Shown here: positions 1 through 64,000 of the stretch, in pieces
How positions within the stretch are numbered: the stretch's first letter is position 1
How the letters are laid out: every line of letters starts with the position of its first letter
Assembly: GCA_903880015.1 (NCBI GenBank)
Contig: CAIRNS010000028.1
Coordinates: forward strand, 66,462-130,461
Direction: 5' to 3'
DNA from: an uncultured Elusimicrobia bacterium
Lineage (GTDB): Bacteria; Elusimicrobiota; Endomicrobiia; Endomicrobiales; CAIRNS01
Length of the DNA stretch: 64,000 nucleotides
Made by a program: the position numbers and the translations under genes
Notes under the pieces: generated by a model
What the model saw: the letters and a program-made list of their open reading frames with translations, nothing else
Databases searched by the model: none
What the model was told of the DNA's origin: nothing

Positions 1-1
1 T

Positions 2-508
2 GCGTGGCATACCGGAAAATTTCTTAGCCCCGCTGTCAACGATCATCTCAAGAAAATGTTTTTGTGGTGGATTGTTTCTTTGTTTTTTTTGTTTGCTGCC
101 GGTGTCGCTTTTGCTTACTTTGTCATGATTCCCGTCGGCTATGGGTTTCTTATGAACCTGGCTCGGTCGGTCGCGACGCCGATGATTACGCTGAACAACT
201 ATATTTCATTTACGCTGGCAATTCTGGTGATGGGGGGATTGGTGTTTGAAATGCCTGCAGTTGCCGCAGTGTTGGGAAAAGCCGGCATCATAACCGCCGG
301 CATGCTGCGGGCTCGGCGCAGAGAAGCCATATTTGGTCTTGCCATAGCGGCCGCAGTTATAACGCCGACGACCGATATATTTAATATGCTGGTTTTTTTC
401 ATTCCGATGCTGGTGCTTTACGAGGTGAGTATTCTGGTTGTTTCCTGTCAGCGCCCGCATCAGACAATTGAATCTTACGGAGGAGATAATGGATATAAAA
501 AAGTTTAG
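2..508 (+). CDS. tatC: Tat translocase subunit TatC, C-terminal part (5' end outside window)
   Basis: The frame is open from nt 2. Polytopic membrane sequence with TatC-like C-terminal motifs (FVMIPVGYGFL, AAAVITPTTDIFNM). Confidence 0.75.
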   Translation, partial: AWHTGKFLSPAVNDHLKKMFLWWIVSLFFLFAAGVAFAYFVMIPVGYGFLMNLARSVATPMITLNNYISFTLAILVMGGLVFEMPAVAAVLGKAGIITAGMLRARRREAIFGLAIAAAVITPTTDIFNMLVFFIPMLVLYEVSILVVSCQRPHQTIESYGGDNGYKKV

Positions 509-1466
509 TGCGCTTATTGCAACTCGTTTTTCGCGGGCGTCATTTTTGAAAATGACCGCTGCCGCGCTGGGGACTTTGGCGCTTCCGCCGTTATTCGGCC
601 GCACGGGCGTTCTGCATGCTTCTACGGTGCTTGCGCCGCGCGCCCCTAAAACAATATCAACGATATGCGATCTTGCCGTAGCTCGCGGCCCTGAACCGGG
701 TGCGGCAACGCGCTCGGCCGTCAATGCGCTCGGCGGTATGGGGAAATTTGTAAAAAAAGGGATGGTGGTGGTGGTCAAACCCAACATTGCGTGGGACAGA
801 ACGCCGGAACAGGGGGCGACCACGCATCCGGCGGTCGTTGCCGCTCTGGTGCGCATGAGTTTTGAGGCCGGCGCAAAAACGGTTAAAGTATTTGATTTTA
901 CCTGCAACGAAGCGCGGCGAACCTATGAAAACAGCGGTATTGCTGCTGCGGCGAAACAAGCCGGTGCCGCTGTCAATTATGTCGATGACTGGAAATTTTT
1001 TCCCGGTCAATTCCCGCCGGGAGCTGTGATGAAGGATTGGCTTATGTACCGCGACGCGGTAGAGTGTGATTGTTTTATCAATGCTCCGGTCGCCAAACAT
1101 CACAGTTTGACACGGGTAACGCTTTCAATAAAAAATTTAATGGGCGTATGCGGCAACGACCGCGGCCGGATGCATCAGGATATCGCGCCAAAAATTGTTG
1201 AGGTCCTTGCATTCATGAAACCTGAACTGACGGTCATCGACGCTTCCCGGATATTACTGCGTAACGGCCCGAGCGGCGGCAATATGAGCGATGTCAAACG
1301 GGTGGATACAATCATTGCTTCGGCGGATCCTGTGCTCGCTGACGCTTACGCAACGACATTGTTTGGCATTGCTCCTCATGAAATAGGTCATATAAAACTT
1401 GCGGCGGAACGCAAACTGGGGAGCATGAACCTTGCAACCGCAAAAATCAGAACAGTAAATGCCTGA
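489..1466 (+). CDS. DUF362-like protein with a Tat-like signal peptide
   Basis: ATG at 489 is preceded by GGAG. The N-terminus FSRASFLKMTAAALGTLALPPLF resembles a degenerate twin-arginine signal. The body resembles the DUF362 family (VVKPNIAW, KHH, DASRILLRNGP). Confidence 0.55.
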   Translation: MDIKKFSALIATRFSRASFLKMTAAALGTLALPPLFGRTGVLHASTVLAPRAPKTISTICDLAVARGPEPGAATRSAVNALGGMGKFVKKGMVVVVKPNIAWDRTPEQGATTHPAVVAALVRMSFEAGAKTVKVFDFTCNEARRTYENSGIAAAAKQAGAAVNYVDDWKFFPGQFPPGAVMKDWLMYRDAVECDCFINAPVAKHHSLTRVTLSIKNLMGVCGNDRGRMHQDIAPKIVEVLAFMKPELTVIDASRILLRNGPSGGNMSDVKRVDTIIASADPVLADAYATTLFGIAPHEIGHIKLAAERKLGSMNLATAKIRTVNA

Positions 1467-2977
1467 TGCTTATTCTGCGCCGTATCGTTCAAACCGCCTG
1501 TGCAGTTTTTTTTATCGTCGTAGTGTGGACGACGCGCTATCCCTTGGACCATTTTCTCAACCCCGCAGTACTTTTTAAAATAGATCCTCTGGTCATGATT
1601 ATGACCTCTATCGCTGAGCGGATAATTTTGCCCGGCATTGTATTTGCCGTTATGACACTTGCGGCAACATTCGTCTTGGGACGGGTTTTTTGCGGGTGGG
1701 TATGTCCGCTCGGTGCGGTTTCTGATTTTTGGGTTTTCTTGACGGACCGGCTGCGGTTGCTGCTTCGCCTGCCGGTAAAAGATTTTTTAATGCCCCGCGG
1801 CAGATTCATCAAATATGCGGGACTCGGTTTATGTGCTCTCTTGGCTGTAGGGGGAATTCAATTCGTCTGGCTCTTTGACCCGCTGACCATATTCGTCCGC
1901 AGCGTTTCCTTTGGGGTTATCCCGCCGGCGAACGCGCTGTTTGAAAGTATTTCCGCAAAGCTCATACCGGCGACAAACTACTATCCCCCGGTGGAAGTTG
2001 CCTACCACTGGCTGAAAGAAGCGATGTTTGATCCGCGCCGGCTTTTGTTCCCGCACGCCCCCGTTATTTCCACGATTTTTGTCGTGATACTTGCGGCAGC
2101 CGTTATGGTGCGGCGGTTCTGGTGCAGATATCTGTGCCCGCTGGGCGGGATGCTGGCACTGGTTGCCGCACATTCATTGCTTAAGCGCGTTTCTCCGCCG
2201 TGCGCGGTTTCTTGCGGGATGTGCAAGGATGATTGCCGCATGGGTGCTATTGCCGATGATAATTCTTATAACGCTTCCGAGTGTATTGTTTGTCTTGACT
2301 GTGTCAAAAAGTGTTCGGGGGATACATCATCGTTTTCATTTGACCGCCACAAGATTGTACAATCGGCGCCACTGCCATCCGCACACGGCATTTCCCGCGC
2401 GCAATTTTTTGCCTGGAGCGGGGTGTCGCTGGGACTTTTGGCGTCGTCGTGCGCAAAACCGTTTTTACGCAACCGCGTGCGCGCCGTTATCCGGCCGCCG
2501 GCAGCGCTCCCCGAAGCTGAATTTGTTCAGCGGTGCGTGCGTTGCGGGAACTGCATGAAAGTATGCATTACTAACGGGCTGCAACCGGTTGTGCTTGAAA
2601 GCGGTTCTGAAGGGATATGGACGCCGAAAATGGACCCATCCATCGGATACTGCGAATATAAATGCACGCTGTGCGGGCGAGTATGTCCGACGGGTGCGAT
2701 CCCTCCGTTGACGGTTGAGCAAAAGGTGCGCACTCACATGGGTGTGGCGAATATCGCGCGTGACCGCTGTATCCCGTGGGCGACCGGCCGGCAATGCCTG
2801 GTGTGCGAGGAACATTGCCCGATACCCCAAAAAGCTATTCAAATCAGGGAAATGATGCATCTGGGGCAAAAAGTACTGCTCCCGTTCGTCGACGCCGATG
2901 CGTGCGTGGGGTGCACGCTGTGCCAGCATGTGTGCCCGGTTTTGCCCCGCAAGGCCATTGAGGTATCCCCGGTATGA
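1466..2977 (+). CDS. Membrane-bound polyferredoxin, NapH/MauN-like N-terminus plus multiple 4Fe-4S domains
   Basis: ATGA overlap with the upstream gene. TM helices carry CGWVCPLG and CRYLCPLG. At least six CxxCxxC(xxx)C(P) clusters occur in the C-terminal half. Confidence 0.75.
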   Translation: MLILRRIVQTACAVFFIVVVWTTRYPLDHFLNPAVLFKIDPLVMIMTSIAERIILPGIVFAVMTLAATFVLGRVFCGWVCPLGAVSDFWVFLTDRLRLLLRLPVKDFLMPRGRFIKYAGLGLCALLAVGGIQFVWLFDPLTIFVRSVSFGVIPPANALFESISAKLIPATNYYPPVEVAYHWLKEAMFDPRRLLFPHAPVISTIFVVILAAAVMVRRFWCRYLCPLGGMLALVAAHSLLKRVSPPCAVSCGMCKDDCRMGAIADDNSYNASECIVCLDCVKKCSGDTSSFSFDRHKIVQSAPLPSAHGISRAQFFAWSGVSLGLLASSCAKPFLRNRVRAVIRPPAALPEAEFVQRCVRCGNCMKVCITNGLQPVVLESGSEGIWTPKMDPSIGYCEYKCTLCGRVCPTGAIPPLTVEQKVRTHMGVANIARDRCIPWATGRQCLVCEEHCPIPQKAIQIREMMHLGQKVLLPFVDADACVGCTLCQHVCPVLPRKAIEVSPV

Positions 2978-4311
2978 AGCGGTCTTCTTTTTTCATGCAT
3001 GTATTTCCTTGTATATCGACAGGCAGAGGAATTCTGGGGAAGGTTCCCTGGGTCGCAGTTCTTTTTTTCTGTTCATTTTGCTGGGCGCGGACTTCGGAGC
3101 GGGTTGAATTTCCCGTCAATGAATCAACCGTGGTCGAGCGGCAATTTTTTGGCGAACTCGACTCTGGCCGACTTAAGAGTTTTTCTGAAGCCGATGCTTT
3201 TCTTGTCGCCTCAGGTATAACCGGTTCAGGAGCATTCGCGTCCTATCGATACCGGTTTGACGCTATCCGTCGTCAGGCTTCAGCGGCAGTCAAAGGCGAA
3301 CGCGATGTTGCAGTTCGGGGTCGCAAACTGTTGACATGGCTGCATGCCCATGTGTTTAAAAAATACTGCAGCGATGCAAGCACGGTAGACCGGATACTGG
3401 ACCGCGGGGAATTCAACTGCCTTGCATCGAGCGTATTCTACGCCGTTCTTGCCAGGGATCTTCGCATTCCGGTCACCGGGCTGCTGGTCCCGGACCATGC
3501 TCTCTGTGTGGTTATGACGGCATCTGGTCCGGTGGATGTTGAGACAGGCGTCCGGTCAGGATTCAATATCTCCGAAGAGGGAAAAAGTGAACTTAATAAA
3601 ATTACTGGTTTTGAGTATGCGCGTTTTGGTTCCCGCCGGGCAGTGAGCGTCCTGCAGTTAATCGGCGAGGTATATGCAAACCGCGCGGTCCAGCTGGCGT
3701 CATCTTCCCGGAACGACACGCAACTTCTGGCGTTGTATAAGAAGGCCTTCTATTTCAATCCTTCATCGCTGTTTTTCGCCCGCAATATCGCTGCGTGCCT
3801 TAACAACCGCATTGTCGATTCTTTCAACAGCAAGAACTACGCGGCAGCGGAAGAATATATACGGCAAGGTCGGCGGTTCGATCCGCAGGATGAAAATTTT
3901 ATATCCCAACAGATCTATTGGTATTCGGTTATGGCCAATAACGAAGTGGCAGCGGGGCGGTATCAGGAAGGGATTGACCGTACCAAAAAAGCATTGCGCA
4001 CGTATCCCGGCGCGATCAGACTTCACCAGTCACTTGCTCATCTGTATGTGTCCTGGGCCCATGTTTTTTCAACACAAGAGAACTATGATGCGGCATTGAA
4101 TATCCTGACGGCAGGCAGGAATGATATCCCTAATGATACGACCATTTCCTACAACCTGCGCACAGCGTTTTACAACAAAGCGGTACAATGCTATAATACC
4201 GATAATTTCAAAGACGCAATCATTGTCTGCGATCAGGCGCTTCTGTTTTTCCCGGGGGATGCGGAAATAGTGCGCCTGCGCCAGTCAGCAGGGAATGGGA
4301 AAAAACAATGA
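2974..4311 (+). CDS. Transglutaminase-like Cys/His core protein with TPR-like C-terminal repeats (SirB1/YchA-like architecture)
   Basis: 4-nt overlap with the upstream gene and a hydrophobic N-terminus. FNCLASSVFYAVLARDLRIPVTGLLVPDHALCVV fits a transglutaminase-like Cys...His pattern. The tail is helical and repeat-like. Confidence 0.4.
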   Translation: MKRSSFFMHVFPCISTGRGILGKVPWVAVLFFCSFCWARTSERVEFPVNESTVVERQFFGELDSGRLKSFSEADAFLVASGITGSGAFASYRYRFDAIRRQASAAVKGERDVAVRGRKLLTWLHAHVFKKYCSDASTVDRILDRGEFNCLASSVFYAVLARDLRIPVTGLLVPDHALCVVMTASGPVDVETGVRSGFNISEEGKSELNKITGFEYARFGSRRAVSVLQLIGEVYANRAVQLASSSRNDTQLLALYKKAFYFNPSSLFFARNIAACLNNRIVDSFNSKNYAAAEEYIRQGRRFDPQDENFISQQIYWYSVMANNEVAAGRYQEGIDRTKKALRTYPGAIRLHQSLAHLYVSWAHVFSTQENYDAALNILTAGRNDIPNDTTISYNLRTAFYNKAVQCYNTDNFKDAIIVCDQALLFFPGDAEIVRLRQSAGNGKKQ

Positions 4312-4330
4312 CACAAAACCAGGAGCTGAC

Positions 4331-4825
4331 ATGCATAAAATAAGTATGATGACTTTTCTAATTATTCTTCTTTTAAGCAGCGGAGTGTGTGCCGTCACGC
4401 CCTGTCAATTATTTGTTATCGAGCGCAGCAAGAATGCCAACCTCGTGATTTACGAGGCCCAGCTTGATGACGCGGGAACCATACTGCCCACGACCCCCGT
4501 TGTTGCGTATTGGAAGCTCAACGCAACCACCGGCGGGAAGGAAGCGTTGGGTATGTTGGACAAAAAGGCCTACGGATTCTCCGTCAATAAAGAGGGGGAC
4601 ATATACCGGATGGTGCTGGCTCCTGTCAAGAAACGGCCGATTCTGCTGGTAAATGACGGCAATACCGTTCGGGCACAGATGGTCATCGGCGAACAACAGT
4701 CGTGGCTTTCTAAAGTATATGTCAAGGCGAAAGAGGGCGCATTTTTGCCCACGGTGCAATATTTTGAATTATTTGGGACCGCTGTCGCGGGTGGCCAAAC
4801 AACATATGAAAAGATAGTGCCATGA
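4331..4825 (+). CDS. Secreted protein or lipoprotein of unknown function (possibly DUF4833-like)
   Basis: The internal ATG at 4331 gives a signal peptide MHKISMMTFLIILLLSSGVCA. The rest is predicted beta-rich, with no catalytic motif. Confidence 0.35.
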   Translation: MHKISMMTFLIILLLSSGVCAVTPCQLFVIERSKNANLVIYEAQLDDAGTILPTTPVVAYWKLNATTGGKEALGMLDKKAYGFSVNKEGDIYRMVLAPVKKRPILLVNDGNTVRAQMVIGEQQSWLSKVYVKAKEGAFLPTVQYFELFGTAVAGGQTTYEKIVP

Positions 4826-5370
4826 AAATTCTCTTTGATTTGTTTCCGGTAATATTATTCTTTATTGCCTTTAAAGTGAAAGGCATTTATGTTGCGACCG
4901 CTGTAGCCATTGCCGCTGCAGTTCTTCAGGTGGTCTATTCATGGGTGCGTTATAAAAAAGTGGACACCATGGCATGGGTTGGCATGGGGGTATTGGTAGT
5001 TTTTGGCGGTTCGACATTACTGTTGCACAACGAGATGTTCATCAAATGGAAGCCGACGATTCTTTACTGGATATTTTCGTTAACTATTTTAATTGGTTAC
5101 GCGGTGATGAAGAAGAATATAATCCGGACACTCATGCACAAACAAATTGTGCTTCCTGAGAATATTTGGACGAAAATGAATCTCGCGTGGGGAATATTTT
5201 TTGCTGTGCTGGGTGCGATAAATCTGGGTGTGGCCTACACGTGCACCACCGCAACATGGGTAAACTTCAAATTGTTCGGTATCATGGGAATCATGCTGGT
5301 ATTTATCGTTTTACAGGCCTTACTGATGGCTCCGTATATCAAAGATAACGCCCCTGCCGCGGAAAAATAA
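4822..5370 (+). CDS. yciB: Intracellular septation protein A family (YciB/IspZ)
   Basis: The N-terminus [18 protein letters not shown] and the five-TM layout are typical of YciB. ATGA overlap with the upstream gene. Confidence 0.7.
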
Positions 5371-5392
5371 TCAACGACAAAGGAGTTCCCCG

Positions 5393-7030
5393 ATGGAACC
5401 ATTGACGAAAACAGCCGCTTGGAAAGCATTGAACGATCATTATCAGGAGATAAAGGCAACGCATCTGCGGGATTTCTTTACCGATAAAACACGTGTTGCA
5501 AAATTGTCTCTGCGTGTTGACGGACTGGGCATGCAGGTCGATTATTCCAAGAACCGCGTTACGGCTGAAACGATGGATATGCTCTGCGATCTTGCCTGGG
5601 CGAGCGGGGTGAAAGAATACGCGCACCGGATGTTCAACGGCGAGAAAATCAACTGGACGGAAAAACGGGCAGTTCTGCATACTGCTCTGCGTAATCGCTC
5701 CAATCGCCCGATAGTGGTTGACGGCAAGGATGTGATGCCGGAAATCAACCGGGTTCTGGAGAAAATGAAGAAGTTTTCAGGCGACCTGCGCTCCGGCGTC
5801 TGGCGCGGGGCGACCGGCGAAAAAATAACCGCCATCGTCAATATCGGCATCGGCGGGTCTGATCTCGGACCAAAAATGGTGTATGAGTCCCTCAAGCATT
5901 ACGCTGACGGGCCGGATGTCTTTTTTGTTTCGAACATTGATGGCGCTGATATGGACGAGACACTGAAAAAACTTAACCCTGCGGTAACCCTGTTCATCGT
6001 TGCCTCAAAAACATTCACGACGCTTGAAACAATCACGAATGCCCGCACCGCCCGCGCATGGCTGGTAAAGAAGCTTGGCGAAAAAGCTGTGCGCAATCAT
6101 TTCGTCGCGTTGTCGACCAACAAACAGAAAGTTGAAGAATTCGGTATCGATGCGGCGAATATGTTTGAGTTCTGGGATTTTGTCGGTGGCCGGTATTCCC
6201 TCTGGTCGGCGATAGGGCTTCCTGTCGCCTGCGCGGTCGGATTCACCCGTTTTGAAGAACTGCTTGACGGCGCGCACGCAATGGATGAGCATTTTTTAAC
6301 CACCGCATTCGATAAGAACCTGCCGGTTATCATGGCACTTCTGGGTATTTGGTACAACAATTTTTTTGATGCGGGAACCTGCGCGGTTTTGCCGTACAGT
6401 CAATATCTCTCCCGTCTGCCGGCGTATCTGCAGCAGGCCGACATGGAATCAAACGGCAAGACTGTTGATCACGAGGGAACCCGGGTCAACTATCAGACTG
6501 GCCCCGTGATTTGGGGTGAACCGGGCACCAACGGTCAACATTCGTTCTATCAGCTTATCCACCAGGGAACAAAACTGATTCCCGCCGACTTCATCGGATT
6601 CATCAATCCGCCCGTACGGGTCGGGGACCATCACGAAAAACTGATGGCGAACTTTTTTGCCCAGCCCGAAGCACTGGCGTTTGGTTTAGAAAAAGAAAAG
6701 GTAATCGAACAACTTAAAGCAGTCGGTGCATCGTCAGAAGACATCGCTTTGCTCGCACCTCATAAGGTCTTCGAGGGCAACAAGCCCACAACCACAATCC
6801 TCATAGATGAACTGACCCCGCGCACAATTGGTTCGCTGATAGCGCTCTATGAACATAAGATCTTCGTTCAGGGTGTCATCTGGCGTCTCAACAGTTTTGA
6901 TCAGTGGGGCGTTCAGCTCGGTAAAGTACTCGCCGATGTCATCCTTCCGGAACTTTCCGGCGGCGGAAAAACACCGCATGATGCTTCCACCGCGTCACTA
7001 ATAGACAGCTACAACACCCGGAAGAAATAG
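5393..7030 (+). CDS. pgi: Glucose-6-phosphate isomerase
   Basis: Full-length PGI signatures are present: [45 protein letters not shown]. Confidence 0.95.
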
Positions 7031-7123
7031 ATTCATATTCTTTCTTTGCATTCGTTTCAATGCCCGTCAAGACAAGCGTGCGCCCTGCCTGCGATCCGAT
7101 ACTATGCCATAAGCGAGGAACCC

Positions 7124-7939
7124 ATGGAAAAACTCTTGAGCATGCCGATAAAGGAAGTGTTGACGCAGTATCCGAATGTTGGCAAAATTCTTCAGGACTA
7201 TGGTGTCGGTTGCGTGTCCTGCGGGGTGGGTACATGTCTGCTTAAAGATGTTGTACATATACATTCTTTGTCAAAAGATGAAGATGCCGAGCTTATGTAC
7301 CGGATCGAAAAAGAGGTCTATCCGGATAGAGATATCGTTCCGCCTGCGGCCCCCGCGGCAAAAAAAGGAGCGCCCCAAAGCAGAAAATCTTCACGCCCGA
7401 TAAAATGTCTTGTGGATGAGCATGTCACCATCATGAAACTGGTTAACCTGATACCTGTCCTGGCAGAGACAACCGATATTTCAACCGCCGCGGGGAAACA
7501 GCTGATTATGGATGCCGTAGAATTTATCCGCTCGTTCGCGGACACATTCCATCACATGAAGGAAGAGGATATTTTATTTCACTACTGCGATCATCAGTCG
7601 GATATCATACAGGCGATGCTTAAAGATCATGATACGGCAAGAGGGTATATACGAGCGGCTGTCCACGCCCTTGAAATCAACGACAAGGACGGTGTTTCAT
7701 CGAATCTTGTGGCATACGCAAAATTATTGACTGAGCATATCAAGAAGGAAGACGAGATACTCTATCCTTGGATTGACAGGCAGTTAACTCCCTTGCAGAC
7801 CGCGGAGATGTTCTTGAAATTTAACGAAGTAGAGGGAAAATCAGATGCCGCTGTTGCAAAATGCGTAGCATTTGCCGATACGGCCGGAGAAAAAATAATC
7901 GCACAAAAAGCGGTTGACGGAGAAAGTCATAAAGGATAA
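7124..7939 (+). CDS. Hemerythrin-like metal-binding protein with an N-terminal CxxC redox-disulfide (DUF1858-like) domain
   Basis: ATG at 7124 follows AAGCGAGGAA. The N-terminus reads ILQDYGVGCVSCGVGTC. The C-terminal part has a His/Glu-rich four-helix pattern (HHMKEEDILF, EHIKKEDEILYPW). Confidence 0.55.
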   Translation: MEKLLSMPIKEVLTQYPNVGKILQDYGVGCVSCGVGTCLLKDVVHIHSLSKDEDAELMYRIEKEVYPDRDIVPPAAPAAKKGAPQSRKSSRPIKCLVDEHVTIMKLVNLIPVLAETTDISTAAGKQLIMDAVEFIRSFADTFHHMKEEDILFHYCDHQSDIIQAMLKDHDTARGYIRAAVHALEINDKDGVSSNLVAYAKLLTEHIKKEDEILYPWIDRQLTPLQTAEMFLKFNEVEGKSDAAVAKCVAFADTAGEKIIAQKAVDGESHKG

Positions 7940-7943
7940 CTGA

Positions 7944-8750
7944 CTACGGTGTGTCAGGATGCAGATGCGGATGGGAATGAACGGTGTCTTTATGTTCATG
8001 ACGGTGGATGTGCAGGAGATTGTTTTTCTTTAGAAATTCGTCGTCGGCCAAGACGGTTTCTGGTCTGCCTGAGCTGATTATTTTCCTGCTTTTGTCGAAT
8101 AAATATACGGTGTCGGAAATCTCGCTGATGATGTGCAAGTCGTGCGTTGCGGTGATGATCGTTTTTCCCTGACTGCTCGCCAGCGTTATCAAATCGACAA
8201 TATGCCGCGTGGTCAGGGGGTCGAGTCCCGCCGTAGGCTCGTCGAGCAATATGATATCAGGGTCAATCGCCCATACCGCTGCGATAGCTGCTTTTCTCTT
8301 TTCGCCGATGCTCAGCTGATGCGGTGCGCGGTCCAGCAGGTCGGTAATTTCAAGCAATTCAGCAAGCACGGTTAAGCGCTTGAGTGTTTCTTCCATAGAT
8401 ACCCCCAATTGCAGAGGGCCGAAAACAATATCTTCTTTTACAGTCGGGCAAAACAACTGCACATCAGGGTTCTGAAAAACAAAGCCGATTTTTTTCCGAA
8501 AGAATTGTGCATACTTTTCATCCTGCAACGCATCCTCAGTCAATTCCCTGCCAAATGCCTCTATCCTGCCTGCATCGGGGAAAATCAATCCGTCCAGTAA
8601 GGATAAAAGCGTTGATTTTCCTGTTCCGTTGGCACCGATGACAGCGATTTTCTCGCCTGCCGTAACAGTAAGATCTATCCCGCACAGAGCAGGGAATTTC
8701 CCCGCATGCGCATAATGAACATTCCGTAATGCAAAGATTGTGTTGCTCAT
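7944..8750 (-). CDS. cbiO: ECF transporter ATPase (cobalt/nickel type, CbiO) with a His-rich C-terminal tail
   Basis: Walker A GANGTGKST, signature LSIGEKRK, Walker B ILLDEP. The tail reads HIHRHEHKDTVHSHPHLHPD. Confidence 0.85.
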   Translation of the reverse strand: MSNTIFALRNVHYAHAGKFPALCGIDLTVTAGEKIAVIGANGTGKSTLLSLLDGLIFPDAGRIEAFGRELTEDALQDEKYAQFFRKKIGFVFQNPDVQLFCPTVKEDIVFGPLQLGVSMEETLKRLTVLAELLEITDLLDRAPHQLSIGEKRKAAIAAVWAIDPDIILLDEPTAGLDPLTTRHIVDLITLASSQGKTIITATHDLHIISEISDTVYLFDKSRKIISSGRPETVLADDEFLKKNNLLHIHRHEHKDTVHSHPHLHPDTP

Positions 8751-8760
8751 ATGCTTTCTC

Positions 8761-9555
8761 TCAATATACCGCGAACGACAGTGTAGATATTGCCGCCGCG
8801 GCGGTTATCCATGCCCAGTCGCGCAGGGTAGTTTTAAATTCGTGGAGCACCTGCGGTTCGCCTCTGTAACCTCGGGATAGCATGGCTGAATACACCTGAT
8901 TATTCAAATGGTATGACCGTATCCAGAGATTGGTTATGCTCCATGTTGCTATTTCACGGCCTTTTTTGTGCTTGATGTTTGTTCCGGCTCTGCTTTTGAT
9001 TGCCAGATGGGTATGTTCGATTATCTCGACAAAAAGATATATGTAGCGGTAACACATTCCCAGCGTCATGACAAACAACTGCGGTATTTTCAGTATGCGC
9101 AGCACCTTCAGGAGTTCGGTATGTTTCGTGGTTAACGAGAGCAGGATGACCAGGGATACAGAGGTGGCGACGCGCATAACAAACAGCGTGGCGCCGGAGA
9201 GCCCTTCCCGCGTAATCGTTACGGGATGATGCAGCAAAGTGAACATAAAAACCGGGTGTCCCGGGGTAACAAAATTAAAGACCGCCGGTACGGCGATAAA
9301 GAGCGAAAAGAGGGGGATAAAAAACCAGGTTCTTTTGATGAAAAAAAGCAGGTTTATTTTTGAGCAGGCCGCTAAGAGCAGGCAGAATGTGTACAGCCAG
9401 ACGAGAACAGCCGTATCCCTGACAAAAAGCACGGCAATAATCAATAGCAAAATCGCGGCTACATTAATCCGGGGGTCTCTGGATTGAAGAAACCCCTTTT
9501 TGAGCGCGTAGGCATCAGCATAGAGTGCATCTTTGAAAAAAGACAAAGCGCTCAT
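8761..9555 (-). CDS. cbiQ: ECF transporter transmembrane (T) component CbiQ
   Basis: Polytopic membrane protein with an N-terminal LQSRDPRINV motif. The start is taken at the internal Met (9555), because the longer ORF overlaps the upstream gene. Confidence 0.7.
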   Translation of the reverse strand: MSALSFFKDALYADAYALKKGFLQSRDPRINVAAILLLIIAVLFVRDTAVLVWLYTFCLLLAACSKINLLFFIKRTWFFIPLFSLFIAVPAVFNFVTPGHPVFMFTLLHHPVTITREGLSGATLFVMRVATSVSLVILLSLTTKHTELLKVLRILKIPQLFVMTLGMCYRYIYLFVEIIEHTHLAIKSRAGTNIKHKKGREIATWSITNLWIRSYHLNNQVYSAMLSRGYRGEPQVLHEFKTTLRDWAWITAAAAISTLSFAVY

Positions 9556-9611
9556 AAGCGTATGCTCGATGAAGTTATGTTTTATTGATAAAATCTTTGT
9601 GCTCCTGCTCG

Positions 9612-9944
9612 CTATTTTTTTCCTGACAATAATTTTCCCAAGACGATAGTTATGGCCGCCACAATGCCGATACCTGTCACGGCGGAAATTATGTACCCGG
9701 CACTGAGGTGTAGTATACCTTTTTGACTCCATCCCTTACAGACATAGCCGACCATAGGCGCATCCCATATTGCAGATAATTTCTCCAATCCCCGTGGAAC
9801 ATAGCCGATAAGCGCTTGTAGTTCACCAACGCCCCACTCGCCCCACGCGGGTCCTGCTTTCAACAGAGCGGGTAACAGTAATCCCAGAGGAGAAAGGACA
9901 ATTAAAATAACGATGAGCAGTGCTAATTTAGCGGTTGTTTTCAT
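9612..9944 (-). CDS. PDGLE-domain / CbiN-like small membrane component of the Ni/Co transporter
   Basis: Signal-anchor followed by a GEWG...YVPRGLEKL pattern, lying between cbiM and cbiQ. Confidence 0.55.
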   Translation of the reverse strand: MKTTAKLALLIVILIVLSPLGLLLPALLKAGPAWGEWGVGELQALIGYVPRGLEKLSAIWDAPMVGYVCKGWSQKGILHLSAGYIISAVTGIGIVAAITIVLGKLLSGKK

Positions 9945-9970
9945 ATTGTATTACGCAGAAAATATTTAAT

Positions 9971-10648
9971 TTATTGGTTAAGAGTCAGTAGTTCCAGGTC
10001 TTGTTTTTGGAGGTATTTAACCACCAGTGCAGTGACGATTGCCTCTATCCAGCCGAAAACAAGGAGATGTTCCCCCGACATAGTTGTTATGGCTACTTTC
10101 AACCCATACGGGCAATACAGAGGTTGTCCTGCGGCGGTATGATACAGCAGCGGCTGTAATCCGAACTCAATGCCGGCGCATAAAGCCGCGGCGTTGATGC
10201 CGATATACGCCGCAACGCCGGCTGCGAACACGGTTCGAGTAGAATTGGCCGCTGCCCGGATGCGTAAGAACCGGTACGCGTAGTACCCGGCAAACACCGA
10301 TACGAACGCCATATTGAAGCAGTTTGCCCCGATGGCGGTTATCCCGCCATCGCCGAACAAAAGCGCCTGAACGACCAGTGCTACCGTTATGGCGATCGTC
10401 GCCGCCCAAGGTCCCAGCAGTATAGCGACCAAAACGCCGCCTACCGCGTGACCTGTCGACCCGCCGGGAATGGGCACATTGAACATCATAATCACAAAAC
10501 TAAACGCTGCCCCGATCGCCAGCAGGGGCACTTGCTTGGCTTTCAAGGTTTTCTTAACCATTTTGGAACAGACCATCCAAACCGGCACCATCGCCGCATA
10601 GAAAAATCCGCTGGTCGCCGGCCCTAAATAACCGTCAGGAATATGCAT
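9971..10648 (-). CDS. cbiM: Ni/Co ECF transporter substrate-capture component CbiM/NikM
   Basis: The N-terminal MHIPDGYL is the hallmark metal-binding terminus of CbiM/NikM. Seven TM segments. Confidence 0.9.
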   Translation of the reverse strand: MHIPDGYLGPATSGFFYAAMVPVWMVCSKMVKKTLKAKQVPLLAIGAAFSFVIMMFNVPIPGGSTGHAVGGVLVAILLGPWAATIAITVALVVQALLFGDGGITAIGANCFNMAFVSVFAGYYAYRFLRIRAAANSTRTVFAAGVAAYIGINAAALCAGIEFGLQPLLYHTAAGQPLYCPYGLKVAITTMSGEHLLVFGWIEAIVTALVVKYLQKQDLELLTLNQ

Positions 10649-10726
10649 AGGAATCTCTCTGAAGAAAACTAAATTGCCGCTTCTTTGTATGGCTGACCAT
10701 GCACTCTATATCTGTGACCGAAAAAA

Positions 10727-11836
10727 TTATATTATTTTTACTGCCAGTAGCGCCCACGAATGTCCCTGCTGAGCTTGTTGTTCAACGCTGAATCCTGCGC
10801 GCTGAAGCTCAGCGGTTGCCTGAGGAAGAGAAAGGGCATATTTTACAATTCTGCCGTCAGTAAAATAGTTTCCCGTAAAAGGCATGTAATACCCCGCTGA
10901 TCTTCCCGACAAAAATGCGAAAAGTTTGCCAATCTTTGCCGTAAGCGGTTCTGCAGTTGTTGCCGCGTGGCCACTGCATGAAACCAGCAATTTGCCTCCC
11001 GCATCGAGATGGGTGGCGAGATTATTATAGATTTTTTTTCGGGGTTTTCCCGCCGGCACCGCCGTGATGATATCCGCAGCGATAATAGTGTTGAAATGCG
11101 CAACTCCTGTGTCATGCAACAATGGCAGCAGTGTTACGGATATGCCTTTGCGTGAAAGACGCATGCCCTCTTCTGAAAACCCGCCCCCCAGATGTGCGTC
11201 TGCAGTTGTGTACAGTGGCGGGGTTTTCCCCATAGGCAATACTTGTTGCGCTGCTGAGGCCCTATCACGCCACCCGTCGATTTCATCGATGATGCTGGTG
11301 TTGAGAAAATAATTATCTGCGGTACTCTTTCGCCACTGCACGGTCAATAATGCATACGCGGTACTGATAATAGTGAGCACTGTTTTTGTCAGGGCAAACA
11401 GGTGTGCATGCAAGCACCCCAGAAGCGCAGCGCATCCACTGAGGCGTTTCCCGATAGCGGTATCAATGGTTATTCCAACCGGGAGGCATCTTTTCTTGAC
11501 GCAGATTACTTTGCCAATAACTGTTTCAAAAAAAATCGGTTTACCATCAGTATATATGTTGTTGTCGCCCCGGGTGACATAGGAACACGAATCACCCTGG
11601 TTAATAATGTTTAGCACCCTATGTGTCATACAATCTTCCGATGGCGCGGGTGTCCACACAATGATATCGCCGGTGGTTATTTCATTCTGAAGTGTCTTGC
11701 GAACAAAGATGGTGTCACCAAGGGAGAATAAAGGCCGCATGCTGCCCGAAACAACCTGAAATTCAGTAATTTCACCTGGTTGTAATGATTGAAGTTTAAG
11801 TTTTCGGGCGATGTCAAAAAATATTTTTTGTTTCAT
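10727..11836 (-). CDS. ER/SipW-type signal peptidase I (S26B-like) fused to TM segments and a class I SAM-methyltransferase-like domain
   Basis: SGSMRP (Ser), MTHRV (His) and TRGDNN boxes in the first ~110 aa, then a hydrophobic stretch. These are followed by DAHLGGGF (motif I-like) and HLDAGGKLLVS (post-motif). Confidence 0.5.
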   Translation of the reverse strand: MKQKIFFDIARKLKLQSLQPGEITEFQVVSGSMRPLFSLGDTIFVRKTLQNEITTGDIIVWTPAPSEDCMTHRVLNIINQGDSCSYVTRGDNNIYTDGKPIFFETVIGKVICVKKRCLPVGITIDTAIGKRLSGCAALLGCLHAHLFALTKTVLTIISTAYALLTVQWRKSTADNYFLNTSIIDEIDGWRDRASAAQQVLPMGKTPPLYTTADAHLGGGFSEEGMRLSRKGISVTLLPLLHDTGVAHFNTIIAADIITAVPAGKPRKKIYNNLATHLDAGGKLLVSCSGHAATTAEPLTAKIGKLFAFLSGRSAGYYMPFTGNYFTDGRIVKYALSLPQATAELQRAGFSVEQQAQQGHSWALLAVKII

Positions 11837-11928
11837 ATTCCCGCATGTCGGTATCGTGGTTTTTTGCTTCTATGGTTGTGTGGTATTATATCATTTTACT
11901 GACAGAAAAAATACTGAAAGCGCTCTGC

Positions 11929-11957
11929 TTGACAAAATTTATTGTATGTGCTATATT
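11929..11957 (+). promoter_or_regulatory. Sigma70-like promoter upstream of the porin-amt-glnK operon
   Basis: TTGACA (11929-11934), 17-nt spacer, TATATT (11952-11957). About 185 nt of leader precedes the first ATG. Confidence 0.4.
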
Positions 11958-12143
11958 ACTTCCAAGGCCAGTGATGTCCTCAAATCAATGTTGATGATTT
12001 GGGGATTTTTTTATTTACAGGGGATGGTTTCTGGTAGTTCAGGGCAGGTGTAAAGACAAAGGCGTCTTTTTAAAAGTCGACGACGACTAATCGTCTCAGA
12101 AAAGATGGAATGTCATTACCGATGCAGCATGAAAGGAAATAGT

Positions 12144-12881
12144 ATGAAAAAATCATTAGTTGTCCCGCTCTTTGCACTGGGTATTATTATGGCTTCGTTG
12201 AGCTCCATGTACGCTTCACCTTCGACACAGGTCTGGAATCCTTCCACGGATATTCAGGCGAAGGGGTCGTTTCATCTCAACTACGACAACTATGTCAATG
12301 ACAGGGTTAATCTGGCGTATTATGGCATCGAATACGGCGCCATAAAGAATCTGGAGGTCGGGTTTGACATTAATATCAATCAGATATCCAACAGCCCGGC
12401 GGCAAATGCGTATCCGTTGTATGGTAATGTGAAATACGGGTTGCCTGAAGGGAAGCTGATGCCGGCGATTGCCGGCGGTGTCATGAGTGTCGGAACGAAA
12501 ATGACGGAGAACGACGCTGCCGGCATTCAGGTCAACGGCACGGATCTGAACATTTTCTACGCGCTTGTTGCAAAGACATTTGATCGCGTGGGAAGATTCT
12601 CGGCTGGGGGATACAGCGGTAACGATAAATTGCTCATTGACGAGACCGGTGCGAAAGCCAACAGCGGAGCAATCGTGAGCTGGGACAAGGCGCTGACCGA
12701 TAAAATATGGGCTTCAGTCGATTATTCATCGGGCAGTTCCAGTTATGGTTTCCTGGCAGTGGGCGCTTCGTACGCTTTCGCCGCCAATACCAGCGTCATA
12801 TGCGGGTACCTTGTTCCCAATAACTATAAAGTGAACACGTCAGGCAATCAGTTCACCACGCAGCTGGATATCAATTTCTAA
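12144..12881 (+). CDS. Putative outer-membrane beta-barrel / porin-like protein
   Basis: Signal peptide MKKSLVVPLFALGIIMASLSSMYA, an alternating beta-strand pattern and a C-terminal ...QLDINF aromatic terminus. It lies directly upstream of amt. Confidence 0.4.
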   Translation: MKKSLVVPLFALGIIMASLSSMYASPSTQVWNPSTDIQAKGSFHLNYDNYVNDRVNLAYYGIEYGAIKNLEVGFDININQISNSPAANAYPLYGNVKYGLPEGKLMPAIAGGVMSVGTKMTENDAAGIQVNGTDLNIFYALVAKTFDRVGRFSAGGYSGNDKLLIDETGAKANSGAIVSWDKALTDKIWASVDYSSGSSSYGFLAVGASYAFAANTSVICGYLVPNNYKVNTSGNQFTTQLDINF

Positions 12882-12900
12882 GGAAGAGAGGTATACACCA

Positions 12901-14283
12901 ATGAAAAAAATATGGTTATTGTTGAGTTTGTTGGGATTTTTTACACTCGCGCCTCTGGCGATGCTTATTGCGGACGAAACGCCAGTGCCGCAGGGGATTG
13001 TGCCTGCTGCCGTGACGGCAGTTGTTCAAGTCCCGGTTGTGCCCGCGGCGCCGAAGATTGATTCCGGCGATACGGCGTGGATACTGACATCGTCAGCGCT
13101 TGTTATGCTGATGACCCTGCCGGGATTGGCGCTCTTTTACGGCGGGCTGGTCAGAAGGAAAAATGTACTCAGTATCCTGATGCAATGCAGCGTGGCGATC
13201 GGCGTCATCAGCGTGCAATGGGTCTTGTTCGGGTATAGTTTGGCTTTTCACCCGGGGACAGGATTTTGGGGAGGGTTTCAATGGATGGGTCTGCACGGCG
13301 TTGGACTGGAACCGTACGCGGACTATTCGGCGACTATCCCTCATCAGTTGTTCATGATATTTCAGGCCATGTTTGCCGTTATTACCCCGGCGCTGATAAT
13401 CGGGGCGTTTGCCGAGCGCATGAAGTTTTCCGCGTTCGTCCTTTTCATCCTCCTGTGGGCGACATTCGTTTATGACCCGATTGCACACTGGGTGTGGGGC
13501 ATGGGCGGCTGGTTACGGGGTATGGGTACGCTGGATTTCGCCGGCGGAACAGTCGTTCATATCAATGCCGGGATTGCGGCGATCGTAACGGCTCTTTTCA
13601 TCGGCAGACGCAAGGGATACGGACAAACCGTTCCCCCGCATAATCTGCCGTTTACCGTTATTGGGGCGGGCTTGCTGTGGTTCGGATGGTTCGGGTTTAA
13701 CTCCGGTTCGGCGCTTGCGGCTAACGGCTTGGCGGTCAGTGCTTTTGTCGTTACAAACACTGCGGCGGCTGCGGCAGGCGTGGTGTGGGCGTTTATCGAA
13801 TGGTTTCATAACGGCAAACCGACAACCCTGGGATTTGCGACCGGCGCGGTAGCGGGGCTTGTGGCCATAACTCCGGCGTCAGGATTTGTTGATGTCATGG
13901 GCGCTCTTGCCATCGGCGCCGGCGTCAGCGTATTCTGCTTTATCATGGTTGCCATGGTGAAGCCGAAGTTCGGATATGACGATTCCTTGGACGCGTTTGG
14001 CGTGCACGGCATCGGCGGTATCTGGGGAGCGCTTGCCACGGGATTGTTCGCGACGAAAGCGGTTAATGCTGCCGGCGCAGACGGTCTGTTTTACGGCAAC
14101 CCCATGCAGTTCATCATTCAGCTTAAAGCGGTCGCCGTGACAGTCGTTTACAGTGCCGTTGCAACGCTGATCATTTACAAGCTGGTTGATGTGCTGGTTG
14201 GCGTTCGCATCGAAGAAAAAGATGAACTTAAGGGATTAGATCTGACGGAACATCGCGAAGCCGGTTACACCGTGCTTGAATAA
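12901..14283 (+). CDS. amtB: Ammonium transporter (Amt family) with a cleavable N-terminal signal/extension
   Basis: Amt signatures DSGDTAW, GLALFYGG, DFAGGTVVHINAG, WFGFN and DDSLDAFGVHGIGG. Confidence 0.95.
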   Translation: MKKIWLLLSLLGFFTLAPLAMLIADETPVPQGIVPAAVTAVVQVPVVPAAPKIDSGDTAWILTSSALVMLMTLPGLALFYGGLVRRKNVLSILMQCSVAIGVISVQWVLFGYSLAFHPGTGFWGGFQWMGLHGVGLEPYADYSATIPHQLFMIFQAMFAVITPALIIGAFAERMKFSAFVLFILLWATFVYDPIAHWVWGMGGWLRGMGTLDFAGGTVVHINAGIAAIVTALFIGRRKGYGQTVPPHNLPFTVIGAGLLWFGWFGFNSGSALAANGLAVSAFVVTNTAAAAAGVVWAFIEWFHNGKPTTLGFATGAVAGLVAITPASGFVDVMGALAIGAGVSVFCFIMVAMVKPKFGYDDSLDAFGVHGIGGIWGALATGLFATKAVNAAGADGLFYGNPMQFIIQLKAVAVTVVYSAVATLIIYKLVDVLVGVRIEEKDELKGLDLTEHREAGYTVLE

Positions 14284-14316
14284 GCGAGAATCTATTATAT
14301 TCCCGGGGAGGGAACA

Positions 14317-14658
14317 ATGAAACTGGTTATTGCCATCATACAGCCGCATAAGTTAGAAGATGTTAAAGCGGAATTATATAAAGCCGATATCAATTTGATA
14401 ACGGTCAGCGAGGTGCTCGGACACGGCCGTCAGATGGGCGTGACGGAAGTGTATCGCGGCGTCAAAGAGACGGGGAACCTGCTCCGCAAGGTCCGCCTTG
14501 AGATTGGGGTAAACGATACCTTTCTTCAGCCGACCATCGACGCCATCATCAAGGGCGCGCGTTCCAGCGAGGTGGGCGACGGGAAGATATTCGTTCTCGA
14601 CATGAAGGAGTGTATCCGTATCAGCTCCGGCGAAAAAGGCCCGGTTGCCATCGGATAG
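14317..14658 (+). CDS. glnK: P-II nitrogen regulatory protein (GlnK-like)
   Basis: 112-aa P-II fold ([30 protein letters not shown]) located downstream of amt. Confidence 0.9.
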
Positions 14659-14680
14659 AGAACACGATATAGATACTCAC

Positions 14681-14721
14681 AAGCTGCCTGGTGTGTTAAT
14701 CACATCAGGCAGCTTTTTTAT
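14681..14721 (+). terminator. Intrinsic terminator after glnK copy 1
   Basis: AAGCTGCCTGGTGTG / CACATCAGGCAGCTT stem with a 5-nt loop, followed by TTTTTAT. Confidence 0.7.
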
Positions 14722-14771
14722 TGGACAAATATGATTGTAAATTACTTTTAATGATTCTAACAACAATAGCA

Positions 14772-14853
14772 GTTGTAGCCGCAGAGCTTGCTCTGCCGCC
14801 GTTGTTGTTAGGGCGGACTTTCACGACAGCGAAGCAAGCTTCGCAGCTACAGG
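14772..14853. repeat. Palindromic intergenic element, family 2, copy A
   Basis: It shares the 5' end GTTGTAGC(C/T)GCAGAGCTTGCTCTGCCG and the 3' end GCGAAGCAAGCTTCGCAGCT with 42648-42733. The ends are imperfect inverted repeats of each other. Confidence 0.6.
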
Positions 14854-14885
14854 ACAAAACTACTGATGATTCTTTTTGTAAGAAA

Positions 14886-14915
14886 TTGACACTTAAAACT
14901 TGAAAATGGTATTAT
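14886..14915 (+). promoter_or_regulatory. Sigma70-like promoter with extended -10, upstream of the second amt-glnK pair
   Basis: TTGACA (14886-14891), 18-nt spacer ending in TGG, TATTAT (14910-14915). Confidence 0.5.
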
Positions 14916-15009
14916 GCTTCACCTGGCAATAAGAACTGACTATATATAACACGATGCAGTGTTGGGAACAAAGCCGTTCCATAACTAATCAAAATCATGG
15001 GGGATTGGT

Positions 15010-16239
15010 ATGATTAATTCTGGAGATACGGCTTTTATTATTATAGCGACGGGCCTCGTCATGCTTATGACGCCGGGGCTCGCTTTTTTTTATGGCGGGA
15101 TGGTGCGCCGCAAGAATGTACTGGGCGTTCTGATGCAGTGTTTTGCGATGCTCTGTGTCATCAGTATCCAGTGGATATTGTTTGGCTATAGTTTGTCGTT
15201 TGCCCCCGGTAACGGATTTATTGGCGGGTTGCAATGGGCGGGGCTTGCGGGGGTCGGTTCGCAGCCGTATCCGGCATATGCGGCCACCGTTCCCCACCAA
15301 GCGTTCATGATTTTTCAGGCGATGTTCGCGGTTATCACCCCGGCACTGATTATTGGCGCATTTGCCGAGCGTATGAAGTTTTCCGCTTTCCTGCTTTTTA
15401 GCATTTTATGGGCGACGCTGGTGTACGATCCCGTTGCGCACTGGGTGTGGGGTGTTGGCGGATGGCTCAAAGCTCTGGGTGTAATCGATTTCGCCGGAGG
15501 TATTGTTGTGCATACTACGGCTGGGATTGCGGCTCTGGTAACCGCACTTGTTATCGGGCATCGCAAGGGATACGCCAACAAACCGGTGCCGCCGCACAAT
15601 CTGCCGTTTACGGCACTCGGCGCGGCGCTCTTATGGTTCGGCTGGTTTGGATTTAATGCCGGCTCGGCTCTTTCCGCCAATGGAATTGCCGTCAATGCGT
15701 TTGTGGTTACCAATACCGCCGCGGCAGCAGCAGGCCTCATGTGGGCGCTTATGGAATGGTGGTATACCGGCAAGCCGACCACCTTTGGTATTGTTACCGG
15801 TTCGATAGCGGGACTGGCGACGGTTACGCCGGCGTCCGGATTTGTCTCCCCGCTGTCGGCGATAATCATTGGCGCATGTGCCAGCGCGGTTTGTTTCATC
15901 TCTGTCGGCATTATTAAGCCGAAGCTTGGCTATGACGATTCTCTCGATGCGTTCGGCGTGCACGGGGTCGGCGGTATTTCAGGGACAATCATGGCGGGTA
16001 TTTTTGCGTCAAGCGCCGTCAATGCAGGTGGGCCGAATGGTTTATTGTTCGGTAATCCTCATCAACTGTTCATTCAGTGCATTGCAGTTCTGGTAGTTTC
16101 TTTGTACACTTTTGCCGTGACCTACGGTATTTACACATTCGTCGATATGATTATCGGCGTGCGCGTTACGGAGAAGGACGAAGCAATGGGACTGGACCTT
16201 ACGCAGCATAGAGAAGGGGCTTATACTGTTCTTGAATAG
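15010..16239 (+). CDS. amt: Ammonium transporter (Amt family), second copy without signal extension
   Basis: Same Amt signatures as the first copy (NSGDTAF, DFAGGIVVHTTAG, WFGFN, DAFGVHGVGG). Confidence 0.95.
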   Translation: MINSGDTAFIIIATGLVMLMTPGLAFFYGGMVRRKNVLGVLMQCFAMLCVISIQWILFGYSLSFAPGNGFIGGLQWAGLAGVGSQPYPAYAATVPHQAFMIFQAMFAVITPALIIGAFAERMKFSAFLLFSILWATLVYDPVAHWVWGVGGWLKALGVIDFAGGIVVHTTAGIAALVTALVIGHRKGYANKPVPPHNLPFTALGAALLWFGWFGFNAGSALSANGIAVNAFVVTNTAAAAAGLMWALMEWWYTGKPTTFGIVTGSIAGLATVTPASGFVSPLSAIIIGACASAVCFISVGIIKPKLGYDDSLDAFGVHGVGGISGTIMAGIFASSAVNAGGPNGLLFGNPHQLFIQCIAVLVVSLYTFAVTYGIYTFVDMIIGVRVTEKDEAMGLDLTQHREGAYTVLE

Positions 16240-16253
16240 TACGGGAGAATACC

Positions 16254-16595
16254 ATGAAAATGATTGTTGCGATTATTCAGCCGTACAAGTTGGAAGAAGT
16301 AAAAAAAGCGTTGTATGCAGTCGAAGTTAATTTGATTACCGTCAGTGAAGTTCTGGGGCACGGTCGGCAGTGCGGGGTGACGGAAGTGTACCGCGGCGTC
16401 AAAGAGACCGGCAATCTGTTGCGCAAGATCCAGCTTGAGATTGCGGTCAACGATGAGTTTCTCGAACGGACCATCACCGCAATCATTGGTGCCGCCCGGA
16501 CGGGCGAGGTGGGTGACGGGAAGATTTTTGTGACGAACATCGAAGAGTGTGTCCGGATACGCACCGGCGAGCGCGGGTCAGTCGCTATCGGCTGA
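16254..16595 (+). CDS. glnK: P-II nitrogen regulatory protein (GlnK-like), second copy
   Basis: Paralog of 14317-14658 with a near-identical T-loop ([16 protein letters not shown]). Confidence 0.9.
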   Translation: MKMIVAIIQPYKLEEVKKALYAVEVNLITVSEVLGHGRQCGVTEVYRGVKETGNLLRKIQLEIAVNDEFLERTITAIIGAARTGEVGDGKIFVTNIEECVRIRTGERGSVAIG

Positions 16596-16620
16596 TTTTT
16601 ATCGCATACATAGTACACAA

Positions 16621-16654
16621 AGAACTGCCAGGATATTTATATCCTGGCAGTTCT
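16621..16654. terminator. Perfect hairpin between convergent genes (possible bidirectional terminator)
   Basis: AGAACTGCCAGGATAT-TT-ATATCCTGGCAGTTCT followed by TTGCTTT. Confidence 0.6.
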
Positions 16655-16685
16655 TTGCTTTATATGGATTTTCGATTGATGTGTT

Positions 16686-17243
16686 TTATGCCGGTTCTTG
16701 AAAGGCGTATACGGTGAAGATGCACAATTCAATGTCTGGTTTGTTCCATGCGTCTGGTTCAAGACCTGCTTTTTGCCGGCAGAGTTCGTCCATGAAGTCT
16801 TTTTTCGATGAGAAATGCTCCCACACTTGCGGGAGGAACAATCCGCTGTGCATGCCCTTGCGGACGGCGACGCCGTGTGTATTCTGCAGTATCTCGGCGG
16901 GATTAAAAATTCGCTTCATCGGTGATAATACCGATATCTCGATGCGGATTTCCTTCAGCTCTGCAGCAGTTACCGGCGGGAAGCGGTAATCTTCGACGGC
17001 GGCAGCGACAGCCATCCGGCTGACGGCGGTCTGCAGTGGCGCTTCAGGTTCGGTTGTTCCGATACAGCCGCGGAGGTCACCGTTTTTTGTGAGGGTGACA
17101 AACACCGCAGCTGATTCTTTGAGCTGATTATCGGTAGAAGCGAACGCGGGAAGTTTCCCGGTTAAGAGAAAGTGTTCGATGGACGCGCGAGCGGTATGGA
17201 ACAATACGGACTGATTTTCCGGCGCTATGGAAAAATTTTTCAT
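16686..17243 (-). CDS. AMMECR1 domain protein
   Basis: GDLRGCIGT and a PQVW-type motif (LFLPQVWEH) are typical of AMMECR1. Confidence 0.8.
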   Translation of the reverse strand: MKNFSIAPENQSVLFHTARASIEHFLLTGKLPAFASTDNQLKESAAVFVTLTKNGDLRGCIGTTEPEAPLQTAVSRMAVAAAVEDYRFPPVTAAELKEIRIEISVLSPMKRIFNPAEILQNTHGVAVRKGMHSGLFLPQVWEHFSSKKDFMDELCRQKAGLEPDAWNKPDIELCIFTVYAFQEPA

Positions 17244-17286
17244 GTCAATCTCCTTGTCGTTCTCAGCAATACTGCGGACTGTGTCA

Positions 17287-20200
17287 TCACTTTGATGACA
17301 GTTCCCATGACTCTTCGCCGAGCAATATTTCTATATCCCGGGTAAATGGCGGGGTGAATGCAACGGTCATGGCGGTTTCTATGGAATACTCGCCGTATCC
17401 GGGGACGGCAACATCGATGATAACCGGCGATTTTCCGGGATGTGTTTCCACGATTGATTTAATTTTTTCAAGCAGTTCATCTTCAAGTCCGGGGGTTGAT
17501 ATCTTAAGGCGGATAGTGCCGATGACCGGCGTCAGGCGCTGTTTTGCCTCATCAAGCGACATAATCTCCTCTGCCAGCATTTCCGTCGATCCGTCGCGAC
17601 CTGACAGCTTGCCTTTGACAACGACGACGGTGTTGGGGACAATATAGCGGGCAAGTCCGTTAGCGTAACTCTTGGGGAAAACGACTACTTCAACTTCTCC
17701 GTGAAGGTCTTCCAGTTTAAACCGCGCATAGGGTTCTTTTTTTTCCTTAGTCACCAGTTTTTTCGCGCTGGCAATCATGCCGGCAAGGCGTACCATCGGT
17801 GACGAGCGGGGGTCGGCCGCTCCGGGTGGTAGCTTGTCGAGGCGGTATTGAGAATATGCCAGTAAATCGTGTTGATGGGGAGAAAGCGGATGTCCGGAAA
17901 GATAGAAACCCAGCACCTCTTTTTCTTGCGTGAGGGCGTCGTGTTCCGTCAACGGCGCCGCGGCGGGGGTGGCAGTGGGCGCTACGGTAACAATCGCGGC
18001 TTCATCGAACAAAAGGCCTTGGCCGATGGCAGTATCTTTCTGTTGTGACGCTGCCCGGCCGATGGATGAGTCCAACTGTGCTGTCAGCGTTGCGCGAATT
18101 GCCGTATAGGGTTTACCAAAAGAGTCGCAGGCGCCGGCTTTGATCAATGATTCAAGTGCCTTGCGGTTAGTTGCCTTTGAATCTATCCTGCCGATAAAAT
18201 CTTCCCAATTCTTAAACGATCCCTTTAGTTTCCGGGCCTGCACGATCGATTCAGCCGCGCCGGCGCCGACATTTTTTATCGCGACCAGCCCGAACCGGAT
18301 GGCGGCGCCTTCCCGGGAAAATTGTTCAAACGAAGTTTGTATGTCAGGCGGCAGAATAGGGATGCCCATACTTTCTGCGTCGTGAATGTATCCGACAATC
18401 TTGCTTTCTTCATCTTCTTTAACGACGGCGGAATGGCCGATTTCCGCGTTGAGCAGCGCGGTCATATATTCCTGCGGGTAATTGGCTTTCAGGAACGCTG
18501 TCCGGTAGGAAAGCATGCCGTAGGCGGCTGCATGGGATTTATTGAATCCGTATCCGCCGAATTGAACAATCTGGTCGAACACCTTTTCAGCGAGCTTCTT
18601 TTCAATCTTATTCTTGCCGGCGCCCGTGATAAAATTGTCGCGCTGTTTTTCGATTTCTTCCGGTATTTTTTTGCTCATTGCCTTACGCAGTCCGTCGGCC
18701 TGACCGGCGCTGAATCCAGCCATGTCCGTGGCGATGCGCATCACTTGTTCCTGATACAAAATGACGCCATAGGTGTCTTTGATGATCGGTTCAAGCACCG
18801 CATGGTCGTAGGTAACTTGTTTTTTTCCGTGTTTTCGTCCGACAAAAAGGTCGATCATCCCGGCGCCCATCGGTCCCGGTCGGTACAGAGAGATAAGGGC
18901 GATGATATCCTCAATTGTGGTGGGTATAAGCTTGCGCAGGAGGTCGCGCATGCCTTTTGATTCGAGCTGGAACACGCCCAGCGTTTTTGCATTATGGAAC
19001 AGTTTGTAGGTCGCCTCGTCGTTTAACGGCGCTTTTTCGAGGTCAAAAGCGGGGGTTTTTTCGCGTATCAGCCGTACCGCGTCGTCAATGACGGTCAGCG
19101 TGCGCAGCCCGAGAAAGTCGACTTTCAGCAACCCCAGTTTCGGCAAAATATTGCCGTCGTACTGAGTTGTTATGACATCCTTGGCGCCTTTGGCGAGCGG
19201 CGAATATTTGGTGATGCGCTCGTTGGCTATCACCATGCCGGCTGCATGGACGCCGGTATGGCGTTTGAGTCCTTCGAGTTTCTGGCTTGTCACCAGCAGT
19301 TGTCTGACCCGTTCATCGGATTGCGAAAGGGTTCTCAGTTCGGGTGTTGTTTGCAGAGCGGCGTACACATTGGCTCCGGGCGGGATAAGGTTGGCGATGC
19401 GGGTGGTTTCCTGCGGCGTAAATCCCATCACTCGGCCGACATCGCGTATAACCAGCCGCGCCTGCATCGATCCAAAGGTAATGATCTGTGCGCAATTTTC
19501 CGCGCCATACTTGTTGATGACATATTCAATAACGCGATCCCGTCCCGTATCGGCGAAATCAATGTCCAGGTCGGGCATTGACCGACGGTCGGGATTGAGG
19601 AACCGTTCAAAGAGGAGTCCGTAGTGCAGCGGGCAAATGTCCGTAATGCCCAGCGCGTATGCGACGATCGAGCCGGCACCCGACCCGCGTCCGGGCCCGA
19701 CAGGGATGCCCTGCGATTTAGCGTAATGGATGAAATCCCAGACAATAAGAAAGTACGCCGCGAAGCCCATGCGGTTGATGATGCTCAGCTCGTGCGCCAG
19801 CCGTTGTTCATGTTCTTTGTTCACGCTGGGGTAGCGTTTTTGCAGCCCTTCGCGGCACAGTTTTTCGAGGAATTTTTCGGCGGTGGTGCCTTTGGGTACC
19901 GGATAGTTGGGCAGTAACAGTTGGTCGAAGCTGATTTCAAGATTTGATTTTTCCGCGATGACCAGCGTATTTTTGATTGCCTCGGGGATGTAGGAGAATA
20001 TTTTTTTCATTTCATCCGGTGAGCGGTAGTAAAACTGATCGGATGAAAATTTCATGCGGCCCGGATCGCTGACATTTTTGCCGGTGCCGATACATAACAG
20101 AATATCCTGGTCATACGCGTCGGCTTGGCGCAGGTAATGGCAATCGTTGGTCGCGACCAGCGGTATACCTGTTTTTTCGGAGAGCTCCATCAGGTGCGGA

Positions 20201-20799
20201 ATGATCCGTTTCTGGTCTTCCATCCCGTTGTCCATTACTTCCAGATAATAATTGTCCGCACCCATGAGGTCGCGGTAGGAAAGCGCGATACGCTCGGCGT
20301 CGTCTGTTTTTCCTTTTAACAGCGCCGAAGCTACTTCACCCGCCAGGCATCCGGACAGGGCTATGATGCCGGTATGATGTTTTTCAAGCAGTTCGCGGTC
20401 GATGCGGGGCTTGTAGTAAAACCCTTCAAGAAATCCCTTGCTGACCATTTCCATCAAGTTCTGATAACCCGTAAGGTCCTTGGCAAGCAATGTAAGGTGA
20501 TGATAATGCTCGGCGCTGCCGCCTTTTTCTGATTTTTTTTCGAAGCGCGAACCCGGAGCGACATAGGCTTCACAGCCGATGATTGGTTTTATCCCGGATT
20601 CCCGGCAGGCACTGTAAAACTCGACTGCGCCGTACATATTTCCGTGGTCGGTTATCGCCAGCGCCGGCATTTTAAATTCTTTGCCGATTACCTGCATGAG
20701 TTCCGCGGGCTTGTCTTTATCGTCGGTAATCCGACAGGCGCCGTCCAGAAGCGAGTATTCAGTATGATTATGCAAATGCACAAATTCCGCGCGCACCAT
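17287..20799 (-). CDS. dnaE: DNA polymerase III alpha subunit
   Basis: PHP domain (FVHLHNHTEYSLLDG), polymerase core (GPGRGSGAGS, PDLDIDF) and an OB fold. The start is taken at the internal Met, MVRAEFVHLH. Confidence 0.95.
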   Translation of the reverse strand: MVRAEFVHLHNHTEYSLLDGACRITDDKDKPAELMQVIGKEFKMPALAITDHGNMYGAVEFYSACRESGIKPIIGCEAYVAPGSRFEKKSEKGGSAEHYHHLTLLAKDLTGYQNLMEMVSKGFLEGFYYKPRIDRELLEKHHTGIIALSGCLAGEVASALLKGKTDDAERIALSYRDLMGADNYYLEVMDNGMEDQKRIIPHLMELSEKTGIPLVATNDCHYLRQADAYDQDILLCIGTGKNVSDPGRMKFSSDQFYYRSPDEMKKIFSYIPEAIKNTLVIAEKSNLEISFDQLLLPNYPVPKGTTAEKFLEKLCREGLQKRYPSVNKEHEQRLAHELSIINRMGFAAYFLIVWDFIHYAKSQGIPVGPGRGSGAGSIVAYALGITDICPLHYGLLFERFLNPDRRSMPDLDIDFADTGRDRVIEYVINKYGAENCAQIITFGSMQARLVIRDVGRVMGFTPQETTRIANLIPPGANVYAALQTTPELRTLSQSDERVRQLLVTSQKLEGLKRHTGVHAAGMVIANERITKYSPLAKGAKDVITTQYDGNILPKLGLLKVDFLGLRTLTVIDDAVRLIREKTPAFDLEKAPLNDEATYKLFHNAKTLGVFQLESKGMRDLLRKLIPTTIEDIIALISLYRPGPMGAGMIDLFVGRKHGKKQVTYDHAVLEPIIKDTYGVILYQEQVMRIATDMAGFSAGQADGLRKAMSKKIPEEIEKQRDNFITGAGKNKIEKKLAEKVFDQIVQFGGYGFNKSHAAAYGMLSYRTAFLKANYPQEYMTALLNAEIGHSAVVKEDEESKIVGYIHDAESMGIPILPPDIQTSFEQFSREGAAIRFGLVAIKNVGAGAAESIVQARKLKGSFKNWEDFIGRIDSKATNRKALESLIKAGACDSFGKPYTAIRATLTAQLDSSIGRAASQQKDTAIGQGLLFDEAAIVTVAPTATPAAAPLTEHDALTQEKEVLGFYLSGHPLSPHQHDLLAYSQYRLDKLPPGAADPRSSPMVRLAGMIASAKKLVTKEKKEPYARFKLEDLHGEVEVVVFPKSYANGLARYIVPNTVVVVKGKLSGRDGSTEMLAEEIMSLDEAKQRLTPVIGTIRLKISTPGLEDELLEKIKSIVETHPGKSPVIIDVAVPGYGEYSIETAMTVAFTPPFTRDIEILLGEESWELSSK

Positions 20800-20881
20800 A
20801 GTTTTGTCAACCTCTATTATATAGTTGTGTGGTTCATTATAATAAACCAACAAATATTAAGCAATGCTGTGTGAAGCGCTC

Positions 20882-21754
20882 CTACTGCTTTAACCAGAAC
20901 GGGAGGGTAATCAATTGCATGGCGACGATGGCGAGGAACGCATTGGGTATGCCCCAGGCGGGGATGAGTATGATGCCGAAAATCAGCGCGGTAACGGCGG
21001 CACCCATAGCTTGGGAGGCGTAGATGGAAACGCCGGAGCGATTGTTGATCAGGGGAAACTGGTATCCCAAAAGAAATCCTGAGCCCGCAACAAATCCTGC
21101 GTGCACCGCAAGTGGCTGAGGGCGGGTCATCAGCAGGCATCCTGCCATAGCCCACAGGGCGAACAAAAGTTCTGTGTCTAACAGGGGAAGGCGGAACCGC
21201 GATTTCGTCATAACCCCTGCCCCGCATGCCCGCGCGGCCAAGAAAAGGGCGACCGCCATGCCTAGCCAATGATACAGGGTGCCATGAACAACTTGAAAAC
21301 TCCAGAGGGTGGACAGAAATAATCCCATCGTAACTGCGCCCGATGAAAACGCGGCGCCGGTAAGGCCTGTGCGGAGATACACCAGCCACAATAACAGTAG
21401 CGCCAGTATTGTCCATGCATACCGCATGACCGTTGTATATATTGCCGTTGTTTGGGGCCGAGCTGTTGATTGCCGATACAGCAGTCCCCGCAACAATCCG
21501 TGAGGCGTGAAATCTCGGTTGCGATAGTTTTTTTCCGGCAAAGATTTGAACTGATCGTACAGCCACGCGGTTTTTTCCGGGTCCAGTGTGCGAAGAAGGT
21601 ATTCCTTAGACAGAAAAATCGGTTTTACCGCAAGCTGCTTAATGCGTCCGGCAACAATGACCGCCGGCGGCAACGGGGGGAAGAAGCGATGAATATATTG
21701 TTTTGCCCGGCGACGATGTGAACATCGGAAAATATTGCGTGAGCGGCTGTCCAT
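20882..21754 (-). CDS. Spermidine synthase-like protein, C-terminal membrane fragment (continues 21625-22950 after a 1-nt shift)
   Basis: It overlaps the upstream ORF by 130 nt in another frame. The reading frames join at the G6/C6 run 21675-21680. The C-terminal half is polytopic. Confidence 0.55.
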   Translation of the reverse strand: MDSRSRNIFRCSHRRRAKQYIHRFFPPLPPAVIVAGRIKQLAVKPIFLSKEYLLRTLDPEKTAWLYDQFKSLPEKNYRNRDFTPHGLLRGLLYRQSTARPQTTAIYTTVMRYAWTILALLLLWLVYLRTGLTGAAFSSGAVTMGLFLSTLWSFQVVHGTLYHWLGMAVALFLAARACGAGVMTKSRFRLPLLDTELLFALWAMAGCLLMTRPQPLAVHAGFVAGSGFLLGYQFPLINNRSGVSIYASQAMGAAVTALIFGIILIPAWGIPNAFLAIVAMQLITLPFWLKQ

Positions 21755-22950
21755 AAAGAATAATTAAGGTTGGTCATGACGGAGTCAAGATACACCAGCG
21801 CCCCGGGCGCCCTGAACGCTATCACGCCGGATTCATTAAGGGAGTGTTTCGTTGCGCGGAAAAATTCTTCCGTATAATATCGGTTGAGCCCCGCAGTTGT
21901 CGAATACGGCAGATTGATATATATCAGATCGAAACGGCTGTCAGTTGAAGAAAGAAACTTTCTGGCATCGGTAATGAGTGCCGGTACCGCAGGGGCGAGT
22001 GTAGTTGCGGCAAGAAAATTATTTTCAATATAGGTAATCTTTTCAATAGGTTCACGGCAGAGATACGGCAGTATCGGAGCGGCGCTGCCGATGACCAGAA
22101 CAGTTTTCGCGTGATGCTGGAACAGATACGGGATATAGGCAAATGACTCCGAGAATACCGCATTTTCGTCCGGCATTGAAGCCAAGGGAATGCCGTTTGA
22201 AAATGCGTGCAGTTCTCCGTTTCGTTCGGCGATAACGGCATGTCCGTAGGGTGAATAATGGGAAGCAATGATTCTGTATCCGGGAAAAGAGCTCAGGGCG
22301 AGGGTTGCGCTATCGATGGTTTTCGCTCCCCAGAAAAGCCCCGCCATAACGACTATGATGCCGGCAACCGCCATTGTTCTCAGGCGGGTTAGCCGACCGA
22401 TGAATAGCTGTTGCGTCAGAAGTAAAAAGATTGGTATCGCCAGACAAACCGACAGCACCATCAGTACCGCGTTGTTCATTGGCAGCATCAAATAGGTGAA
22501 GATAATTCCGCCAATGAGATAGCCACTTGCTTCAGAAAAATAGGCAGTTCTGATGTTTCCGGCGCAGGCGTATTGAAATCCGAAGAGTATGCCGAGCGGA
22601 ACGAACAACGCGAGAGAGCATGCCGGAACAATGATCAGCGATAGTCCCGTGTCGGGGATGGTTGCCGCTATGGGGCGCAGGAACCGAATGCCCAGAAAAA
22701 TAACCGGCAGAAGCCCTGTTGCGAAAATGAGCGGATAGCGCATAGCGTTCGTCGCCGACAACCGGTCCTTGTGTTTCGCGCTCAACAGGCTGCCGGCGGC
22801 TGTGCCCGTCAAGCAATAGAAGAATACCATGGCAATGGATAGCTCATTTCCCCGGAAAACAATCAGCATCTCCCGCAAGAGTATGGCTTGTGCAATAACG
22901 GCTACACATCCGCTGAAACCACATGCAAGCGCAAACAGGTATTTTCCCAT
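21625..22950 (-). CDS. Membrane-anchored spermidine synthase-like protein, N-terminal fragment (apparent frameshift with the next ORF)
   Basis: Multi-TM N-terminus plus a SpeE-like fold (VLVIGSAAP..., DLIYINLP, YYTEEFF). The ORF ends in junk (PRCRRRSLLP) after a homopolymer. Confidence 0.65.
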   Translation of the reverse strand: MGKYLFALACGFSGCVAVIAQAILLREMLIVFRGNELSIAMVFFYCLTGTAAGSLLSAKHKDRLSATNAMRYPLIFATGLLPVIFLGIRFLRPIAATIPDTGLSLIIVPACSLALFVPLGILFGFQYACAGNIRTAYFSEASGYLIGGIIFTYLMLPMNNAVLMVLSVCLAIPIFLLLTQQLFIGRLTRLRTMAVAGIIVVMAGLFWGAKTIDSATLALSSFPGYRIIASHYSPYGHAVIAERNGELHAFSNGIPLASMPDENAVFSESFAYIPYLFQHHAKTVLVIGSAAPILPYLCREPIEKITYIENNFLAATTLAPAVPALITDARKFLSSTDSRFDLIYINLPYSTTAGLNRYYTEEFFRATKHSLNESGVIAFRAPGALVYLDSVMTNLNYSLWTAAHAIFSDVHIVAGQNNIFIASSPRCRRRSLLPDALSSLR

Positions 22951-23055
22951 GCACCACAGTATACCTTAAAAGGCGCTCGAGTTCAAAACGATATCTCGGT
23001 GATTGTTGCGGTAAAATCAAGGGGAATATGATAGGCGGCCGCAACCGCCGGATTG

Positions 23056-23084
23056 TTGACATCAATTTTCAAAAAAGATAAGAT
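23056..23084 (+). promoter_or_regulatory. Candidate sigma70-like promoter
   Basis: TTGACA, 17-nt spacer, TAAGAT, about 35 nt upstream of the ATG at 23120. Confidence 0.35.
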
Positions 23085-23119
23085 AACACAAAATACGGTA
23101 TTGACGGGACGAGGGAAAA

Positions 23120-23815
23120 ATGACTACTAAACACTGGTGCGTTGTAGGTGCGATACTTTTGAGCATGGCATTGCCTCTGGGCGCAACGCCGACGGGATTT
23201 ACCATTGATACGCCGACGACTGAAGTGCTGGATTACGGCAGTTATCATTTGGGATTCAGGCTTTTTTCCGACGGCGGTATTTTGACCCGCATGAATTTCG
23301 GTGTTTTTAAAATTGTCAATCTGGGCATTGGTTGGGAAGTTGACAAAGTCATCGGCGCGCAGAATATGGTCGTGGGGCCGCCCGCACTGTACTTAAAAGT
23401 AAAACCATTCAATGGCGGCATGATCCTGCCGGCACTGGCATTGGGTTACGACGGACAGGGATATTTTTGGAACAAAGATGCACGGGAGTTCACCCAGAAA
23501 GAAAAAGGCATTTTTGTGGTGATGGGCCGCGAATATTTTGTGCCGGGGCTGGAACTGAGCTTTGGCGCGAACATGAATGATTTTACCACCAATAAAGTAT
23601 TCGGATTTACCAGCGCCAGTCTTAATATCGAAGATGATTTTTATTTTCTCGCCGAGTACGACAATGTCAATAATTTCCCGGATGCCCGTCTTAACGCCGG
23701 TATCCGGTTTTTTGTTGCTCCGGCCGTTGGCATCGACATAGCTGCACGCGATATTGTCGGCGCCGGCCGCGTTGTCGAGCGGGTTGTCGCCATTAATTAT
23801 TCCGGAAAATTCTAA
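23120..23815 (+). CDS. Putative outer-membrane beta-barrel protein
   Basis: Signal peptide (MALPLGA), amphipathic beta-strand periodicity and a C-terminal ...INYSGKF. Confidence 0.4.
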
Positions 23816-23819
23816 CTAT

Positions 23820-24833
23820 ATGATAGACGAAATCGAAACGATCACCCTCGAGTTTGAAAAACCCCTGCGGGAACTTGAAATCCAGATTGCGGATTTGCAA
23901 ACCGCCAGCCAGTCGGGCGTAGCGGACAGCGTTCCCGCACTCGGTGTTTTGGAAGAAAAATACCGGGCGCTGCGCGGCGAGATTTACGGGTCGCTGACTC
24001 CGTGGCAGCGCGTACAGCTGGCTCGTCATCCCCAACGCCCGTACATGATGGACTATGTCAACGCTCTGTTTACTGATTTTGTCGAACTGCACGGCGACCG
24101 GTCCTACGGCGACGATAAATCGATTGTTGCCGGGATGGCTGTTATAGACGGGAAACCGGTTGTCGTCATCGGCCAGCAGAAAGGCCGTAATCTGCACGAA
24201 AATATCGGCCGCAATTTCGCTATGGCGCATCCGGAAGGATACCGCAAAGCGTTGCGGGTGATGAAATTTGCCGAAAAATTCAATAAGCCGGTTATCACCT
24301 TTATAGACACTCCCGGCGCCTATCCCGGAATTGCCGCTGAAGAACGCGGTCAGGCGGAAGCTATCGCCCGGAATTTGCGTGAAATGGCCAGTTTGAAAAT
24401 ACCGGTCATCAGCATCGTCATCGGCGAGGGCGGGTCCGGCGGAGCGCTCGGCATCGGGATTGCCAACCGGATTTTGATGCTCGAGAATGCGTATTATTCC
24501 GTTATATCGCCGGAAGGGTGCGCGGCAATACTTTTTCGCGATGCCACGCGGGCGCAGGATGCGGCAACGGCGCTCAAAATAACGGCGGAAGACCTGGTGC
24601 GCTCGGGAGTTGTGGACGAAATAATCAAAGAACCGCTGGGCGGCGCTCATCGTGATTTTGCGACAACAACTGAGAATGTCAAACAGGTTCTGTTAAAACA
24701 TTTAAGTGCCTTAAACGCGATGTCGCCGCAGGAGTTGGAGCAGGCGCGTTATGCAAAATTCAGAAATATGGGCGTGTACACGGAAGAAGCCGTGCCGGCG
24801 CCGATTAAAATTAAAAAGAAAAAAACAAAATAA
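23820..24833 (+). CDS. accA: Acetyl-CoA carboxylase carboxyltransferase alpha subunit
   Basis: [27 protein letters not shown] and [10 protein letters not shown] motifs. The start is taken at the internal Met. Confidence 0.9.
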
Positions 24834-24872
24834 CTGCCCTGCACGGCAGCAGCAGTGAAAGCGAGGAAGAAG

Positions 24873-25865
24873 ATGTCATTAGTACCCATGAAGCAGATTC
24901 TCGACGAGGCACGGAAAAAAGGATATGGCGTTGGTGCGTTCAATGTCAACAATATGGAGCAGGTACAGGCGATTATGGCCGCCGCGCAGAAAACGAAATC
25001 ACCGGTGATCATTCAGGCAAGCCGGGGCGCGCTGAAATACAGTAACTTTACCTATCTCAAACACCTGATGCTGGCAGCGGTTGAAGAAAATCCGAATATT
25101 CCGATGGCGATGCATCTGGATCACGGCAATTCGCTGGATTCCGTTAAGAAGGCGATATCGCTGGGTTTCTCGTCAGTTATGATAGACGGTTCGCTTTTGG
25201 AAGATGGTAAAACAGCTTCGGATTACGACTATAATGTGAAGGTTACGCGCTCCGTCGTGGAATACGCGCATCAGTATGGCGTGACCGTCGAAGGTGAGAT
25301 CGGGACGCTGGGCGGTATCGAAGACGGCGTCGGATCGGGATCCATCCATCTTACCGACCCTGCTGAAGCGAAAAGATTTGTCGACGCGACCGGTCTTGAT
25401 GCGCTGGCAATCGCCATCGGGACATCCCACGGCGCCTATAAATTCAAAGGGTCGACGAACCTCGCATTCAATGTCCTCAAAGAAGTACGCGCGCTGATTA
25501 CTATTCCCCTGGTACTTCACGGTGCATCTTCCGTCCCCAAGGAATTAATCGACGCCGTCAATCAATACGGAGGGAAAATGCCGGGAGCGACCGGGGTCCC
25601 CATGAAAGAACTGCAGGAAGCCATTACGCTGGGCGTATCGAAAATCAATGTTGATACCGATGGTCGCTTGGCGATCACCGCGGCAATTCGCAAGGTATTT
25701 GCTACTGAGCCGGAAAAGTTTGATCCGCGCGATTATCTGGGACCTGCCCGGGACACTCTGACGGGAATTATTGCCGGAAAGATGAATGATTTTGGCACTG
25801 CGGGGCACGCAAGCGATTATCAACCGTTGTCTTTGGCTGACATGAAAAAAGTTTATGCCAAATAA
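24873..25865 (+). CDS. fba: Class II fructose-bisphosphate aldolase
   Basis: GAFNVNNMEQ, HLDHG, GEIG..GG, AIGTSHGAYKF and LVLHGASS motifs. Confidence 0.9.
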   Translation: MSLVPMKQILDEARKKGYGVGAFNVNNMEQVQAIMAAAQKTKSPVIIQASRGALKYSNFTYLKHLMLAAVEENPNIPMAMHLDHGNSLDSVKKAISLGFSSVMIDGSLLEDGKTASDYDYNVKVTRSVVEYAHQYGVTVEGEIGTLGGIEDGVGSGSIHLTDPAEAKRFVDATGLDALAIAIGTSHGAYKFKGSTNLAFNVLKEVRALITIPLVLHGASSVPKELIDAVNQYGGKMPGATGVPMKELQEAITLGVSKINVDTDGRLAITAAIRKVFATEPEKFDPRDYLGPARDTLTGIIAGKMNDFGTAGHASDYQPLSLADMKKVYAK

Positions 25866-25868
25866 CTG

Positions 25869-25897
25869 TTGACAAAGTATAGGGTGTCTGCTATAAT
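25869..25897 (+). promoter_or_regulatory. Consensus sigma70 promoter
   Basis: TTGACA (25869-25874), exactly 17 nt, TATAAT (25892-25897). About 100 nt of leader runs to the ATG at 25996. Confidence 0.55.
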
Positions 25898-25995
25898 TCC
25901 TTTGAAGAATGATTGCAATAACAATAATTTTGGGGAGGTGATGAGTCCCTCATGCGTGCGTAGTCGCCGTAAAAAAATAATAGGAGGCAAACAAC

Positions 25996-26283
25996 ATGTC
26001 AAAGTATGAAGTTAAAGAGATTGCTGTTATGTCCATTATCAAAAATTTCCCCATTGTGTTCGGTATCCTCGGCGCGGTCATCGGTATCTTTACATTTTTT
26101 CTGTTCCCGACTGAAATTGCTCGTAATCTTTCATTCGGCGCCCGTCTCTTGTCGTGGCTGATTTTCGTCGTTCTCTACACCTTGATCATGGTTCTCGGGC
26201 TTATGCTGATTTCCTGGTTGTATAATTGGGTGGTTGGCAAAGTCGGCGGCGTGGTCATCGGACTTGAACAGCACGAAGATTAA
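25996..26283 (+). CDS. Small three-TM membrane protein of unknown function
   Basis: GGAGG lies 8 nt upstream. 95 aa, with its own promoter and terminator. Confidence 0.5.
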   Translation: MSKYEVKEIAVMSIIKNFPIVFGILGAVIGIFTFFLFPTEIARNLSFGARLLSWLIFVVLYTLIMVLGLMLISWLYNWVVGKVGGVVIGLEQHED

Positions 26284-26302
26284 TTTTATTATCAGTTAGC
26301 AT

Positions 26303-26350
26303 AACGGTTGTGTCATGGCTGGCAACAGCCGTGGCACAGCCGTTTTTGTT
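26303..26350 (+). terminator. Intrinsic terminator
   Basis: Long hairpin AACGGTTGTG..CATGGCTG-GCAA-CAGCCGTG..CACAGCCGTT followed by a T-run. Confidence 0.65.
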
Positions 26351-26403
26351 GTTTCTTTTACTATTAGTATTATAAAGGCGACTTATTAACCACACTAACT
26401 ATC

Positions 26404-27826
26404 ATGACACTCCGTACTAAATTTTCTCTGTCGGCCTCAATCCTCATTGTGGGCATTATTCTGGGGATATCGGTCAATATCTTTATTGCGCAGAAAAAAT
26501 TTCTTGCCGATCAGCTCGAAGAGAGCCGCAGTCGTATTTTCCGGGACTTCATTTATACCTGCAGCGAAGCGCTGGTTGTCAAAGATGAGATACAGGTCTT
26601 TAACACCACCAAATCAATCATCAAAACGCATAATCCCGCAATTGTATATGCCGGCTATCTTTCTGCGACCGATACCGCATTTTTCAGCACACGCGATCAG
26701 GAGCAGATGGAGGGATTAAAAATGCGGATGGTTCGCGCTGAGATGGCGGGCACGGATGATTATACTGCGTCTACCGGCGAGATGATCCGGGAATTCGGCA
26801 TGCCTTTTTATATCAAAGAGCGCTATGCCGGGACGATCCGGGCCGGGTTTTCTCAAAGCTACTTTGATGAGCAGGTCAAGGAAGGTCTTTCTGCTATCAC
26901 CCGCAAGATTCAGGGCGTTGCGATAATCGCTCTGCTTATCGGCATTTTGGCTGCAAACGCCTTGGCGTTTTATCTCAACAAGCCCATCCGGGAGCTGGCT
27001 TCCGCAGCCGACGATATCGGGCAAGGGAATCTAAACCGGAAGGTGGAGATTGATCGCGACGACGAGCTCGGAAAACTGGGGCGTGCGTTTAACGAGATGG
27101 TGCGAAAATTGCGCGAGCTCGACGAGCTAAAAGACGGATTTGTTTCCAGTGTTTCCCATGAATTGCGGTCGCCGCTGGCAGCCATTGACGGTTATTGCGA
27201 TTATCTTATAGAAGGACTCGAAAGAAATCTGGCAAGAGAAAAACAGGAAAAAAGTTTGCGGATCATGAAGGATGCCACGGTGCGCCTGACAAATTTTATC
27301 AATAATATCTTGGACATCGCCAAGATAAAGGCAGGCCGGTTTGAGTTGCGGCGGATGCCGGTCAACATTACCGAACTCTCCCAGGAGATCGTCGCGTTGT
27401 TTGCGTCTCTTGCGGCCCAGCAGAAAAAGACCGTTACCATGGACATGACGGATGCTTTACCGAATCTTGACGCCGATCCTGAAAAAATCAAGCAGGTTAT
27501 TACCAATCTTATCGGCAATTCATTGAAATTTACGCCGGAAAATGCATCGATCACCATTAGTGCTCACCTGGCTTCAAATCCTCACTTTGTGGAAGTATGG
27601 GTCACTGATACGGGTGTGGGAATCCCGGCGGACGCCGTGGATAAAGTGTTTGAAAAATTTTATCAGGTAAAAGAAAGCGAAATGAAAAAGCCCCCGGGAA
27701 CGGGACTGGGCTTGGCGATTGTTTCCGAGATTGTGCGGTTGCATGACGGCAAGATATGGGTTGAAAGTAAACTGGGGTGTCGGATCAGTATTCAAGTTTA
27801 CTTTGCCTGTTTGGAAAAATACATAA
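26404..27826 (+). CDS. Sensor histidine kinase (TM, sensor region, HAMP, HisKA, HATPase); needs a 1-nt frame correction at 27774-27777
   Basis: H-box SHELRSPL, N-box NLIGNSLKFT, G1 DTGVGI. The canonical G2/C-terminus GVGSVFKFTLPVWKNT-stop is only read in the +1 frame after the GGGG run. Confidence 0.8.
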
Positions 27827-27828
27827 TC

Positions 27829-28758
27829 ATGGTAAAAATACTGGTTGTCGATGACGAAGCCCCACTGCGCGAAATGCTGCGCGATGTGCTTGAGATGGCC
27901 GACTTCGAGGTGGAGACCGCCGATAATGGTGCGCTGGGTCTTGAGAAACTGCGTTCTTCTCCCCCTGATTTGATGTTGCTGGACTGTTCCATGCCGGTTA
28001 TGGACGGCTATGAAACGCTCGAACATATGCGCCGGGATACGATGCTGGTCAACATGCCGGTTATTATGCTGACCGTCTTAAGCGGCGAACAGAACGAGAT
28101 TAAGGGATTGCGGTACGGCGTGGATGATTATATTACAAAGCCCTTTAAACCGTCGGTACTGCTTGCCAGGGTCCGCAGGGTCTTGGTCAGGAAAAAGCTC
28201 AATATCAGCGCCAATCCGCTGACAGAACTGGCGGGGAACGCCATGATCAAGGCAGAAGTTGAAAAACGGTTGGCTGCCGGATCCGCGTTCGCTATGGTGT
28301 ACATCGACCTCAATCATTTCAAGAGTTTCAACGATAAATACGGATTTCTCCGCGGGGATGAAATCATCAAACATACGGCAGGCGTGCTTACCCGTGCGGT
28401 GAAGTCGCAGGGCGAGAAGGGTGATTTTGTCGGACATATTGGCGGGGATGATTTTATCGTGGTGACAACGCCGGAGAAAGCGCCGGTTATCTGCCGGTCA
28501 GTCATTGCGGAATTTGATTCTTCTGTACCGGCATTTTATAATCAGGAGGATCGCGCTCTTGGCTATATCATGGCGGTTGACCGCACTAACACGGTCCATA
28601 AATTTTCGCTTATGACCATATCTCTGGCGGTGGTATCCACTCAGAATCAGCCGGTGAAATGCTATGCGGAGCTGGCCGAGATTGCGGCGGGATTAAAAAA
28701 ACGGGCAAAAGAAGCGAATGCCAGCGCATGGGTTTCCAATACCAATGAAAAAATATAA
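27829..28758 (+). CDS. Response regulator: REC domain plus GGDEF-like domain with a GGDDF motif
   Basis: REC (VVDDE...DLMLLDCSMPVMDG...KP). Then NPLTELAGN, YIDLNHFKSFNDKYGFLRGD and GHIGGDDF (28441-28455). Confidence 0.8.
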   Translation: MVKILVVDDEAPLREMLRDVLEMADFEVETADNGALGLEKLRSSPPDLMLLDCSMPVMDGYETLEHMRRDTMLVNMPVIMLTVLSGEQNEIKGLRYGVDDYITKPFKPSVLLARVRRVLVRKKLNISANPLTELAGNAMIKAEVEKRLAAGSAFAMVYIDLNHFKSFNDKYGFLRGDEIIKHTAGVLTRAVKSQGEKGDFVGHIGGDDFIVVTTPEKAPVICRSVIAEFDSSVPAFYNQEDRALGYIMAVDRTNTVHKFSLMTISLAVVSTQNQPVKCYAELAEIAAGLKKRAKEANASAWVSNTNEKI

Positions 28759-29674
28759 AATTCTCGCCATTGATGATTCTCCTGAATTTATCGAAACCGT
28801 CAAGGCGGTGTTTCTCCTGTCGGACATGGAAGTGATCGCTGCGTACGGCGGCCGGGAAGGTCTCGAGAAAATTTATGCGGAGTCTCCGGATATTGTGCTC
28901 TTGGACTGCATGATGCCTGACATGGACGGATATGCCGTCATAAAGCTCATGCGGGATGACCCTGTTTTGTATAATCTTCCGGTCATAATGCTGACAGCCA
29001 GGAACGGCGAAAGTGATGAAATCAAAGGGTTATCATTCGGCATTGACGATTATGTCGTCAAACCGTTTAATCCGACGGTTCTTGTCGCCCGTGTGAAGGC
29101 TATACTTGACCGCAAGGCGCAGAGCACCAACGCCAATCCCTTGACATTCCTGGCAGGGAATCTGGTGATTAAAGACAATGCTGAGAAAAAAATAGCCGCG
29201 GGCATTCCGTTTGCCATGATGTACATCGATCTCAATGATTTCAAGAGCTACAACGATCGGTACGGGTTTGAGCGCGGCGACGGGGTGATTAAACATACCG
29301 CCTCGGTTTTGATCAAAGCGGTCGCAGAGTGCGGGCAGAAAGAAGATTTCATCGGGCACATAGGGGGTGATGATTTTATTATTCTCACGACACCGGACCA
29401 CTATGCGGCGCTTGCCGATCGGATTATTGCCTATTTCGATGAAAGCATTGTTCAGTTCTATGATGTGGAAGACCGGAGCAGAGGATACATTGTGTCGGTC
29501 GACCGCAGAAATACCATCAAACAATTTTCATTTATGACCATTTCGGTAGCCATTATTTCGACGGCTCAGACCAGAATAGTTCATTACGGACAGTTGAGCG
29601 AGATTGCAATGGAACTCAAAAAATTGGCAAAAAAATCTAACACGAGCACGGCGCTCGTGGACAGGCGGAAATGA
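28745..29674 (+). CDS. Response regulator: REC domain plus GGDEF-like domain with a GGDDF motif (paralog of the previous gene)
   Basis: Same architecture as 27829-28758, with GHIGGDDF at 29363-29377. The start overlaps the previous stop by 14 nt. Confidence 0.8.
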   Translation: MKKYKILAIDDSPEFIETVKAVFLLSDMEVIAAYGGREGLEKIYAESPDIVLLDCMMPDMDGYAVIKLMRDDPVLYNLPVIMLTARNGESDEIKGLSFGIDDYVVKPFNPTVLVARVKAILDRKAQSTNANPLTFLAGNLVIKDNAEKKIAAGIPFAMMYIDLNDFKSYNDRYGFERGDGVIKHTASVLIKAVAECGQKEDFIGHIGGDDFIILTTPDHYAALADRIIAYFDESIVQFYDVEDRSRGYIVSVDRRNTIKQFSFMTISVAIISTAQTRIVHYGQLSEIAMELKKLAKKSNTSTALVDRRK

Positions 29675-30366
29675 TGATTCTAAAAAAGATTGTCGTGGTT
29701 GACGATGACGAACACATCCGCAGTCTGGTAACCGATATCCTGGAGCGCGAGAAGTACATGGTTATTGCCTGTTCAGACACCGAGGAGGGCTATAAACGCA
29801 TTGTTAAGTCTCAGCCCGATTTGGTAATTCTGGATGTTAAAATGCCGCGCATCGGGGGCATTGAACTGTGCCGAATGATGCGTGAAAATCCGGCTGTCAA
29901 AAATATCCCCGTCATCATGCTGACGGTCGAATCATCGGAAACGGATAAAGTTATCGGGCTTGAAGTCGGCGCCGACGACTATATTACGAAGCCGTTCTCG
30001 GGCAGGGAACTGATGGCACGGGTAAAATCCCTGATGCGCCGGGCTACGCGGACCGACGATGTAGAAATTATTAAAGTCGACGGCTTGGAGATGAACATGG
30101 TATCCCGGACGGTAGTGCTCAACAAAAAAGAAGTTGAACTGCGTCCCAAAGAATTTGATTTGCTGCAGCTGTTCATTCAAAAACCGAATGTGGTGTTGTC
30201 ACGCGAGTATATTCTTGAAAATGTATTTGAATGCCAGGCCATGATCACCACCCGGACGATTGATACGCACATTAAAAATCTGCGTCACGCCCTCGGATCA
30301 TGGGGGAAAAAGATTTCCACCATGTTCGGCCGGGGATTTAAGTTCGTTCCCGAAAACAAGAAATGA
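29671..30366 (+). CDS. OmpR/PhoB-family DNA-binding response regulator
   Basis: REC domain plus a winged-helix output (LRPKEFDLLQLF, IDTHIKNLR, GRGFKF). ATGA overlap with the upstream gene. Confidence 0.9.
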   Translation: MMILKKIVVVDDDEHIRSLVTDILEREKYMVIACSDTEEGYKRIVKSQPDLVILDVKMPRIGGIELCRMMRENPAVKNIPVIMLTVESSETDKVIGLEVGADDYITKPFSGRELMARVKSLMRRATRTDDVEIIKVDGLEMNMVSRTVVLNKKEVELRPKEFDLLQLFIQKPNVVLSREYILENVFECQAMITTRTIDTHIKNLRHALGSWGKKISTMFGRGFKFVPENKK

Positions 30367-31151
30367 AAAAACGAGCCAAAAAAAAATCATCCCGTCATGA
30401 ACCTCAAAAGAAACGGTTGACCGCCCGGGCGGTCAGTGCTTTGTCTCAGGAACACGAGCGGCTGGTTGCCGCCATCGCCGCCAAATATCACACCTATTTT
30501 CCCAGCATCGCGTTGGATGAACTCATTGCTGAGGGAAATCGCGGTCTTTTGGAAGCGGCAAAACGGTACGATCCATATCGGAAGGTTAAGTTCTCGACAT
30601 ATGCCTGGTTTTGGATCATGAAGAACATGAAAGAATATGTGACGGAAGATGTGGCTATCATAGATATTCCGCGAGCTATTATCAGCGATGTCCGCAGGGT
30701 GACGGCGACCATGGACAGCGCCGCAAAACAGGGAAAAAAGATTTCTCCGTCAGCAATCGCGCGGCAGTTGGACATGCCGGTCGATGAAGTGCGCGGTCTT
30801 CTCAGAGATCGGGGAACCATTACCCGCGTGATGTCCATCGACAAATATCTTAACGACGAGGACCGGACGCAGACCATCGCCGATGTTCTCGTCGATCCGT
30901 CAGATTCTTCCGGACCCGCGGTGTTCGACGCCTCAGCGGCTTCCGCCGGTGTCAGGGATGTTATTGACCATTTGTCTCCCATGGAACGAGCAGTTGTCGA
31001 ATTGCGTTTCGGAATGCGGGGCGCCGCGCCGTTGAAGCTCAATGAAACCGCAAAAAAACTGAAATTGAGTGCGGCAAAAGTAAGGGATATCGAATCAATC
31101 GCGCGGTTAAAGCTCAGAAAACTCTTACGGGATCACCATGACAATGCGTAA
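30363..31151 (+). CDS. Sigma-70 family RNA polymerase sigma factor (group 3-like)
   Basis: Region 2 (LIAEGNRGLLEAAKRYDP...FSTYAWFWI) and region 4 (LKLNETAKKLKLSAAKVRDIE). ATGA overlap with the upstream gene. Confidence 0.8.
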   Translation: MKKRAKKKSSRHEPQKKRLTARAVSALSQEHERLVAAIAAKYHTYFPSIALDELIAEGNRGLLEAAKRYDPYRKVKFSTYAWFWIMKNMKEYVTEDVAIIDIPRAIISDVRRVTATMDSAAKQGKKISPSAIARQLDMPVDEVRGLLRDRGTITRVMSIDKYLNDEDRTQTIADVLVDPSDSSGPAVFDASAASAGVRDVIDHLSPMERAVVELRFGMRGAAPLKLNETAKKLKLSAAKVRDIESIARLKLRKLLRDHHDNA

Positions 31152-33282
31152 TATAATAACCATTCTTTTGCTGGGTACCTGCACAGCATTCGCCGCGGCC
31201 GGACAGACAGGCCGCACTGCGGCTGATTATCTTAATCTAATGCCCAACGCCCGCGCAGCAGCTATGGGGGACGGCACGATCGCACTGCTGGCTGACGAAC
31301 CGTCCAGCGTCATGGTCAATCCCGCCGCCCTGGCTGGAGTCACCCGCCCGTGGATGGCGTTTCATTACCTCGCTCTGCCGGGGGATATTCCGTATAATTT
31401 CACCAGTTTTTGCATACCGTCCTCTGTGGGTGCCTTGGGGGCGTCGCTTATTTATGTGCCATACGGATCGTCGGCCGGATACGACGCTACTGGGGCGTCA
31501 ATCGATGTGCCGTCGAGTTATGATTCGGCTGTAATGATTAGCGGCGCGATACCCATCGCCGCGCAATTGCCGGTGTACAAGGAGTACGGTTATCTGGGTG
31601 CGTCGCTGAAATTCATGCACGAAGCCCTCGCCTATTATTCGACCGAGGCAATCGCCCTGGACCTTGGCGCCATTATTAATATGCCCTTGGTGCCGGGATT
31701 GACCGCGGGAGCCACCTATAAGAACATAGGCACCGGTATGAAATTTGTCACTGAGGACAACAGTTTGCCCGCAGGGGTCAGTTACGGTATGGCCTATCAT
31801 AATCCTTCGTGGTGGGATATGATTGCCACCGTCGATTCTCTGGCAGCGGCAAACGGTCCCGCACGGATGGCTGCGGGTCTGAGCATCTCGCCCGTTTATT
31901 TTTTGACGATGCGCACGGGCTACCGCGATGACGCAGATTCCCTGGTTAGCGGCATACGTCTGGGGCTGGGGCTTCGGTTCGGCAGTTTTTCACTTGATTA
32001 CGCCTTTACGCCCATCAATTATTTTTCTCCGAAGCATACCCTGAGCGTGTGTATGTCCATCGGGGGGCTCACGCGGATGGATACGGCCTCGGATTATTAT
32101 TTGAATCAACATTTCCGGCAAGCCTGCGAACAATACTACAAAAAAGATTATATCGCCGCGCGTCAGCGGTTCGAGGAAATACTTTCCATTTATCCCGATC
32201 ATTTGCCGTCGCAGAAATATCTGACAAAGATAATCTCGGCGGTTGAAGCCGCTGATCAGCGCAAGCAGGATGCGGTTGAAGAGTGGCTGGTCAAGGCCGA
32301 CGATGCGTTCGAGAAAAAGGATCTTATTACTGCCGGAAAATATTATAACCGGGTACTAAAAATTTCGATGAACAGCGGTATGGCCCAGGGTGGTATTGAC
32401 CGTATCCGACAGATGATCGCCGAAGTGAAACGGGAAAATGATCGGCAGGAGAACCAGGTAGTCATCAATAAAATATGGAAACGCGCGCTTGCCCGTTTTC
32501 ACAAAGGCGATTATGTAAGGGCCAAGGATGATTTCAAGGATATTCTGTATATCGACCCGAAACACACCGAGTCGAAAAAATATCTCGTCGAAATCGACAA
32601 CCAGCTGACGAAAATAGCCGCCGCGCGTATCAACGAACTTTTTGATCAGGGCATGAAATTGTACAAAAGCGGCAATTACGCCGAGGCGATAAAGTATTTC
32701 GATGCGGTATTTATTGCGGCGCCCCACCGCCTTGATGCGCAGGATCTTTCGCTTAAGGCGCAGGAGTCGATTAGCGCCGCTCAGCTCAAACTTCACGATT
32801 CCGCGGTAGCCAAGGAACAGGACCTGAACCGCAGCGAAATGGCAGCATTGTTCGATAAAGCGCTCAAATATTACGAAAAAGCCAATTATGAGACGGCTTT
32901 GACATGGTTCACCAAAAGTGAAACGTTTGCGTCAGAGCATGAGTTTACCGAATTCCGGGAAAGCGCCCGTAATTATCTGACGTTGGTCAAAAACACGCTG
33001 GCGGAGAAACACTATAAGCGCGGCTTTAATTACGCCCGCGGCAACGATATTGAGCGGGCTGCCGAAGAATATAAAAAGGCGCTCGAGTATGAGCCCACCA
33101 ACACATCGGCGCAGATAGAACTTGACCGTATCAGCGACGATATCGCCCAGCGGTATTTCGAACGCGGTATGGAATTCTTTTCACTCAATCAGATGGATAA
33201 AGCACGGGAAATGTTTAAAAAATCGCTGTCGTATCAGCCCGATAAGGCCGAGTCGCAACGGGCGCTGGAACGGATAAAATAA
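31138..33282 (+). CDS. PorV/PorQ-like outer-membrane beta-barrel fused to a long TPR array
   Basis: Signal peptide, then TAADYLNL..ARAAAMGDG..ADEPSSVMVNPAALAG. The C-terminal ~400 aa are TPR-like (repeated Y..A...F...L...P). Confidence 0.5.
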   Translation: MTMRNIITILLLGTCTAFAAAGQTGRTAADYLNLMPNARAAAMGDGTIALLADEPSSVMVNPAALAGVTRPWMAFHYLALPGDIPYNFTSFCIPSSVGALGASLIYVPYGSSAGYDATGASIDVPSSYDSAVMISGAIPIAAQLPVYKEYGYLGASLKFMHEALAYYSTEAIALDLGAIINMPLVPGLTAGATYKNIGTGMKFVTEDNSLPAGVSYGMAYHNPSWWDMIATVDSLAAANGPARMAAGLSISPVYFLTMRTGYRDDADSLVSGIRLGLGLRFGSFSLDYAFTPINYFSPKHTLSVCMSIGGLTRMDTASDYYLNQHFRQACEQYYKKDYIAARQRFEEILSIYPDHLPSQKYLTKIISAVEAADQRKQDAVEEWLVKADDAFEKKDLITAGKYYNRVLKISMNSGMAQGGIDRIRQMIAEVKRENDRQENQVVINKIWKRALARFHKGDYVRAKDDFKDILYIDPKHTESKKYLVEIDNQLTKIAAARINELFDQGMKLYKSGNYAEAIKYFDAVFIAAPHRLDAQDLSLKAQESISAAQLKLHDSAVAKEQDLNRSEMAALFDKALKYYEKANYETALTWFTKSETFASEHEFTEFRESARNYLTLVKNTLAEKHYKRGFNYARGNDIERAAEEYKKALEYEPTNTSAQIELDRISDDIAQRYFERGMEFFSLNQMDKAREMFKKSLSYQPDKAESQRALERIK

Positions 33283-33311
33283 GGGACATCTGATTAACAA
33301 ATCCCCCTTAG

Positions 33312-33332
33312 TCCCCCTTTGTCAAAGGGGGA
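33312..33332 (+). other. Strong GC hairpin after the TPR-barrel gene (no U-tract)
   Basis: TCCCCCTTT-GTC-AAAGGGGGA: 9-bp stem with a 3-nt loop. Confidence 0.35.
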
Positions 33333-33375
33333 GAGAGGCGCGGATGTGAACATGCGGGAACATGAAGGATATTTT

Positions 33376-33738
33376 ATGAAAAGATTTGTTTTTCTTGCGG
33401 CGGCGTTTATGGCAATAAGCACGGTGTGTCACGCCGATGTAATCGCGTACCCCAATCCGTGGATTCCTGAAGATACCCACTCATTGCGCGGGAATCTTGC
33501 CGATGGAATCACATTTGCTGCAGGGAAAGGTGTTCCTATCAGCGGCGCGTGCGATATTTCTATCTATACTATTTCGGGGAATCTGGTCAGTCATCGTGCG
33601 CTGGGCGCTTCCGATGCGAAAAAGTGGATGGGTAAAAACGACAACGATAATGGAAAATATGTCGCCAGTGGCGTCTATCTATGGGTCGTCAAAACAGCCC
33701 AAGAAACCAAAACAGGCAAAATAGTCGTCGTCCGGTAA
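33376..33738 (+). CDS. Small secreted protein consisting of a T9SS-CTD-like / FlgD-Ig-like beta-sandwich
   Basis: Signal peptide, then YPNPW..., ISIYTISGNLV, SGVYLWVV, TGKIVVVR-end. Confidence 0.45.
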   Translation: MKRFVFLAAAFMAISTVCHADVIAYPNPWIPEDTHSLRGNLADGITFAAGKGVPISGACDISIYTISGNLVSHRALGASDAKKWMGKNDNDNGKYVASGVYLWVVKTAQETKTGKIVVVR

Positions 33739-33806
33739 TCCCCCTGTTTATGCCCGTTCCACTGTCTTTGCATTATCTTTATGGGGCGGGAGTTGCGTCC
33801 GCCTTA

Positions 33807-33898
33807 TTGTCATTCCCGAGGGTGTAATAGGGAATATGGTGTTGGTGTTTTATTTTGAGAAGAACCATATCCCCGATAGAATCACTCGGGGATGACAA
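33807..33898. repeat. Hairpin (MITE/REP-like) element, family 1, copy 1
   Basis: Near-identical to 35800-35887. It has internal inverted repeats (GTCATTCCCGAG.../...CTCGGGGATGAC and GGGAATATGGT/ACCATATCCCC). Confidence 0.7.
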
Positions 33899-33976
33899 GC
33901 AAGCGAGACAGTCGGAGAAGACAAGCAGGCGAGACATTCGGTGATAACGAACGAGAGCGAAACATTCGGTAGTGGC
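33886..33976. repeat. Tandem 26-28-nt repeats (about 3.4 units) extending from the right arm of element copy 1
   Basis: Units TCGGGGATGACAAGCAAGCGAGACAG / TCGGAGAAGACAAGCAGGCGAGACAT / TCGGTGATAACGAACGAGAGCGAAACAT / TCGGTAGTGG... Confidence 0.6.
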
Positions 33977-34007
33977 AGTGCAAAATCAGTTACTTAACGG
34001 AGCAGAT

Positions 34008-35789
34008 ATGAAACGCACTCATTATTGTGGAGCAGTCAAGGTTTCAGATATCGGGACGACGGTGAATGTGTGCGGTTGGGTGCATGCGCGTCGCGATCAT
34101 GGCGGCGTAGTTTTTATTGATTTGCGCGATCGCGAAGGGATTGTTCAGGTTGTTTTTCACCCGGAAAACAAAGATATTTTCTCCGTTGCAGAAAAACTGC
34201 GCAGTGAGTTTGTCGTGGAAATCGTCGGTATAGTGCGCCAGCGGCCGGCGGGTACCGAAAATCCCCATATGTTGACCGGTCAGGTCGAAGTGGTCTCTGA
34301 CGCTATCACCATCATCAACAGCGCGCCGGGCCTCCCGTTTGAAATTTCTGATTTTTCCGATGTTTCTGAAGATATCCGCCTGAAGTACCGGTATCTTGAT
34401 CTCCGGAAACCGAAAATAATGAAGCATTTTCTTGTCCGCCACAAACTTCTTCAGGCAACCCGCAAACATCTTGATGCACAGGGATTCATTGAAGTGGAGA
34501 CGCCGATGCTGGGCAAAACCACGCCTGAAGGCGCCCGGGAATTTATCGTTCCCTCGCGGCTCAACGAGGGACATTTTTTCGCTTTACCGCAATCTCCGCA
34601 GATTTATAAACAGATATTGATGGTGGCGGGCTTCGACAAATATTTTCAGATTGTCCGCTGCTTCCGTGACGAGGATTTGCGCGCCGACCGTCAACCCGAG
34701 TTTACCCAGATAGATCTTGAACTTTCTTTTGTCGATGAGCAGGATGTCATGAAGGCGACCGAGGAAATGGTTGCGACGCTGCTTAAGGAAGTGTTTGAAC
34801 GGGATGTTGTTACGCCGTTTCCGCGCCTGTCCTACGCTGAAGCCATGTTGCGGTATGGTTCCGATAAACCGGATACACGCTTTGCGCTTGAGATAGTTGA
34901 TTTGTCAGCGGATGTCGCTTCTTGCGGTTTTAAGGTGTTTGCCGAGGCCGTTGCCAAGGGCGGTGTTGTGCGGGGTCTGCGCGTGCCTGCCGGCGGGGTA
35001 TTTTCCCGTTCGGAGATTGATGGATTGACCGCTTTTGTCGGCCAATACGGTGCGCGGGGGCTTGCGTGGATGAAGGTGACGGACAAAGGCCTTGAATCAA
35101 ATATCGTCAAGTTTTTTTCACCCGCGGAGCTTTCTGTGATACAGACAAAAATGGTTGCCGGCGTGGGCGACCTGTTGCTGTTCCTGGCAGATACCCCGAA
35201 AGTGGCTGCCGAAGGGTTGGGTGCGTTACGGATGAAAATTGCGCGGCAGTTGAATCTTATTGACGCGACGAAATTTAATTTCCTTTGGGTTGTCGATTTC
35301 CCACTGGTGGAATGGGACGCTGATGAAAAACGCTGGAACGCCATGCATCATCCTTTCACTTCCCCTAAAACGGAAGACCTTGCACTTTTGAACGATCCTT
35401 CATCGCCGGCGGCAGGGAATATTCGCGCACGGGCGTACGACATTGTTCTAAACGGGGTGGAGCTCGGCGGCGGTTCCATCCGTATCCATCAGCAGGACAT
35501 TCAGAAAAAAATGTTTGCGTTCCTTAATATCGGCGAGGTTGAATCACAGGAAAAGTTTGGCTATCTTCTTGAGGCCTTGTCATTCGGCGCACCGCCGCAC
35601 GGTGGTATCGCGCTCGGGTTCGATCGGTTCTGCGCCCTGCTCATGGGGGAAGAATCCATCCGTGAAGTTATCGCGTTCCCGAAAACCCAGAAGGCGGCCT
35701 GCCCGCTGACAAACGCCCCGGGAGTGGTCAGCGAGCGCCAACTAAAAGAGCTGGGCATTAAACTAAAAGAAACAGCACAACCGCAGTAA
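34008..35789 (+). CDS. aspS: Aspartyl-tRNA synthetase (bacterial type)
   Basis: OB fold N-terminus (GWVHARRDHGGVVFIDLRD), class II motifs (FRDEDLRADRQPEFTQ, GGGSIRIH, GIALGFDR). The start is taken at the internal Met. Confidence 0.95.
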   Translation: MKRTHYCGAVKVSDIGTTVNVCGWVHARRDHGGVVFIDLRDREGIVQVVFHPENKDIFSVAEKLRSEFVVEIVGIVRQRPAGTENPHMLTGQVEVVSDAITIINSAPGLPFEISDFSDVSEDIRLKYRYLDLRKPKIMKHFLVRHKLLQATRKHLDAQGFIEVETPMLGKTTPEGAREFIVPSRLNEGHFFALPQSPQIYKQILMVAGFDKYFQIVRCFRDEDLRADRQPEFTQIDLELSFVDEQDVMKATEEMVATLLKEVFERDVVTPFPRLSYAEAMLRYGSDKPDTRFALEIVDLSADVASCGFKVFAEAVAKGGVVRGLRVPAGGVFSRSEIDGLTAFVGQYGARGLAWMKVTDKGLESNIVKFFSPAELSVIQTKMVAGVGDLLLFLADTPKVAAEGLGALRMKIARQLNLIDATKFNFLWVVDFPLVEWDADEKRWNAMHHPFTSPKTEDLALLNDPSSPAAGNIRARAYDIVLNGVELGGGSIRIHQQDIQKKMFAFLNIGEVESQEKFGYLLEALSFGAPPHGGIALGFDRFCALLMGEESIREVIAFPKTQKAACPLTNAPGVVSERQLKELGIKLKETAQPQ

Positions 35790-35799
35790 CAACAATAGA

Positions 35800-35887
35800 T
35801 TGTCATTCCCGAGGGTGTAATCGGGAATATGGTGTTGGTGTTTTTTGCAAAGAACCATATCCCCGATAGAATCATTCGGGGATGACA
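35800..35887. repeat. Hairpin (MITE/REP-like) element, family 1, copy 2
   Basis: Direct repeat of 33807-33898, starting 11 nt after the aspS stop. About 1.4 tandem units follow it (35875-35915). Confidence 0.7.
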
Positions 35888-35917
35888 GACGCAAGCGAAT
35901 CATTCGGGGAATGTTCA

Positions 35918-36772
35918 ATGTTGTGTGACATCTTCAAACAAAAAAAATTCATTATAACGGCTGAATTGTTCCCGCCGAAAGGGACCGATATCACGGACCT
36001 TATGCGCCGTGCCGATCTTATAGGACAGCTCGTTGACGGGATAAATGTGACCGATAACCAGCGGGCCTCTATGCGCTTGGGGTCAATCGCCGTGTGCCGT
36101 TTGCTCAAAGAGCGCGGGTACCGTCCCATCATGCAGATGACCTGCCGCGACCGCAACCGTCTCGCTCTTCAGTCGGATTTACTCAGTGCTTTCGTGCTGG
36201 GGATTGACGATATTCTTATGTTAAGCGGCGATCATCCCCGTGCAGGTGAATATACTGAACTCAGCGGTGTGTATGATCTCGACCCCGTTCAGCTGATTGC
36301 TGCCGCGCGCGGTCTTGAGTCGGGCGTAGACCTTGCGGGCAAAAAACTCAAAGGGGCGCCGAAGTTTTGCATCGGTGCCGTCGTCAACCCCACCTCGACG
36401 CCGCAGGAGCTCCAGATTCTGATGCTGCAGAAAAAGATTGCCGCGGGTGCGCAATTTTTTCAGACGCAAACAATCTTTGATGTTGAACAATATAAACGGT
36501 TTCACGAAAAAATAAATCATTTCCCGGCGAAGGTCCTTCCCGGCGTTACCCTGCTGAAATCCCCCGCGTTTGTCGCGTTTATGCAGGCCCTACCCGGCGT
36601 TACCATCCCGCCGGCGTTCGTTGATCGGATAAAAAACGCTGCGGACCCTCTTGCCGAGGGCATCGAGATTTGCGCTGAAACCATTCGGGAGCTCAAAACC
36701 TTCACCGCAGGCGTCCACATCATGGCCATCGGTATGGAGCAATACATCCCCGAAATCCTGGCAAAAGTGTAA
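35918..36772 (+). CDS. metF: Methylenetetrahydrofolate reductase (short MetF type)
   Basis: AELFPPKG, DGINVTDN and the MTCRDRN pattern. The start is taken at the Met after the repeat element. Confidence 0.75.
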   Translation: MLCDIFKQKKFIITAELFPPKGTDITDLMRRADLIGQLVDGINVTDNQRASMRLGSIAVCRLLKERGYRPIMQMTCRDRNRLALQSDLLSAFVLGIDDILMLSGDHPRAGEYTELSGVYDLDPVQLIAAARGLESGVDLAGKKLKGAPKFCIGAVVNPTSTPQELQILMLQKKIAAGAQFFQTQTIFDVEQYKRFHEKINHFPAKVLPGVTLLKSPAFVAFMQALPGVTIPPAFVDRIKNAADPLAEGIEICAETIRELKTFTAGVHIMAIGMEQYIPEILAKV

Positions 36773-36813
36773 TCCGTCCAATAATTAAACACATATAAAG
36801 GCACCTTACTGAA

Positions 36814-37872
36814 ATGCTTGAACTGTCGCTGATTATTATCATTCTTCTTGTCCTTGTCCTCCCGGTGGCTATATCCGCGGTGGAGCGACAGTTGGAATTG
36901 TTTCTGTTTGTTATGGGGATTGTCGCTGTTTCGCTGACACATGCGCTCGGCACGGCGCCTGTATGGAGCGGACAGCTATTCAAAGAAATTATCAAAGATC
37001 CTTTGCCTATTACCGTGGCGGTGCTGGTGGCCGGAATGCTGGTATGGCGGTTTCGTCAAAACATAACGGGCGCAATCGTTGCGGCGCATATGCGTGTGGG
37101 GTTCAGATTATTTGTCTTTCTGCTGGTGGTCACACTGGGGTTGGTGTCCAGTGTGATTACTGCTATAATGGCTGCCATTGTTCTGGTCGAAGTGGTAAGC
37201 GCGATTGGCTACAGTAAACAGGTTGAAGCGAAGTTGGTGGTGCTCGGATGTTTTTCAATCGGGCTGGGCGCAGCCCTGACGCCCATCGGCGAGCCGCTGT
37301 CCACCATCTGTATTGCGAAACTCAGGGGCGAGCCGTATCATGCGGATTTTTTCTTCCTTCTGCGTCATATCGGCCTATGGGTGATGCCGGGCATACTGGC
37401 AATCGGCGCTCTGGCAGCACTCCTTGAACCGTCGGCGCCGCACGAACAATCGCAGGGCGGGTATCGAGAAGAAAAGTTCGAGACTCTGCGCGACATCGTT
37501 ACGCGGGCGGGAAAAGTATATGTGTTCATTGCCGCGTTGATACTGCTGGGAGCCGGGTTTAAGCCGGTCATTGATCGGTACATAATCGGACTGCCTACTG
37601 CCGCACTGTACTGGTTAAATACTATTTCGGCGGTTGTCGATAACGCCACATTGACCGCCGCGGAAATCAGCCCGCTGATGCATCCCGATCAGTTGCGCGC
37701 GATACTCTTGGGCTTATTGATTGCCGGCGGGATGTTGATACCGGGGAATATTCCCAACATTATTTGTGCCGGGCGGTTGAAGATAAAAAGCAGGGATTGG
37801 GCGCGTATCGGTGTGCCGGTGGGATTAGGGATTATGGTTGTTTATTTTATACTACTCGAGGTAATCACATGA
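36814..37872 (+). CDS. Polytopic membrane protein, DUF1646-like putative cation transporter
   Basis: About 10 TM segments. The family assignment is from memory of the N-terminal pattern only. Confidence 0.4.
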   Translation: MLELSLIIIILLVLVLPVAISAVERQLELFLFVMGIVAVSLTHALGTAPVWSGQLFKEIIKDPLPITVAVLVAGMLVWRFRQNITGAIVAAHMRVGFRLFVFLLVVTLGLVSSVITAIMAAIVLVEVVSAIGYSKQVEAKLVVLGCFSIGLGAALTPIGEPLSTICIAKLRGEPYHADFFFLLRHIGLWVMPGILAIGALAALLEPSAPHEQSQGGYREEKFETLRDIVTRAGKVYVFIAALILLGAGFKPVIDRYIIGLPTAALYWLNTISAVVDNATLTAAEISPLMHPDQLRAILLGLLIAGGMLIPGNIPNIICAGRLKIKSRDWARIGVPVGLGIMVVYFILLEVIT

Positions 37873-38876
37873 ATCAGGTCAACAAAAACAATTGCGATTT
37901 GCAAACATTCGGGACTGTCGTCGGGTTCCGGGAAGATGTCAAAGTTCTCGACTGTACGGTACGGGACGGCGGGCTTATCAATAGCCACCATTTCGACGAT
38001 GGATTTGTCAAGGCGGTATATGCAACCTGCGTTGCTGCCGGTATTCATTATATGGAGCTTGGGTATAAAGGGTCTAAAAAAATATTCGCTCCCGCAAAGT
38101 ACGGTATTTGGAAATACTGCGATGAAGACGACATTCGCCGGATTGTCGGTGACAACAAAACGGGCACCAAGCTTTCCGTCATGGCTGATGTGGAGCGGAC
38201 GGACTATCACACCGATATTCTGCCGAAGAACAAAAGCGTCATCGACCTCATTCGTGTGGCGACCTATATTCATCAAATCCCGACCGCTATTGACATGATA
38301 AAAGACGCTCACGACAAGGGTTATGAAACTACCGTGAACCTGATGGCGGTATCCATCGTCAGCGACAAGGATCTCTATGACGCCCTCGAGCTGTTCGTCA
38401 CCAGCCCCGTTGATACCATCTATCTGGTGGACAGTTTTGGCTCATTTTTCCCCAAACAGGTGCGGGAGATGACCGCCAAGTTCCGGGAAATAGTTAAAGG
38501 CACGGATAAACAAATCGGTATTCATGCTCACAACAATCAACAATTGGCGTACGCCAACACCATTGACGCGCTTATTTACGGAGCCAGTTTATTGGATGTC
38601 ACCATCAACGGGATGGGTCGGGGCGCCGGCAATTGCCCGATGGAGCTTCTGCTCGGATTTCTAAAAAATCCCCGCTTTGATCTCCGCCCGGTGCTCGAAT
38701 GCATACAAAAAACTTTCGTGCCCCTGCGTCATCAAATGAAGTGGGGCTACGCCATCCCGTATATGATCGGTGGCCAGCTCAATCAACATCCCCGTGCCGC
38801 AATCGAGGTAGTAGAAGGTCAGCATCCTGACGATTTTCTCGCATTCTACGACCGGGTGATTCAGGAAGAATCCTAA
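37869..38876 (+). CDS. HMGL-like (DRE-TIM) aldolase / pyruvate carboxyltransferase domain protein
   Basis: LDCTVRDGG at the N-terminus, IHAHNNQQLA, GMGRGAGNCPMELL. ATGA overlap with the upstream gene. Confidence 0.65.
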   Translation: MNQVNKNNCDLQTFGTVVGFREDVKVLDCTVRDGGLINSHHFDDGFVKAVYATCVAAGIHYMELGYKGSKKIFAPAKYGIWKYCDEDDIRRIVGDNKTGTKLSVMADVERTDYHTDILPKNKSVIDLIRVATYIHQIPTAIDMIKDAHDKGYETTVNLMAVSIVSDKDLYDALELFVTSPVDTIYLVDSFGSFFPKQVREMTAKFREIVKGTDKQIGIHAHNNQQLAYANTIDALIYGASLLDVTINGMGRGAGNCPMELLLGFLKNPRFDLRPVLECIQKTFVPLRHQMKWGYAIPYMIGGQLNQHPRAAIEVVEGQHPDDFLAFYDRVIQEES

Positions 38877-38956
38877 TTTTTTAATCCGCTTTTTTTCTGT
38901 CGGGCAATGACAATAATCCGTATGCGAATAATAGTTTCATGCTGAAGGGGGAGTAT

Positions 38957-39205
38957 ATGAATAAGATACTAATGTTGCGCATAGTAAATCTTTTATTGCT
39001 GATAACCTTTGCGGTAATGGCGGCGACCGGCATATTTTTTAGCATGGAGATACGGGTTCCCTTTATGAAAACCCTGCTGGCAATCCATGAATTTTTCGGA
39101 TTGCTGATGGTTGGTTTGGTTATCGCCCATATCAGCTTAAACTGGGGCTGGATAAAAGCAAATTTTCTAAAAAAGCGTAACATCCCCGGTAAAACGACGC
39201 TGTAA
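38957..39205 (+). CDS. Small two/three-TM protein (DUF4405-like)
   Basis: GGGGAG RBS and conserved His residues in the TM helices (AIHEFFG, VIAHISLNWGW). Confidence 0.4.
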   Translation: MNKILMLRIVNLLLLITFAVMAATGIFFSMEIRVPFMKTLLAIHEFFGLLMVGLVIAHISLNWGWIKANFLKKRNIPGKTTL

Positions 39206-39463
39206 AGCGAAAACACAACAACGGGGTCAGTCATTGAACTGGGCGATAGATTTGACGGATGACGGCGAAGCCTGGACGGTTCACAGGGAAAATTAAGAGG
39301 TTTAATTCCCATTTCAAGGATTGATGCCATTGATTTTTAATTGTTGTTGTGTATGTTGGGGTTCCCCTGCAGGGATTCTTGAAAGATACACCATAAACCA
39401 TGTCGGGAAAATGCCAAAAAAGTGCTATAATATACTCTTCATTTAAGAAATGATGCCGTTGCT

Positions 39464-39553
39464 GGAGAGGTGTCCGAGTGGTTGAAGGAGCTGGTCTCGA
39501 AAACCAGTGTGCCCTTCCGGGTACCGTGGGTTCAAATCCCACCCTCTCCGCCA
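39464..39553 (+). tRNA. tRNA-Ser (anticodon CGA), CCA encoded
   Basis: Acceptor GGAGAGG/CCTCTCC, anticodon stem CTGGT/ACCAG with loop CTCGAAA, long variable arm, GGTTCAAATCC T-loop. Confidence 0.9.
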
Positions 39554-39562
39554 GAAATTCTT

Positions 39563-39967
39563 ATGAAAAAACTACTGTTCTTCCTTCTTGTCCTGGCCCT
39601 TTCTTCTTCCGTTGGTGAAACGGTTGATTTTAAAAGCGGGACTGTTGTGTTGTCCGGGGATACGCTGGCGCTTGCTGTTGATTTGAATAATCCGTTTGAC
39701 CCCACCATTAATCAATTAACGCGATTCGTATTTACTTCAAAAGGCAAAGACCGCACGGTACAATTGCGCGTTTTCACCGTTTCCGGTGAACTGGTGCAGG
39801 AATGGCCTGAGCAGACAGCATCGCAGGATGTTGTATATACGCAGGATTGGGACGGGAAAAATTTCGCCGGGGATATCGTTGCCCGCGGTATGTATCTGGT
39901 CAACCTCAAGGATTCCGCTGAGCCGCGGGGGGTAACGCGGCGGCTGGCGGTCATCAAACAACCATGA
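39563..39967 (+). CDS. Small secreted T9SS-CTD-like / FlgD-Ig-like protein
   Basis: Signal peptide, NNPFDP, LRVFTVSGELV, WDGKN..G, RGMYLVNL, RRLAVIK. The longer tracked ORF starts inside the tRNA and is rejected. Confidence 0.45.
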   Translation: MKKLLFFLLVLALSSSVGETVDFKSGTVVLSGDTLALAVDLNNPFDPTINQLTRFVFTSKGKDRTVQLRVFTVSGELVQEWPEQTASQDVVYTQDWDGKNFAGDIVARGMYLVNLKDSAEPRGVTRRLAVIKQP

Positions 39968-41946
39968 AATCCACGCTAACGGCAGTAATCATCGGTGTCC
40001 TTTTTTTTGCGGTACTGCCGGCCGGCGCAACCGGTACCGGGACAACTGCAGCCGATTTTTCCAAAATAGCCGTCGGTGCTCGTCCGGCTGGGATGGGCGA
40101 AGCGTTCGTGGCCGTTGCCGATGAATCAAGCGGCATGTTCTATAATCCCGCCGGGCTCGGATTTCTCGGGTCAGCTGAAATTCAGGCGATGCATTCACTG
40201 TGGTTGGGGGAACTCAGCTATTCTTATCTGGGATATTGTCAGCCGGTTAAAGCCAGTACATTCGGGTTGGGCGTGCAGTATCTCGGCGCTCCATCCACGC
40301 CGAAGATAGTCAATGGTACGAGTGTCGGTGATTTTAATTATTATGATGCGGCTGCCAATTTGCTGTATGCGTATCGCCTATCAGACCGGTTCGCTTTCGG
40401 GATGGTGGCGCGGGGCATTCAGAGTCAGATAGACGCTTCAGCGATGACGGCGTTTACGGGGGATTTCGGGTTGCTGTTTCGCACAAAAGCTGAAGGGTTT
40501 TCATTTGGGCTTGCCGGACAAAATCTTTCAGGTGATATGGGCGTGGACGCACTGCCAGTTACCTATCGCGCCGGCATGGCTTTCAAGACCAGCTTAACCG
40601 ATAATTTTTCCGATATTCTTCTTTCGATGGAGGCCGGGCAATCGGGCAGAGATCCGATGTACTATGCTGTCGGGCTGGAAGAATGGAGCGGGAAAATGAT
40701 TGGTCTGCGCGTTGGTTATAAATACATTGCTGATGAAAGAACCCGCACCGCTCTTGACTTGCTTGCTCCCTGGCGTGCGGGAGTAAGTTTTCGGTTCAGC
40801 ACATTGCAGTTGGATTACGCCTATCAGCCATTCTCGATGATGGGGGACGCCCATCGCCTCTCGCTTTCATGGCGACCCGGCGGATGGACGACGAAGTACA
40901 AGCAGGTGCCCATGGAATTAACCGTTTCCCCGCGGATATTCTCGCCGAACAATAAGGGAGCCACAGACAGCGTTTCTTTTGTCCCCGCAGTAAAGGTCAT
41001 CAAAAATATCAGGGAATGGGCATTGACGATCCGGGACAGGTCCAATACGCCGGTCAAAATATTTTCCGGCAAAGGACGCCTGCCGGCAATGCTGACATGG
41101 GAAGGGCAGACCACCGAGGGGAGTTATGTCGGCGAAGGGCAATATTATGCGCAGTTTAGTGTTGATGGCGACGGCCGCAAGCAGGCGGTTTCGGATGTTG
41201 TTGAAATCGTTGCTGACTTGACGCCGCCGGCAGTATCTCTGCAAGTGTCTAACGAAACGCTTTCGCCGGGCGGCGAGGGACTGCATGAGGGAACAACTTT
41301 TTATATTTCGGCGACCGACCTTAACGGTATCGATGCATGGGTTTTGCAAATTAACAATGCCCGCGGAAAGCCGGTCAAAATATTCAAATCATCTTCAGAT
41401 AAGCCGGCGGCAATTTACTGGGACGGTACGGACGATTACTACAACGCAGTCGTTCCCAACGCTGTGTATACGGCGCTGCTTTCGGCTACGGACAAAGCCG
41501 GTAATTATTCTACTGCACTGGTGATGTGTACCGTCTCCGTTGCGCCGATAGTCAAGGAAGTCGTCAAGGAAGTCAAAGTAACGGAAACGAAAAAGGGGTT
41601 GGTCATCAATCTGTCCAGCCAGGTATTATTTGATGCGGGTAAATCCGCATTGAAATCGGAAGGCAGCAAAGCACTCAATGAAGTCGTTGCTATCCTTCAG
41701 GCTTATCCCGACAATCAGGTGCTCATTGAAGGATACTCAGACGCAACCGGCAATCGCAAGAAGAATATCGAAATCTCCCAGGCCCGCGCCGATAATGTGA
41801 CCAATTATTTTGTCAAACAGGGCGTTGCATCGTCGCGTCTCACATCCCGCGGATTCGGCGCGGACCAGCCGATCGCCTCAAACGCCACCGCCGCGGGCCG
41901 CGCGCAGAATCGCCGTGTCGAGATAACCATCATCAAACAACCGTAA
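39964..41946 (+). CDS. Outer-membrane protein: PorV-like barrel, two FlgD-Ig-like domains and a C-terminal OmpA peptidoglycan-binding domain
   Basis: TAADFSKI..ARPAGMGEAF.ADESSGMFYNPAGLG; W(E/D)G.. Ig-like repeats; OmpA_C (LFDAGKSALK, GYSD.TG, N..LSQARA, NRRVEI). Confidence 0.75.
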   Translation: MKSTLTAVIIGVLFFAVLPAGATGTGTTAADFSKIAVGARPAGMGEAFVAVADESSGMFYNPAGLGFLGSAEIQAMHSLWLGELSYSYLGYCQPVKASTFGLGVQYLGAPSTPKIVNGTSVGDFNYYDAAANLLYAYRLSDRFAFGMVARGIQSQIDASAMTAFTGDFGLLFRTKAEGFSFGLAGQNLSGDMGVDALPVTYRAGMAFKTSLTDNFSDILLSMEAGQSGRDPMYYAVGLEEWSGKMIGLRVGYKYIADERTRTALDLLAPWRAGVSFRFSTLQLDYAYQPFSMMGDAHRLSLSWRPGGWTTKYKQVPMELTVSPRIFSPNNKGATDSVSFVPAVKVIKNIREWALTIRDRSNTPVKIFSGKGRLPAMLTWEGQTTEGSYVGEGQYYAQFSVDGDGRKQAVSDVVEIVADLTPPAVSLQVSNETLSPGGEGLHEGTTFYISATDLNGIDAWVLQINNARGKPVKIFKSSSDKPAAIYWDGTDDYYNAVVPNAVYTALLSATDKAGNYSTALVMCTVSVAPIVKEVVKEVKVTETKKGLVINLSSQVLFDAGKSALKSEGSKALNEVVAILQAYPDNQVLIEGYSDATGNRKKNIEISQARADNVTNYFVKQGVASSRLTSRGFGADQPIASNATAAGRAQNRRVEITIIKQP

Positions 41947-41968
41947 CCCACGCCCGTTTTCCTCCACA

Positions 41969-42610
41969 TTGAGAGGTTTTGTGAAGCATATTGTCCGCAT
42001 TATTCTTATATTCTTTCTTTTGGTTGCCGCATCATTGGCGGTCGTGGTTGTTGCGGTAAAGCTTTATTTTCCTCCTGCGAAAATTGTTCACTATATCCAA
42101 ACCGGCTCCCTTGGTTTCATTGGCCGCACAGTGAAAATAGGTCGTTTGTCATATGGATTTAAGGGAGTGGCTATTCGCGATTTTTCCATCTCAAACCCGT
42201 TGAATTTTTCTTCAGGAACATTTTTGTCCCTTGATTCACTTTTCATCGGTTATGCGTGGCACCCGCTCCGGCCGCTGATAAGCGGTCGTGCCGGCGGGGT
42301 TTCGTTTGAAACTGCGATTACCTGGGACTCCGGTGAGCAGGCACTGCAATTTCAATCGATGCGAATATTCACCGGTGACAAACTGCTCATAAGTTCCGGA
42401 ACAATCAGCAATATGAGTGATTTCAACCATTTGAGATACCGTTTTTCGATTGCCGGCGACCGGCAGGTTCTCGATCGCATGTTAGAGCTGTTCCCGGCGT
42501 TGTCCTCATTTCAGTACGGCGACACCGCCACAGTAAGCTTTGCCATCGAAGGGTCCCCCGAAGGTATAAAACTCACCCGAAAAGATTGGCCCAACCATCA
42601 ATCTCAGTAG
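41969..42610 (+). CDS. Membrane-anchored protein of unknown function (AsmA-N-like?)
   Basis: TTG/GTG start region, a single N-terminal TM segment and no catalytic motif. Confidence 0.35.
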   Translation: MRGFVKHIVRIILIFFLLVAASLAVVVVAVKLYFPPAKIVHYIQTGSLGFIGRTVKIGRLSYGFKGVAIRDFSISNPLNFSSGTFLSLDSLFIGYAWHPLRPLISGRAGGVSFETAITWDSGEQALQFQSMRIFTGDKLLISSGTISNMSDFNHLRYRFSIAGDRQVLDRMLELFPALSSFQYGDTATVSFAIEGSPEGIKLTRKDWPNHQSQ

Positions 42611-42647
42611 CCCTGTTGTGCCACCTCTCGTGGCGTTGATATATGTC

Positions 42648-42733
42648 GTTGTAGCTGCAGAGCTTGCTCTGCCGGTGTTGAAGTAGCATTCTGTGATACC
42701 AAAGGCGGCGAAGCAAGCTTCGCAGCTCCAAGG
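42648..42733. repeat. Palindromic intergenic element, family 2, copy B
   Basis: Its 5' and 3' ends match 14772-14853. The centre is divergent. Confidence 0.6.
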
Positions 42734-42821
42734 CATTCATCAATACCTTGCCAATTTGTTGGATTGCGGTGGAAAACAGAGATAAAAAATGGTACAATCA
42801 GCATTCGTCATTGGTTTACGG

Positions 42822-42912
<91 letters not shown>

Positions 42913-43141
42913 TTCATGGCGATACCGGTTAGCAGATTGATAAGTTGCAAGAAAAAATCTATAATAACGACTGTAATGCAGTGAGTGTTTTAGTCGGTCC
43001 GTGCAAAAGGAGGTGGGGCGTTCCTCAAGCCGTAGAGCACGGGGGTCACAAGAGTATTGCCTTGCATGGTGGTAAAGGTGCGGTGTGTAGTGGGAAAGTT
43101 CCTGAACCGACGGATGGTTCAAGGTGAAAGAGGATTGATCG

Positions 43142-43531
43142 ATGAACATTTATGTGGGTAATTTGGCACGAGAAGCAACCGAACAGGACCTGACAGATCT
43201 TTTTACGCCTTTTGGCGCGATAACTTCAACAGCGGTCATCAAAGACAAGTTCACCGGCGAATCACGCGGGTTCGGATTTGTTGAAATGGCTGCCAAAGAA
43301 GCCGGCACGGCAGCAATTGCCGCGCTTAACGGTAAAGACCTTAAAGGTCGTCCGTTGACGGTCAATGAAGCAAAGCCGAAAACCGAAGGTAGCGGCGGCG
43401 GCGGCGGATTTCGTAGCGGCGGCGGCAACAGAGGCGGCGGCGGTGGTGGCAGAGGCGGCAACCGCGGCGGTGGTAGTGGTGGTGGCGGCGGTCGCGGCGG
43501 CAATAGCGGCGGCGGTTGGGGTAAGTGGTAG
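43142..43531 (+). CDS. RRM-type RNA-binding protein with a Gly/Arg-rich tail
   Basis: RNP2 IYVGNL, RNP1 RGFGFVEM. The C-terminal 45 aa are (G)n/RGG encoded by GGN repeats. Confidence 0.9.
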   Translation: MNIYVGNLAREATEQDLTDLFTPFGAITSTAVIKDKFTGESRGFGFVEMAAKEAGTAAIAALNGKDLKGRPLTVNEAKPKTEGSGGGGGFRSGGGNRGGGGGGRGGNRGGGSGGGGGRGGNSGGGWGKW

Positions 43532-43626
43532 TCCTCAGCACTCTTAAAAGCAACAGATAAATATTTGGCAGTTGACGGTAACGGTCATCTTTGTTTGGTG
43601 GCCGGTAGTGCGATAACTGCCAAAAA

Positions 43627-43697
43627 GGGCCCATAGTATAATGGGAGTACGTATCGTTCGCAACGATATGGTGTGGGTTCGATTCCCACTGGGTCCA
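43627..43697 (+). tRNA. tRNA-Ala (anticodon CGC), no encoded CCA
   Basis: A G3:U70 pair in the acceptor stem, anticodon stem TATCG/CGATA with loop TTCGCAA, GGTTCGATTCC T-loop. Confidence 0.8.
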
Positions 43698-43790
43698 TTT
43701 TTTATTCGCGGTACAGATTTTTCGTCAACGGTTTGTAACCTCCCTGCTATCCCTGTGTGTTTTCTCGTTTAAAGGATTAAGGAGCTTTCA

Positions 43791-45470
43791 TTGTCATATG
43801 TCGTTTTAGCTCGCCGGTATCGGCCACAAACGCTTGATCAGCTTATCGGTCAGGAACACATTACGCGTACGCTTAACAACGCTATCCTTGAGAGCAGGGT
43901 GGCGCACGCCTATCTTTTCAGCGGCCCGCGCGGGTGCGGGAAAACAACCACCGCCCGTATTCTTGCCAAAGCGCTTAACTGCAAAACCCCCAAAAAACTC
44001 GCACCCTGCGGTACCTGCCCCAATTGCGTAGAAATCACCGGTGGCATGAGCATCGATGTTCAGGAAATCGACGGAGCTTCTAACCGCGGCATTGATGAAA
44101 TTCGCGCTCTGCGCGACAATGTCAAATTCGCTCCCGCCACTTCAAAATATAAAATTTACATTATCGACGAAGCGCACCAGATAACCGACCAGGCGTTTAA
44201 CGCGCTGTTAAAAACGCTGGAAGAACCGCCCGAACATGTTTTATTTATCCTGGCTACGACGGAACCGCAGAAAATTCCCGTAACGATTCTGTCGCGATGT
44301 CAGCGGTACCGGTTCCGGTTGCTGTCCACAAAAGAGATTCTTGGCGCGCTTGAGGCGATCGTTGACAAAGAGAGCGTTATCGTCGAGACGGCTGCCCTCA
44401 AAATAGTCACCAGCGCTTCCGGCGGCTCGATGCGCGACGCGCTTAGTTTGCTTGACCAGGCGATTTCCATCGGGACGGACAAAGTAACCGCTGTGGACAT
44501 CGAAAACCTTTTGGGAGTTCTGCCCCGCCGTATCCTGGCGTCCACCGCCGAGGCATTGGCACGGGAAGACCTTGCGGCTGTTTTGGCGATAGTCAAAGAT
44601 ATTTCCGGACAGGGCTATAACCTTATCCAGTTCGGCAGGGACTTGCGGGAACACTTGCGGCGGTTGTTGTTGTTTGTTATCAACCCCGATATGTTAGATG
44701 ATATGATTGATGAGGAAAAAGTAATTTTTGAACAGCAAAAACCCCTGTTTTCGCTGGCATGGCTGATGCGTTCCGGGCATATCCTTTCGCGGGCGATTGA
44801 CGAAATGCGCTGGAGCGACCAACCCCGCTTGGCGCTTGAAATGTATCTGCTGAAGCTGGCGCAGAAATATGTTAACGCTACCGATCTGGTGGCGCGTCTT
44901 GAAACGCTTGAAAAAAATGCCCCTTTGTCGCCCGTTATTGAGCACCCTTCTGTCACACCTCAATTTTCCGCGTCTGCTCCAACTGCGGAAGCGTCGGCAT
45001 CTCCGATAGTTGCGAGGCCTGTAGTTCCCGTTGATGTTTCATCGGGAGTCGCCGCATCGTCTCAGGCGCTCTGGGCCAGCGTCGTTCGCGAGATTCAGAA
45101 TGCCCGCCCCCTTATCGGACAAGTGTTGGCCGATTCATATTTTTCAGAGATTACCGGCGCGACGATGGTTATTGCTGTTTCCGGAAAATTTCAGGAAGAC
45201 GGCATTAACCGGTACAAAGAACTTATCGAAAGCGCTGTCGAAAAAATATTTCTCAAGAAATACGGCATCCGGACCGTGATTTCGGCTGCCCGTCCCGCCG
45301 CGGCAGGGGCACAGTATGAAGAAATTGTCGTTGCGCAGGAGATGAACGCACCGGAAAGCCCGGCGATATATACGGTAGAAGGTGATCTGGCGGATACCAC
45401 CAAAGAAATCCCTCCGGAAGTCAAAAATATTATGAGCAAATTCCCCGGCCGGATGACGAAAAAGAAATGA
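43791..45470 (+). CDS. dnaX: DNA polymerase III gamma/tau subunit
   Basis: TTG start after AAGGAG. YRPQT, GPRGCGKTT, a Zn module (CKTPKKLAPCGTCPNC), IDEAH and SRCQR. Confidence 0.9.
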   Translation: MSYVVLARRYRPQTLDQLIGQEHITRTLNNAILESRVAHAYLFSGPRGCGKTTTARILAKALNCKTPKKLAPCGTCPNCVEITGGMSIDVQEIDGASNRGIDEIRALRDNVKFAPATSKYKIYIIDEAHQITDQAFNALLKTLEEPPEHVLFILATTEPQKIPVTILSRCQRYRFRLLSTKEILGALEAIVDKESVIVETAALKIVTSASGGSMRDALSLLDQAISIGTDKVTAVDIENLLGVLPRRILASTAEALAREDLAAVLAIVKDISGQGYNLIQFGRDLREHLRRLLLFVINPDMLDDMIDEEKVIFEQQKPLFSLAWLMRSGHILSRAIDEMRWSDQPRLALEMYLLKLAQKYVNATDLVARLETLEKNAPLSPVIEHPSVTPQFSASAPTAEASASPIVARPVVPVDVSSGVAASSQALWASVVREIQNARPLIGQVLADSYFSEITGATMVIAVSGKFQEDGINRYKELIESAVEKIFLKKYGIRTVISAARPAAAGAQYEEIVVAQEMNAPESPAIYTVEGDLADTTKEIPPEVKNIMSKFPGRMTKKK

Positions 45471-46063
45471 ACCATCCTCAGCCGGTTGAACGCATGATAG
45501 AGTCCCTGCGCCGGTTGCCCGGTATCGGCCCTAAAATGGCGGAACGCCTTAGTTACCATATATTGAAGGCGCCCGCAGACGAAATTGTCCGCTTGATCGA
45601 TGCGATCCGAGCCGCCAAATCCCTCATTAAGCTGTGCAGTCGTTGTTATACATTCAGTGAATCGGATCCCTGCGATATTTGCGACGATGTCAGTCGCGAC
45701 CAGTCGGTGTTGTGCGTGGTGGAAACGCCGCAGGATCTTTTGGCGCTCAGCCAGGTGAAAAAGTATAACGGCTTGTATTTTGTCCTGGGCGGGGCGTTGT
45801 CACCCCTGGATGCGGTCGGGCCGTCTGATATCCGGGTTGAGAAGTTGATAAACCGTTTAAAAAAAGATACCATATCTGAAGTTATCTTGGGAACCGATAT
45901 GGATGCCAAGGGTGAAACAACCGCTCTGTATCTTTCAGAACAGATCAAACCGTTCAATATAAAAGTGACACGGCTCGGCTACGGTATGCCGGTCGGCGGG
46001 GATCTTGAATACGCCGATGAAATGACATTGGCAAAAGCATTGGAAGGCCGCCGCGAGATGTAA
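45467..46063 (+). CDS. recR: Recombination protein RecR
   Basis: LPGIGPK HhH motif, C4 zinc finger (CSRCYTFSESDPCDIC) and a Toprim domain. Confidence 0.95.
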   Translation: MNHPQPVERMIESLRRLPGIGPKMAERLSYHILKAPADEIVRLIDAIRAAKSLIKLCSRCYTFSESDPCDICDDVSRDQSVLCVVETPQDLLALSQVKKYNGLYFVLGGALSPLDAVGPSDIRVEKLINRLKKDTISEVILGTDMDAKGETTALYLSEQIKPFNIKVTRLGYGMPVGGDLEYADEMTLAKALEGRREM

Positions 46064-46125
46064 CCGGCTTTTCCTGCACACTACCTATACTTAAGCTGAC
46101 CATCTATCTGTAACAGACGATAATT

Positions 46126-46163
46126 GGCGTCAAGCGCACAATGGCTTGACGTTCTCTTTTTTT
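46126..46163 (+). terminator. Intrinsic terminator after recR
   Basis: CGTCAAGC / GCTTGACG stem followed by TTCTCTTTTTTT. Confidence 0.65.
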
Positions 46164-46189
46164 CAATAATTTACGAAAGGAGTACGAAC

Positions 46190-46759
46190 ATGATTGAAAT
46201 TCGATGGCATGGCCGGGGCGGTCAAGGAGCGAAAACAGCAGCGTTGCTGTTTGCCGAAGCTGCTCTGGCGACCGGAAAATATATTCAGGCTTTCCCGGAA
46301 TACGGCCCAGAACGGATGGGGGCGCCGGTGCAGTCGTTTAACCGCATCAGCGATGTTCCTATTACCCTGCATTGCGGATTGCATGAGCCGAGTTTCGTGG
46401 TCATTCTCGACCCAACGCTGATGGACTCAGTCCCGGTAACTGCCGGCCTCAAAAAAGATGGCAAGGTGATTGTTAATACCTCTTTCTCTGCGGCGACTAT
46501 CGCCACGCGCCTGGGCATTAACGCAAGCCAGGTATTTGTCGTCAACGCCAGTCAGATAGCCCAGGACACGATAGGGATGGATATCCCGAATACGCCGATG
46601 TTGGGCGCATTGGTCAAAGTAATCGGGACGCTCGATTTAAACGGCGTTCTGGAAGACACCAAGCACAAGCTGGAACAGAAATTCCGCCACAAACCGCAGG
46701 TCATCGAGGGCAACCTTGAGTCGATCAAACGGGCGTTCAATGAAGTAAAAAATGTTTAA
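46190..46759 (+). CDS. porG: Pyruvate/2-oxoacid:ferredoxin oxidoreductase gamma subunit
   Basis: IRWHGRGGQGAKTAA N-terminus. First gene of a gamma-delta-alpha-beta cluster. Confidence 0.85.
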   Translation: MIEIRWHGRGGQGAKTAALLFAEAALATGKYIQAFPEYGPERMGAPVQSFNRISDVPITLHCGLHEPSFVVILDPTLMDSVPVTAGLKKDGKVIVNTSFSAATIATRLGINASQVFVVNASQIAQDTIGMDIPNTPMLGALVKVIGTLDLNGVLEDTKHKLEQKFRHKPQVIEGNLESIKRAFNEVKNV

Positions 46760-46789
46760 TATACCGGTTGCATTTTTTGAGGAGGCGCA

Positions 46790-47086
46790 ATGAAAGCTGA
46801 AGAACACAAATTAACTGCTAAAGAATTGCCGGTAGGCGATATTCTCGAAGCAGGGACAGCCGTAGCATTTAAAACCGGCGCATGGCGCAGTATCCGGCCT
46901 GTCTGGAACGCGCAAAAATGCATTCAGTGCATGATTTGCTGGATTTCCTGCCCGGATACATCGATCATAGTCAAAGACGGAAAAGTGACCGGCATCAATT
47001 ATGACCACTGCAAGGGCTGCGGTATCTGCGCGGTCGAATGTCCCAAAAAGGTGTGCGCCATAACCATGGAAGCGGAAAAGAAATAA
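46790..47086 (+). CDS. porD: 2-oxoacid:ferredoxin oxidoreductase delta subunit (2x[4Fe-4S])
   Basis: CIQCMICWISCP and CKGCGICAVECP. Confidence 0.85.
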   Translation: MKAEEHKLTAKELPVGDILEAGTAVAFKTGAWRSIRPVWNAQKCIQCMICWISCPDTSIIVKDGKVTGINYDHCKGCGICAVECPKKVCAITMEAEKK

Positions 47087-47102
47087 TCAAGGAAGGGACG
47101 CT

Positions 47103-48311
47103 ATGATAAAAACAACCTATGCAAAAGGAAAAGTAGTCGCCAAAACCGGTAACGAGGTCATGGCGGAAGCCATGCGCCAGATCGCGCCGGATGTTGTGGC
47201 GGCCTATCCGATTACCCCGGCAACGGAAATCGTGCAAATATTCTCCCAGTTCGTCGCTGATGGATTGGTACCGACGGAGTTTGTGGCAGTCGAAAGCGAA
47301 CATTCGGCCATGTCCGCCTGTATCGGCGCATGCGCCGCGGGAGCCCGTACTATGACGGGGACCTCTTCGCAGGGCCTTGCCCTGATGTGGGAAATGCTGT
47401 ATATCGCCGCGGGTTTGCGCCTGCCGCTGGTGATGGCGGTCATTAACCGCGCGTTGTCAGCCCCGATTAACATTCACGGCGACCAGTCCGATACGATGGG
47501 CGCCCGCGATGCGGGTTGGATACAGATCTATTCTGAAAATTCCCAGGAAGCATACGACAATATGGTACAGTCGACGCGTATCGCAGAAAAACTGCAGTTA
47601 CCGACGATGATTACCACCGACGGATTCATCATCAGTCATTGCATGGAAGTAGTGGAAATACTCCCTGACGAAGATGTAAAAAAATTCGCCGGTGAATTTA
47701 AGCCGGAGCGGTATTTGTTGGACATCAAACGGCCGTATACGCTGGGTGCCATCGATTTGCAGGACTATTATTTCGAACACCGGTTTCAACTTGCCGATGC
47801 GATGAACAACGCTATCCCGGTTATTCTCGAGGTTGCGCAAGATTTTTATAAAACCTTCGGCCGCAAATACGACCTGTATGAAAAATACTGCATGGACGAC
47901 GCCGAAGTCGCCCTGGTTATCATCGGTTCGGCAGCCGGCACGGCGAAAGTTGTTGTTGACGACCTGCGCAGCAAAGGGGTAAAAGCGGGGCTTATTAAGA
48001 TTCGCGTGTTCCGTCCGTTCCCGGCGAAACAATTGGCTGCCGATTTGGCGAAGCTGAAAGTTGTTGCCGTTATGGACCGCGCCGATTCTTGTTCCGGCGC
48101 CGGCGCCCCGTTGTACACCGATGTTACGGCAGCGCTTTACAGCAATGCCAATGCGGGCCTTCCTTTACCGAAAGTCGTCGATTATGTCTACGGTCTCGGC
48201 GGCAGGGACATCGATCTCGATCACTTCCATGAGGTTTTTGCGCGGCTTGAAAAAATAAAAGCCGGCGGCCCGATAGGCCCCGTGGTTGAATATATCAATG
48301 TTCGCAAGTAG
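47103..48311 (+). CDS. porA: 2-oxoacid:ferredoxin oxidoreductase alpha subunit
   Basis: GNEVMAEA...AAYPITPATEI...ESEHSAMS pattern. Confidence 0.9.
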   Translation: MIKTTYAKGKVVAKTGNEVMAEAMRQIAPDVVAAYPITPATEIVQIFSQFVADGLVPTEFVAVESEHSAMSACIGACAAGARTMTGTSSQGLALMWEMLYIAAGLRLPLVMAVINRALSAPINIHGDQSDTMGARDAGWIQIYSENSQEAYDNMVQSTRIAEKLQLPTMITTDGFIISHCMEVVEILPDEDVKKFAGEFKPERYLLDIKRPYTLGAIDLQDYYFEHRFQLADAMNNAIPVILEVAQDFYKTFGRKYDLYEKYCMDDAEVALVIIGSAAGTAKVVVDDLRSKGVKAGLIKIRVFRPFPAKQLAADLAKLKVVAVMDRADSCSGAGAPLYTDVTAALYSNANAGLPLPKVVDYVYGLGGRDIDLDHFHEVFARLEKIKAGGPIGPVVEYINVRK

Positions 48312-48357
48312 TCATTTTTTTGCATAAACTTTTATACATTGTTAAAGGAGATTTTAT

Positions 48358-49293
48358 ATGGCTAGCCTTAAAGAACTTGCCAAAAGACCAGAATCGTTTA
48401 CCGGCGGCCACCGGCTGTGTACGGGTTGCGGCGCGGGGACGATTGCCCGTCAGGCGTTGTTTGCCGCCGGCGATAAACCGGTGGTAGTCACCAGCGCGAC
48501 CGGATGCCTCGAAGTTGCGTCGACCATATTCCCGTTTTCCGCATGGAATGTTCCGTTTTTTCATTCTGCGTTTGAAAACTCAGCTGCATCCTGTTCCGGC
48601 ATTGAGACCGCGTACCGGTCGCTCAAAAAACAGGGCAAAATTGCCGACGACATTCGTTTTATCGCCTTTGGTGGCGATGGCGGCACCTACGACATCGGTC
48701 TGCAGTCCTTGTCCGGCGCGATGGAACGGCGCCACAAGATGCTGTATATCTGCTACAACAACGAAGCGTATATGAACACCGGCATTCAGCGTTCCGGCGC
48801 AACGCCCCGCGGCGCGCATACCACAACGGCGCCGACCGGCAAGGTTAAGACAGGCAAAGATCAGAACCGTAAAGATCTGACCGCCATCATGGCAGCCCAC
48901 GACATCCCGTATGTAGGGCAGACAGCAGTCGGGTACTGGAACGATTTTATGACGAAAGTCCAGAAAGCTCTTGAAGTTGACGGTCCTTCCTTTATCAATA
49001 TCATTCAGCCCTGCCGGTTAGGGTGGGGATATAAGCCGGAAGATACCATGGTTCTGGGTCGCCTTGCGGTAGAAACCTGTATCTGGCCCGTTTATGAAGT
49101 TGTTAACGGGGAGTATAAACTTAACATCAAGCCAAAAGAAAAAAAGCCCGTTACAGAATTTATGAAGCATCAGGTCCGGTTTAAACACTTGTTCAAACCA
49201 GAAAATCAAACATTGCTCAATGAAATTCAGGTCGAAGTTGACCAACGCTGGGCAAAATTGCTAAGATTGTGCAACGAACAGCCGATTGCATAG
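48358..49293 (+). CDS. porB: 2-oxoacid:ferredoxin oxidoreductase beta subunit (TPP-binding)
   Basis: CTGCG, GGDGGTYDIG and YNNEAYMNTG motifs. Confidence 0.9.
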   Translation: MASLKELAKRPESFTGGHRLCTGCGAGTIARQALFAAGDKPVVVTSATGCLEVASTIFPFSAWNVPFFHSAFENSAASCSGIETAYRSLKKQGKIADDIRFIAFGGDGGTYDIGLQSLSGAMERRHKMLYICYNNEAYMNTGIQRSGATPRGAHTTTAPTGKVKTGKDQNRKDLTAIMAAHDIPYVGQTAVGYWNDFMTKVQKALEVDGPSFINIIQPCRLGWGYKPEDTMVLGRLAVETCIWPVYEVVNGEYKLNIKPKEKKPVTEFMKHQVRFKHLFKPENQTLLNEIQVEVDQRWAKLLRLCNEQPIA

Positions 49294-49392
49294 TTGTCCG
49301 TTCCAAGCATCTCATGATAGCTTGCCCTGTTGGCGGGCCGACAGGATCCATGAAAAGTTGTAAATTTATCAGGATTGTGTGAAAAGGAAACT

Positions 49393-49629
49393 ATGAAAAT
49401 GAATATTGGTTCAGCTGACCGCGCCATTCGCCTCATCGTCGCGATAATTCTGGTTGGATTGTATTTCGGCGGCGTCATCACCGGCAAGTTCGGTCTTGCC
49501 CTGGTAATCCTTGGCGCGGGTCTCGGTATCACCGCCCTTGTCAGATTTTGCGGATTGTATACACTTTTGGGCATCAACACCTGCTGCAGCGGCGAAAAAG
49601 ACAGCTGCTGCTGCGGTGGTAAGGAATAG
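49393..49629 (+). CDS. DUF2892 (YgaP-like) small membrane protein with a Cys-rich tail
   Basis: NIGSADRAIR...RFCGLY pattern. The tail reads NTCCSGEKDSCCCGG. Confidence 0.55.
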   Translation: MKMNIGSADRAIRLIVAIILVGLYFGGVITGKFGLALVILGAGLGITALVRFCGLYTLLGINTCCSGEKDSCCCGGKE

Positions 49630-49672
49630 TTCAAAAAGCATTTTTCTACAATAGTATAGTCAGTGTCATCAT

Positions 49673-49744
49673 TCCGTCGTAGCTCAACGGTGGAGCATCC
49701 CGCTGTTAACGGGAGGGTTGTAGGTTCGAGTCCTACCGACGGAG
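49673..49744 (+). tRNA. tRNA-Asn (anticodon GTT), no encoded CCA
   Basis: Acceptor TCCGTCG/CGACGGA, anticodon loop CTGTTAA, GGTTCGAGTCC. Confidence 0.9.
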
Positions 49745-49793
49745 TATTTTTAGATTGTCGTGTTCAGACAATTACTGGTTTTGTCTGTCAATA

Positions 49794-49836
49794 GCCTCAC
49801 ACAGGGGGAAGCCCTTGCGTGAGGCATTTGTATTTT
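49794..49836 (+). terminator. Hairpin plus T-rich tract downstream of tRNA-Asn
   Basis: GCCTCACACAGGG / CCCTTGCGTGAGGC followed by ATTTGTATTTT. Confidence 0.4.
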
Positions 49837-49920
49837 GAGGGATCTGTCTGACAACCATAGAGAATATTATGTATAATCTATCAAGAAAACTTTTTATGTC
49901 TGTATTAAAGGAGATCTGAC

Positions 49921-50406
49921 ATGACGGAGCAGCGGCAGGAACTGGTGGAGATGCTTCAGATTATGGAAAGAATCGAGCTGTCCATGGCGGCCCTGTACAC
50001 CGCTTGCGCCGAGAGGTGGCAAAAAGGAAATTCATTCTGGTTGAACCTGGTTAAAGATGAAAAAAGCCATTCGCATTATTTTCTGCGGACCGCAGAATTG
50101 ATTAAACAAGATGCGACAAGTTTTTCACCAGGCAGGTTATTTAACAAGGCGGCTGTAGAAACAACGGTAAAAGGAATTGAAAAAAACATTGAAGGTGTCA
50201 AAAATGGCGCCACCTCATTTGATGCTTTATTGTATATTGCGCGGGATTATGAACACGCGCTTATGGAACTCGATTACCGGGAAATCATTCAGTCAAGCAA
50301 CGCTGAATATATTCGGTTGACTGAGATAGTCACCAGCCAGACGATTATGCACTTGCGTTCAATAGAAGAAAAAATATCCTTAGTAAACCAATCCCACAAT
50401 GAATGA
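49921..50406 (+). CDS. Ferritin-like / four-helix-bundle protein of unknown function
   Basis: Helical, with E...H spacing (ERIELSMAALY, DEKSHSHYF, YEHAL). The call is weak. Confidence 0.35.
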   Translation: MTEQRQELVEMLQIMERIELSMAALYTACAERWQKGNSFWLNLVKDEKSHSHYFLRTAELIKQDATSFSPGRLFNKAAVETTVKGIEKNIEGVKNGATSFDALLYIARDYEHALMELDYREIIQSSNAEYIRLTEIVTSQTIMHLRSIEEKISLVNQSHNE

Positions 50407-50466
50407 AAGAAATGCTGGCAAGTCTTTTAATGGAAAAGTATTTGGGCGAAAGTGCGCGTTATTGAG

Positions 50467-50991
50467 ATGAAAACAGTATTATGGTGTATCGCGGTTCTAT
50501 TGAGTCTGACTGTTCTGTGTGGAGCGCGTGAAATGCAGGAACTAAAAACCGTCGACTATGTTGATGTGGCGCGCTACATGGGAACATGGTATGAAATAGC
50601 GAAATTCCCGCAATGGTTCGAAAAAGGGCTTGTCGGGGTAACGGCAAACTATACATTGCTCCCCAACGGGAAAGTGCGGGTTCTCAACAGCGGGTATAAA
50701 AATGATTTCAATGGAAAGTATAAAAAGGCAAAAGGCAAGGCGTGGATAGTCGACAAAAAAACCAACGCAAAACTAAAAGTAAGTTTTTTTTGGCCCTTTG
50801 CGGGCGATTACTGGATTATTGAGCTCGGCAAGGAATACGAATACGCCGTCGTGGGCGACGCCTCAAGAAAATATCTCTGGATACTATCAAGACCCCCCCA
50901 TATGGACGAATCTCTCTACAGTGAAATCCTTCAACGCATAAAAAATAAAGGTTTTGACATAGGAAAACTCGAAAAAAATCTACAAAAATAA
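50467..50991 (+). CDS. blc: Bacterial lipocalin (Blc-like)
   Basis: YMGTWYEIAKFP, GDYWIIELG and YLWILSR motifs, plus a signal peptide. Confidence 0.85.
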   Translation: MKTVLWCIAVLLSLTVLCGAREMQELKTVDYVDVARYMGTWYEIAKFPQWFEKGLVGVTANYTLLPNGKVRVLNSGYKNDFNGKYKKAKGKAWIVDKKTNAKLKVSFFWPFAGDYWIIELGKEYEYAVVGDASRKYLWILSRPPHMDESLYSEILQRIKNKGFDIGKLEKNLQK

Positions 50992-51062
50992 GGGTGCGGG
51001 GAAATGGATGGACAAACATGTGCATCCTGTATCTGATGAGCACCATCCGCGAGCGTTAATCA

Positions 51063-51656
51063 ATGAAAACGACAATAAAAACTAACCGGTGCCGCTGTCA
51101 GTGGGTGGATTTGAGTAAACCTGATTATGTTGCCTATCACGATACTGAATGGGGTGTTCCTGTCCGTGACGATAGGCTTATATTTGAATTTTTGACCTTG
51201 GAATCCGCGCAGGCAGGGTTGAGCTGGTATACGGTTCTCAAAAAACGGGAGAATTATCGTGCGGCGTTTGCAAATTTTGAGCCGGAGAAAGTAGCTCGCT
51301 TCAGCCAGAAAAAAATCGAGCTGTTGCTGTGCAATCCCGGAATCATTAGAAATAAATTGAAAATAAACGCCGCAGTCATTAACGCGCAGAAATTTCTTGA
51401 AGTACAGGCGCGGTTCGGGACTTTTTCAAAGTATATATGGCAGTTTGTCGGAGGCAGTCCGATACAGCACACTATACGGACACTCGCTGATTTTCCGGCA
51501 ACAACCAAAGAATCGGATGCGTTAAGCAAGGATTTGAAGAGCAGAGGATTTAAATTTACTGGTTCCACCATATGCTACGCGCACATGCAGGCAACGGGGA
51601 TGGTAAATGACCATGCCCGTGATTGTTTCAGAAGAAAAGAAGTAATGGGAAAATAG
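51063..51656 (+). CDS. tag: DNA-3-methyladenine glycosylase I
   Basis: C.W...P.Y..YHD.EWG, FEFLTLE.AQAGLSW and ICYAHMQATGMVNDH. Confidence 0.9.
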   Translation: MKTTIKTNRCRCQWVDLSKPDYVAYHDTEWGVPVRDDRLIFEFLTLESAQAGLSWYTVLKKRENYRAAFANFEPEKVARFSQKKIELLLCNPGIIRNKLKINAAVINAQKFLEVQARFGTFSKYIWQFVGGSPIQHTIRTLADFPATTKESDALSKDLKSRGFKFTGSTICYAHMQATGMVNDHARDCFRRKEVMGK

Positions 51657-51782
51657 CGCCATGTAACAAGTACAAAGAATCAGTTATGAGAACACCAATC
51701 TCTGGCAAACTGCAAGAGTGGGGTCTGTCATGGCGATACAAGCGTGCAGTTTCATAAGGCGACTGGGATAAATGAGGGAAGA

Positions 51783-52628
51783 ATGAAGAATACTTCTAAA
51801 AAAATCAACATCTTTGAAGTTGGTATCGCATATAAAAAAGCAGGGGAATATAGGAAAGCGTTGGTGTGTTTTAAAAAGGCTGTGAGTATTAAGGGATGTG
51901 AAGATGATGCCAATATCAATATCATGGAAATGCTGCTTAAGACGGAGGCATATGAAAAAGCATTGCAATTTATCGCGCATGTAAAAATAAGCCATCAATA
52001 CAATTATCAAAGATATGTATTCCAAGCGCAATGCAGTCAAGCGCTTGGAAAATGCAGTGAGGCAATCAAGTACTCTATTAAGGCAGGGATGTGTGCTAAG
52101 GAGGCAAGCGATGCTCAATCTGTCAAGAAAAGCCTTGCACATCTATATGCGCAGCAAAAAGACTTCAAGAGAGCCCTTGGGTTTATAGAAAGCTTGGAGA
52201 AATACGATGAAATAGATGATGACATGTTGCTACTCAAGGGAATATGCCTTAAAGAGCAGGGGAATTATGATGCATCCTTGAAATGTCTTGCTAAAGTAGT
52301 GGAAGGAAAAAGACGTGATATGGCAGGGGAAATAATGGGGGATATTTATGTAAGACAAAACAAATTTTCACTAGGAAAAGCTCATTATATTAAACTTCTT
52401 GAGAATGCTAATGAAAAAGAACAATCATATCTGTTCAACTATAATCTGGCAAGATTGTATGTAGCCAACAATGATTATATCGGGGGAAGGCCATTTCTGC
52501 TGAAATGGTATCATCATGTCGACGAAAAGAAAAATATATTTCTAAAAAATAAATTACTAAATATAATTGAGTATGCTGATAAGAAAACAATACTCAAATC
52601 CAAGCCCATAGAAATGACTTTACAATAA
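51783..52628 (+). CDS. TPR-repeat protein (probably the N-terminal part of a TPR-radical SAM fusion)
   Basis: ATG follows GAGGGAAG. Repeated A..Y.KAL.....G/A 34-aa periodicity. The sequence is AT-rich. Confidence 0.55.
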   Translation: MKNTSKKINIFEVGIAYKKAGEYRKALVCFKKAVSIKGCEDDANINIMEMLLKTEAYEKALQFIAHVKISHQYNYQRYVFQAQCSQALGKCSEAIKYSIKAGMCAKEASDAQSVKKSLAHLYAQQKDFKRALGFIESLEKYDEIDDDMLLLKGICLKEQGNYDASLKCLAKVVEGKRRDMAGEIMGDIYVRQNKFSLGKAHYIKLLENANEKEQSYLFNYNLARLYVANNDYIGGRPFLLKWYHHVDEKKNIFLKNKLLNIIEYADKKTILKSKPIEMTLQ

Positions 52629-53623
52629 CATCGAAATGTAATTTAAAATGTGCGATGTGTGATACGCATAAAAATAATTTTGATCTCGGAAAGACAACGG
52701 CGGATGAAATTGAAAAACTGTTTCCCTATTTAGAAGGCATATCTTGGCTTGGCGGGGAAGTGTTCCTTGCGAAACGATTTGACCATTTGTTTGAACAGGC
52801 GCTGCGTCACAAAAATATTCGAACCAATGAGATTATTACCAATGGGCTGCTCTTAACCGAGAAAACAATCGATAAAATCGTTGCGAACAAAGTAAAATTG
52901 ACCGTTTCTGTGGATGGTGTAACAAAAAATATATATGAAGGGATTCGTAAAGGTGGAAATTTTGAAGTATTGCAAAAAAAACTGCATATGATTTCAGAAG
53001 CGTATTCCCGCACACATACTGAAGCGTATGTGTTGCAGCTTAATCATGTAGTGCTTAAAAGTAATTATAAAGATTTAATTCGATTGCCGGATTTTGCGCG
53101 CAAATATGGGTTTAATAGAATTAGTTTGATGAGATGTATCCCAAGCCCAGTCGCAAATAATGAATTGATAGAGAATGATCTTGCAATAATGGGATATATT
53201 AAAGGCATAATGCCGCAGGTGCTTGATAGAGCGCAGAAAAATGGGATCACCATGTTGCTTGACCGTTTTTATGGCAACATGGCTTTCAATAATGGTAAAA
53301 AAAGCAGTGTTCAACAATCTCAATATTTAGACAGTGGATGCGATACAAACAGCGCCGAAAGTGTTTATGGGAAAAGAGAGGATTATTGTAGTGCTCCCTG
53401 GAAGAGATTTACTCTTTTAACCGATGGATTTGTATATCCGGATTGTGATTGTGTTGTGCCCGCCGGTGGTTTTATTAAACAATCAATTGCAGAGACATGG
53501 AATAGCAGCATTATGCAGCAATACCGGGCAACATTAGGCAGGAAAAGTGGTAACAGTTTATGCAATAAAGAATGTATGAAGAATAAATACTACGCTAATA
53601 ATGTGCAAAAATACATATTGTAA
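52619..53623 (+). CDS. Radical SAM enzyme with a SPASM/twitch-like C-terminal Cys domain; no usable start codon of its own
   Basis: FTITSKCNLKCAMC (Cys codons at 52637, 52649, 52658) lies upstream of the tracked ATG at 52655. Also WLGGEVFL, ITNGLLL, and CSAPW...GFVYPDCDC...CNKEC. Confidence 0.7.
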   Translation, partial: FTITSKCNLKCAMCDTHKNNFDLGKTTADEIEKLFPYLEGISWLGGEVFLAKRFDHLFEQALRHKNIRTNEIITNGLLLTEKTIDKIVANKVKLTVSVDGVTKNIYEGIRKGGNFEVLQKKLHMISEAYSRTHTEAYVLQLNHVVLKSNYKDLIRLPDFARKYGFNRISLMRCIPSPVANNELIENDLAIMGYIKGIMPQVLDRAQKNGITMLLDRFYGNMAFNNGKKSSVQQSQYLDSGCDTNSAESVYGKREDYCSAPWKRFTLLTDGFVYPDCDCVVPAGGFIKQSIAETWNSSIMQQYRATLGRKSGNSLCNKECMKNKYYANNVQKYIL

Positions 53624-53661
53624 AGTGCTTATAAAGCGATTCCGAAAGAGTGGTGTATTGT

Positions 53662-55089
53662 ATGTCACTGTATAGTGCACTACCGGGGAAGCAATGGCGG
53701 AGAAGTATTCCTGCCCGGGGCGTAGTTTTTTGTTGCGGAGTCATCTTTGCAATAGTAATGGTTGAACTGTTTATGCGTGCGGGATGGTTTTCAATCTTTG
53801 CTCTGAGGGAATACGGGAATCATGTTTCCGGTGTTCAGTCAGGGGCATATAAGATTTTGTGTCTGGGTGACTCCATGTCCGCATTTACCTACACCCCCAT
53901 CTTGGAACGCATATTAAATGAGAAAAGTTCCGGTCTAAAGTTTGCAGTTATCAATAAGGCAATCCCCGCGACGACCTCTACCGTATTGTCGGCACATGCG
54001 CAAGAATACATAGAGCAGTATAACCCCCAAATGGTCATTGCAATGATGGGGCATAATGATTACCAGCCGTTACTCTTTATGCCATTGATGGGAGACCCCC
54101 AGCGTAGCCACTGGATGCTCATTGAGTGCTTAAAATTTATACTAAAAAAACATCCTCCTACAGAACTTCCGGCCACAAAAGTGATGTCCACGGATAAAGG
54201 TGCTGAAGCAAGCAAAAGAGATGACCGGTTAGAAGCTCTCCGCCGGGTGATAGAAGAAGATCCGCGCAATATGCAGGCATATACGGAATTGGGGTGCTAC
54301 TATCTTGGCATCCGCAAAGACGATGCGGCAATTGACTTGTTTGCCCGTGCCATAAGCATGAATCCGGGAAGCGTTGATTTCTATATAAAGATTGCTGATA
54401 TTTACTTCAATCAGAAGCGTTACGCGGAAGCGCTGCGTATGCTTAAAGCGGCTCCAGTAGGACATGAAAATTATTGTTTTGTTTTGAGGGACATGGCCCG
54501 AGTGTATGCCGTCTTGAAGGACACACCCAGTCAGGTTGCTGCATTGGAGAAAGCCGTTCGCTCAGGTGGTGATCCGGTAACTCAGCAGATGTTGTTGCAG
54601 TTCTATTTTGACGCAGGAGATACGCGGCGTGCCATTGAGCTCGAAAAAAAAATATCTGATCAAAACGATCCGACAGGAAATGCGCTGGGCTGTTTGTCCC
54701 ATGTCTATCTTTTGCGGAAAGAAATTAAGATTGCAAAGCAATACGCCGATAAGGCGACTGCGGTGCGGAGTGTCAATCTCAATAAAACTACCCGTGCCAA
54801 TTATTGCCGATTAGCCCGATTGACTCGTGACAGGAACATTCAATTGGTTTGCATACAGTATCCGCTGAGAAGCGTCAAACCGTTAAAAGAAATGTTGGAT
54901 GGATTTGATAATATCCTTTTTGTTGACAACGAAAATATATTTTGGGATGCAGTTGCGGCGAAAGGGTACGCTGCTTATTTTATAGATAATTTTGCCGGTG
55001 ATTTTGGCCATTGCACTTCCCTGGGCTATGAAATGATGGCAGCCAACATAGCTGATAATATCCTTACCGCGATAGATATTAAACATTGA
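53662..55089 (+). CDS. Membrane-anchored SGNH/GDSL-like hydrolase with a TPR array inserted between catalytic blocks
   Basis: N-terminal TM segment, block I LCLGDSMS, block III MMGHNDY, about 200 aa of TPR, then block V DFGHCT. Confidence 0.55.
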   Translation: MSLYSALPGKQWRRSIPARGVVFCCGVIFAIVMVELFMRAGWFSIFALREYGNHVSGVQSGAYKILCLGDSMSAFTYTPILERILNEKSSGLKFAVINKAIPATTSTVLSAHAQEYIEQYNPQMVIAMMGHNDYQPLLFMPLMGDPQRSHWMLIECLKFILKKHPPTELPATKVMSTDKGAEASKRDDRLEALRRVIEEDPRNMQAYTELGCYYLGIRKDDAAIDLFARAISMNPGSVDFYIKIADIYFNQKRYAEALRMLKAAPVGHENYCFVLRDMARVYAVLKDTPSQVAALEKAVRSGGDPVTQQMLLQFYFDAGDTRRAIELEKKISDQNDPTGNALGCLSHVYLLRKEIKIAKQYADKATAVRSVNLNKTTRANYCRLARLTRDRNIQLVCIQYPLRSVKPLKEMLDGFDNILFVDNENIFWDAVAAKGYAAYFIDNFAGDFGHCTSLGYEMMAANIADNILTAIDIKH

Positions 55090-55204
55090 CAGCCAATCAA
55101 TGGATGGTTGGCCGGTATTGCAAACAATGTTTACATATAATAAAAGCGGGGAATAATAATAGTGGCAAAGTGTCTTTTTAGAATAGTCCGGCGGGGATGG
55201 GTAA

Positions 55205-58200
55205 TTATGCGGCTTCAAGTATTGCGCGGGTTAGGCGGACATCGGCTGGCTGGTTGCGCTTGCGGTTGATGGTTGTTTTGAGTCGGGGGTCTGCAAACAG
55301 GACGATAAGGGCCAGCGAGATTGCCGTTGCGTTGCCGTTCTTGAATGCCTTTGCTTTTTGATGAATCATTTGTGATACTTCCTCGGCCATCATGGTGTCG
55401 GGAACTTCAATTTTCGCGCTTTCAAAGTTCAGCGAATCAATTCCTCCCACGGTCATCATTTCTATAAACATCCGCTCCAGTTCAGGTGAAGCCAGTCCAT
55501 CTCTTTTGCCTCTGCTTGCCAGCAGATACCGTGCAGCGAATGATTTAAGAAATGATTCGCGGTCCTCGGTGCGCGCTGCATGCAGTTTCGCTGATTCAAT
55601 CAAATCCCGGTTGGCGTCTATCGCATCGAAATTCCCGGCAAGTATGTTTTTTAACGCTTCTTTCAGCTTTGGTTCATCCGCCGGCGCTTCAAACGACCCT
55701 TCCGCAATATCCATAGTAAACGCTACCTGATGTTCGTACTCCTTCTTTTCGCGGGGGGATGTGACGAACAGCTCAAACAAGTTAATCCCCATTATCGCTA
55801 TTTCCGTTATATCCCGCCGTCCTGTCACCAGCTTTGTGGCTTTCTGGAAATTCTCGTTCTCGAAAATAACGATGCAGGTCGGGTCCATTTTTTGCACGAC
55901 ACTCTCCAACTGCGCACCGGTCGTGTCTTTGTTCACCAATATCTTTATCACGGACCACGGTTGGGGTTGTACCGTAGCGTCTTGCGGTTCCGCCAGATCT
56001 ATCACTGAATAATTACGCATTTCGGTACTTGCTTTTATTCCCCTGCCGGCAACCCATGCGCCTGTCAATATTTCAGCTTGTATCGCGGCAATTTTTTGGG
56101 TAAGTTCTTGACTGCTGCAAATAATGCCGTCAGCTCCGGTGAGGTTCAATAGTTTAATAGCGTCGTCCGCATTGTCACCCGCGTACATAAGATAGGTTTT
56201 TGCGCCTTTGTTGTTCAAAGTTTGCACCTGCGCGCGCAAGGTATTTACGGTTGTGTCCAAAGCATTAACTGCCTTGAGAACGATGGGATGATTCAGGCGG
56301 GGCATGGTCGAAAAAGCGTCTGTCCATTCGCGTTCGACTGCCACATTTACCCGGCGCGCTTCATGCCGGGCACGCAGTACTCGCTGCGCCTGGCCATAAT
56401 TGATAGTGCGCGTACTCTCAGGCATGGTGATTTCCTCGTTCTGCCACTGAAGAACTGTGCCTGTCCCTTCGCTGCGCAAAACCATCAGTCCGCCGTCCAT
56501 GAGGCCCTTTTCACCGATGGTTTGTAATAGATTGATAAAATTGCGAGACCCCGTGACACTGCCACTGCCCTGCAGTAAAGCAAGGATATATGACGCCTCA
56601 AATTCCTTCCCTGCCTGCACATCTATATATATTTTTACCTTCCCGTTTTCGTTAACCATATAGGTGTCGCTAATCCCGCAGGCGCTGGCTTTTGAAAGAA
56701 TTTCTTTTCTTTTTTGAACATCGCTTGGCAACGCAGTGATAATGATTTGAGCGCCGGAGGGGAGATTGTCCTCTTTTGATACCCCGACAATGGTCGGTAT
56801 ATCCGCATTAGTATCATACGCGACATGGATAACCCCTGTAGTTATAAAGCTGACAGCCGCGCCGCCGGCAACGGTTGCCAGCGCTGCAAGGACCGTGATA
56901 ATCGCTCCATACCCCAGCGCAAGAGGCATGAGCCACCAGCCCAGGGCCGCAACAGTCGCTATGCCGGTTAGCCATCCAACCGTGTTCATGGCTGTTATGG
57001 CAGCACCCCGCGCAGTATTTGCACTGCTGTGCGCCCGGTCAAAAACCACCGGATTTTTCATCATCGGCACAAACTCGTGCAAATGCACCTCAAGAAGCGC
57101 CAGCCACTGTGGCCACCCAGCAGAAATTCGTTGATAATAGCGCCCCGCATTTTCCGGCAATACGGCGGCAGCAACGGTGGCATCATTTCCTGTATTTCCA
57201 GGTTTATCCATCGCAGATAATCTTTGTGCTATGAGAGGAATCGCCGCAAGGAAAATAGTAAGTTTTTCCTTTAAGCGAACTTTGAACACCGACTCAAAAG
57301 AGTTAGCGGCGAAATCCTCATACTTGATCGCAGAGCCTGTGTATATAGATCCCGCCAGTGAATATCCCTCCAGAAGTTTATCGATAAAATTACCGAAATT
57401 GTCTATCTTGGTTTCATATATGACCGAAAATATAGTGTTCAAGAATCGGGCCCATTGAAAGGCATGAGACGGGTAGAGGTTCATTATAAGGGCTAAGGTT
57501 GCTCGTGCTGCCCAATGAGATTCGGTAACTATAAAATGATGTATCCGGGCGTTATATAACCGTGCTGCGTAGATATTGAAATCCATGTACTCGTGGACAT
57601 TCCAGCCAAACATATCCGCAAATGCGAGGGCGGTGCAATCAGCGGCAAATTCATGCACGGTTTCTGTAAGCAAATTGTAGCCGTGATATCCTTTCTGATT
57701 CAGAACATCGTGCGCGATTTCATGAGCCACTACTTCAAAAAATATTCTATTGCTCCCTTCTCTTCTCAATAACCCGCCTATGATGAAATTAGAATAGGCA
57801 TTATCTAAGTAGTCCCTCACTATCGCTGTACTTGCCTTTGCCGCGAGGCGCAATACTGTTTCCGGATTATGTAATTGCGGGACCCCGGGTATAGTAGACG
57901 AGGCCATAATCGTGGCCATTATATGCACTTTTGCTTCCTCGTCCTGCAGCCAAAGGGTATTGAAGAGTGAATCTCTCCACCCCTCTGCTGTAACCAGATT
58001 TTGAATATACTGTTTTGACGGTCCTGCCAATGCGCTGCTGAGCTCAATAAATTCTTTATCCAATGCTTTGCGCTGTTTGTCTCCTTCCGCCGGCGGCAAA
58101 GGAGAATTAAACTTTATATTTGTTTGTTCGTTGATTGTGTAGTCCGCGAAATAACTTAATGCGTAAAGTTTGATGCTAATGTGCATGTTCGGGCTACGCA

Positions 58201-59647
58201 AGATGCGTCTTAATACCTCAGGTCTTTTTTTACTGTAATATATGACCAGATAGCCCAAGCGTGGATTAATAAGTCCGTTGGTCAGCAGATATTTTTCAAT
58301 CTCCTCAGGGGAAGCTTTCTCCGTAAGCACGCGCCTCGCTTTTGCGGCTTCATCCGTATTCACGGCCGTTTTTGTGAGGAGTAACTCCAGCACCTGGGGG
58401 TCATCAATCATTGCGGTAATGCGGGTTACCAGCTCGGCCGACACATCGTTGCCGTATGTATTGTTATCAATAGATTTTACAATTTCCGACCTCAAGCGAT
58501 TCGCGGTATCAGGCGCTTGCGTTTCTAACTTTACGATAATATCCATCATATTCATGATACAGGTATTTACCAGATCCATCTTACCATCATACTGGTCTGT
58601 AAAATTATAGTTTGCGAGGGGTTTTAAGATGCCGGCTTCCCGGTCCAATATAGTTTTTAGTTCATCGTAAACTTTCAGCAAAAGTGCCGGATTCGTGATG
58701 TTATCATAGACCATGTAGGGCATCAAATCATTCACTGTCTGCGGGTTTTGAGCGGAAAGATTAGCTGAGGTAATTCTTTGCAATACGAAATCGGCTTCGC
58801 CCGCTTCAATAATCCTCTTAATCACCCAGATAACCGTTGGAACGCGCAGAGAATTAGTCCCCAGGATAGTAATCAGTGAATCTATGGTTTTGGTTACTAA
58901 CTCTTGCGAATGACCATCATTGTTGTTTTTTAATAATTGTATTATTGCAACAAGCTCGCTCACCGGTTGATCGTTTTGTTTTGCTTTATTATTAATCGCA
59001 TCGCGATATATATTGCCTGACATTGGCACCAAGCTCTCAATAAAGCTTGTCAGGTCTCCGTTAGTTTGCTCAAGTGTTGCGAGCGAGATGACAACAGTGG
59101 CTTTTCTGGAAACGGTCAGCGGGGCTTTAACCGTAGTCAACCCGAAAGTCCCGAAGAGCAGGTTGTAGATAAAATGGGCAGCAACATTGGCGAGATAGGC
59201 GGCGAGCAGGGGGTTGATGCCGAAGGGATGGAGAAATCCGGCGGATACGGTGACGGCTAAGATAATCGCGGCCCCTATCGCGCGGAACGCAAATTGTTTC
59301 GGTGTGGACCCATCTTTGCCGGAAAACAGCAGAAAGGAATGCGCAATCCAGTCAATGATGCTTATTGGCGCTACGATAATTTCCGCGGCAATGGTCAAGC
59401 CCGGATGTTCGATGAGGCCCAACTCTGTTTCGTACCATTGGGGGTCAAGGTTGTGCGTCAGGCCCAACCCCTGCGCCACCCAGGCAACGAAGCGATAGAT
59501 AAAAGGAAGCGTGAGGGCGGTCGTTGCTGTTGCGTGTGTCGGGTCAGGATTTGTATGTATCATATTCGGCACAATTTCATGCAAGAGCTTCTCTATCTCG
59601 GCAAGCAACTTCGGCCAGCCGGAGGAAATCCGTTGTTGATAGCGCAT
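55205..59647 (-). CDS. Giant (1480 aa) multi-domain membrane protein with an HExxH metallopeptidase-like motif; function unknown
   Basis: Uninterrupted 4.4-kb ORF with two hydrophobic multi-helix blocks. HEIAH at 57710-57724. Residues ~190-812 are paralogous to the C-terminus of the upstream ORF. Confidence 0.7.
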   Translation of the reverse strand: MRYQQRISSGWPKLLAEIEKLLHEIVPNMIHTNPDPTHATATTALTLPFIYRFVAWVAQGLGLTHNLDPQWYETELGLIEHPGLTIAAEIIVAPISIIDWIAHSFLLFSGKDGSTPKQFAFRAIGAAIILAVTVSAGFLHPFGINPLLAAYLANVAAHFIYNLLFGTFGLTTVKAPLTVSRKATVVISLATLEQTNGDLTSFIESLVPMSGNIYRDAINNKAKQNDQPVSELVAIIQLLKNNNDGHSQELVTKTIDSLITILGTNSLRVPTVIWVIKRIIEAGEADFVLQRITSANLSAQNPQTVNDLMPYMVYDNITNPALLLKVYDELKTILDREAGILKPLANYNFTDQYDGKMDLVNTCIMNMMDIIVKLETQAPDTANRLRSEIVKSIDNNTYGNDVSAELVTRITAMIDDPQVLELLLTKTAVNTDEAAKARRVLTEKASPEEIEKYLLTNGLINPRLGYLVIYYSKKRPEVLRRILRSPNMHISIKLYALSYFADYTINEQTNIKFNSPLPPAEGDKQRKALDKEFIELSSALAGPSKQYIQNLVTAEGWRDSLFNTLWLQDEEAKVHIMATIMASSTIPGVPQLHNPETVLRLAAKASTAIVRDYLDNAYSNFIIGGLLRREGSNRIFFEVVAHEIAHDVLNQKGYHGYNLLTETVHEFAADCTALAFADMFGWNVHEYMDFNIYAARLYNARIHHFIVTESHWAARATLALIMNLYPSHAFQWARFLNTIFSVIYETKIDNFGNFIDKLLEGYSLAGSIYTGSAIKYEDFAANSFESVFKVRLKEKLTIFLAAIPLIAQRLSAMDKPGNTGNDATVAAAVLPENAGRYYQRISAGWPQWLALLEVHLHEFVPMMKNPVVFDRAHSSANTARGAAITAMNTVGWLTGIATVAALGWWLMPLALGYGAIITVLAALATVAGGAAVSFITTGVIHVAYDTNADIPTIVGVSKEDNLPSGAQIIITALPSDVQKRKEILSKASACGISDTYMVNENGKVKIYIDVQAGKEFEASYILALLQGSGSVTGSRNFINLLQTIGEKGLMDGGLMVLRSEGTGTVLQWQNEEITMPESTRTINYGQAQRVLRARHEARRVNVAVEREWTDAFSTMPRLNHPIVLKAVNALDTTVNTLRAQVQTLNNKGAKTYLMYAGDNADDAIKLLNLTGADGIICSSQELTQKIAAIQAEILTGAWVAGRGIKASTEMRNYSVIDLAEPQDATVQPQPWSVIKILVNKDTTGAQLESVVQKMDPTCIVIFENENFQKATKLVTGRRDITEIAIMGINLFELFVTSPREKKEYEHQVAFTMDIAEGSFEAPADEPKLKEALKNILAGNFDAIDANRDLIESAKLHAARTEDRESFLKSFAARYLLASRGKRDGLASPELERMFIEMMTVGGIDSLNFESAKIEVPDTMMAEEVSQMIHQKAKAFKNGNATAISLALIVLFADPRLKTTINRKRNQPADVRLTRAILEAA

Positions 59648-59680
59648 CTCATCGTCAGAAAATACAAAGGCAACGGTAGT

Positions 59681-62600
59681 TTATTTTGGAGAAACTATTT
59701 GAATAATATTATTAAGATAAGTTGACAATCTATCTGGACTTAGGAATACATAAAGATTTTTCTTCAACATGCCCTGAATATCAGCATAATTCATTGGCAC
59801 ATTACCCGTGTATATGGATGGTGTAAATGAATACGCATTAAGGAGTTCAAAGATGAATGTACTGAAATCAACTATCTGTTTTTTATATATCAACGAAAAT
59901 ATGCTGTTTAATAGGCGGGCCCATCGAAGGTTTTTGAGTAGAAAGTGTTTGATTATCTGGGCCATAGCTGCTCTTGCTGCATTATGCTCCTCTTCAACTT
60001 GATAATTATAGTGCTGAGCTATAGCCAAAGTATTTTCATAGTTCCATAACTCCATGAACTCATTGACATCCCAGCCAAACATGTCCGCAAATGCAAAAGC
60101 GGCGCACTCAGCGGTGAATTCATGTATTGATTTTGCCAGTAAATTATCACTGCGATATCCCTGTTGATACAGGACGCTGTGGGCGATTTCATGAGCCAGT
60201 ACTTCGAAAAATGTTCTATTATTCCCTTTTCTCATCAGGACTCCTCCGATGACGAATCCAGAATTTGCATTGCTCCAATAGTCCCTCACTATTGCCTTGC
60301 TTGCCTTTGCCGCGAGCTGCAATACTGTTTTCGGGTCGCTGAATTGCGGGACTTCGGGCATTGTGGATGAGACTATGAGCGCGGCCATTATGTATGCTTT
60401 CATCGCTTCGTCCTGCAGCCATATATTGTTGAAAAGCCAATCTCTCCACCCCTCAGTTTTTTCAAGATTCACAATATACTGCTTTGATGGTCCTGAAAAA
60501 TCGTTCCTGTACTGCATGAACTCATCATCCCAAGCTTTATATTTAATGTTTTTATCTGTTTGGTTCAAAGTGTCATCATGCTCAATTTTTCCTTTTTCGT
60601 CGACCGCATAGCGCGCAAAATAACTTAATGCGTAAAGCTTGATGCTTATGTGCATATCAGGACTTTGTAAGATGAGTCTTAATACATCAGGTTTGTTTTT
60701 GCTGTAATTTATGACCAGAAAGCCCAAGCGTGGATTAGTCAGTCCCTTGGTTTTCAGATAATTCACAATAGTTTTCGGTGCAGCGGTATTATTAAGTACG
60801 CCTCGCGCTTTTGCGGCCTCTCTCGTATCAACGGCTGTCTTGGTGAGGAGTAACTCGAGGACATGGGGGTCATCAATCATTGCGGTTAGGTGGGTTATCA
60901 GCTCAGCCGACACATCGTCGCCGTATGTATTGTTATCAATAGATTGCACAATCTCTAACTTCAAGCGATTGGCGGTATCAGGCGATTGCGCTTCTAACTT
61001 TACGATAATATCCATCATAACCGCGATGCAATTATTTATCAGATTCCAATCTTGTTCTTGTTTGTTTCCTATGCCGGCTTCTCGCTCTAGTATGGTTTCT
61101 AGTTTACCGTAAATCGTAAGCAGAATTTCTGAATTTTGATCGTTCCTAGTATAAATCCAATACATCAGTTCATACAGTGTTTGTGGATTTTGAGTGTACA
61201 GATACGTTGTGCTAATTCCCTGCAATATACTATCGCCTGCTCCCGCCTGAATTAAATTGAGCATAGCCCACCTAGCCGTTGCAACATGTGCATTATCAGG
61301 CGCGATCATTTTCATCAGAGAATCAATGGTTTTGGCTAATAATCCTTTAGAATAAATATCATTTTGGGCTTTCAATGATTTGATTATTTCATAAAGCTCG
61401 TTTAACGGGTTAGTATTTTGTTTAAAATTTGCTGTCTGCTTCTCAATGCTTTCGATGAATTTTGTCAGATCTCCGTTGGCATCCCAAAGGGCATCAAGGG
61501 TTATGGAAGCAGGGGCTTGCCCGTGTTGTGTCATCGGGGCGCGGAAATTATGGTTGAACAGGGTGCGGAAAGCAGGGGGGAGATACGAATTAATGGCAAA
61601 GAATATTGCATCGAGTATGTTGATTGTGGAATGAACCATGGCGCTGACGATGTTTGCGACTCCCGGGATGCCGGGCAGTTGCAGGATGGTGAATGGGGCT
61701 GACAAGATTACCGTTATCCATGTTCCCCTGCGTACCCAGTCGTTTGCTTGAGCATCTATATAGTAGTGCTCAGCTACAAATGTATTAATCCGGTCATGTA
61801 AGTCTTTTCTCAGTGGTGCGTTAAATATCGCCTTCAGCGCGAGACGAGCGATTTCAGTTAATTCTATGGATTCCACTATCGGAGCGAAGAATATATTATC
61901 AATCTCCGTGACCGCGGCACCGGCAATTCCGTTCTCATTGTTTTTGTTTAGTATTCCTCTGCCTTCCAGCCAGTGCTGAAGGAATCGGCTGGGTAAAATG
62001 CGAAATAATATTTTATTTTGTTTATTAATCGAAGATGTGAACTGTCCAATCACTCGGGGATTTAACGGCACTTGTTTTATAAGATTATTACTAAATAGCA
62101 CCTTATTTGATGATGATGCGGGCTGGGTCAAAAACTGGGCAACGATGCGCGCGCTATCATAGAAAGGGCGAAACAGATTTTTTAGTGCTATGAAGGCGAG
62201 GAGAAATGCGACATATGCGTGCGAACCGAATGCTTCGGGAACATATAGTTCGTTGTTCAATCCAAGGGTCAGCATAACCTTATCGAATGCCATTTGAGCG
62301 CTAAAAATCAAAGTTTTCCTGAACACGGATACGCGGTGTGTCAGTGGTGCGGTCCAAGTGTAATCGGGCAATATCTTCTCGAAGAGATTACGATCAGTTG
62401 TGATAAAGTATGTAAAATCCTTCACCGCCGCTGATTTTGAATTAATCCACATCCTTCCCGTGATTGCACGGAAAGTACTCCTAAAATATTCATCTTGTTG
62501 CTCTTTTGCTGTAGTGCCGGTCGACGATTGATGTATTTCGCTTATCAATTGTTTCATGTCAAGGCTCTGCATTAATGATTTTAGCGACCTAAACAAGGGC

Positions 62601-64000
62601 CCGATACCTTCTCTCTGCCAGAAGTTCCGTAGCGATCTCCATATTTTCCCGCTAAGTCCGGTAGGGAGGGGGCTCATATCCTGCAGAAATTTCGCTGCGG
62701 CATCATTCGGAGTCCATAATTTTTCGTCTTCGAGCCAGGTGCTGTTCGGTCTCTGTAATGCCTCGCCCACGGCTTTCAGTGCCAGAGGACAGCGTTCAAA
62801 ATCAATGTTTCCTTCAGCATCAGTGAGCAGTGCCTCTACGATTGCATACCCAACACAATGGACTGGAGCATCGAACGCCAATGTGCCGTGCGCTGTGGCC
62901 CCTTTGAATTCGTAAATCGCATTCGCCAGAATACGGTCAGCATCCTCAAGTGAGAATTCCTTCAGCGCGTTTTCGTGAAGTGCTCTCAAGAAGTAAAGTT
63001 TCTTTTGCTCGGTATCAAGTTTTGAGTGATGGGGATTAGCAGTATAGTCAAGGAATTGTCTGCCTATAAAAGCAAGCACCTTCAGGTCTTTCGCCAAGGC
63101 GATTCTTTCATCTTCGCTATTTGTTTGCCACTGTACATACGTGTCGGACAACTCCGCGACAGCTTCCCTTACGCTTGCTGACATTGGTTTGTCGTAAAGC
63201 ATCTGATGGATTCGATGCCCCAACTCATGTGCAATGATTCTCACCGTATCTCCAATCACGGCATGGTCATCCATCACCAAATTGATGCCTCGGTTATTCG
63301 CAAAGGATTGCCAGTCCCCACGCTCGATATCGATCATGGTCGCGCGTATGATTTGATTGATAGAATGTATATTCATCCCCATCACGACCCCGAGAATCAG
63401 TGCTATCGGTCTTAAAAGCACGCGGGACATAAGTATCAACCGAACCATCGCCTTCGATTCTGCAATAGCAGCCGCATGGCGCGTTTCTGATTCTTTATCG
63501 GTACCGCCTTCACGTAGAGCATCCAAAGCTTTGCGGCGTAGATCATTGTCAAAATCGCCGAAAGAGGTTATTACTTCTTTCATCGCTTGTGTATGTGAGA
63601 AGATGTTAAGCATTCTATTCTGCAATTCTTTTTCACGAATGAGTTTGTGGAGTTCATTGTCCTTTTGTGCAAAATCATAAGCGTCTTGCTGCAATTGTTC
63701 CGTCTCCAGAACCAGTGCCATTACCGATTGGTTTTGCTCAGGCCGGGATTCACGCAATTCGCCGGCAACTATGTAGACCTCGCGGGTGCCTATATCGGAA
63801 AAACTTTTCATTCTTTTGAGTCGCCGGACAAACGCGTTCGAAACTTCCTTGTTCGTCTCTTTCTGTAATGCCTCTTTCAATTCATTGTCGGTTTTCGCAC
63901 CGAGAGAAGCTTTTGCCAGATCATATACACTACGATGAGCTCGACTTCCCACAACATACGCTCGTATGCCACGGATAACCCCTCTCTCAACCACCGGGGA
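59681..64000 (-). CDS. Giant (>1437 aa) membrane protein with two HExxH motifs; 5' end outside the window; function unknown
   Basis: The ORF is open to the window edge. HELGH at 63215-63229 (after a TM helix, M48/M56-like context) and HEIAH at 60179-60193. Confidence 0.7.
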   Translation of the reverse strand, partial: SPVVERGVIRGIRAYVVGSRAHRSVYDLAKASLGAKTDNELKEALQKETNKEVSNAFVRRLKRMKSFSDIGTREVYIVAGELRESRPEQNQSVMALVLETEQLQQDAYDFAQKDNELHKLIREKELQNRMLNIFSHTQAMKEVITSFGDFDNDLRRKALDALREGGTDKESETRHAAAIAESKAMVRLILMSRVLLRPIALILGVVMGMNIHSINQIIRATMIDIERGDWQSFANNRGINLVMDDHAVIGDTVRIIAHELGHRIHQMLYDKPMSASVREAVAELSDTYVQWQTNSEDERIALAKDLKVLAFIGRQFLDYTANPHHSKLDTEQKKLYFLRALHENALKEFSLEDADRILANAIYEFKGATAHGTLAFDAPVHCVGYAIVEALLTDAEGNIDFERCPLALKAVGEALQRPNSTWLEDEKLWTPNDAAAKFLQDMSPLPTGLSGKIWRSLRNFWQREGIGPLFRSLKSLMQSLDMKQLISEIHQSSTGTTAKEQQDEYFRSTFRAITGRMWINSKSAAVKDFTYFITTDRNLFEKILPDYTWTAPLTHRVSVFRKTLIFSAQMAFDKVMLTLGLNNELYVPEAFGSHAYVAFLLAFIALKNLFRPFYDSARIVAQFLTQPASSSNKVLFSNNLIKQVPLNPRVIGQFTSSINKQNKILFRILPSRFLQHWLEGRGILNKNNENGIAGAAVTEIDNIFFAPIVESIELTEIARLALKAIFNAPLRKDLHDRINTFVAEHYYIDAQANDWVRRGTWITVILSAPFTILQLPGIPGVANIVSAMVHSTINILDAIFFAINSYLPPAFRTLFNHNFRAPMTQHGQAPASITLDALWDANGDLTKFIESIEKQTANFKQNTNPLNELYEIIKSLKAQNDIYSKGLLAKTIDSLMKMIAPDNAHVATARWAMLNLIQAGAGDSILQGISTTYLYTQNPQTLYELMYWIYTRNDQNSEILLTIYGKLETILEREAGIGNKQEQDWNLINNCIAVMMDIIVKLEAQSPDTANRLKLEIVQSIDNNTYGDDVSAELITHLTAMIDDPHVLELLLTKTAVDTREAAKARGVLNNTAAPKTIVNYLKTKGLTNPRLGFLVINYSKNKPDVLRLILQSPDMHISIKLYALSYFARYAVDEKGKIEHDDTLNQTDKNIKYKAWDDEFMQYRNDFSGPSKQYIVNLEKTEGWRDWLFNNIWLQDEAMKAYIMAALIVSSTMPEVPQFSDPKTVLQLAAKASKAIVRDYWSNANSGFVIGGVLMRKGNNRTFFEVLAHEIAHSVLYQQGYRSDNLLAKSIHEFTAECAAFAFADMFGWDVNEFMELWNYENTLAIAQHYNYQVEEEHNAARAAMAQIIKHFLLKNLRWARLLNSIFSLIYKKQIVDFSTFIFELLNAYSFTPSIYTGNVPMNYADIQGMLKKNLYVFLSPDRLSTYLNNIIQIVSPK

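What the first reader, a model, noticed from the sequence alone, without database searches (positions are those of the whole stretch)
27829..29674. Two tandem REC-GGDEF-like paralogs with a non-canonical GGDDF active-site motif
Both proteins have a normal receiver domain, followed by NPLT.LAGN, YIDLN.FKS.ND.YGF.RGD and GHIGGDDF (28441-28455 and 29363-29377).

- Canonical diguanylate cyclases have GG(D/E)EF, whose fourth-position Glu is required for activity in characterised enzymes. They also have GH..GD rather than GF..GD.
- GGDD is the signature of Cas10-type cyclase palm domains.
- The Asn and Asp that contact the guanine base in canonical enzymes appear to be retained (FND, RGD).
- No RxxD inhibitory site precedes the motif.

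These could be degenerate receptors. They could also be cyclases with altered chemistry or product. The tandem duplication under one kinase suggests functional divergence.
Basis: partly seen in the sequence, partly recalled or inferred. Interest (0 to 1): 0.65.

Follow-up and report, generated by a model that had tools for sequence, protein, structure and literature searches.

The report
Two GGDDF-type diguanylate cyclase response regulators
Two neighbouring response regulators carry a conserved GGDDF variant of the domain that makes the bacterial messenger c-di-GMP; they belong to a large, widespread subfamily in which one member has already been shown to be active, so they are most likely ordinary signalling cyclases, not new chemistry.

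Summary
Genes at 27829-28758 (A) and 28745-29674 (B) encode REC + GGDEF-like proteins that are 54% identical. Both carry GHIGGDDF, NPLTxLAGN and YIDLNxFKSxNDxYGFxRGD, and neither has an RxxD I-site.

The motif is the hallmark of a large, old GGDEF subfamily, not a local degeneration.
- All 120 listed homologues, and 146 of the 150 best cluster representatives, have [GCAI]HxGGDD[FY].
- 644 clusters at 50% identity match at E<=1e-30.
- The domain occurs behind REC, CBS, GAF, PAS and HAMP sensors and next to EAL domains, in many phyla.
- The subfamily includes the EAL-CBS-GGDDF proteins (Bordetella DdpB type; PA3258/RapA by the literature).
- It also includes a Geobacter sulfurreducens HAMP-GGDDF protein that is almost certainly GSU1937, a published active cGAMP/c-di-GMP synthase.

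Sequence profiles and fold searches find only diguanylate cyclases, never Cas10. The metal-binding Asp, the Lys, and the guanine-reading Asn and Asp are all retained.

The best reading is that these are phosphorylation-activated c-di-GMP synthases without product inhibition, in an operon of histidine kinase, A, B, OmpR-type regulator, sigma factor and a PorV/Q-like TPR protein. Paralog A has lost a 98%-conserved C-terminal Arg and may be impaired or regulatory. This is a new member of a known kind, of modest interest.

The parts
25996..26283 (+). Small (95 aa) predicted membrane protein upstream of the kinase
   Evidence: ORF. It has no Pfam or NCBIfam hit. A 95-96 aa gene sits in the same position in related loci L002 and L085.
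26404..27826 (+). Sensor histidine kinase (TM, sensor region, HAMP, HisKA, HATPase_c). It has an apparent 1-nt frameshift in the G-run at 27773-27776, which fuses it in frame to paralog A in the raw sequence.
   Evidence: Pfam finds HAMP, HisKA and HATPase_c. Deleting one G restores a 473-aa kinase ending ...ESKLGVGSVFKFTLPVWKNT*, which matches the C-termini of the separate 475-aa kinases in L085 and L002.
27829..28758 (+). Paralog A: REC (about 27838-28176, phospho-acceptor Asp52 at 27982-27984) plus GGDDF-type GGDEF domain (about 28192-28755). It lacks the family's C-terminal [DEN][RK]R motif.
   Evidence: Asn306 replaces an Arg that is 98% conserved, and this is A's only deviation among 72 positions that are at least 85% conserved.
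28441..28455 (+). GGDDF active-site motif of A (within GHIGGDDF)
28745..29674 (+). Paralog B (longest ORF from 28718, likely start 28745): REC (28760-29098, phospho-acceptor Asp at 28904-28906) plus GGDDF-type GGDEF domain (29114-29671). All family-invariant residues are present.
   Evidence: AF2 models reach pLDDT 91.3 for the full length and 95.2 for the domain.
29363..29377 (+). GGDDF active-site motif of B (within GHIGGDDF)
29671..30366 (+). OmpR-type response regulator (REC + Trans_reg_C), start overlapping the stop of B by 4 nt
   Evidence: The same position is occupied by this gene type in L002, L084 and L085.
30363..31151 (+). Sigma-70 family factor (regions 2, 3 and 4), translationally coupled
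   Evidence: The best NCBIfam matches are RpoD/RpoS-like at about 120 bits, all below their cut-offs.
31138..33282 (+). PorV/PorQ-like outer-membrane barrel fused to TPR repeats; last gene of the overlapping gene string
   Evidence: The NCBIfam PorV_fam model scores 85.8 bits (cut-off 90) and the PorQ model 88 bits. Pfam finds TPR repeats.

Best explanation
A and B are two-component response regulators whose output domain belongs to a distinct, ancient clade of the GGDEF family. The clade's signature is NPLTxLPGN, DLDNFKxFNDxYGFxxGD, GH[IV]GGDDF, FDxxxxxFYxxEDRxRGYIxxxDRxG and AELKKxAKxxxGSxYVxDRR.

Proposed mechanism (inferred). The upstream HAMP histidine kinase phosphorylates the receiver Asp. 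The long helix linking REC to the output domain then brings two GTP-loaded GGDDF domains together. These condense 2 GTP to c-di-GMP.

Residue roles (assigned by alignment position to PleD).
- Metal binding: the strand-1 Asp (D171 in B) and the third-position Asp.
- Base recognition: Asn179 and Asp188, which predict guanine.
- Catalytic base: the fourth-position Asp replaces the canonical Glu.
- His replaces the canonical Arg two residues before GG.

There is no RxxD I-site, so product feedback inhibition of the canonical kind is not expected.

The same kinase probably also feeds the OmpR-type regulator. The operon would then couple a transcriptional output (OmpR-type regulator, sigma factor) with a second-messenger output.

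B is predicted to be fully competent. A, which has lost a near-invariant C-terminal Arg, may be weaker or act as a regulatory partner.
For: Family membership.
- Pfam GGDEF scores are above the cut-off.
- The domain-only AF2 model (pLDDT 95.2) aligns over 178-193 columns with 50 of 50 top PDB hits, all GGDEF cyclases, at TM 0.56-0.71.
- The full-length model best matches WspR, DgcR and PleD.

Conservation typical of an enzyme.
- D171, F175, K176, N179, G187, G213, H214, G216, G217, D218, D219 and R263 are invariant in 109 sequences.
- GGDD[FY] is present in 120 of 120 homologues, and HxGGDD[FY] in 146 of the 150 best representatives.

Variation at the specificity position. It is Asp in 307 of 337 sequences, with whole clades carrying Ser (16) or Asn (14). 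This pattern matches the known Hypr specificity switch and implies a working nucleotide pocket.

Domain architectures are those of cyclic-dinucleotide enzymes. Among 71 genome loci, REC occurs in 41, CBS in 20 and EAL in 17, with occasional HAMP, GAF, PAS and kinase modules.

An experimentally active member.
- G. sulfurreducens P0501/P0522 has a HAMP-GGDDF architecture, GHVGGDDF and Ser at the specificity site.
- It matches the subfamily HMM over positions 2-186 at 218.9 bits, although it was not used to build the HMM. Canonical GGDEF domains score 35-49 bits on positions 20-104 only.
- It fits the published description of GSU1937, which makes cGAMP and c-di-GMP and is killed by GGDDF->GADDF (PMC8835794).
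- PA3258 (EAL-CBS-GGDDF) shows apparent cyclase activity when its phosphodiesterase is inactivated (PMC12900916).

Operon structure. Starts and stops overlap from A through the TPR gene, and the arrangement is syntenic in L002, L084 and L085.
Against: - No assay exists for any REC-GGDDF member.
- Three residues important in canonical enzymes are replaced across the family: the Arg before GG becomes His, the fourth-position Glu becomes Asp, and the Arg after the last helix becomes Ser. The last equivalence is inferred from position only.
- The C-terminal half cannot be aligned to canonical GGDEF by sequence. Pfam, the PDB profile search and hhalign all stop near position 95-120.
- Wild-type GSU1937 and three of four fusions were inactive in E. 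coli.
- PA3258 gave no phenotype in early screens, as cited.
- That P0501 is GSU1937 is inferred from the paper's description, not from a locus tag.
- A lacks the 98%-conserved Arg.
- No c-di-GMP receptor, phosphodiesterase or riboswitch was found in the parts of the window I examined.
Confidence: 0.62

Rival explanations
1. The proteins are non-catalytic signalling proteins. The GGDDF domain would bind GTP or a cyclic dinucleotide as a sensor or adaptor, or the two proteins would mainly act as phosphate sinks that tune phosphotransfer from the kinase to the OmpR-type regulator.
For: - The GGDDF motif is usually classed as degenerate.
- PA3258 and RapA are known mainly as phosphodiesterases, and early PA3258 screens saw no cyclase phenotype.
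- Three response regulators share one kinase, and related loci carry even more REC proteins. This is the layout expected of phosphate-sink circuits.
- A has lost a near-invariant Arg.
- Rare proteins carry both a GGDDF domain and a canonical GGEEF domain (P0138, P0263).
Against: - Receptor-type GGDEF domains normally lose the catalytic residues. Here the metal-binding Asp, the Lys, the Asn and GGDD are invariant over hundreds of clusters below 50% identity.
- There is no I-site to bind c-di-GMP.
- In 41 of 71 loci a REC domain is the only Pfam domain type found beside the GGDDF domain, so these proteins would have no output at all.
- The GSU1937-type member is active, and its activity depends on the motif.
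Confidence: 0.2
2. The proteins are active cyclases with a different product or chemistry. Examples are another cyclic dinucleotide, a linear pppGpG-type product, or a non-canonical linkage, arising from the shorter catalytic Asp, the His and the remodelled C-terminal half.
For: - The subfamily-wide changes (Glu->Asp, Arg->His, and a conserved extra helix and hairpin carrying invariant R263) are fixed, which suggests a mechanistic difference.
- GSU1937 produces cGAMP as well as c-di-GMP.
- Ser and Asn clades exist at the specificity position.
Against: - A and B carry the guanine-specifying Asn and Asp, not Ser or Asn.
- The GSU1937 GGDDF domain also made c-di-GMP, at a level comparable to GacA.
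- The frequent fusion to EAL domains, which are c-di-GMP-specific phosphodiesterases, ties the clade to c-di-GMP.
Confidence: 0.14
3. The proteins are Cas10- or mCpol-like palm domains that make cyclic oligoadenylates for a defence system.
For: GGDD is also the Cas10 palm signature (general knowledge). There is a weak Pfam Cas10-Cmr2_palm2 hit at 13-14 bits.
Against: - That hit is far below the 27-bit cut-off. Among the 71 members scanned, this model matched only three, best E-value 1.9e-4. In P0138 the canonical GGEEF region scores 24.4 bits on it.
- No Cas10 chain appears among the PDB profile hits or the Foldseek top 50.
- No CARF, SAVED or effector neighbour is present, and no neighbour is conserved across 81 loci.
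- The genomic context is housekeeping and two-component signalling.
Confidence: 0.02

Closest known systems
GSU1937 of Geobacter sulfurreducens (Hypr GGDDF cyclase; PMC8835794)
   Same: It has the same GGDEF subfamily domain. The G. sulfurreducens 436-aa HAMP-GGDDF protein P0501/P0522 matches the subfamily HMM over positions 2-186 at 218.9 bits. It is 34-37% identical to the A and B domains. It shares GH[IV]GGDDF, PLTxLPGN, the conserved hairpin and the C-terminal GSxxxxxRR.
   Different: The sensor is 4HB-TM-HAMP instead of REC. It has Ser rather than Asp at the base-specificity position, which explains its cGAMP synthesis. That P0501 is GSU1937 is inferred from the paper's description.
EAL-CBS-GGDDF proteins: P. 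aeruginosa PA3258 / P. fluorescens RapA / Bordetella DdpB
   Same: The Bordetella parapertussis (L059) and Shewanella (L079) EAL-CBS-GGDDF proteins score 161 and 154 bits on the subfamily HMM. GH[IV]GGDDF is present in 117 of 120 family members. The literature gives the same motif and architecture for PA3258 and DdpB.
   Different: These proteins carry an N-terminal EAL phosphodiesterase and CBS sensors. They are known mainly as phosphodiesterases, with only indirect evidence for cyclase activity. I could not retrieve or test the PA3258 sequence itself.
REC-GGDEF response regulators WspR, DgcR and PleD
   Same: They share the architecture and the presumed activation logic of phosphorylation-driven dimerisation. 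They are the best full-length structural matches: 3bre at E=3.4e-21, 6zxb at 2.1e-19, plus PleD. DgcR aligns over residues 5-244.
   Different: They have canonical GG[DE]EF, an Arg before GG, and an RxxD I-site. Identity is only 17-26%. The NCBIfam equivalog cut-offs are missed by a wide margin: PleD 129-134 bits against 474, DgcR 73 against 500.
Hypr GGDEF GacA (cGAMP synthase)
   Same: REC-GGDEF architecture. The idea that a single active-site residue sets nucleotide specificity applies here too.
   Different: GacA has Ser at the specificity position and a canonical fourth-position Glu (PMC8835794), whereas A and B have Asp and GGDDF.
Cas10 / mCpol palm domains
   Same: A GGDD metal-binding hairpin on a palm-type fold (general knowledge).
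   Different: No significant sequence or fold match specific to Cas10 was found, and there is no defence context.

Membership tests
GGDEF domain family (PF00990) | Profile match above the curated threshold | tested here: met
   53.4 bits (A) and 49.8 bits (B) against a cut-off of 23.8. Only the N-terminal 90-103 of 161 profile positions are matched.
GGDEF domain family (PF00990) | Complete GGDEF fold | tested here: met
   The domain AF2 model has pLDDT 95.2 and pTM 0.90. The Foldseek top 50 are all GGDEF domains, aligned over 178-193 columns at TM 0.56-0.71.
GGDEF domain family (PF00990) | Signature [GAS]G[DE]E[FY] | tested here: not met
   Both proteins have GGDDF, with Asp at the fourth position. 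This is fixed across the subfamily.
GGDEF domain family (PF00990) | Metal-binding Asp in strand 1, Lys of FK, and guanine-binding Asn and Asp (PleD D327, K332, N335, D344) | tested here: met
   In B these are D171, K176, N179 and D188, aligned to canonical sequences by HMMER and hhalign. They are invariant or nearly invariant in the family.
GGDEF domain family (PF00990) | Allosteric I-site RxxD five residues before the motif (common but not universal) | tested here: not met
   EKGD in A and QKED in B. Only 8 of about 115 family members have RxxD.
GGDEF domain family (PF00990) | Conversion of 2 GTP to c-di-GMP | not testable with these tools
   This needs an enzyme assay. Indirect support comes from the GSU1937-type member.
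GH[IV]GGDDF subfamily (GSU1937 / PA3258 / DdpB type) | End-to-end match to the subfamily profile, including the divergent C-terminal half | tested here: met
   A scores 252 bits and B 264 bits, but both were in the seed alignment. Members outside the seed score 154-219 bits over HMM positions 2-186. Canonical domains score 35-49 bits on positions 20-104 only.
GH[IV]GGDDF subfamily (GSU1937 / PA3258 / DdpB type) | His two residues before GG, invariant hairpin Arg, and C-terminal GS...[DEN][RK]R | tested here: inconclusive
   B has all of these. A has the His and the hairpin Arg but ends ...ASAWVSNTNEKI, without the Arg.
Hypr GGDEF (cGAMP synthases) | Ser at the position of the guanine-specifying Asp | tested here: not met
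   Both A and B have Asp (RGD). Ser and Asn occur in other clades of the subfamily.
Cas10 / mCpol cyclase palm | Profile or fold match to the Cas10 palm | tested here: not met
Cas10 / mCpol cyclase palm | Genomic association with CARF/SAVED effectors or CRISPR-Cas genes | tested here: not met
   Clustering the neighbours of 81 loci gave no conserved partner; the largest family occurs in 8 loci. The window operon encodes two-component and sigma proteins.
PleD / DgcR equivalogs (NCBIfam NF007135, NF047654) | Score above the equivalog cut-off | tested here: not met
   PleD model: 128.9 and 133.6 bits against a cut-off of 474. DgcR model: 73.1 bits against 500.
Two-component receiver domain (PF00072) | Full-length REC with an acidic pocket, phospho-acceptor Asp, and Thr and Lys | tested here: met
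   100.2 and 92 bits over profile positions 1-111. DD, the D of LLDC, the T of MLT and the K of KPF can be read in both sequences.

The most novel reading that the evidence does not exclude
The GH[IV]GGDDF clade could be a mechanistically distinct class of cyclic-dinucleotide synthase. Its fixed substitutions are His for Arg, Asp for Glu, Ser for Arg, plus a conserved extra helix and hairpin with an invariant Arg and a C-terminal Arg. In this reading they would create a different catalytic or allosteric arrangement that replaces the missing I-site. The retained tandem paralogs would work as an A:B heterodimer, with A (lacking the conserved Arg) as the regulatory or half-site subunit.
Probability: 0.12. 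Interest if true: 0.6.

Novelty: new member of a known kind. Interest (0 to 1): 0.3.

Why it matters
GGDDF domains are routinely written off as 'degenerate' in censuses of c-di-GMP proteins.

The data here show that GGDDF with a preceding His is the fixed signature of a large, phylogenetically broad GGDEF clade: at least 644 clusters at 50% identity, spread across many phyla. The clade keeps every residue needed for metal and GTP binding. It includes one experimentally active enzyme, and it includes proteins of pathogens (PA3258 and the DdpB type).

If the clade is generally active, many proteins now scored as inactive would need to be re-annotated as cyclases that lack product inhibition.

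For this window specifically, the finding is an ordinary two-component / c-di-GMP signalling operon in an Elusimicrobia-like genome.

Tried and rejected
- Cas10/mCpol relationship: rejected. Pfam scores are sub-threshold, no PDB or Foldseek hits appear, and there is no defence neighbourhood.
- Conserved neighbours: I searched 81 loci for a conserved partner gene that could point to an effector. None was found; the top family occurs in 8 loci and is made of lineage-specific riboflavin genes.
- C-terminal half: I tried to align it to canonical GGDEF by hhalign. Only columns 10-94 aligned. The equivalences K305 = PleD K442 and S310 = R446 therefore remain positional inferences.
- Rfam scan of the window: only four tRNAs and no c-di-GMP riboswitch.
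- Other GGDEF domains in the window: none.
- A frameshift as the cause of A's odd C-terminus: rejected, since no frame encodes the RR motif.
- The kinase-A fusion as a real hybrid kinase: judged unlikely, because removing one G restores the conserved kinase C-terminus and stop codon.
- PA3258 sequence: it could not be retrieved. Its membership in the subfamily rests on the literature description of its motif and architecture, plus the tested Bordetella and Shewanella homologues.
Full report
**Observation**

The region holds two adjacent genes on the + strand, A (27829-28758, 309 aa) and B.
- B's longest ORF starts at 28718. The likely start, and the one used by the database gene call, is Met10 at 28745 (309 aa).
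- Both proteins have full-length receiver domains (100.2 and 92 bits) and Pfam GGDEF hits above the cut-off (53.4 and 49.8 bits against 23.8). The GGDEF hits cover only the first 90-103 of 161 profile positions.
- A and B are 54% identical (E=7e-120).
- The quoted motifs are all present, and neither protein has RxxD at the I-site position (EKGD and QKED).
- In the raw window, A is read in frame with the upstream histidine kinase as a 784-aa ORF. Removing one G from the run at 27773-27776 restores a 473-aa kinase ending ESKLGVGSVFKFTLPVWKNT*. This matches the C-termini of the separate 475-aa kinases in two related genomes. The fusion is therefore most likely a homopolymer error or a recent frameshift, and A is a separate gene starting at 27829.

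**The motif is a clade signature, not a local degeneration**

A search with the B output domain returned 291 homologues. All 120 listed carry GGDDF (119) or GGDDY (1).

An exhaustive HMMER scan of 1.84 billion cluster representatives gave the following:

| E-value threshold | Matching clusters |
|---|---|
| 1e-3 | 35,062 |
| 1e-10 | 3,032 |
| 1e-30 | 644 |

Of the best 150, 146 carry [GCAI]HxGGDD[FY].

In an alignment of 109 full-length REC proteins, D171, F175, K176, N179, G187, G213, H214, G216, G217, D218, D219 and R263 (B numbering) are invariant. The consensus also includes four features that canonical GGDEF domains lack:
- NPLTxLPGN in place of DxLTGLxNRR.
- YGF in place of GH.
- A conserved segment FDxxIxxFYDxEDRxRGYIxxxDRxG.
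- A C-terminal AELKKxAKxxxGSxYVxDRR.

The taxa include Chloroflexota, Omnitrophota, Nitrospirota, Elusimicrobiota, Actinomycetota (Micromonospora, Salinispora), Clostridia, Bacillus and Lysinibacillus, Desulfobacterota and Geobacter, Gemmatimonadota, and Beta- and Gammaproteobacteria (Bordetella, Achromobacter, Shewanella, Vreelandella).

**It is a GGDEF domain, not a Cas10-like palm**

- A profile of 46 diverse subfamily domains, searched against all PDB sequences, hits only GGDEF cyclases at significant E-values (best 5euh at 3.7e-14). No Cas10 chain appears.
- The Pfam Cas10-Cmr2_palm2 model scores 14.3 and 13 bits against a cut-off of 27. That is less than the canonical GGEEF region of P0138 scores on the same model (24.4 bits).
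- AF2 models are confident: full-length pLDDT 91.3, domain-only pLDDT 95.2 and pTM 0.90.
- Foldseek places the full-length model nearest WspR (3bre), DgcR (6zxb) and PleD.
- Foldseek aligns the domain model over 178-193 columns to 50 of 50 top hits, all GGDEF domains, at TM 0.56-0.71 and about 20% identity.

The C-terminal half is therefore a remodelled but complete GGDEF half. Its sequence is too divergent for Pfam, HMMER or hhalign to align. The subfamily is sharply separated from canonical domains:

| Test sequence (not used to build the HMM) | Score on subfamily HMM | HMM positions covered |
|---|---|---|
| Subfamily members | 154-219 bits | 2-186 or 3-177 |
| Canonical GGEEF domains | 35-49 bits | within 20-104 |

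**Catalytic residues**

Alignment to canonical sequences in the N-terminal half gives these equivalences to PleD:

| Residue in B | PleD residue | Role / position |
|---|---|---|
| D171 | D327 | metal binding |
| K176 | K332 | Lys of the FK motif |
| N179, D188 | N335, D344 | guanine recognition |
| H214 | R366 | two residues before GG |
| D218, D219 | E370, E371 | third and fourth positions of the GG[DE]EF motif |

K305 and S310 occupy the positions of K442 and R446 at the end of the last helix. That assignment is positional inference only.

The specificity position is Asp in 307 of 337 subfamily sequences. Whole clades carry Ser (16) or Asn (14). In the Geobacter HAMP-GGDDF family, Ser dominates (93 Ser, 8 Asn). 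Clade-wise variation at exactly the residue known to switch Hypr GGDEF enzymes from GTP to ATP/GTP (PMC8835794) argues that the pocket binds nucleotide substrates. A and B both have Asp, which predicts GTP and c-di-GMP.

**Link to characterised proteins**

The literature holds few mentions of GGDDF.
[quoted passage not shown] Its deletion lowers cGAMP reporter activity in G. sulfurreducens. A GacA-GSU1937 domain fusion makes cGAMP and c-di-GMP in E. coli, and GADDF abolishes this.
- *The matching G. sulfurreducens protein.* A search seeded with a Geobacter MAG homologue retrieved the G. sulfurreducens 436-aa protein P0501/P0522 (AAR35313.1). It has a 4HB-TM-HAMP-GGDDF architecture, GHVGGDDF, and Ser at the specificity site, and it matches the subfamily HMM end to end at 218.9 bits. 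The paper says only one such protein exists in that genome, so this is almost certainly GSU1937. That identification is inferred, not confirmed by a locus tag.
- *EAL-CBS-GGDDF proteins.* They belong to the same subfamily. A Bordetella parapertussis 610-aa protein (DdpB type) scores 161 bits and a Shewanella protein 154 bits. GH[IV]GGDDF is present in 117 of 120 family members.
- *PA3258.* The literature describes it as EAL-CBS-GGDEF with a GGDDF motif and as the RapA orthologue. It gave no phenotype in early screens. In 2026 work it showed phosphodiesterase activity, plus apparent cyclase activity once the phosphodiesterase was inactivated.

**Architecture and context**

- Among 71 genome loci the GGDDF domain is combined with REC (41), CBS (20) and EAL (17), and occasionally with HAMP, 4HB_MCP, HisKA/HATPase, PAS, GAF or MshEN. 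Rare proteins also carry a canonical GGEEF domain (P0138, P0263). This is the modular sensor-plus-enzyme pattern typical of c-di-GMP turnover proteins.
- No gene family is conserved next to it across 81 loci. That fits a diffusible-messenger enzyme rather than a dedicated conflict system.
- In the window, the genes from A to the last gene overlap start to stop. The order is kinase, A, B, OmpR-type regulator (29671-30366), sigma-70 family factor (30363-31151), and a PorV/PorQ-like barrel fused to TPR repeats (31138-33282).
- The same order recurs downstream of accA and fba in Candidatus Liberimonas, with a single GGDDF regulator. It recurs in assembly GCA_964577205.1 with two GGDDF regulators separated by two REC-REC proteins. 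It also occurs in a near-identical ENA contig.
- Same-contig paralog pairs fall into different clades of an NJ tree, and A sits on a long branch. The duplication is therefore old and retained.

**A versus B**

Of 72 positions conserved in at least 85% of the other 107 sequences in the 109-sequence alignment, each paralog deviates at one.
- B deviates with Phe32 for Leu in the receiver domain.
- A deviates with Asn306 in place of a 98%-conserved C-terminal Arg (R317 in B). A ends ...ASAWVSNTNEKI*, whereas its closest relatives end ...VVNRRRE...VVDRRKV or ...VVEKRKE. No alternative frame encodes the motif.

Whether this Arg is catalytic, structural or regulatory is unknown. It is the one concrete sign of functional divergence between the paralogs.

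**Conclusion**

The most likely reading (about 0.6) is that A and B are phosphorylation-activated diguanylate cyclases of the GH[IV]GGDDF clade. They lack canonical product inhibition and are driven by the adjacent HAMP kinase in parallel with an OmpR-type regulator and a sigma factor. B is probably fully active, and A is possibly attenuated or a regulatory partner.

| Rival | Confidence |
|---|---|
| Non-catalytic sensor or phosphate-sink role | about 0.2 |
| Altered product | about 0.14 |
| Cas10-like oligoadenylate synthase | about 0.02 |

What is shown here:
- fold and family membership;
- invariance of the motif;
- retention of substrate and metal ligands;
- absence of the I-site;
- subfamily membership of an experimentally active enzyme.

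What is inferred:
- the product;
- activation by the kinase;
- the C-terminal residue equivalences;
- the role of A.

**Novelty**

These are new members of a known kind. No REC-linked member has been assayed. What I did not find stated in the papers searched is that GGDDF with the preceding His defines a coherent, very large clade uniting GSU1937, PA3258/DdpB-type proteins and thousands of REC, CBS and HAMP proteins. This matters for annotation, but it is incremental.

Noticed in passing
window 27773-27776 (ORF 26404-28758): A run of four G's causes an apparent +1 frameshift at the end of the histidine kinase. This fuses it in frame to paralog A as a 784-aa ORF. Deleting one G restores the conserved kinase C-terminus (GVGSVFKFTLPVWKNT*, stop at 27824-27826). 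The protein database also holds a 784-aa representative (P0127) whose GGDDF domain lies at residues 600-782, possibly the same fused call; I did not compare the sequences.
   Followed up: yes
window 28720-28758 (C-terminus of paralog A): A ends ...ASAWVSNTNEKI* and lacks the [DEN][RK]R motif, an Arg conserved in 98% of the family. This stretch overlaps the start of B.
   Followed up: partly
P0062, P0065, P0070 etc. (Ser); P0136, P0140, P0159 etc. (Asn); L026 5254-6546; P0501: Within the GGDDF subfamily, whole clades carry Ser or Asn instead of the guanine-specifying Asp. These are 326-aa REC proteins annotated as Actinobacteria, Geobacter-type HAMP proteins, and 420-470-aa 'LPGG...RGN' proteins. 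They are candidates for cGAMP or other non-GG products.
   Followed up: partly
window 31138-33282 and 33319-33738: The last operon gene is a PorV/PorQ-like outer-membrane barrel (85.8 bits against a cut-off of 90) fused to TPR repeats. It is followed by a small protein with a weak, far sub-threshold match to the C-terminal end of the PorZ model (31.6 bits, cut-off 260). The kinase / regulator / sigma / Por-like layout recalls the PorXY-SigP control of type IX secretion.
   Followed up: partly
window 55205-59647 (-) and 59681-63994 (-): Two adjacent giant ORFs (1480 and 1437 aa) have no Pfam hit at E<=1e-5.
   Followed up: no
window ~50000-55100: A low-GC stretch (0.39-0.42 against about 0.50 elsewhere) holds a TPR protein (51744-52628), a radical SAM/SPASM protein (52655-53623) and another TPR protein (53650-55089). 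It may be a peptide-maturation or horizontally acquired islet.
   Followed up: no
P0286, P0327, P0337, P0361 (homologues of L079 4804-6588): Several EAL-CBS-GGDDF proteins are named 'D-glycero-D-manno-heptose 1-phosphate guanosyltransferase' in NCBI/UniRef. This looks like a propagated misannotation.
   Followed up: no
L085 6163-7997: In the related assembly GCA_964577205.1, two REC-REC proteins (246 and 354 aa, no other Pfam domain) lie between the two GGDDF paralogs, and a stand-alone REC precedes the kinase. That makes a multi-receiver cluster around one kinase.
   Followed up: partly
L001 6119-8933: In Aceticella autotrophica the REC-GGDDF gene directly follows mreBCD, a PBP gene and minCDE, and precedes DUF6873 and ytxC. 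There is no adjacent kinase.
   Followed up: no
L005 8868-12275 and similar loci: Riboflavin-synthesis-like genes recur near the REC-GGDDF gene in 5-8 of 81 loci. I identified them from the look of the translated ORF starts only, not by a profile search. This is probably lineage-specific synteny.
   Followed up: no

Follow-up and report, generated by a model that had tools for sequence, protein, structure and literature searches.

In an uncultured Elusimicrobia bacterium, a gene for a TPR-fused radical SAM enzyme has very probably been split by the genuine loss of one base (an AA reduced to A at position 52622), which turned an ancestral 613-aa gene into a young null allele, or pseudogene, that exists beside intact alleles. 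The gene lies in a 64,000-nt stretch of contig CAIRNS010000028.1 (GenBank assembly GCA_903880015.1), referred to below as the window. The ancestral product consists of a TPR superhelix, then a radical SAM core bearing the CxxxCxxC and GGE motifs, then a five-cysteine SPASM/twitch-like domain. The deletion shifts the frame in strand beta-1 of the catalytic barrel, so that translation from ATG 51783 stops at TAA 52626-28 and yields a 281-aa TPR stub, and the catalytic part is left without a start codon ahead of its cluster cysteines. Since the radical SAM half appears to lack a usable start, the enzyme is most likely not made in the window lineage, where the allele would be null. No secondary decay, in the form of more stops or indels, was seen in the radical SAM half, so it is the reading frame alone that points to loss of function.

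Reading frames at the break

A first-pass annotation of the window had placed the CNLKCAMC motif upstream of any start codon and the end of the TPR reading frame at 52628 in the adjacent frame, and all of its sequence statements hold. Frame 2 is open from 52583, directly after the TAA at 52580-82, and reads ENNTQIQAHRNDFTITSKCNLKCAMCD. Its first ATG, at 52655, codes for the methionine inside CAMC; the cysteine codons of the motif lie at 52637, 52649 and 52658, and a product started at this ATG is without two of the three cluster cysteines. No ATG, GTG or TTG was found in frame 2 between 52583 and 52654, where the only near-cognate codons are ATC 52598 and ATA 52625. The TPR reading frame, in frame 0, ends ...KSKPIEMTLQ at TAA 52626-28, a premature stop caused by the frameshift. 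Its start at ATG 51783 agrees with both the called 281-aa product and the 613-aa products of relatives. The broken gene thus appears as two ORFs, of 281 aa and 322 aa (Table 1); an expressible polypeptide with all three cluster cysteines is encoded by the intact allele and was not found in the window.

Homology locates the break closely. Frame 2 at 52583-52621 is out-of-frame sequence with no homology, and frame-2 homology to 266 family clusters begins at residues 12-15, which correspond to window 52616-52625. Relatives read TTTAACAA where the window has TTTACAA, with the A at 52622 missing. The first-pass annotation had given an insertion in the AAA at 52612-14 as an example of a repair; the alignment instead identifies the missing base as one A of the AA at 52622, and the predicted junction, ...PIENDFTITS, was off by a few residues from the ...KPIEMTLTITSKCNLKCAMC of the intact protein. 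The break falls within the conserved catalytic domain, in strand beta-1, and not at a domain boundary. The residues N256, N260, E263, L271 and S273, invariant in an 8-sequence alignment, lie upstream of it, and an AF2 model (pLDDT 81.7, pTM 0.74) has a strand, E277-281 (LTITS), at the break itself. The site is a dinucleotide, with no long homopolymer or repeat tract, and transcriptional slippage and phase variation were rejected on that ground.

Table 1. Features of the broken gene and its neighbours, in window coordinates.
Feature	Position	Strand	Remarks
5' part of broken gene, frame 0, 281 aa	51783..52628	+	TPR superhelix and first ~25 residues of the radical SAM domain (NKLLNIIEYADKKTILKSKPIEMTL)
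One-base deletion site	52622	+	single A vs AA in intact alleles; TTTACAATAACA against TTTAACAATAACA (alignment)
3' part of broken gene, frame 2	52622..53623	+	radical SAM core and Cys-rich C-terminal domain; stop 53621-23
CxxxCxxC (CNLKCAMC), radical SAM [4Fe-4S] ligands	52637..52660	+	C286, C290, C293; invariant in 58 homologues
GGE motif	52751..52759	+	G324, G325, E326; invariant columns in homologue alignments
Abbreviated SPASM/twitch-like region	53387..53575	+	five conserved Cys: C536, C555, C557, C594, C598
Downstream neighbour, 475 aa	53662..55089	+	hydrophobic N-terminal stretch, SGNH/GDSL hydrolase domain and TPR repeats; 38 bp from radical SAM gene
Convergent giant gene, 3877-3907 aa in relatives	55205..63994	-	no Pfam domain; context

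Intact and deleted alleles in other assemblies

Near-identical strains carry the gene in one piece. Three intact 613-aa orthologues (P0001, P0070 and P0071) are 99% identical and, together with a partial one (P0069), all read PIEMTLTITSKC across the deletion site. At the DNA level, contigs L001, L006 and L007 match the window at 99.59% identity over 6044 bp, 99.92% over 13,884 bp and 99.92% over 9,753 bp, respectively. Each alignment has one gap, each time an extra A at 52622, and each contig encodes one 613-aa TPR/radical SAM/SPASM-like protein. The intact allele is also assigned to the run SRR20698641. Over 6-14 kb of DNA at 99.6-99.9% identity, the missing base is therefore the sole gap, and the divergence of the window from intact alleles is only ~0.1%. 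These orthologues bear out the earlier proposal of a single frameshifted TPR-radical SAM/SPASM gene that one base would restore. Its predicted length of ~620 aa was slightly too great, the product being 613 aa from ATG 51783, and the predicted TPR-rSAM-SPASM fusion itself stands. Alignment to orthologues, which the annotation had proposed as a check, shows TPR and radical SAM parts as one ORF in the near-identical strains; a separate radical SAM gene with its own start, named there as the outcome that would speak against a fusion, is not what the closest relatives have, as all carry a single in-frame ORF. The gene is a single-copy, low-GC accessory gene, and a genome scan found no relatives of P0001 in species-representative genomes.

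The deletion allele also recurs elsewhere. It is present, with no gap relative to the window, in L002 (ENA ERZ27245846), L003 (JGI 3300009175), L004 (Logan SRR5581337) and L005 (JGI 3300009502), and ERZ1426631 contains the identical 322-aa product; public collections hold both fragments as separate proteins. The deletion-bearing contigs represent at least four SNP haplotypes, which form a stepwise series from an intact background: L006, then L003, then L002 and L004, then L005 and the window. Of the four other contigs, one is an ENA contig with a k141-type name, two are from JGI and one is from Logan, as the re-assembly of an SRA run; the independence of the samples is judged from distinct accessions and haplotypes alone. 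That four or more other contigs, assembled independently, bear the deletion on no fewer than four haplotypes argues that it is a heritable allele and not a consensus error, and its spread over several haplotypes that it is not brand new.

A sequencing or assembly error, under which the organism truly has AA and an intact 613-aa gene, was one of three explanations that the first-pass annotation had listed, and we consider it highly improbable. Consensus errors classically take the form of one-base indels, the intact gene does occur in near-identical contigs, and the source contig has a unique nonsense change in the giant neighbouring gene, absent from other assemblies, which may be a sign of lower consensus quality. 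Against this, the same deletion occurs in contigs from four other accessions, produced by different pipelines and differing among themselves by SNPs; the site is a dinucleotide; and no further gap occurs in 14 kb of alignment to L006. The same recurrence across accessions, pipelines and haplotypes favours the second listed option, a real pseudogene.

Could the broken gene still yield an enzyme?

The third option, programmed or tolerated -1 frameshifting, would have the ribosome slip after UUA (52620-22) and re-read the A as part of ACA to make the full-length wild-type protein. The 0-frame codons at 52581-52628 are AAG AAA ACA ATA CTC AAA TCC AAG CCC ATA GAA ATG ACT TTA CAA TAA, and a -1 shift at this point (ACU UUA CAA) would restore the exact wild-type peptide, regenerating the ...MTLTITSKC of the intact protein; the 0-frame stop stands two codons downstream of the slip site, and the deletion allele persists on several haplotypes. 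However, no X XXY YYZ heptamer occurs in the 0 frame at 52583-52628, and the downstream 111 nt are predicted to fold no better than shuffled sequence (MFE -11.9 kcal/mol, the shuffles averaging -13.1, z = 0.43; 131 of the 200 shuffles are as stable or more so). A homopolymer long enough for transcriptional slippage is absent, and after the slip tRNA-Leu(UUA) would have to re-pair on UUU with a wobble mismatch, which should make slippage rare. Nor is the shift conserved: the gene is in frame in the closest relatives (99.6-99.9% DNA identity) and in every distant homologue. With no slippery heptamer, no downstream RNA structure and relatives in frame, programmed frameshifting is very unlikely. 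Low-level leakiness through a -1 slip after UUA may nonetheless occur, to judge from the codons at the site, and the persistence of the allele on several haplotypes may leave room for a residual or altered function.

Functional gene fission is equally hard to credit. It would leave a stand-alone TPR protein and a radical SAM enzyme started at ATC 52598 or ATA 52625, resembling the members of the family that consist of radical SAM sequence only. In about 40% of family representatives a long N-terminal extension is absent, and the catalytic domain can therefore work unfused to TPR; frame 2 has 18 open codons ahead of its first cysteine, and a start at ATC 52598 would keep strand beta-1 as FTITSKC. 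Yet the stand-alone homologues begin ~30 aa before the first cysteine and keep a conserved N..LN..E....K..L.SKP segment, containing N256, N260, E263, L271 and S273, which in the window lies upstream of the break and is stranded on the TPR stub. Bacteria very rarely initiate at ATC or ATA, neither candidate is preceded by a GGAGG-like motif within its 20 upstream bases, which are A/T-rich, and a product begun at the first ATG would be missing two of the three cluster cysteines.

Domains and motifs of the intact protein

The intact protein, 613 aa from ATG 51783 with the junction KPIEMTLTITSKC, begins with a TPR superhelix of ~250 aa, in which TPR_19, TPR_1 and TPR_2 exceed their Pfam cut-offs. 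The AF2 model is all-helical in residues 1-250; Pfam gives TPR families only in that region, and an RRE (PqqD-like) leader-binding domain was not found there. On the repaired protein, Pfam Radical_SAM (PF04055) reaches 56.9 bits (cut-off 29.5, E = 3.9e-15) and SPASM (PF13186) 26.2 bits (cut-off 21.5), the latter over residues 549-611 of a 626-aa model. Both matches exceed their cut-offs, so CNLKCAMC is not a chance motif. Over residues 277-492 the AF2 model has alternating strands and helices, and Foldseek matches it to radical SAM structures. The GGE motif contacts SAM in the radical SAM superfamily.

Invariant residues were called from a 58-homologue alignment and an 8-sequence alignment (A3); the locus scan was run with A3. 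All five cysteines of the C-terminal region are invariant in the 8 sequences, and C536, C557, C594 and C598 are conserved in at least 90% of the 58. The canonical SPASM motif has seven cysteines, CX9-15GX4C - gap - CX2CX5CX3C - gap - C, which ligate two auxiliary clusters. The intact protein does not match it: its five cysteines are spaced C-x18-C-x-C ... C-x3-C and the CX2CX5 part is missing, so abbreviated SPASM, or twitch-like, is the better description. By their number, the five would suffice for one fully cysteine-ligated auxiliary Fe-S cluster.

By analogy with SPASM/twitch maturases, OGT and SPY, we infer that in the intact enzyme a protein or peptide partner would be bound by the TPR arm. 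The radical SAM core would reductively cleave SAM to a 5'-deoxyadenosyl radical, and this radical would abstract a hydrogen from the bound substrate, assisted by the auxiliary Fe-S cluster.

A large family in candidate phyla

The protein belongs to a family of at least 266 clusters at 50% identity, mostly from Elusimicrobiota and Omnitrophota MAGs, whose members often stand in tandem arrays of at least 10 paralogues; L009 and L011 are examples of arrays. Of the best 150 family representatives, 84 have 150 aa or more ahead of the radical SAM match, which makes the fused architecture the commoner form, and many homologue hits have precomputed TPR Pfam domains alongside Radical_SAM.

Subfamily placement, another of the proposed checks, succeeded at the level of Pfam, where Radical_SAM and SPASM are both above cut-off, and not at that of NCBIfam: all 25 families listed fell far below their cut-offs, which none of the W_rSAM_matur, GeoRSP, N_Twi_rSAM, viperin, MoaA, mycofactocin or sactipeptide maturase models reached. 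TPR proteins dominate the matches when the full alignment is searched against PDB sequences, and the catalytic half alone has weak matches, among them a viperin-like protein (9dfn, 7.8e-5) and SkfB (1.1e-4). The family is uncharacterised, and its fold, as modelled, is closest to SPASM/twitch maturases.

Arrays of radical SAM genes next to nitrogenase paralogues have been described in Elusimicrobia as B12-binding or HemN_C fusions (bioRxiv 10.1101/765248). Nothing in that preprint ties those arrays to the TPR/radical SAM family, and a search of its text turned up neither tetratricopeptide nor SPASM.

Neighbouring genes and wider meaning

The intergenic gaps around the gene measure 126, 38 and 115 bp. 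A search for a small precursor-peptide ORF outside the coding genes of 51600-55300 found none, in agreement with the first-pass annotation, which had seen no convincing candidate nearby. In the downstream neighbour, Lipase_GDSL_2 scores 25.1 bits, below its cut-off of 32.9, and several TPR models are above theirs. A similar SGNH-TPR gene stands beside family members elsewhere, at L011 and at L015 and L036 (tblastn matches in two of 80 family loci), and six such proteins that cluster together come from five loci; these associations are suggestive at most of a link between the SGNH-TPR gene and the radical SAM family. No homologue of the giant protein was found by tblastn among the 80 family loci. 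The giant gene shows an excess of non-synonymous changes. A nonsense change unique to the source contig, TCA to TAA at 59681-83, interrupts it in the window.

In annotation, the 281-aa and 322-aa ORFs should be joined and marked as a single frameshifted gene. For biology, a young null allele of this kind is a routine loss of function, present together with intact alleles in the natural populations of this uncultured bacterium. Its wider value is indirect, in that it draws attention to TPR-fused SPASM/twitch radical SAM enzymes as a large, unstudied family that occurs in long tandem arrays in candidate phyla. A bolder idea, which we think unlikely, is that the TPR/radical SAM/twitch-like proteins are TPR-guided radical enzymes of an uncharacterised class, modifying proteins or envelope components and here working with the SGNH-TPR protein and perhaps on the ~3,900-aa protein, and that the lesions mark selection on a surface-related system. 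Were this true, the frameshift, the nonsense codon in the giant gene and its non-synonymous excess would reflect selection to switch off or vary that system, not random decay.

Comparison with known systems

The nearest structural relatives of the intact protein are SPASM/twitch maturases. SkfB (6efn), SuiB (5v1q), CteB (5why), anSME (4k36-39), ChlB (9gm3), TigE (8vpo), BlsE (7vob) and MoaA (1tv7) are the best Foldseek matches of the AF2 model (E 8e-11 to 1e-6), with TM-scores, normalised by target length, of 0.45-0.65. The intact protein has in common with these maturases a CxxxCxxC/GGE core followed by a cysteine-rich C-terminal auxiliary-cluster domain, but its identity to those with solved structures is just 12-18%. 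Its N-terminal module, unlike theirs, is a ~250-aa TPR superhelix with no Pfam match to a PqqD-type RRE, it has five conserved cysteines where the canonical SPASM motif has seven, and, in contrast to the setting of RiPP maturases, no precursor-peptide gene fits the intergenic gaps.

Among NCBIfam models, the catalytic half is best matched by TIGR04317 (tungsten cofactor oxidoreductase radical SAM maturase, 4.6e-19) and then by TIGR04311 (GeoRSP putative metalloenzyme maturase, 9.8e-17). The matches, at 68.7 bits against a cut-off of 380 and 61.1 bits against 400, cover only the N-terminal half of the models, and no aldehyde:ferredoxin oxidoreductase or other candidate client gene adjoins.

OGT and SPINDLY share the layout of an N-terminal TPR superhelix and a C-terminal catalytic domain, and SPY and OGT structures are among the Foldseek/PDB matches through the TPR arm. 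Their catalytic domain is unrelated, a GT41 glycosyltransferase as against radical SAM, and the proposed likeness in partner recruitment is one of analogy.

Prokaryotic viperins resemble the radical SAM core. PADLOC pVip models match it at 5e-16 and NCBIfam viperin_w_prok at 2e-14, and Foldseek also matches the AF2 model to viperin structures. The pVip match, however, covers only core positions 4-174 of 257, scores 53 bits against a 180-bit cut-off and is no better than matches to other radical SAM families; the Pfam SPASM match lies outside the part that matches pVip. An identity as a defence viperin was rejected, the PADLOC similarity to the pVip core being generic only.

As a lesion, the allele resembles an ordinary frameshift pseudogene, with a single-base deletion, a premature stop about nine bases downstream of it, intact orthologues at more than 99.9% DNA identity and no alternative start. 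It departs from an ordinary null allele only in its presence on several haplotypes.

The deletion site and the intact orthologue

The cysteine motif of the radical SAM domain lies in a reading frame that offers no place to start ahead of it. The plus strand from 52580 to 52660 (taa gaa aac aat act caa atc caa gcc cat aga aat gac ttt aca ata aca tcg aaa tgt aat tta aaa tgt gcg atg tgt) opens with a frame 2 stop, downstream of which the translation is ENNTQIQAHRNDFTITSKCNLKCAMCD; the cluster cysteines are encoded at 52637, 52649 and 52658, and the first ATG, at 52655, is the Met within CAMC. ATG, GTG and TTG are all absent from this frame before 52655, confirming the claim of the first-pass annotation that the motif lacks an upstream in-frame start, and the only near-cognate codons there are ATC at 52598 and ATA at 52625. 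The upstream TPR ORF ends in ...KSKPIEMTLQ*. In a 626-aa model with the frame restored, Pfam matches Radical_SAM (56.9 bits, cut-off 29.5), SPASM (26.2 bits, cut-off 21.5) and several TPR families over their cut-offs. Given these matches and the frame structure, the observation is real and the motif is not a chance one.

The proposal that this is a frameshifted TPR-radical SAM-SPASM fusion is supported by the Pfam domains and by an intact orthologue. Searching proteins with the repaired model brought up P0001, a single 613-aa ORF with 99% identity across 98% of the query and a junction region reading ...KTILKSKPIEMTLTITSKCNLKCAMCD.... Its contig, L001, aligns to window positions 51354-57396 (99.586% identity, 24 mismatches); the one gap is a single additional A (TTTAACAATAACA in L001 vs TTTACAATAACA in the window). 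The same single gap is found against L006, from a MAG named as Elusimicrobiota (NCBI GCA_026388035.1; 99.92% identity over 13,884 bp), and against L007, which Logan assembled from SRR20698641. Hence, where these contigs have an AA pair, the window at 52622 has a single A. Frame 2 homology begins at query residues 12-15 (window 52616-52625) in a search of 1.84 billion representative proteins, an independent mapping that agrees with this site. The one-base repair suggested earlier was thus right in kind, as the intact P0001 attests, and misplaced: alignment to L001 puts it at 52622, not 52612-52614, and the actual junction is PIEMTLTITSKC rather than the predicted PIENDFTITSKC.

Among the L001 mismatches, 14 of the 24 gather in the first ~90 bp of the contig (L001 4-92, window 51357-51445, within the tag gene), a cluster that may reflect an artefact at the end of the contig or the edge of a recombination event.

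The deletion recurs across assemblies

Of the three causes put forward for the break, a real mutation has much the strongest support, the same deletion being present on several contigs and haplotypes. The exact 281-aa TPR stub and 322-aa ORF products are both recorded in a public protein collection, the latter on seven contigs. Four contigs compared with the window at the DNA level align to it without a gap: L002 (ENA ERZ27245846, a k141-named contig), L003 (JGI 3300009175), L004 (Logan SRR5581337) and L005 (JGI 3300009502). At positions 55336, 55350 and 55468, L003 carries T, C and G, the same as intact L006; L002 and L004 carry C, T and G; L005 and the window carry C, T and A, with 52773C additionally in L005. 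There are at least four deletion-allele haplotypes, forming a stepwise series that starts from an intact background. Reproduction across pipelines, accessions and haplotypes argues that the deletion is a heritable allele rather than a consensus error, the second proposed cause. A literature search for these accessions found nothing.

Programmed -1 frameshifting, the third, would restore the full-length protein, and nothing suggests it: no X XXY YYZ heptamer was found in the overlap, the 111 nt that follow are no more stably folded than shuffled controls (z = 0.43), and relatives, close and distant alike, are in frame. A -1 slip after UUA, if spontaneous, would restore the wild-type peptide, so low-level leakiness is possible. 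The site has no homopolymer on which transcriptional slippage could occur.

Consequence for the enzyme

The heritable deletion interrupts the catalytic domain itself rather than the TPR-radical SAM boundary, since a conserved segment spans it and a modelled strand lies at the site. In an 8-sequence alignment, radical-SAM-only homologues begin ~30 residues ahead of the first Cys and share the segment N..LN..E....K..L.SKP..L...LT..CNL.C.MC, in which the invariant N256, N260, E263, L271 and S273 (intact numbering) are upstream of the break and C286, C290 and C293 downstream. When the intact protein is modelled with AlphaFold2 (mean pLDDT 81.7, pTM 0.74), a strand, 277-281 (LTITS), falls at the break. 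From its frames, the allele should give the 281-aa TPR stub, and a catalytic polypeptide with all three cluster ligands is not expected. It diverges from intact alleles by ~0.1%, no secondary decay is visible, and we conclude that it is probably a young null allele. The broken gene appears to be a recent loss-of-function allele of an ordinary kind. The enzyme family to which it belongs is uncharacterised and widespread, and follow-up value lies in the family itself rather than in the frameshift.

Genomic setting

Features of the window and of the intact protein
Feature	Location	Details
YgaP-like transmembrane protein	49375-49629	84 aa; PF11127, 4.7e-18
tRNA-Asn(gtt)	49672-49745	
TPR ORF, frame 0	51744 (GTG) or 51783 (ATG) to 52628	
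TPR / radical SAM gene	51783-53623 (+)	GC 0.364
One-base deletion	52622	
SGNH-TPR gene	53662-55089	hydrophobic N-terminal stretch; GDSL/SGNH-like region, residues ~70-200 (under Pfam cut-off); TPR repeats, ~190-375
Giant gene	55205-63994 and beyond (-)	single ORF of 3877-3907 aa in relatives
Giant-gene internal repeat	57579-58582 and 60048-61053	~1 kb, 76% DNA identity
Giant-gene nonsense change	59681-59683 (-)	TCA (Ser) to TAA; 59682 is T vs G in L006
TPR superhelix	residues ~10-250, intact protein	
Radical SAM core	includes G324-E326, intact protein	invariant GGE
C-terminal region	includes C536, C555, C557, C594, C598, intact protein	five invariant Cys; C-x18-C-x-C ... C-x3-C

The TPR / radical SAM gene is compositionally foreign relative to the window (GC 0.491) and its neighbours (0.43-0.46), consistent with horizontal acquisition, and no second radical SAM paralogue occurs within the window. 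The tRNA-Asn is 2 kb upstream of it, and collinearity with L006 begins close to the 3' end of that tRNA, at 49741. Upstream of the collinear part, L006 (1-7958) has genes for hsdR (type I restriction) and DUF4268 along with unknown genes, and it lacks a tRNA; the breakpoint may mark an island at the tRNA that varies between strains, or a MAG contig may be chimeric. The YgaP-like protein encoded just upstream of the tRNA has a Cys-rich C-terminal tail, CCSGEKDSCCCGGKE.

The hydrolase fold of the downstream SGNH-TPR product may be completed by its last ~80 residues (…GDFGHCTSLGY…), in which case the TPR block would be an insertion. Similar SGNH/GDSL-TPR proteins adjoin family members in three other loci (L011, L015, L036). 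By contrast with the giant gene below, all three substitutions observed in this gene relative to L001 and L006 are synonymous.

In the window, a nonsense change interrupts the convergent giant gene. Its split products (1480 aa, 2385 aa) are recorded from the 133,591-bp source contig only; the whole 3877-aa gene is on four ~23.5-kb contigs, at least two of which (L002, L003) carry the radical SAM frameshift. Against L006 it shows 7 non-synonymous changes (stop included) to 1 synonymous, and the positions defining the haplotype series are three non-synonymous changes in 133 bp near its C-terminus. The protein contains a HEIAHD (HExxH) motif and no Pfam domain.

The family and its relation to known radical SAM enzymes

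Searching with the catalytic half (phmmer, E <= 1e-30) gave 266 representative clusters; of the best 150 representatives, 84 by our own count extend 150 residues or more beyond the match on the N-terminal side. A genome scan placed most relatives in MAGs of Elusimicrobiota (Endomicrobiaceae, Elusimicrobiaceae) and Omnitrophota, where a genome has several loci. The commonest neighbour of a family member is another paralogue, one radical SAM plus TPR-radical SAM cluster contributing 287 of the 844 ORFs of family loci and flanks, in 73 loci. Eleven consecutive radical SAM genes occupy L009 (1-17806; the contig carrying P0035, NCBI name Endomicrobiaceae), and L011 (1-17900) has ten, then TPR, GDSL-TPR, two PMT_2 glycosyltransferases and asparagine synthase; many of these tandem paralogues are TPR-fused. 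In the literature searched we found neither a described family member nor a description of such arrays.

By analogy, the TPR arm would hold a protein or peptide partner, SAM would yield a 5'-deoxyadenosyl radical, and the auxiliary cluster would take part in the reaction. As the first-pass annotation had noted, there is no precursor-peptide ORF nearby: none fits the intergenic gaps of 126, 38 and 115 bp. Pfam detected no RRE domain in the repaired model.

HMM classification named no subfamily, every NCBIfam family falling far under its cut-off (best TIGR04317, 68.7 bits vs 380). The canonical SPASM motif has seven Cys and the C-terminal region here five, so we call it abbreviated SPASM or twitch-like. 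Similarity to pVip (PADLOC) is generic and confined to the core. The top Foldseek matches of the intact protein are SkfB, SuiB, TigE, ChlB, BlsE, CteB, anSME, DesII, MoaA and viperin. The Elusimicrobia radical SAM suites reported beside nitrogenase paralogues are described there as B12-binding or HemN_C fusions (bioRxiv 10.1101/765248).
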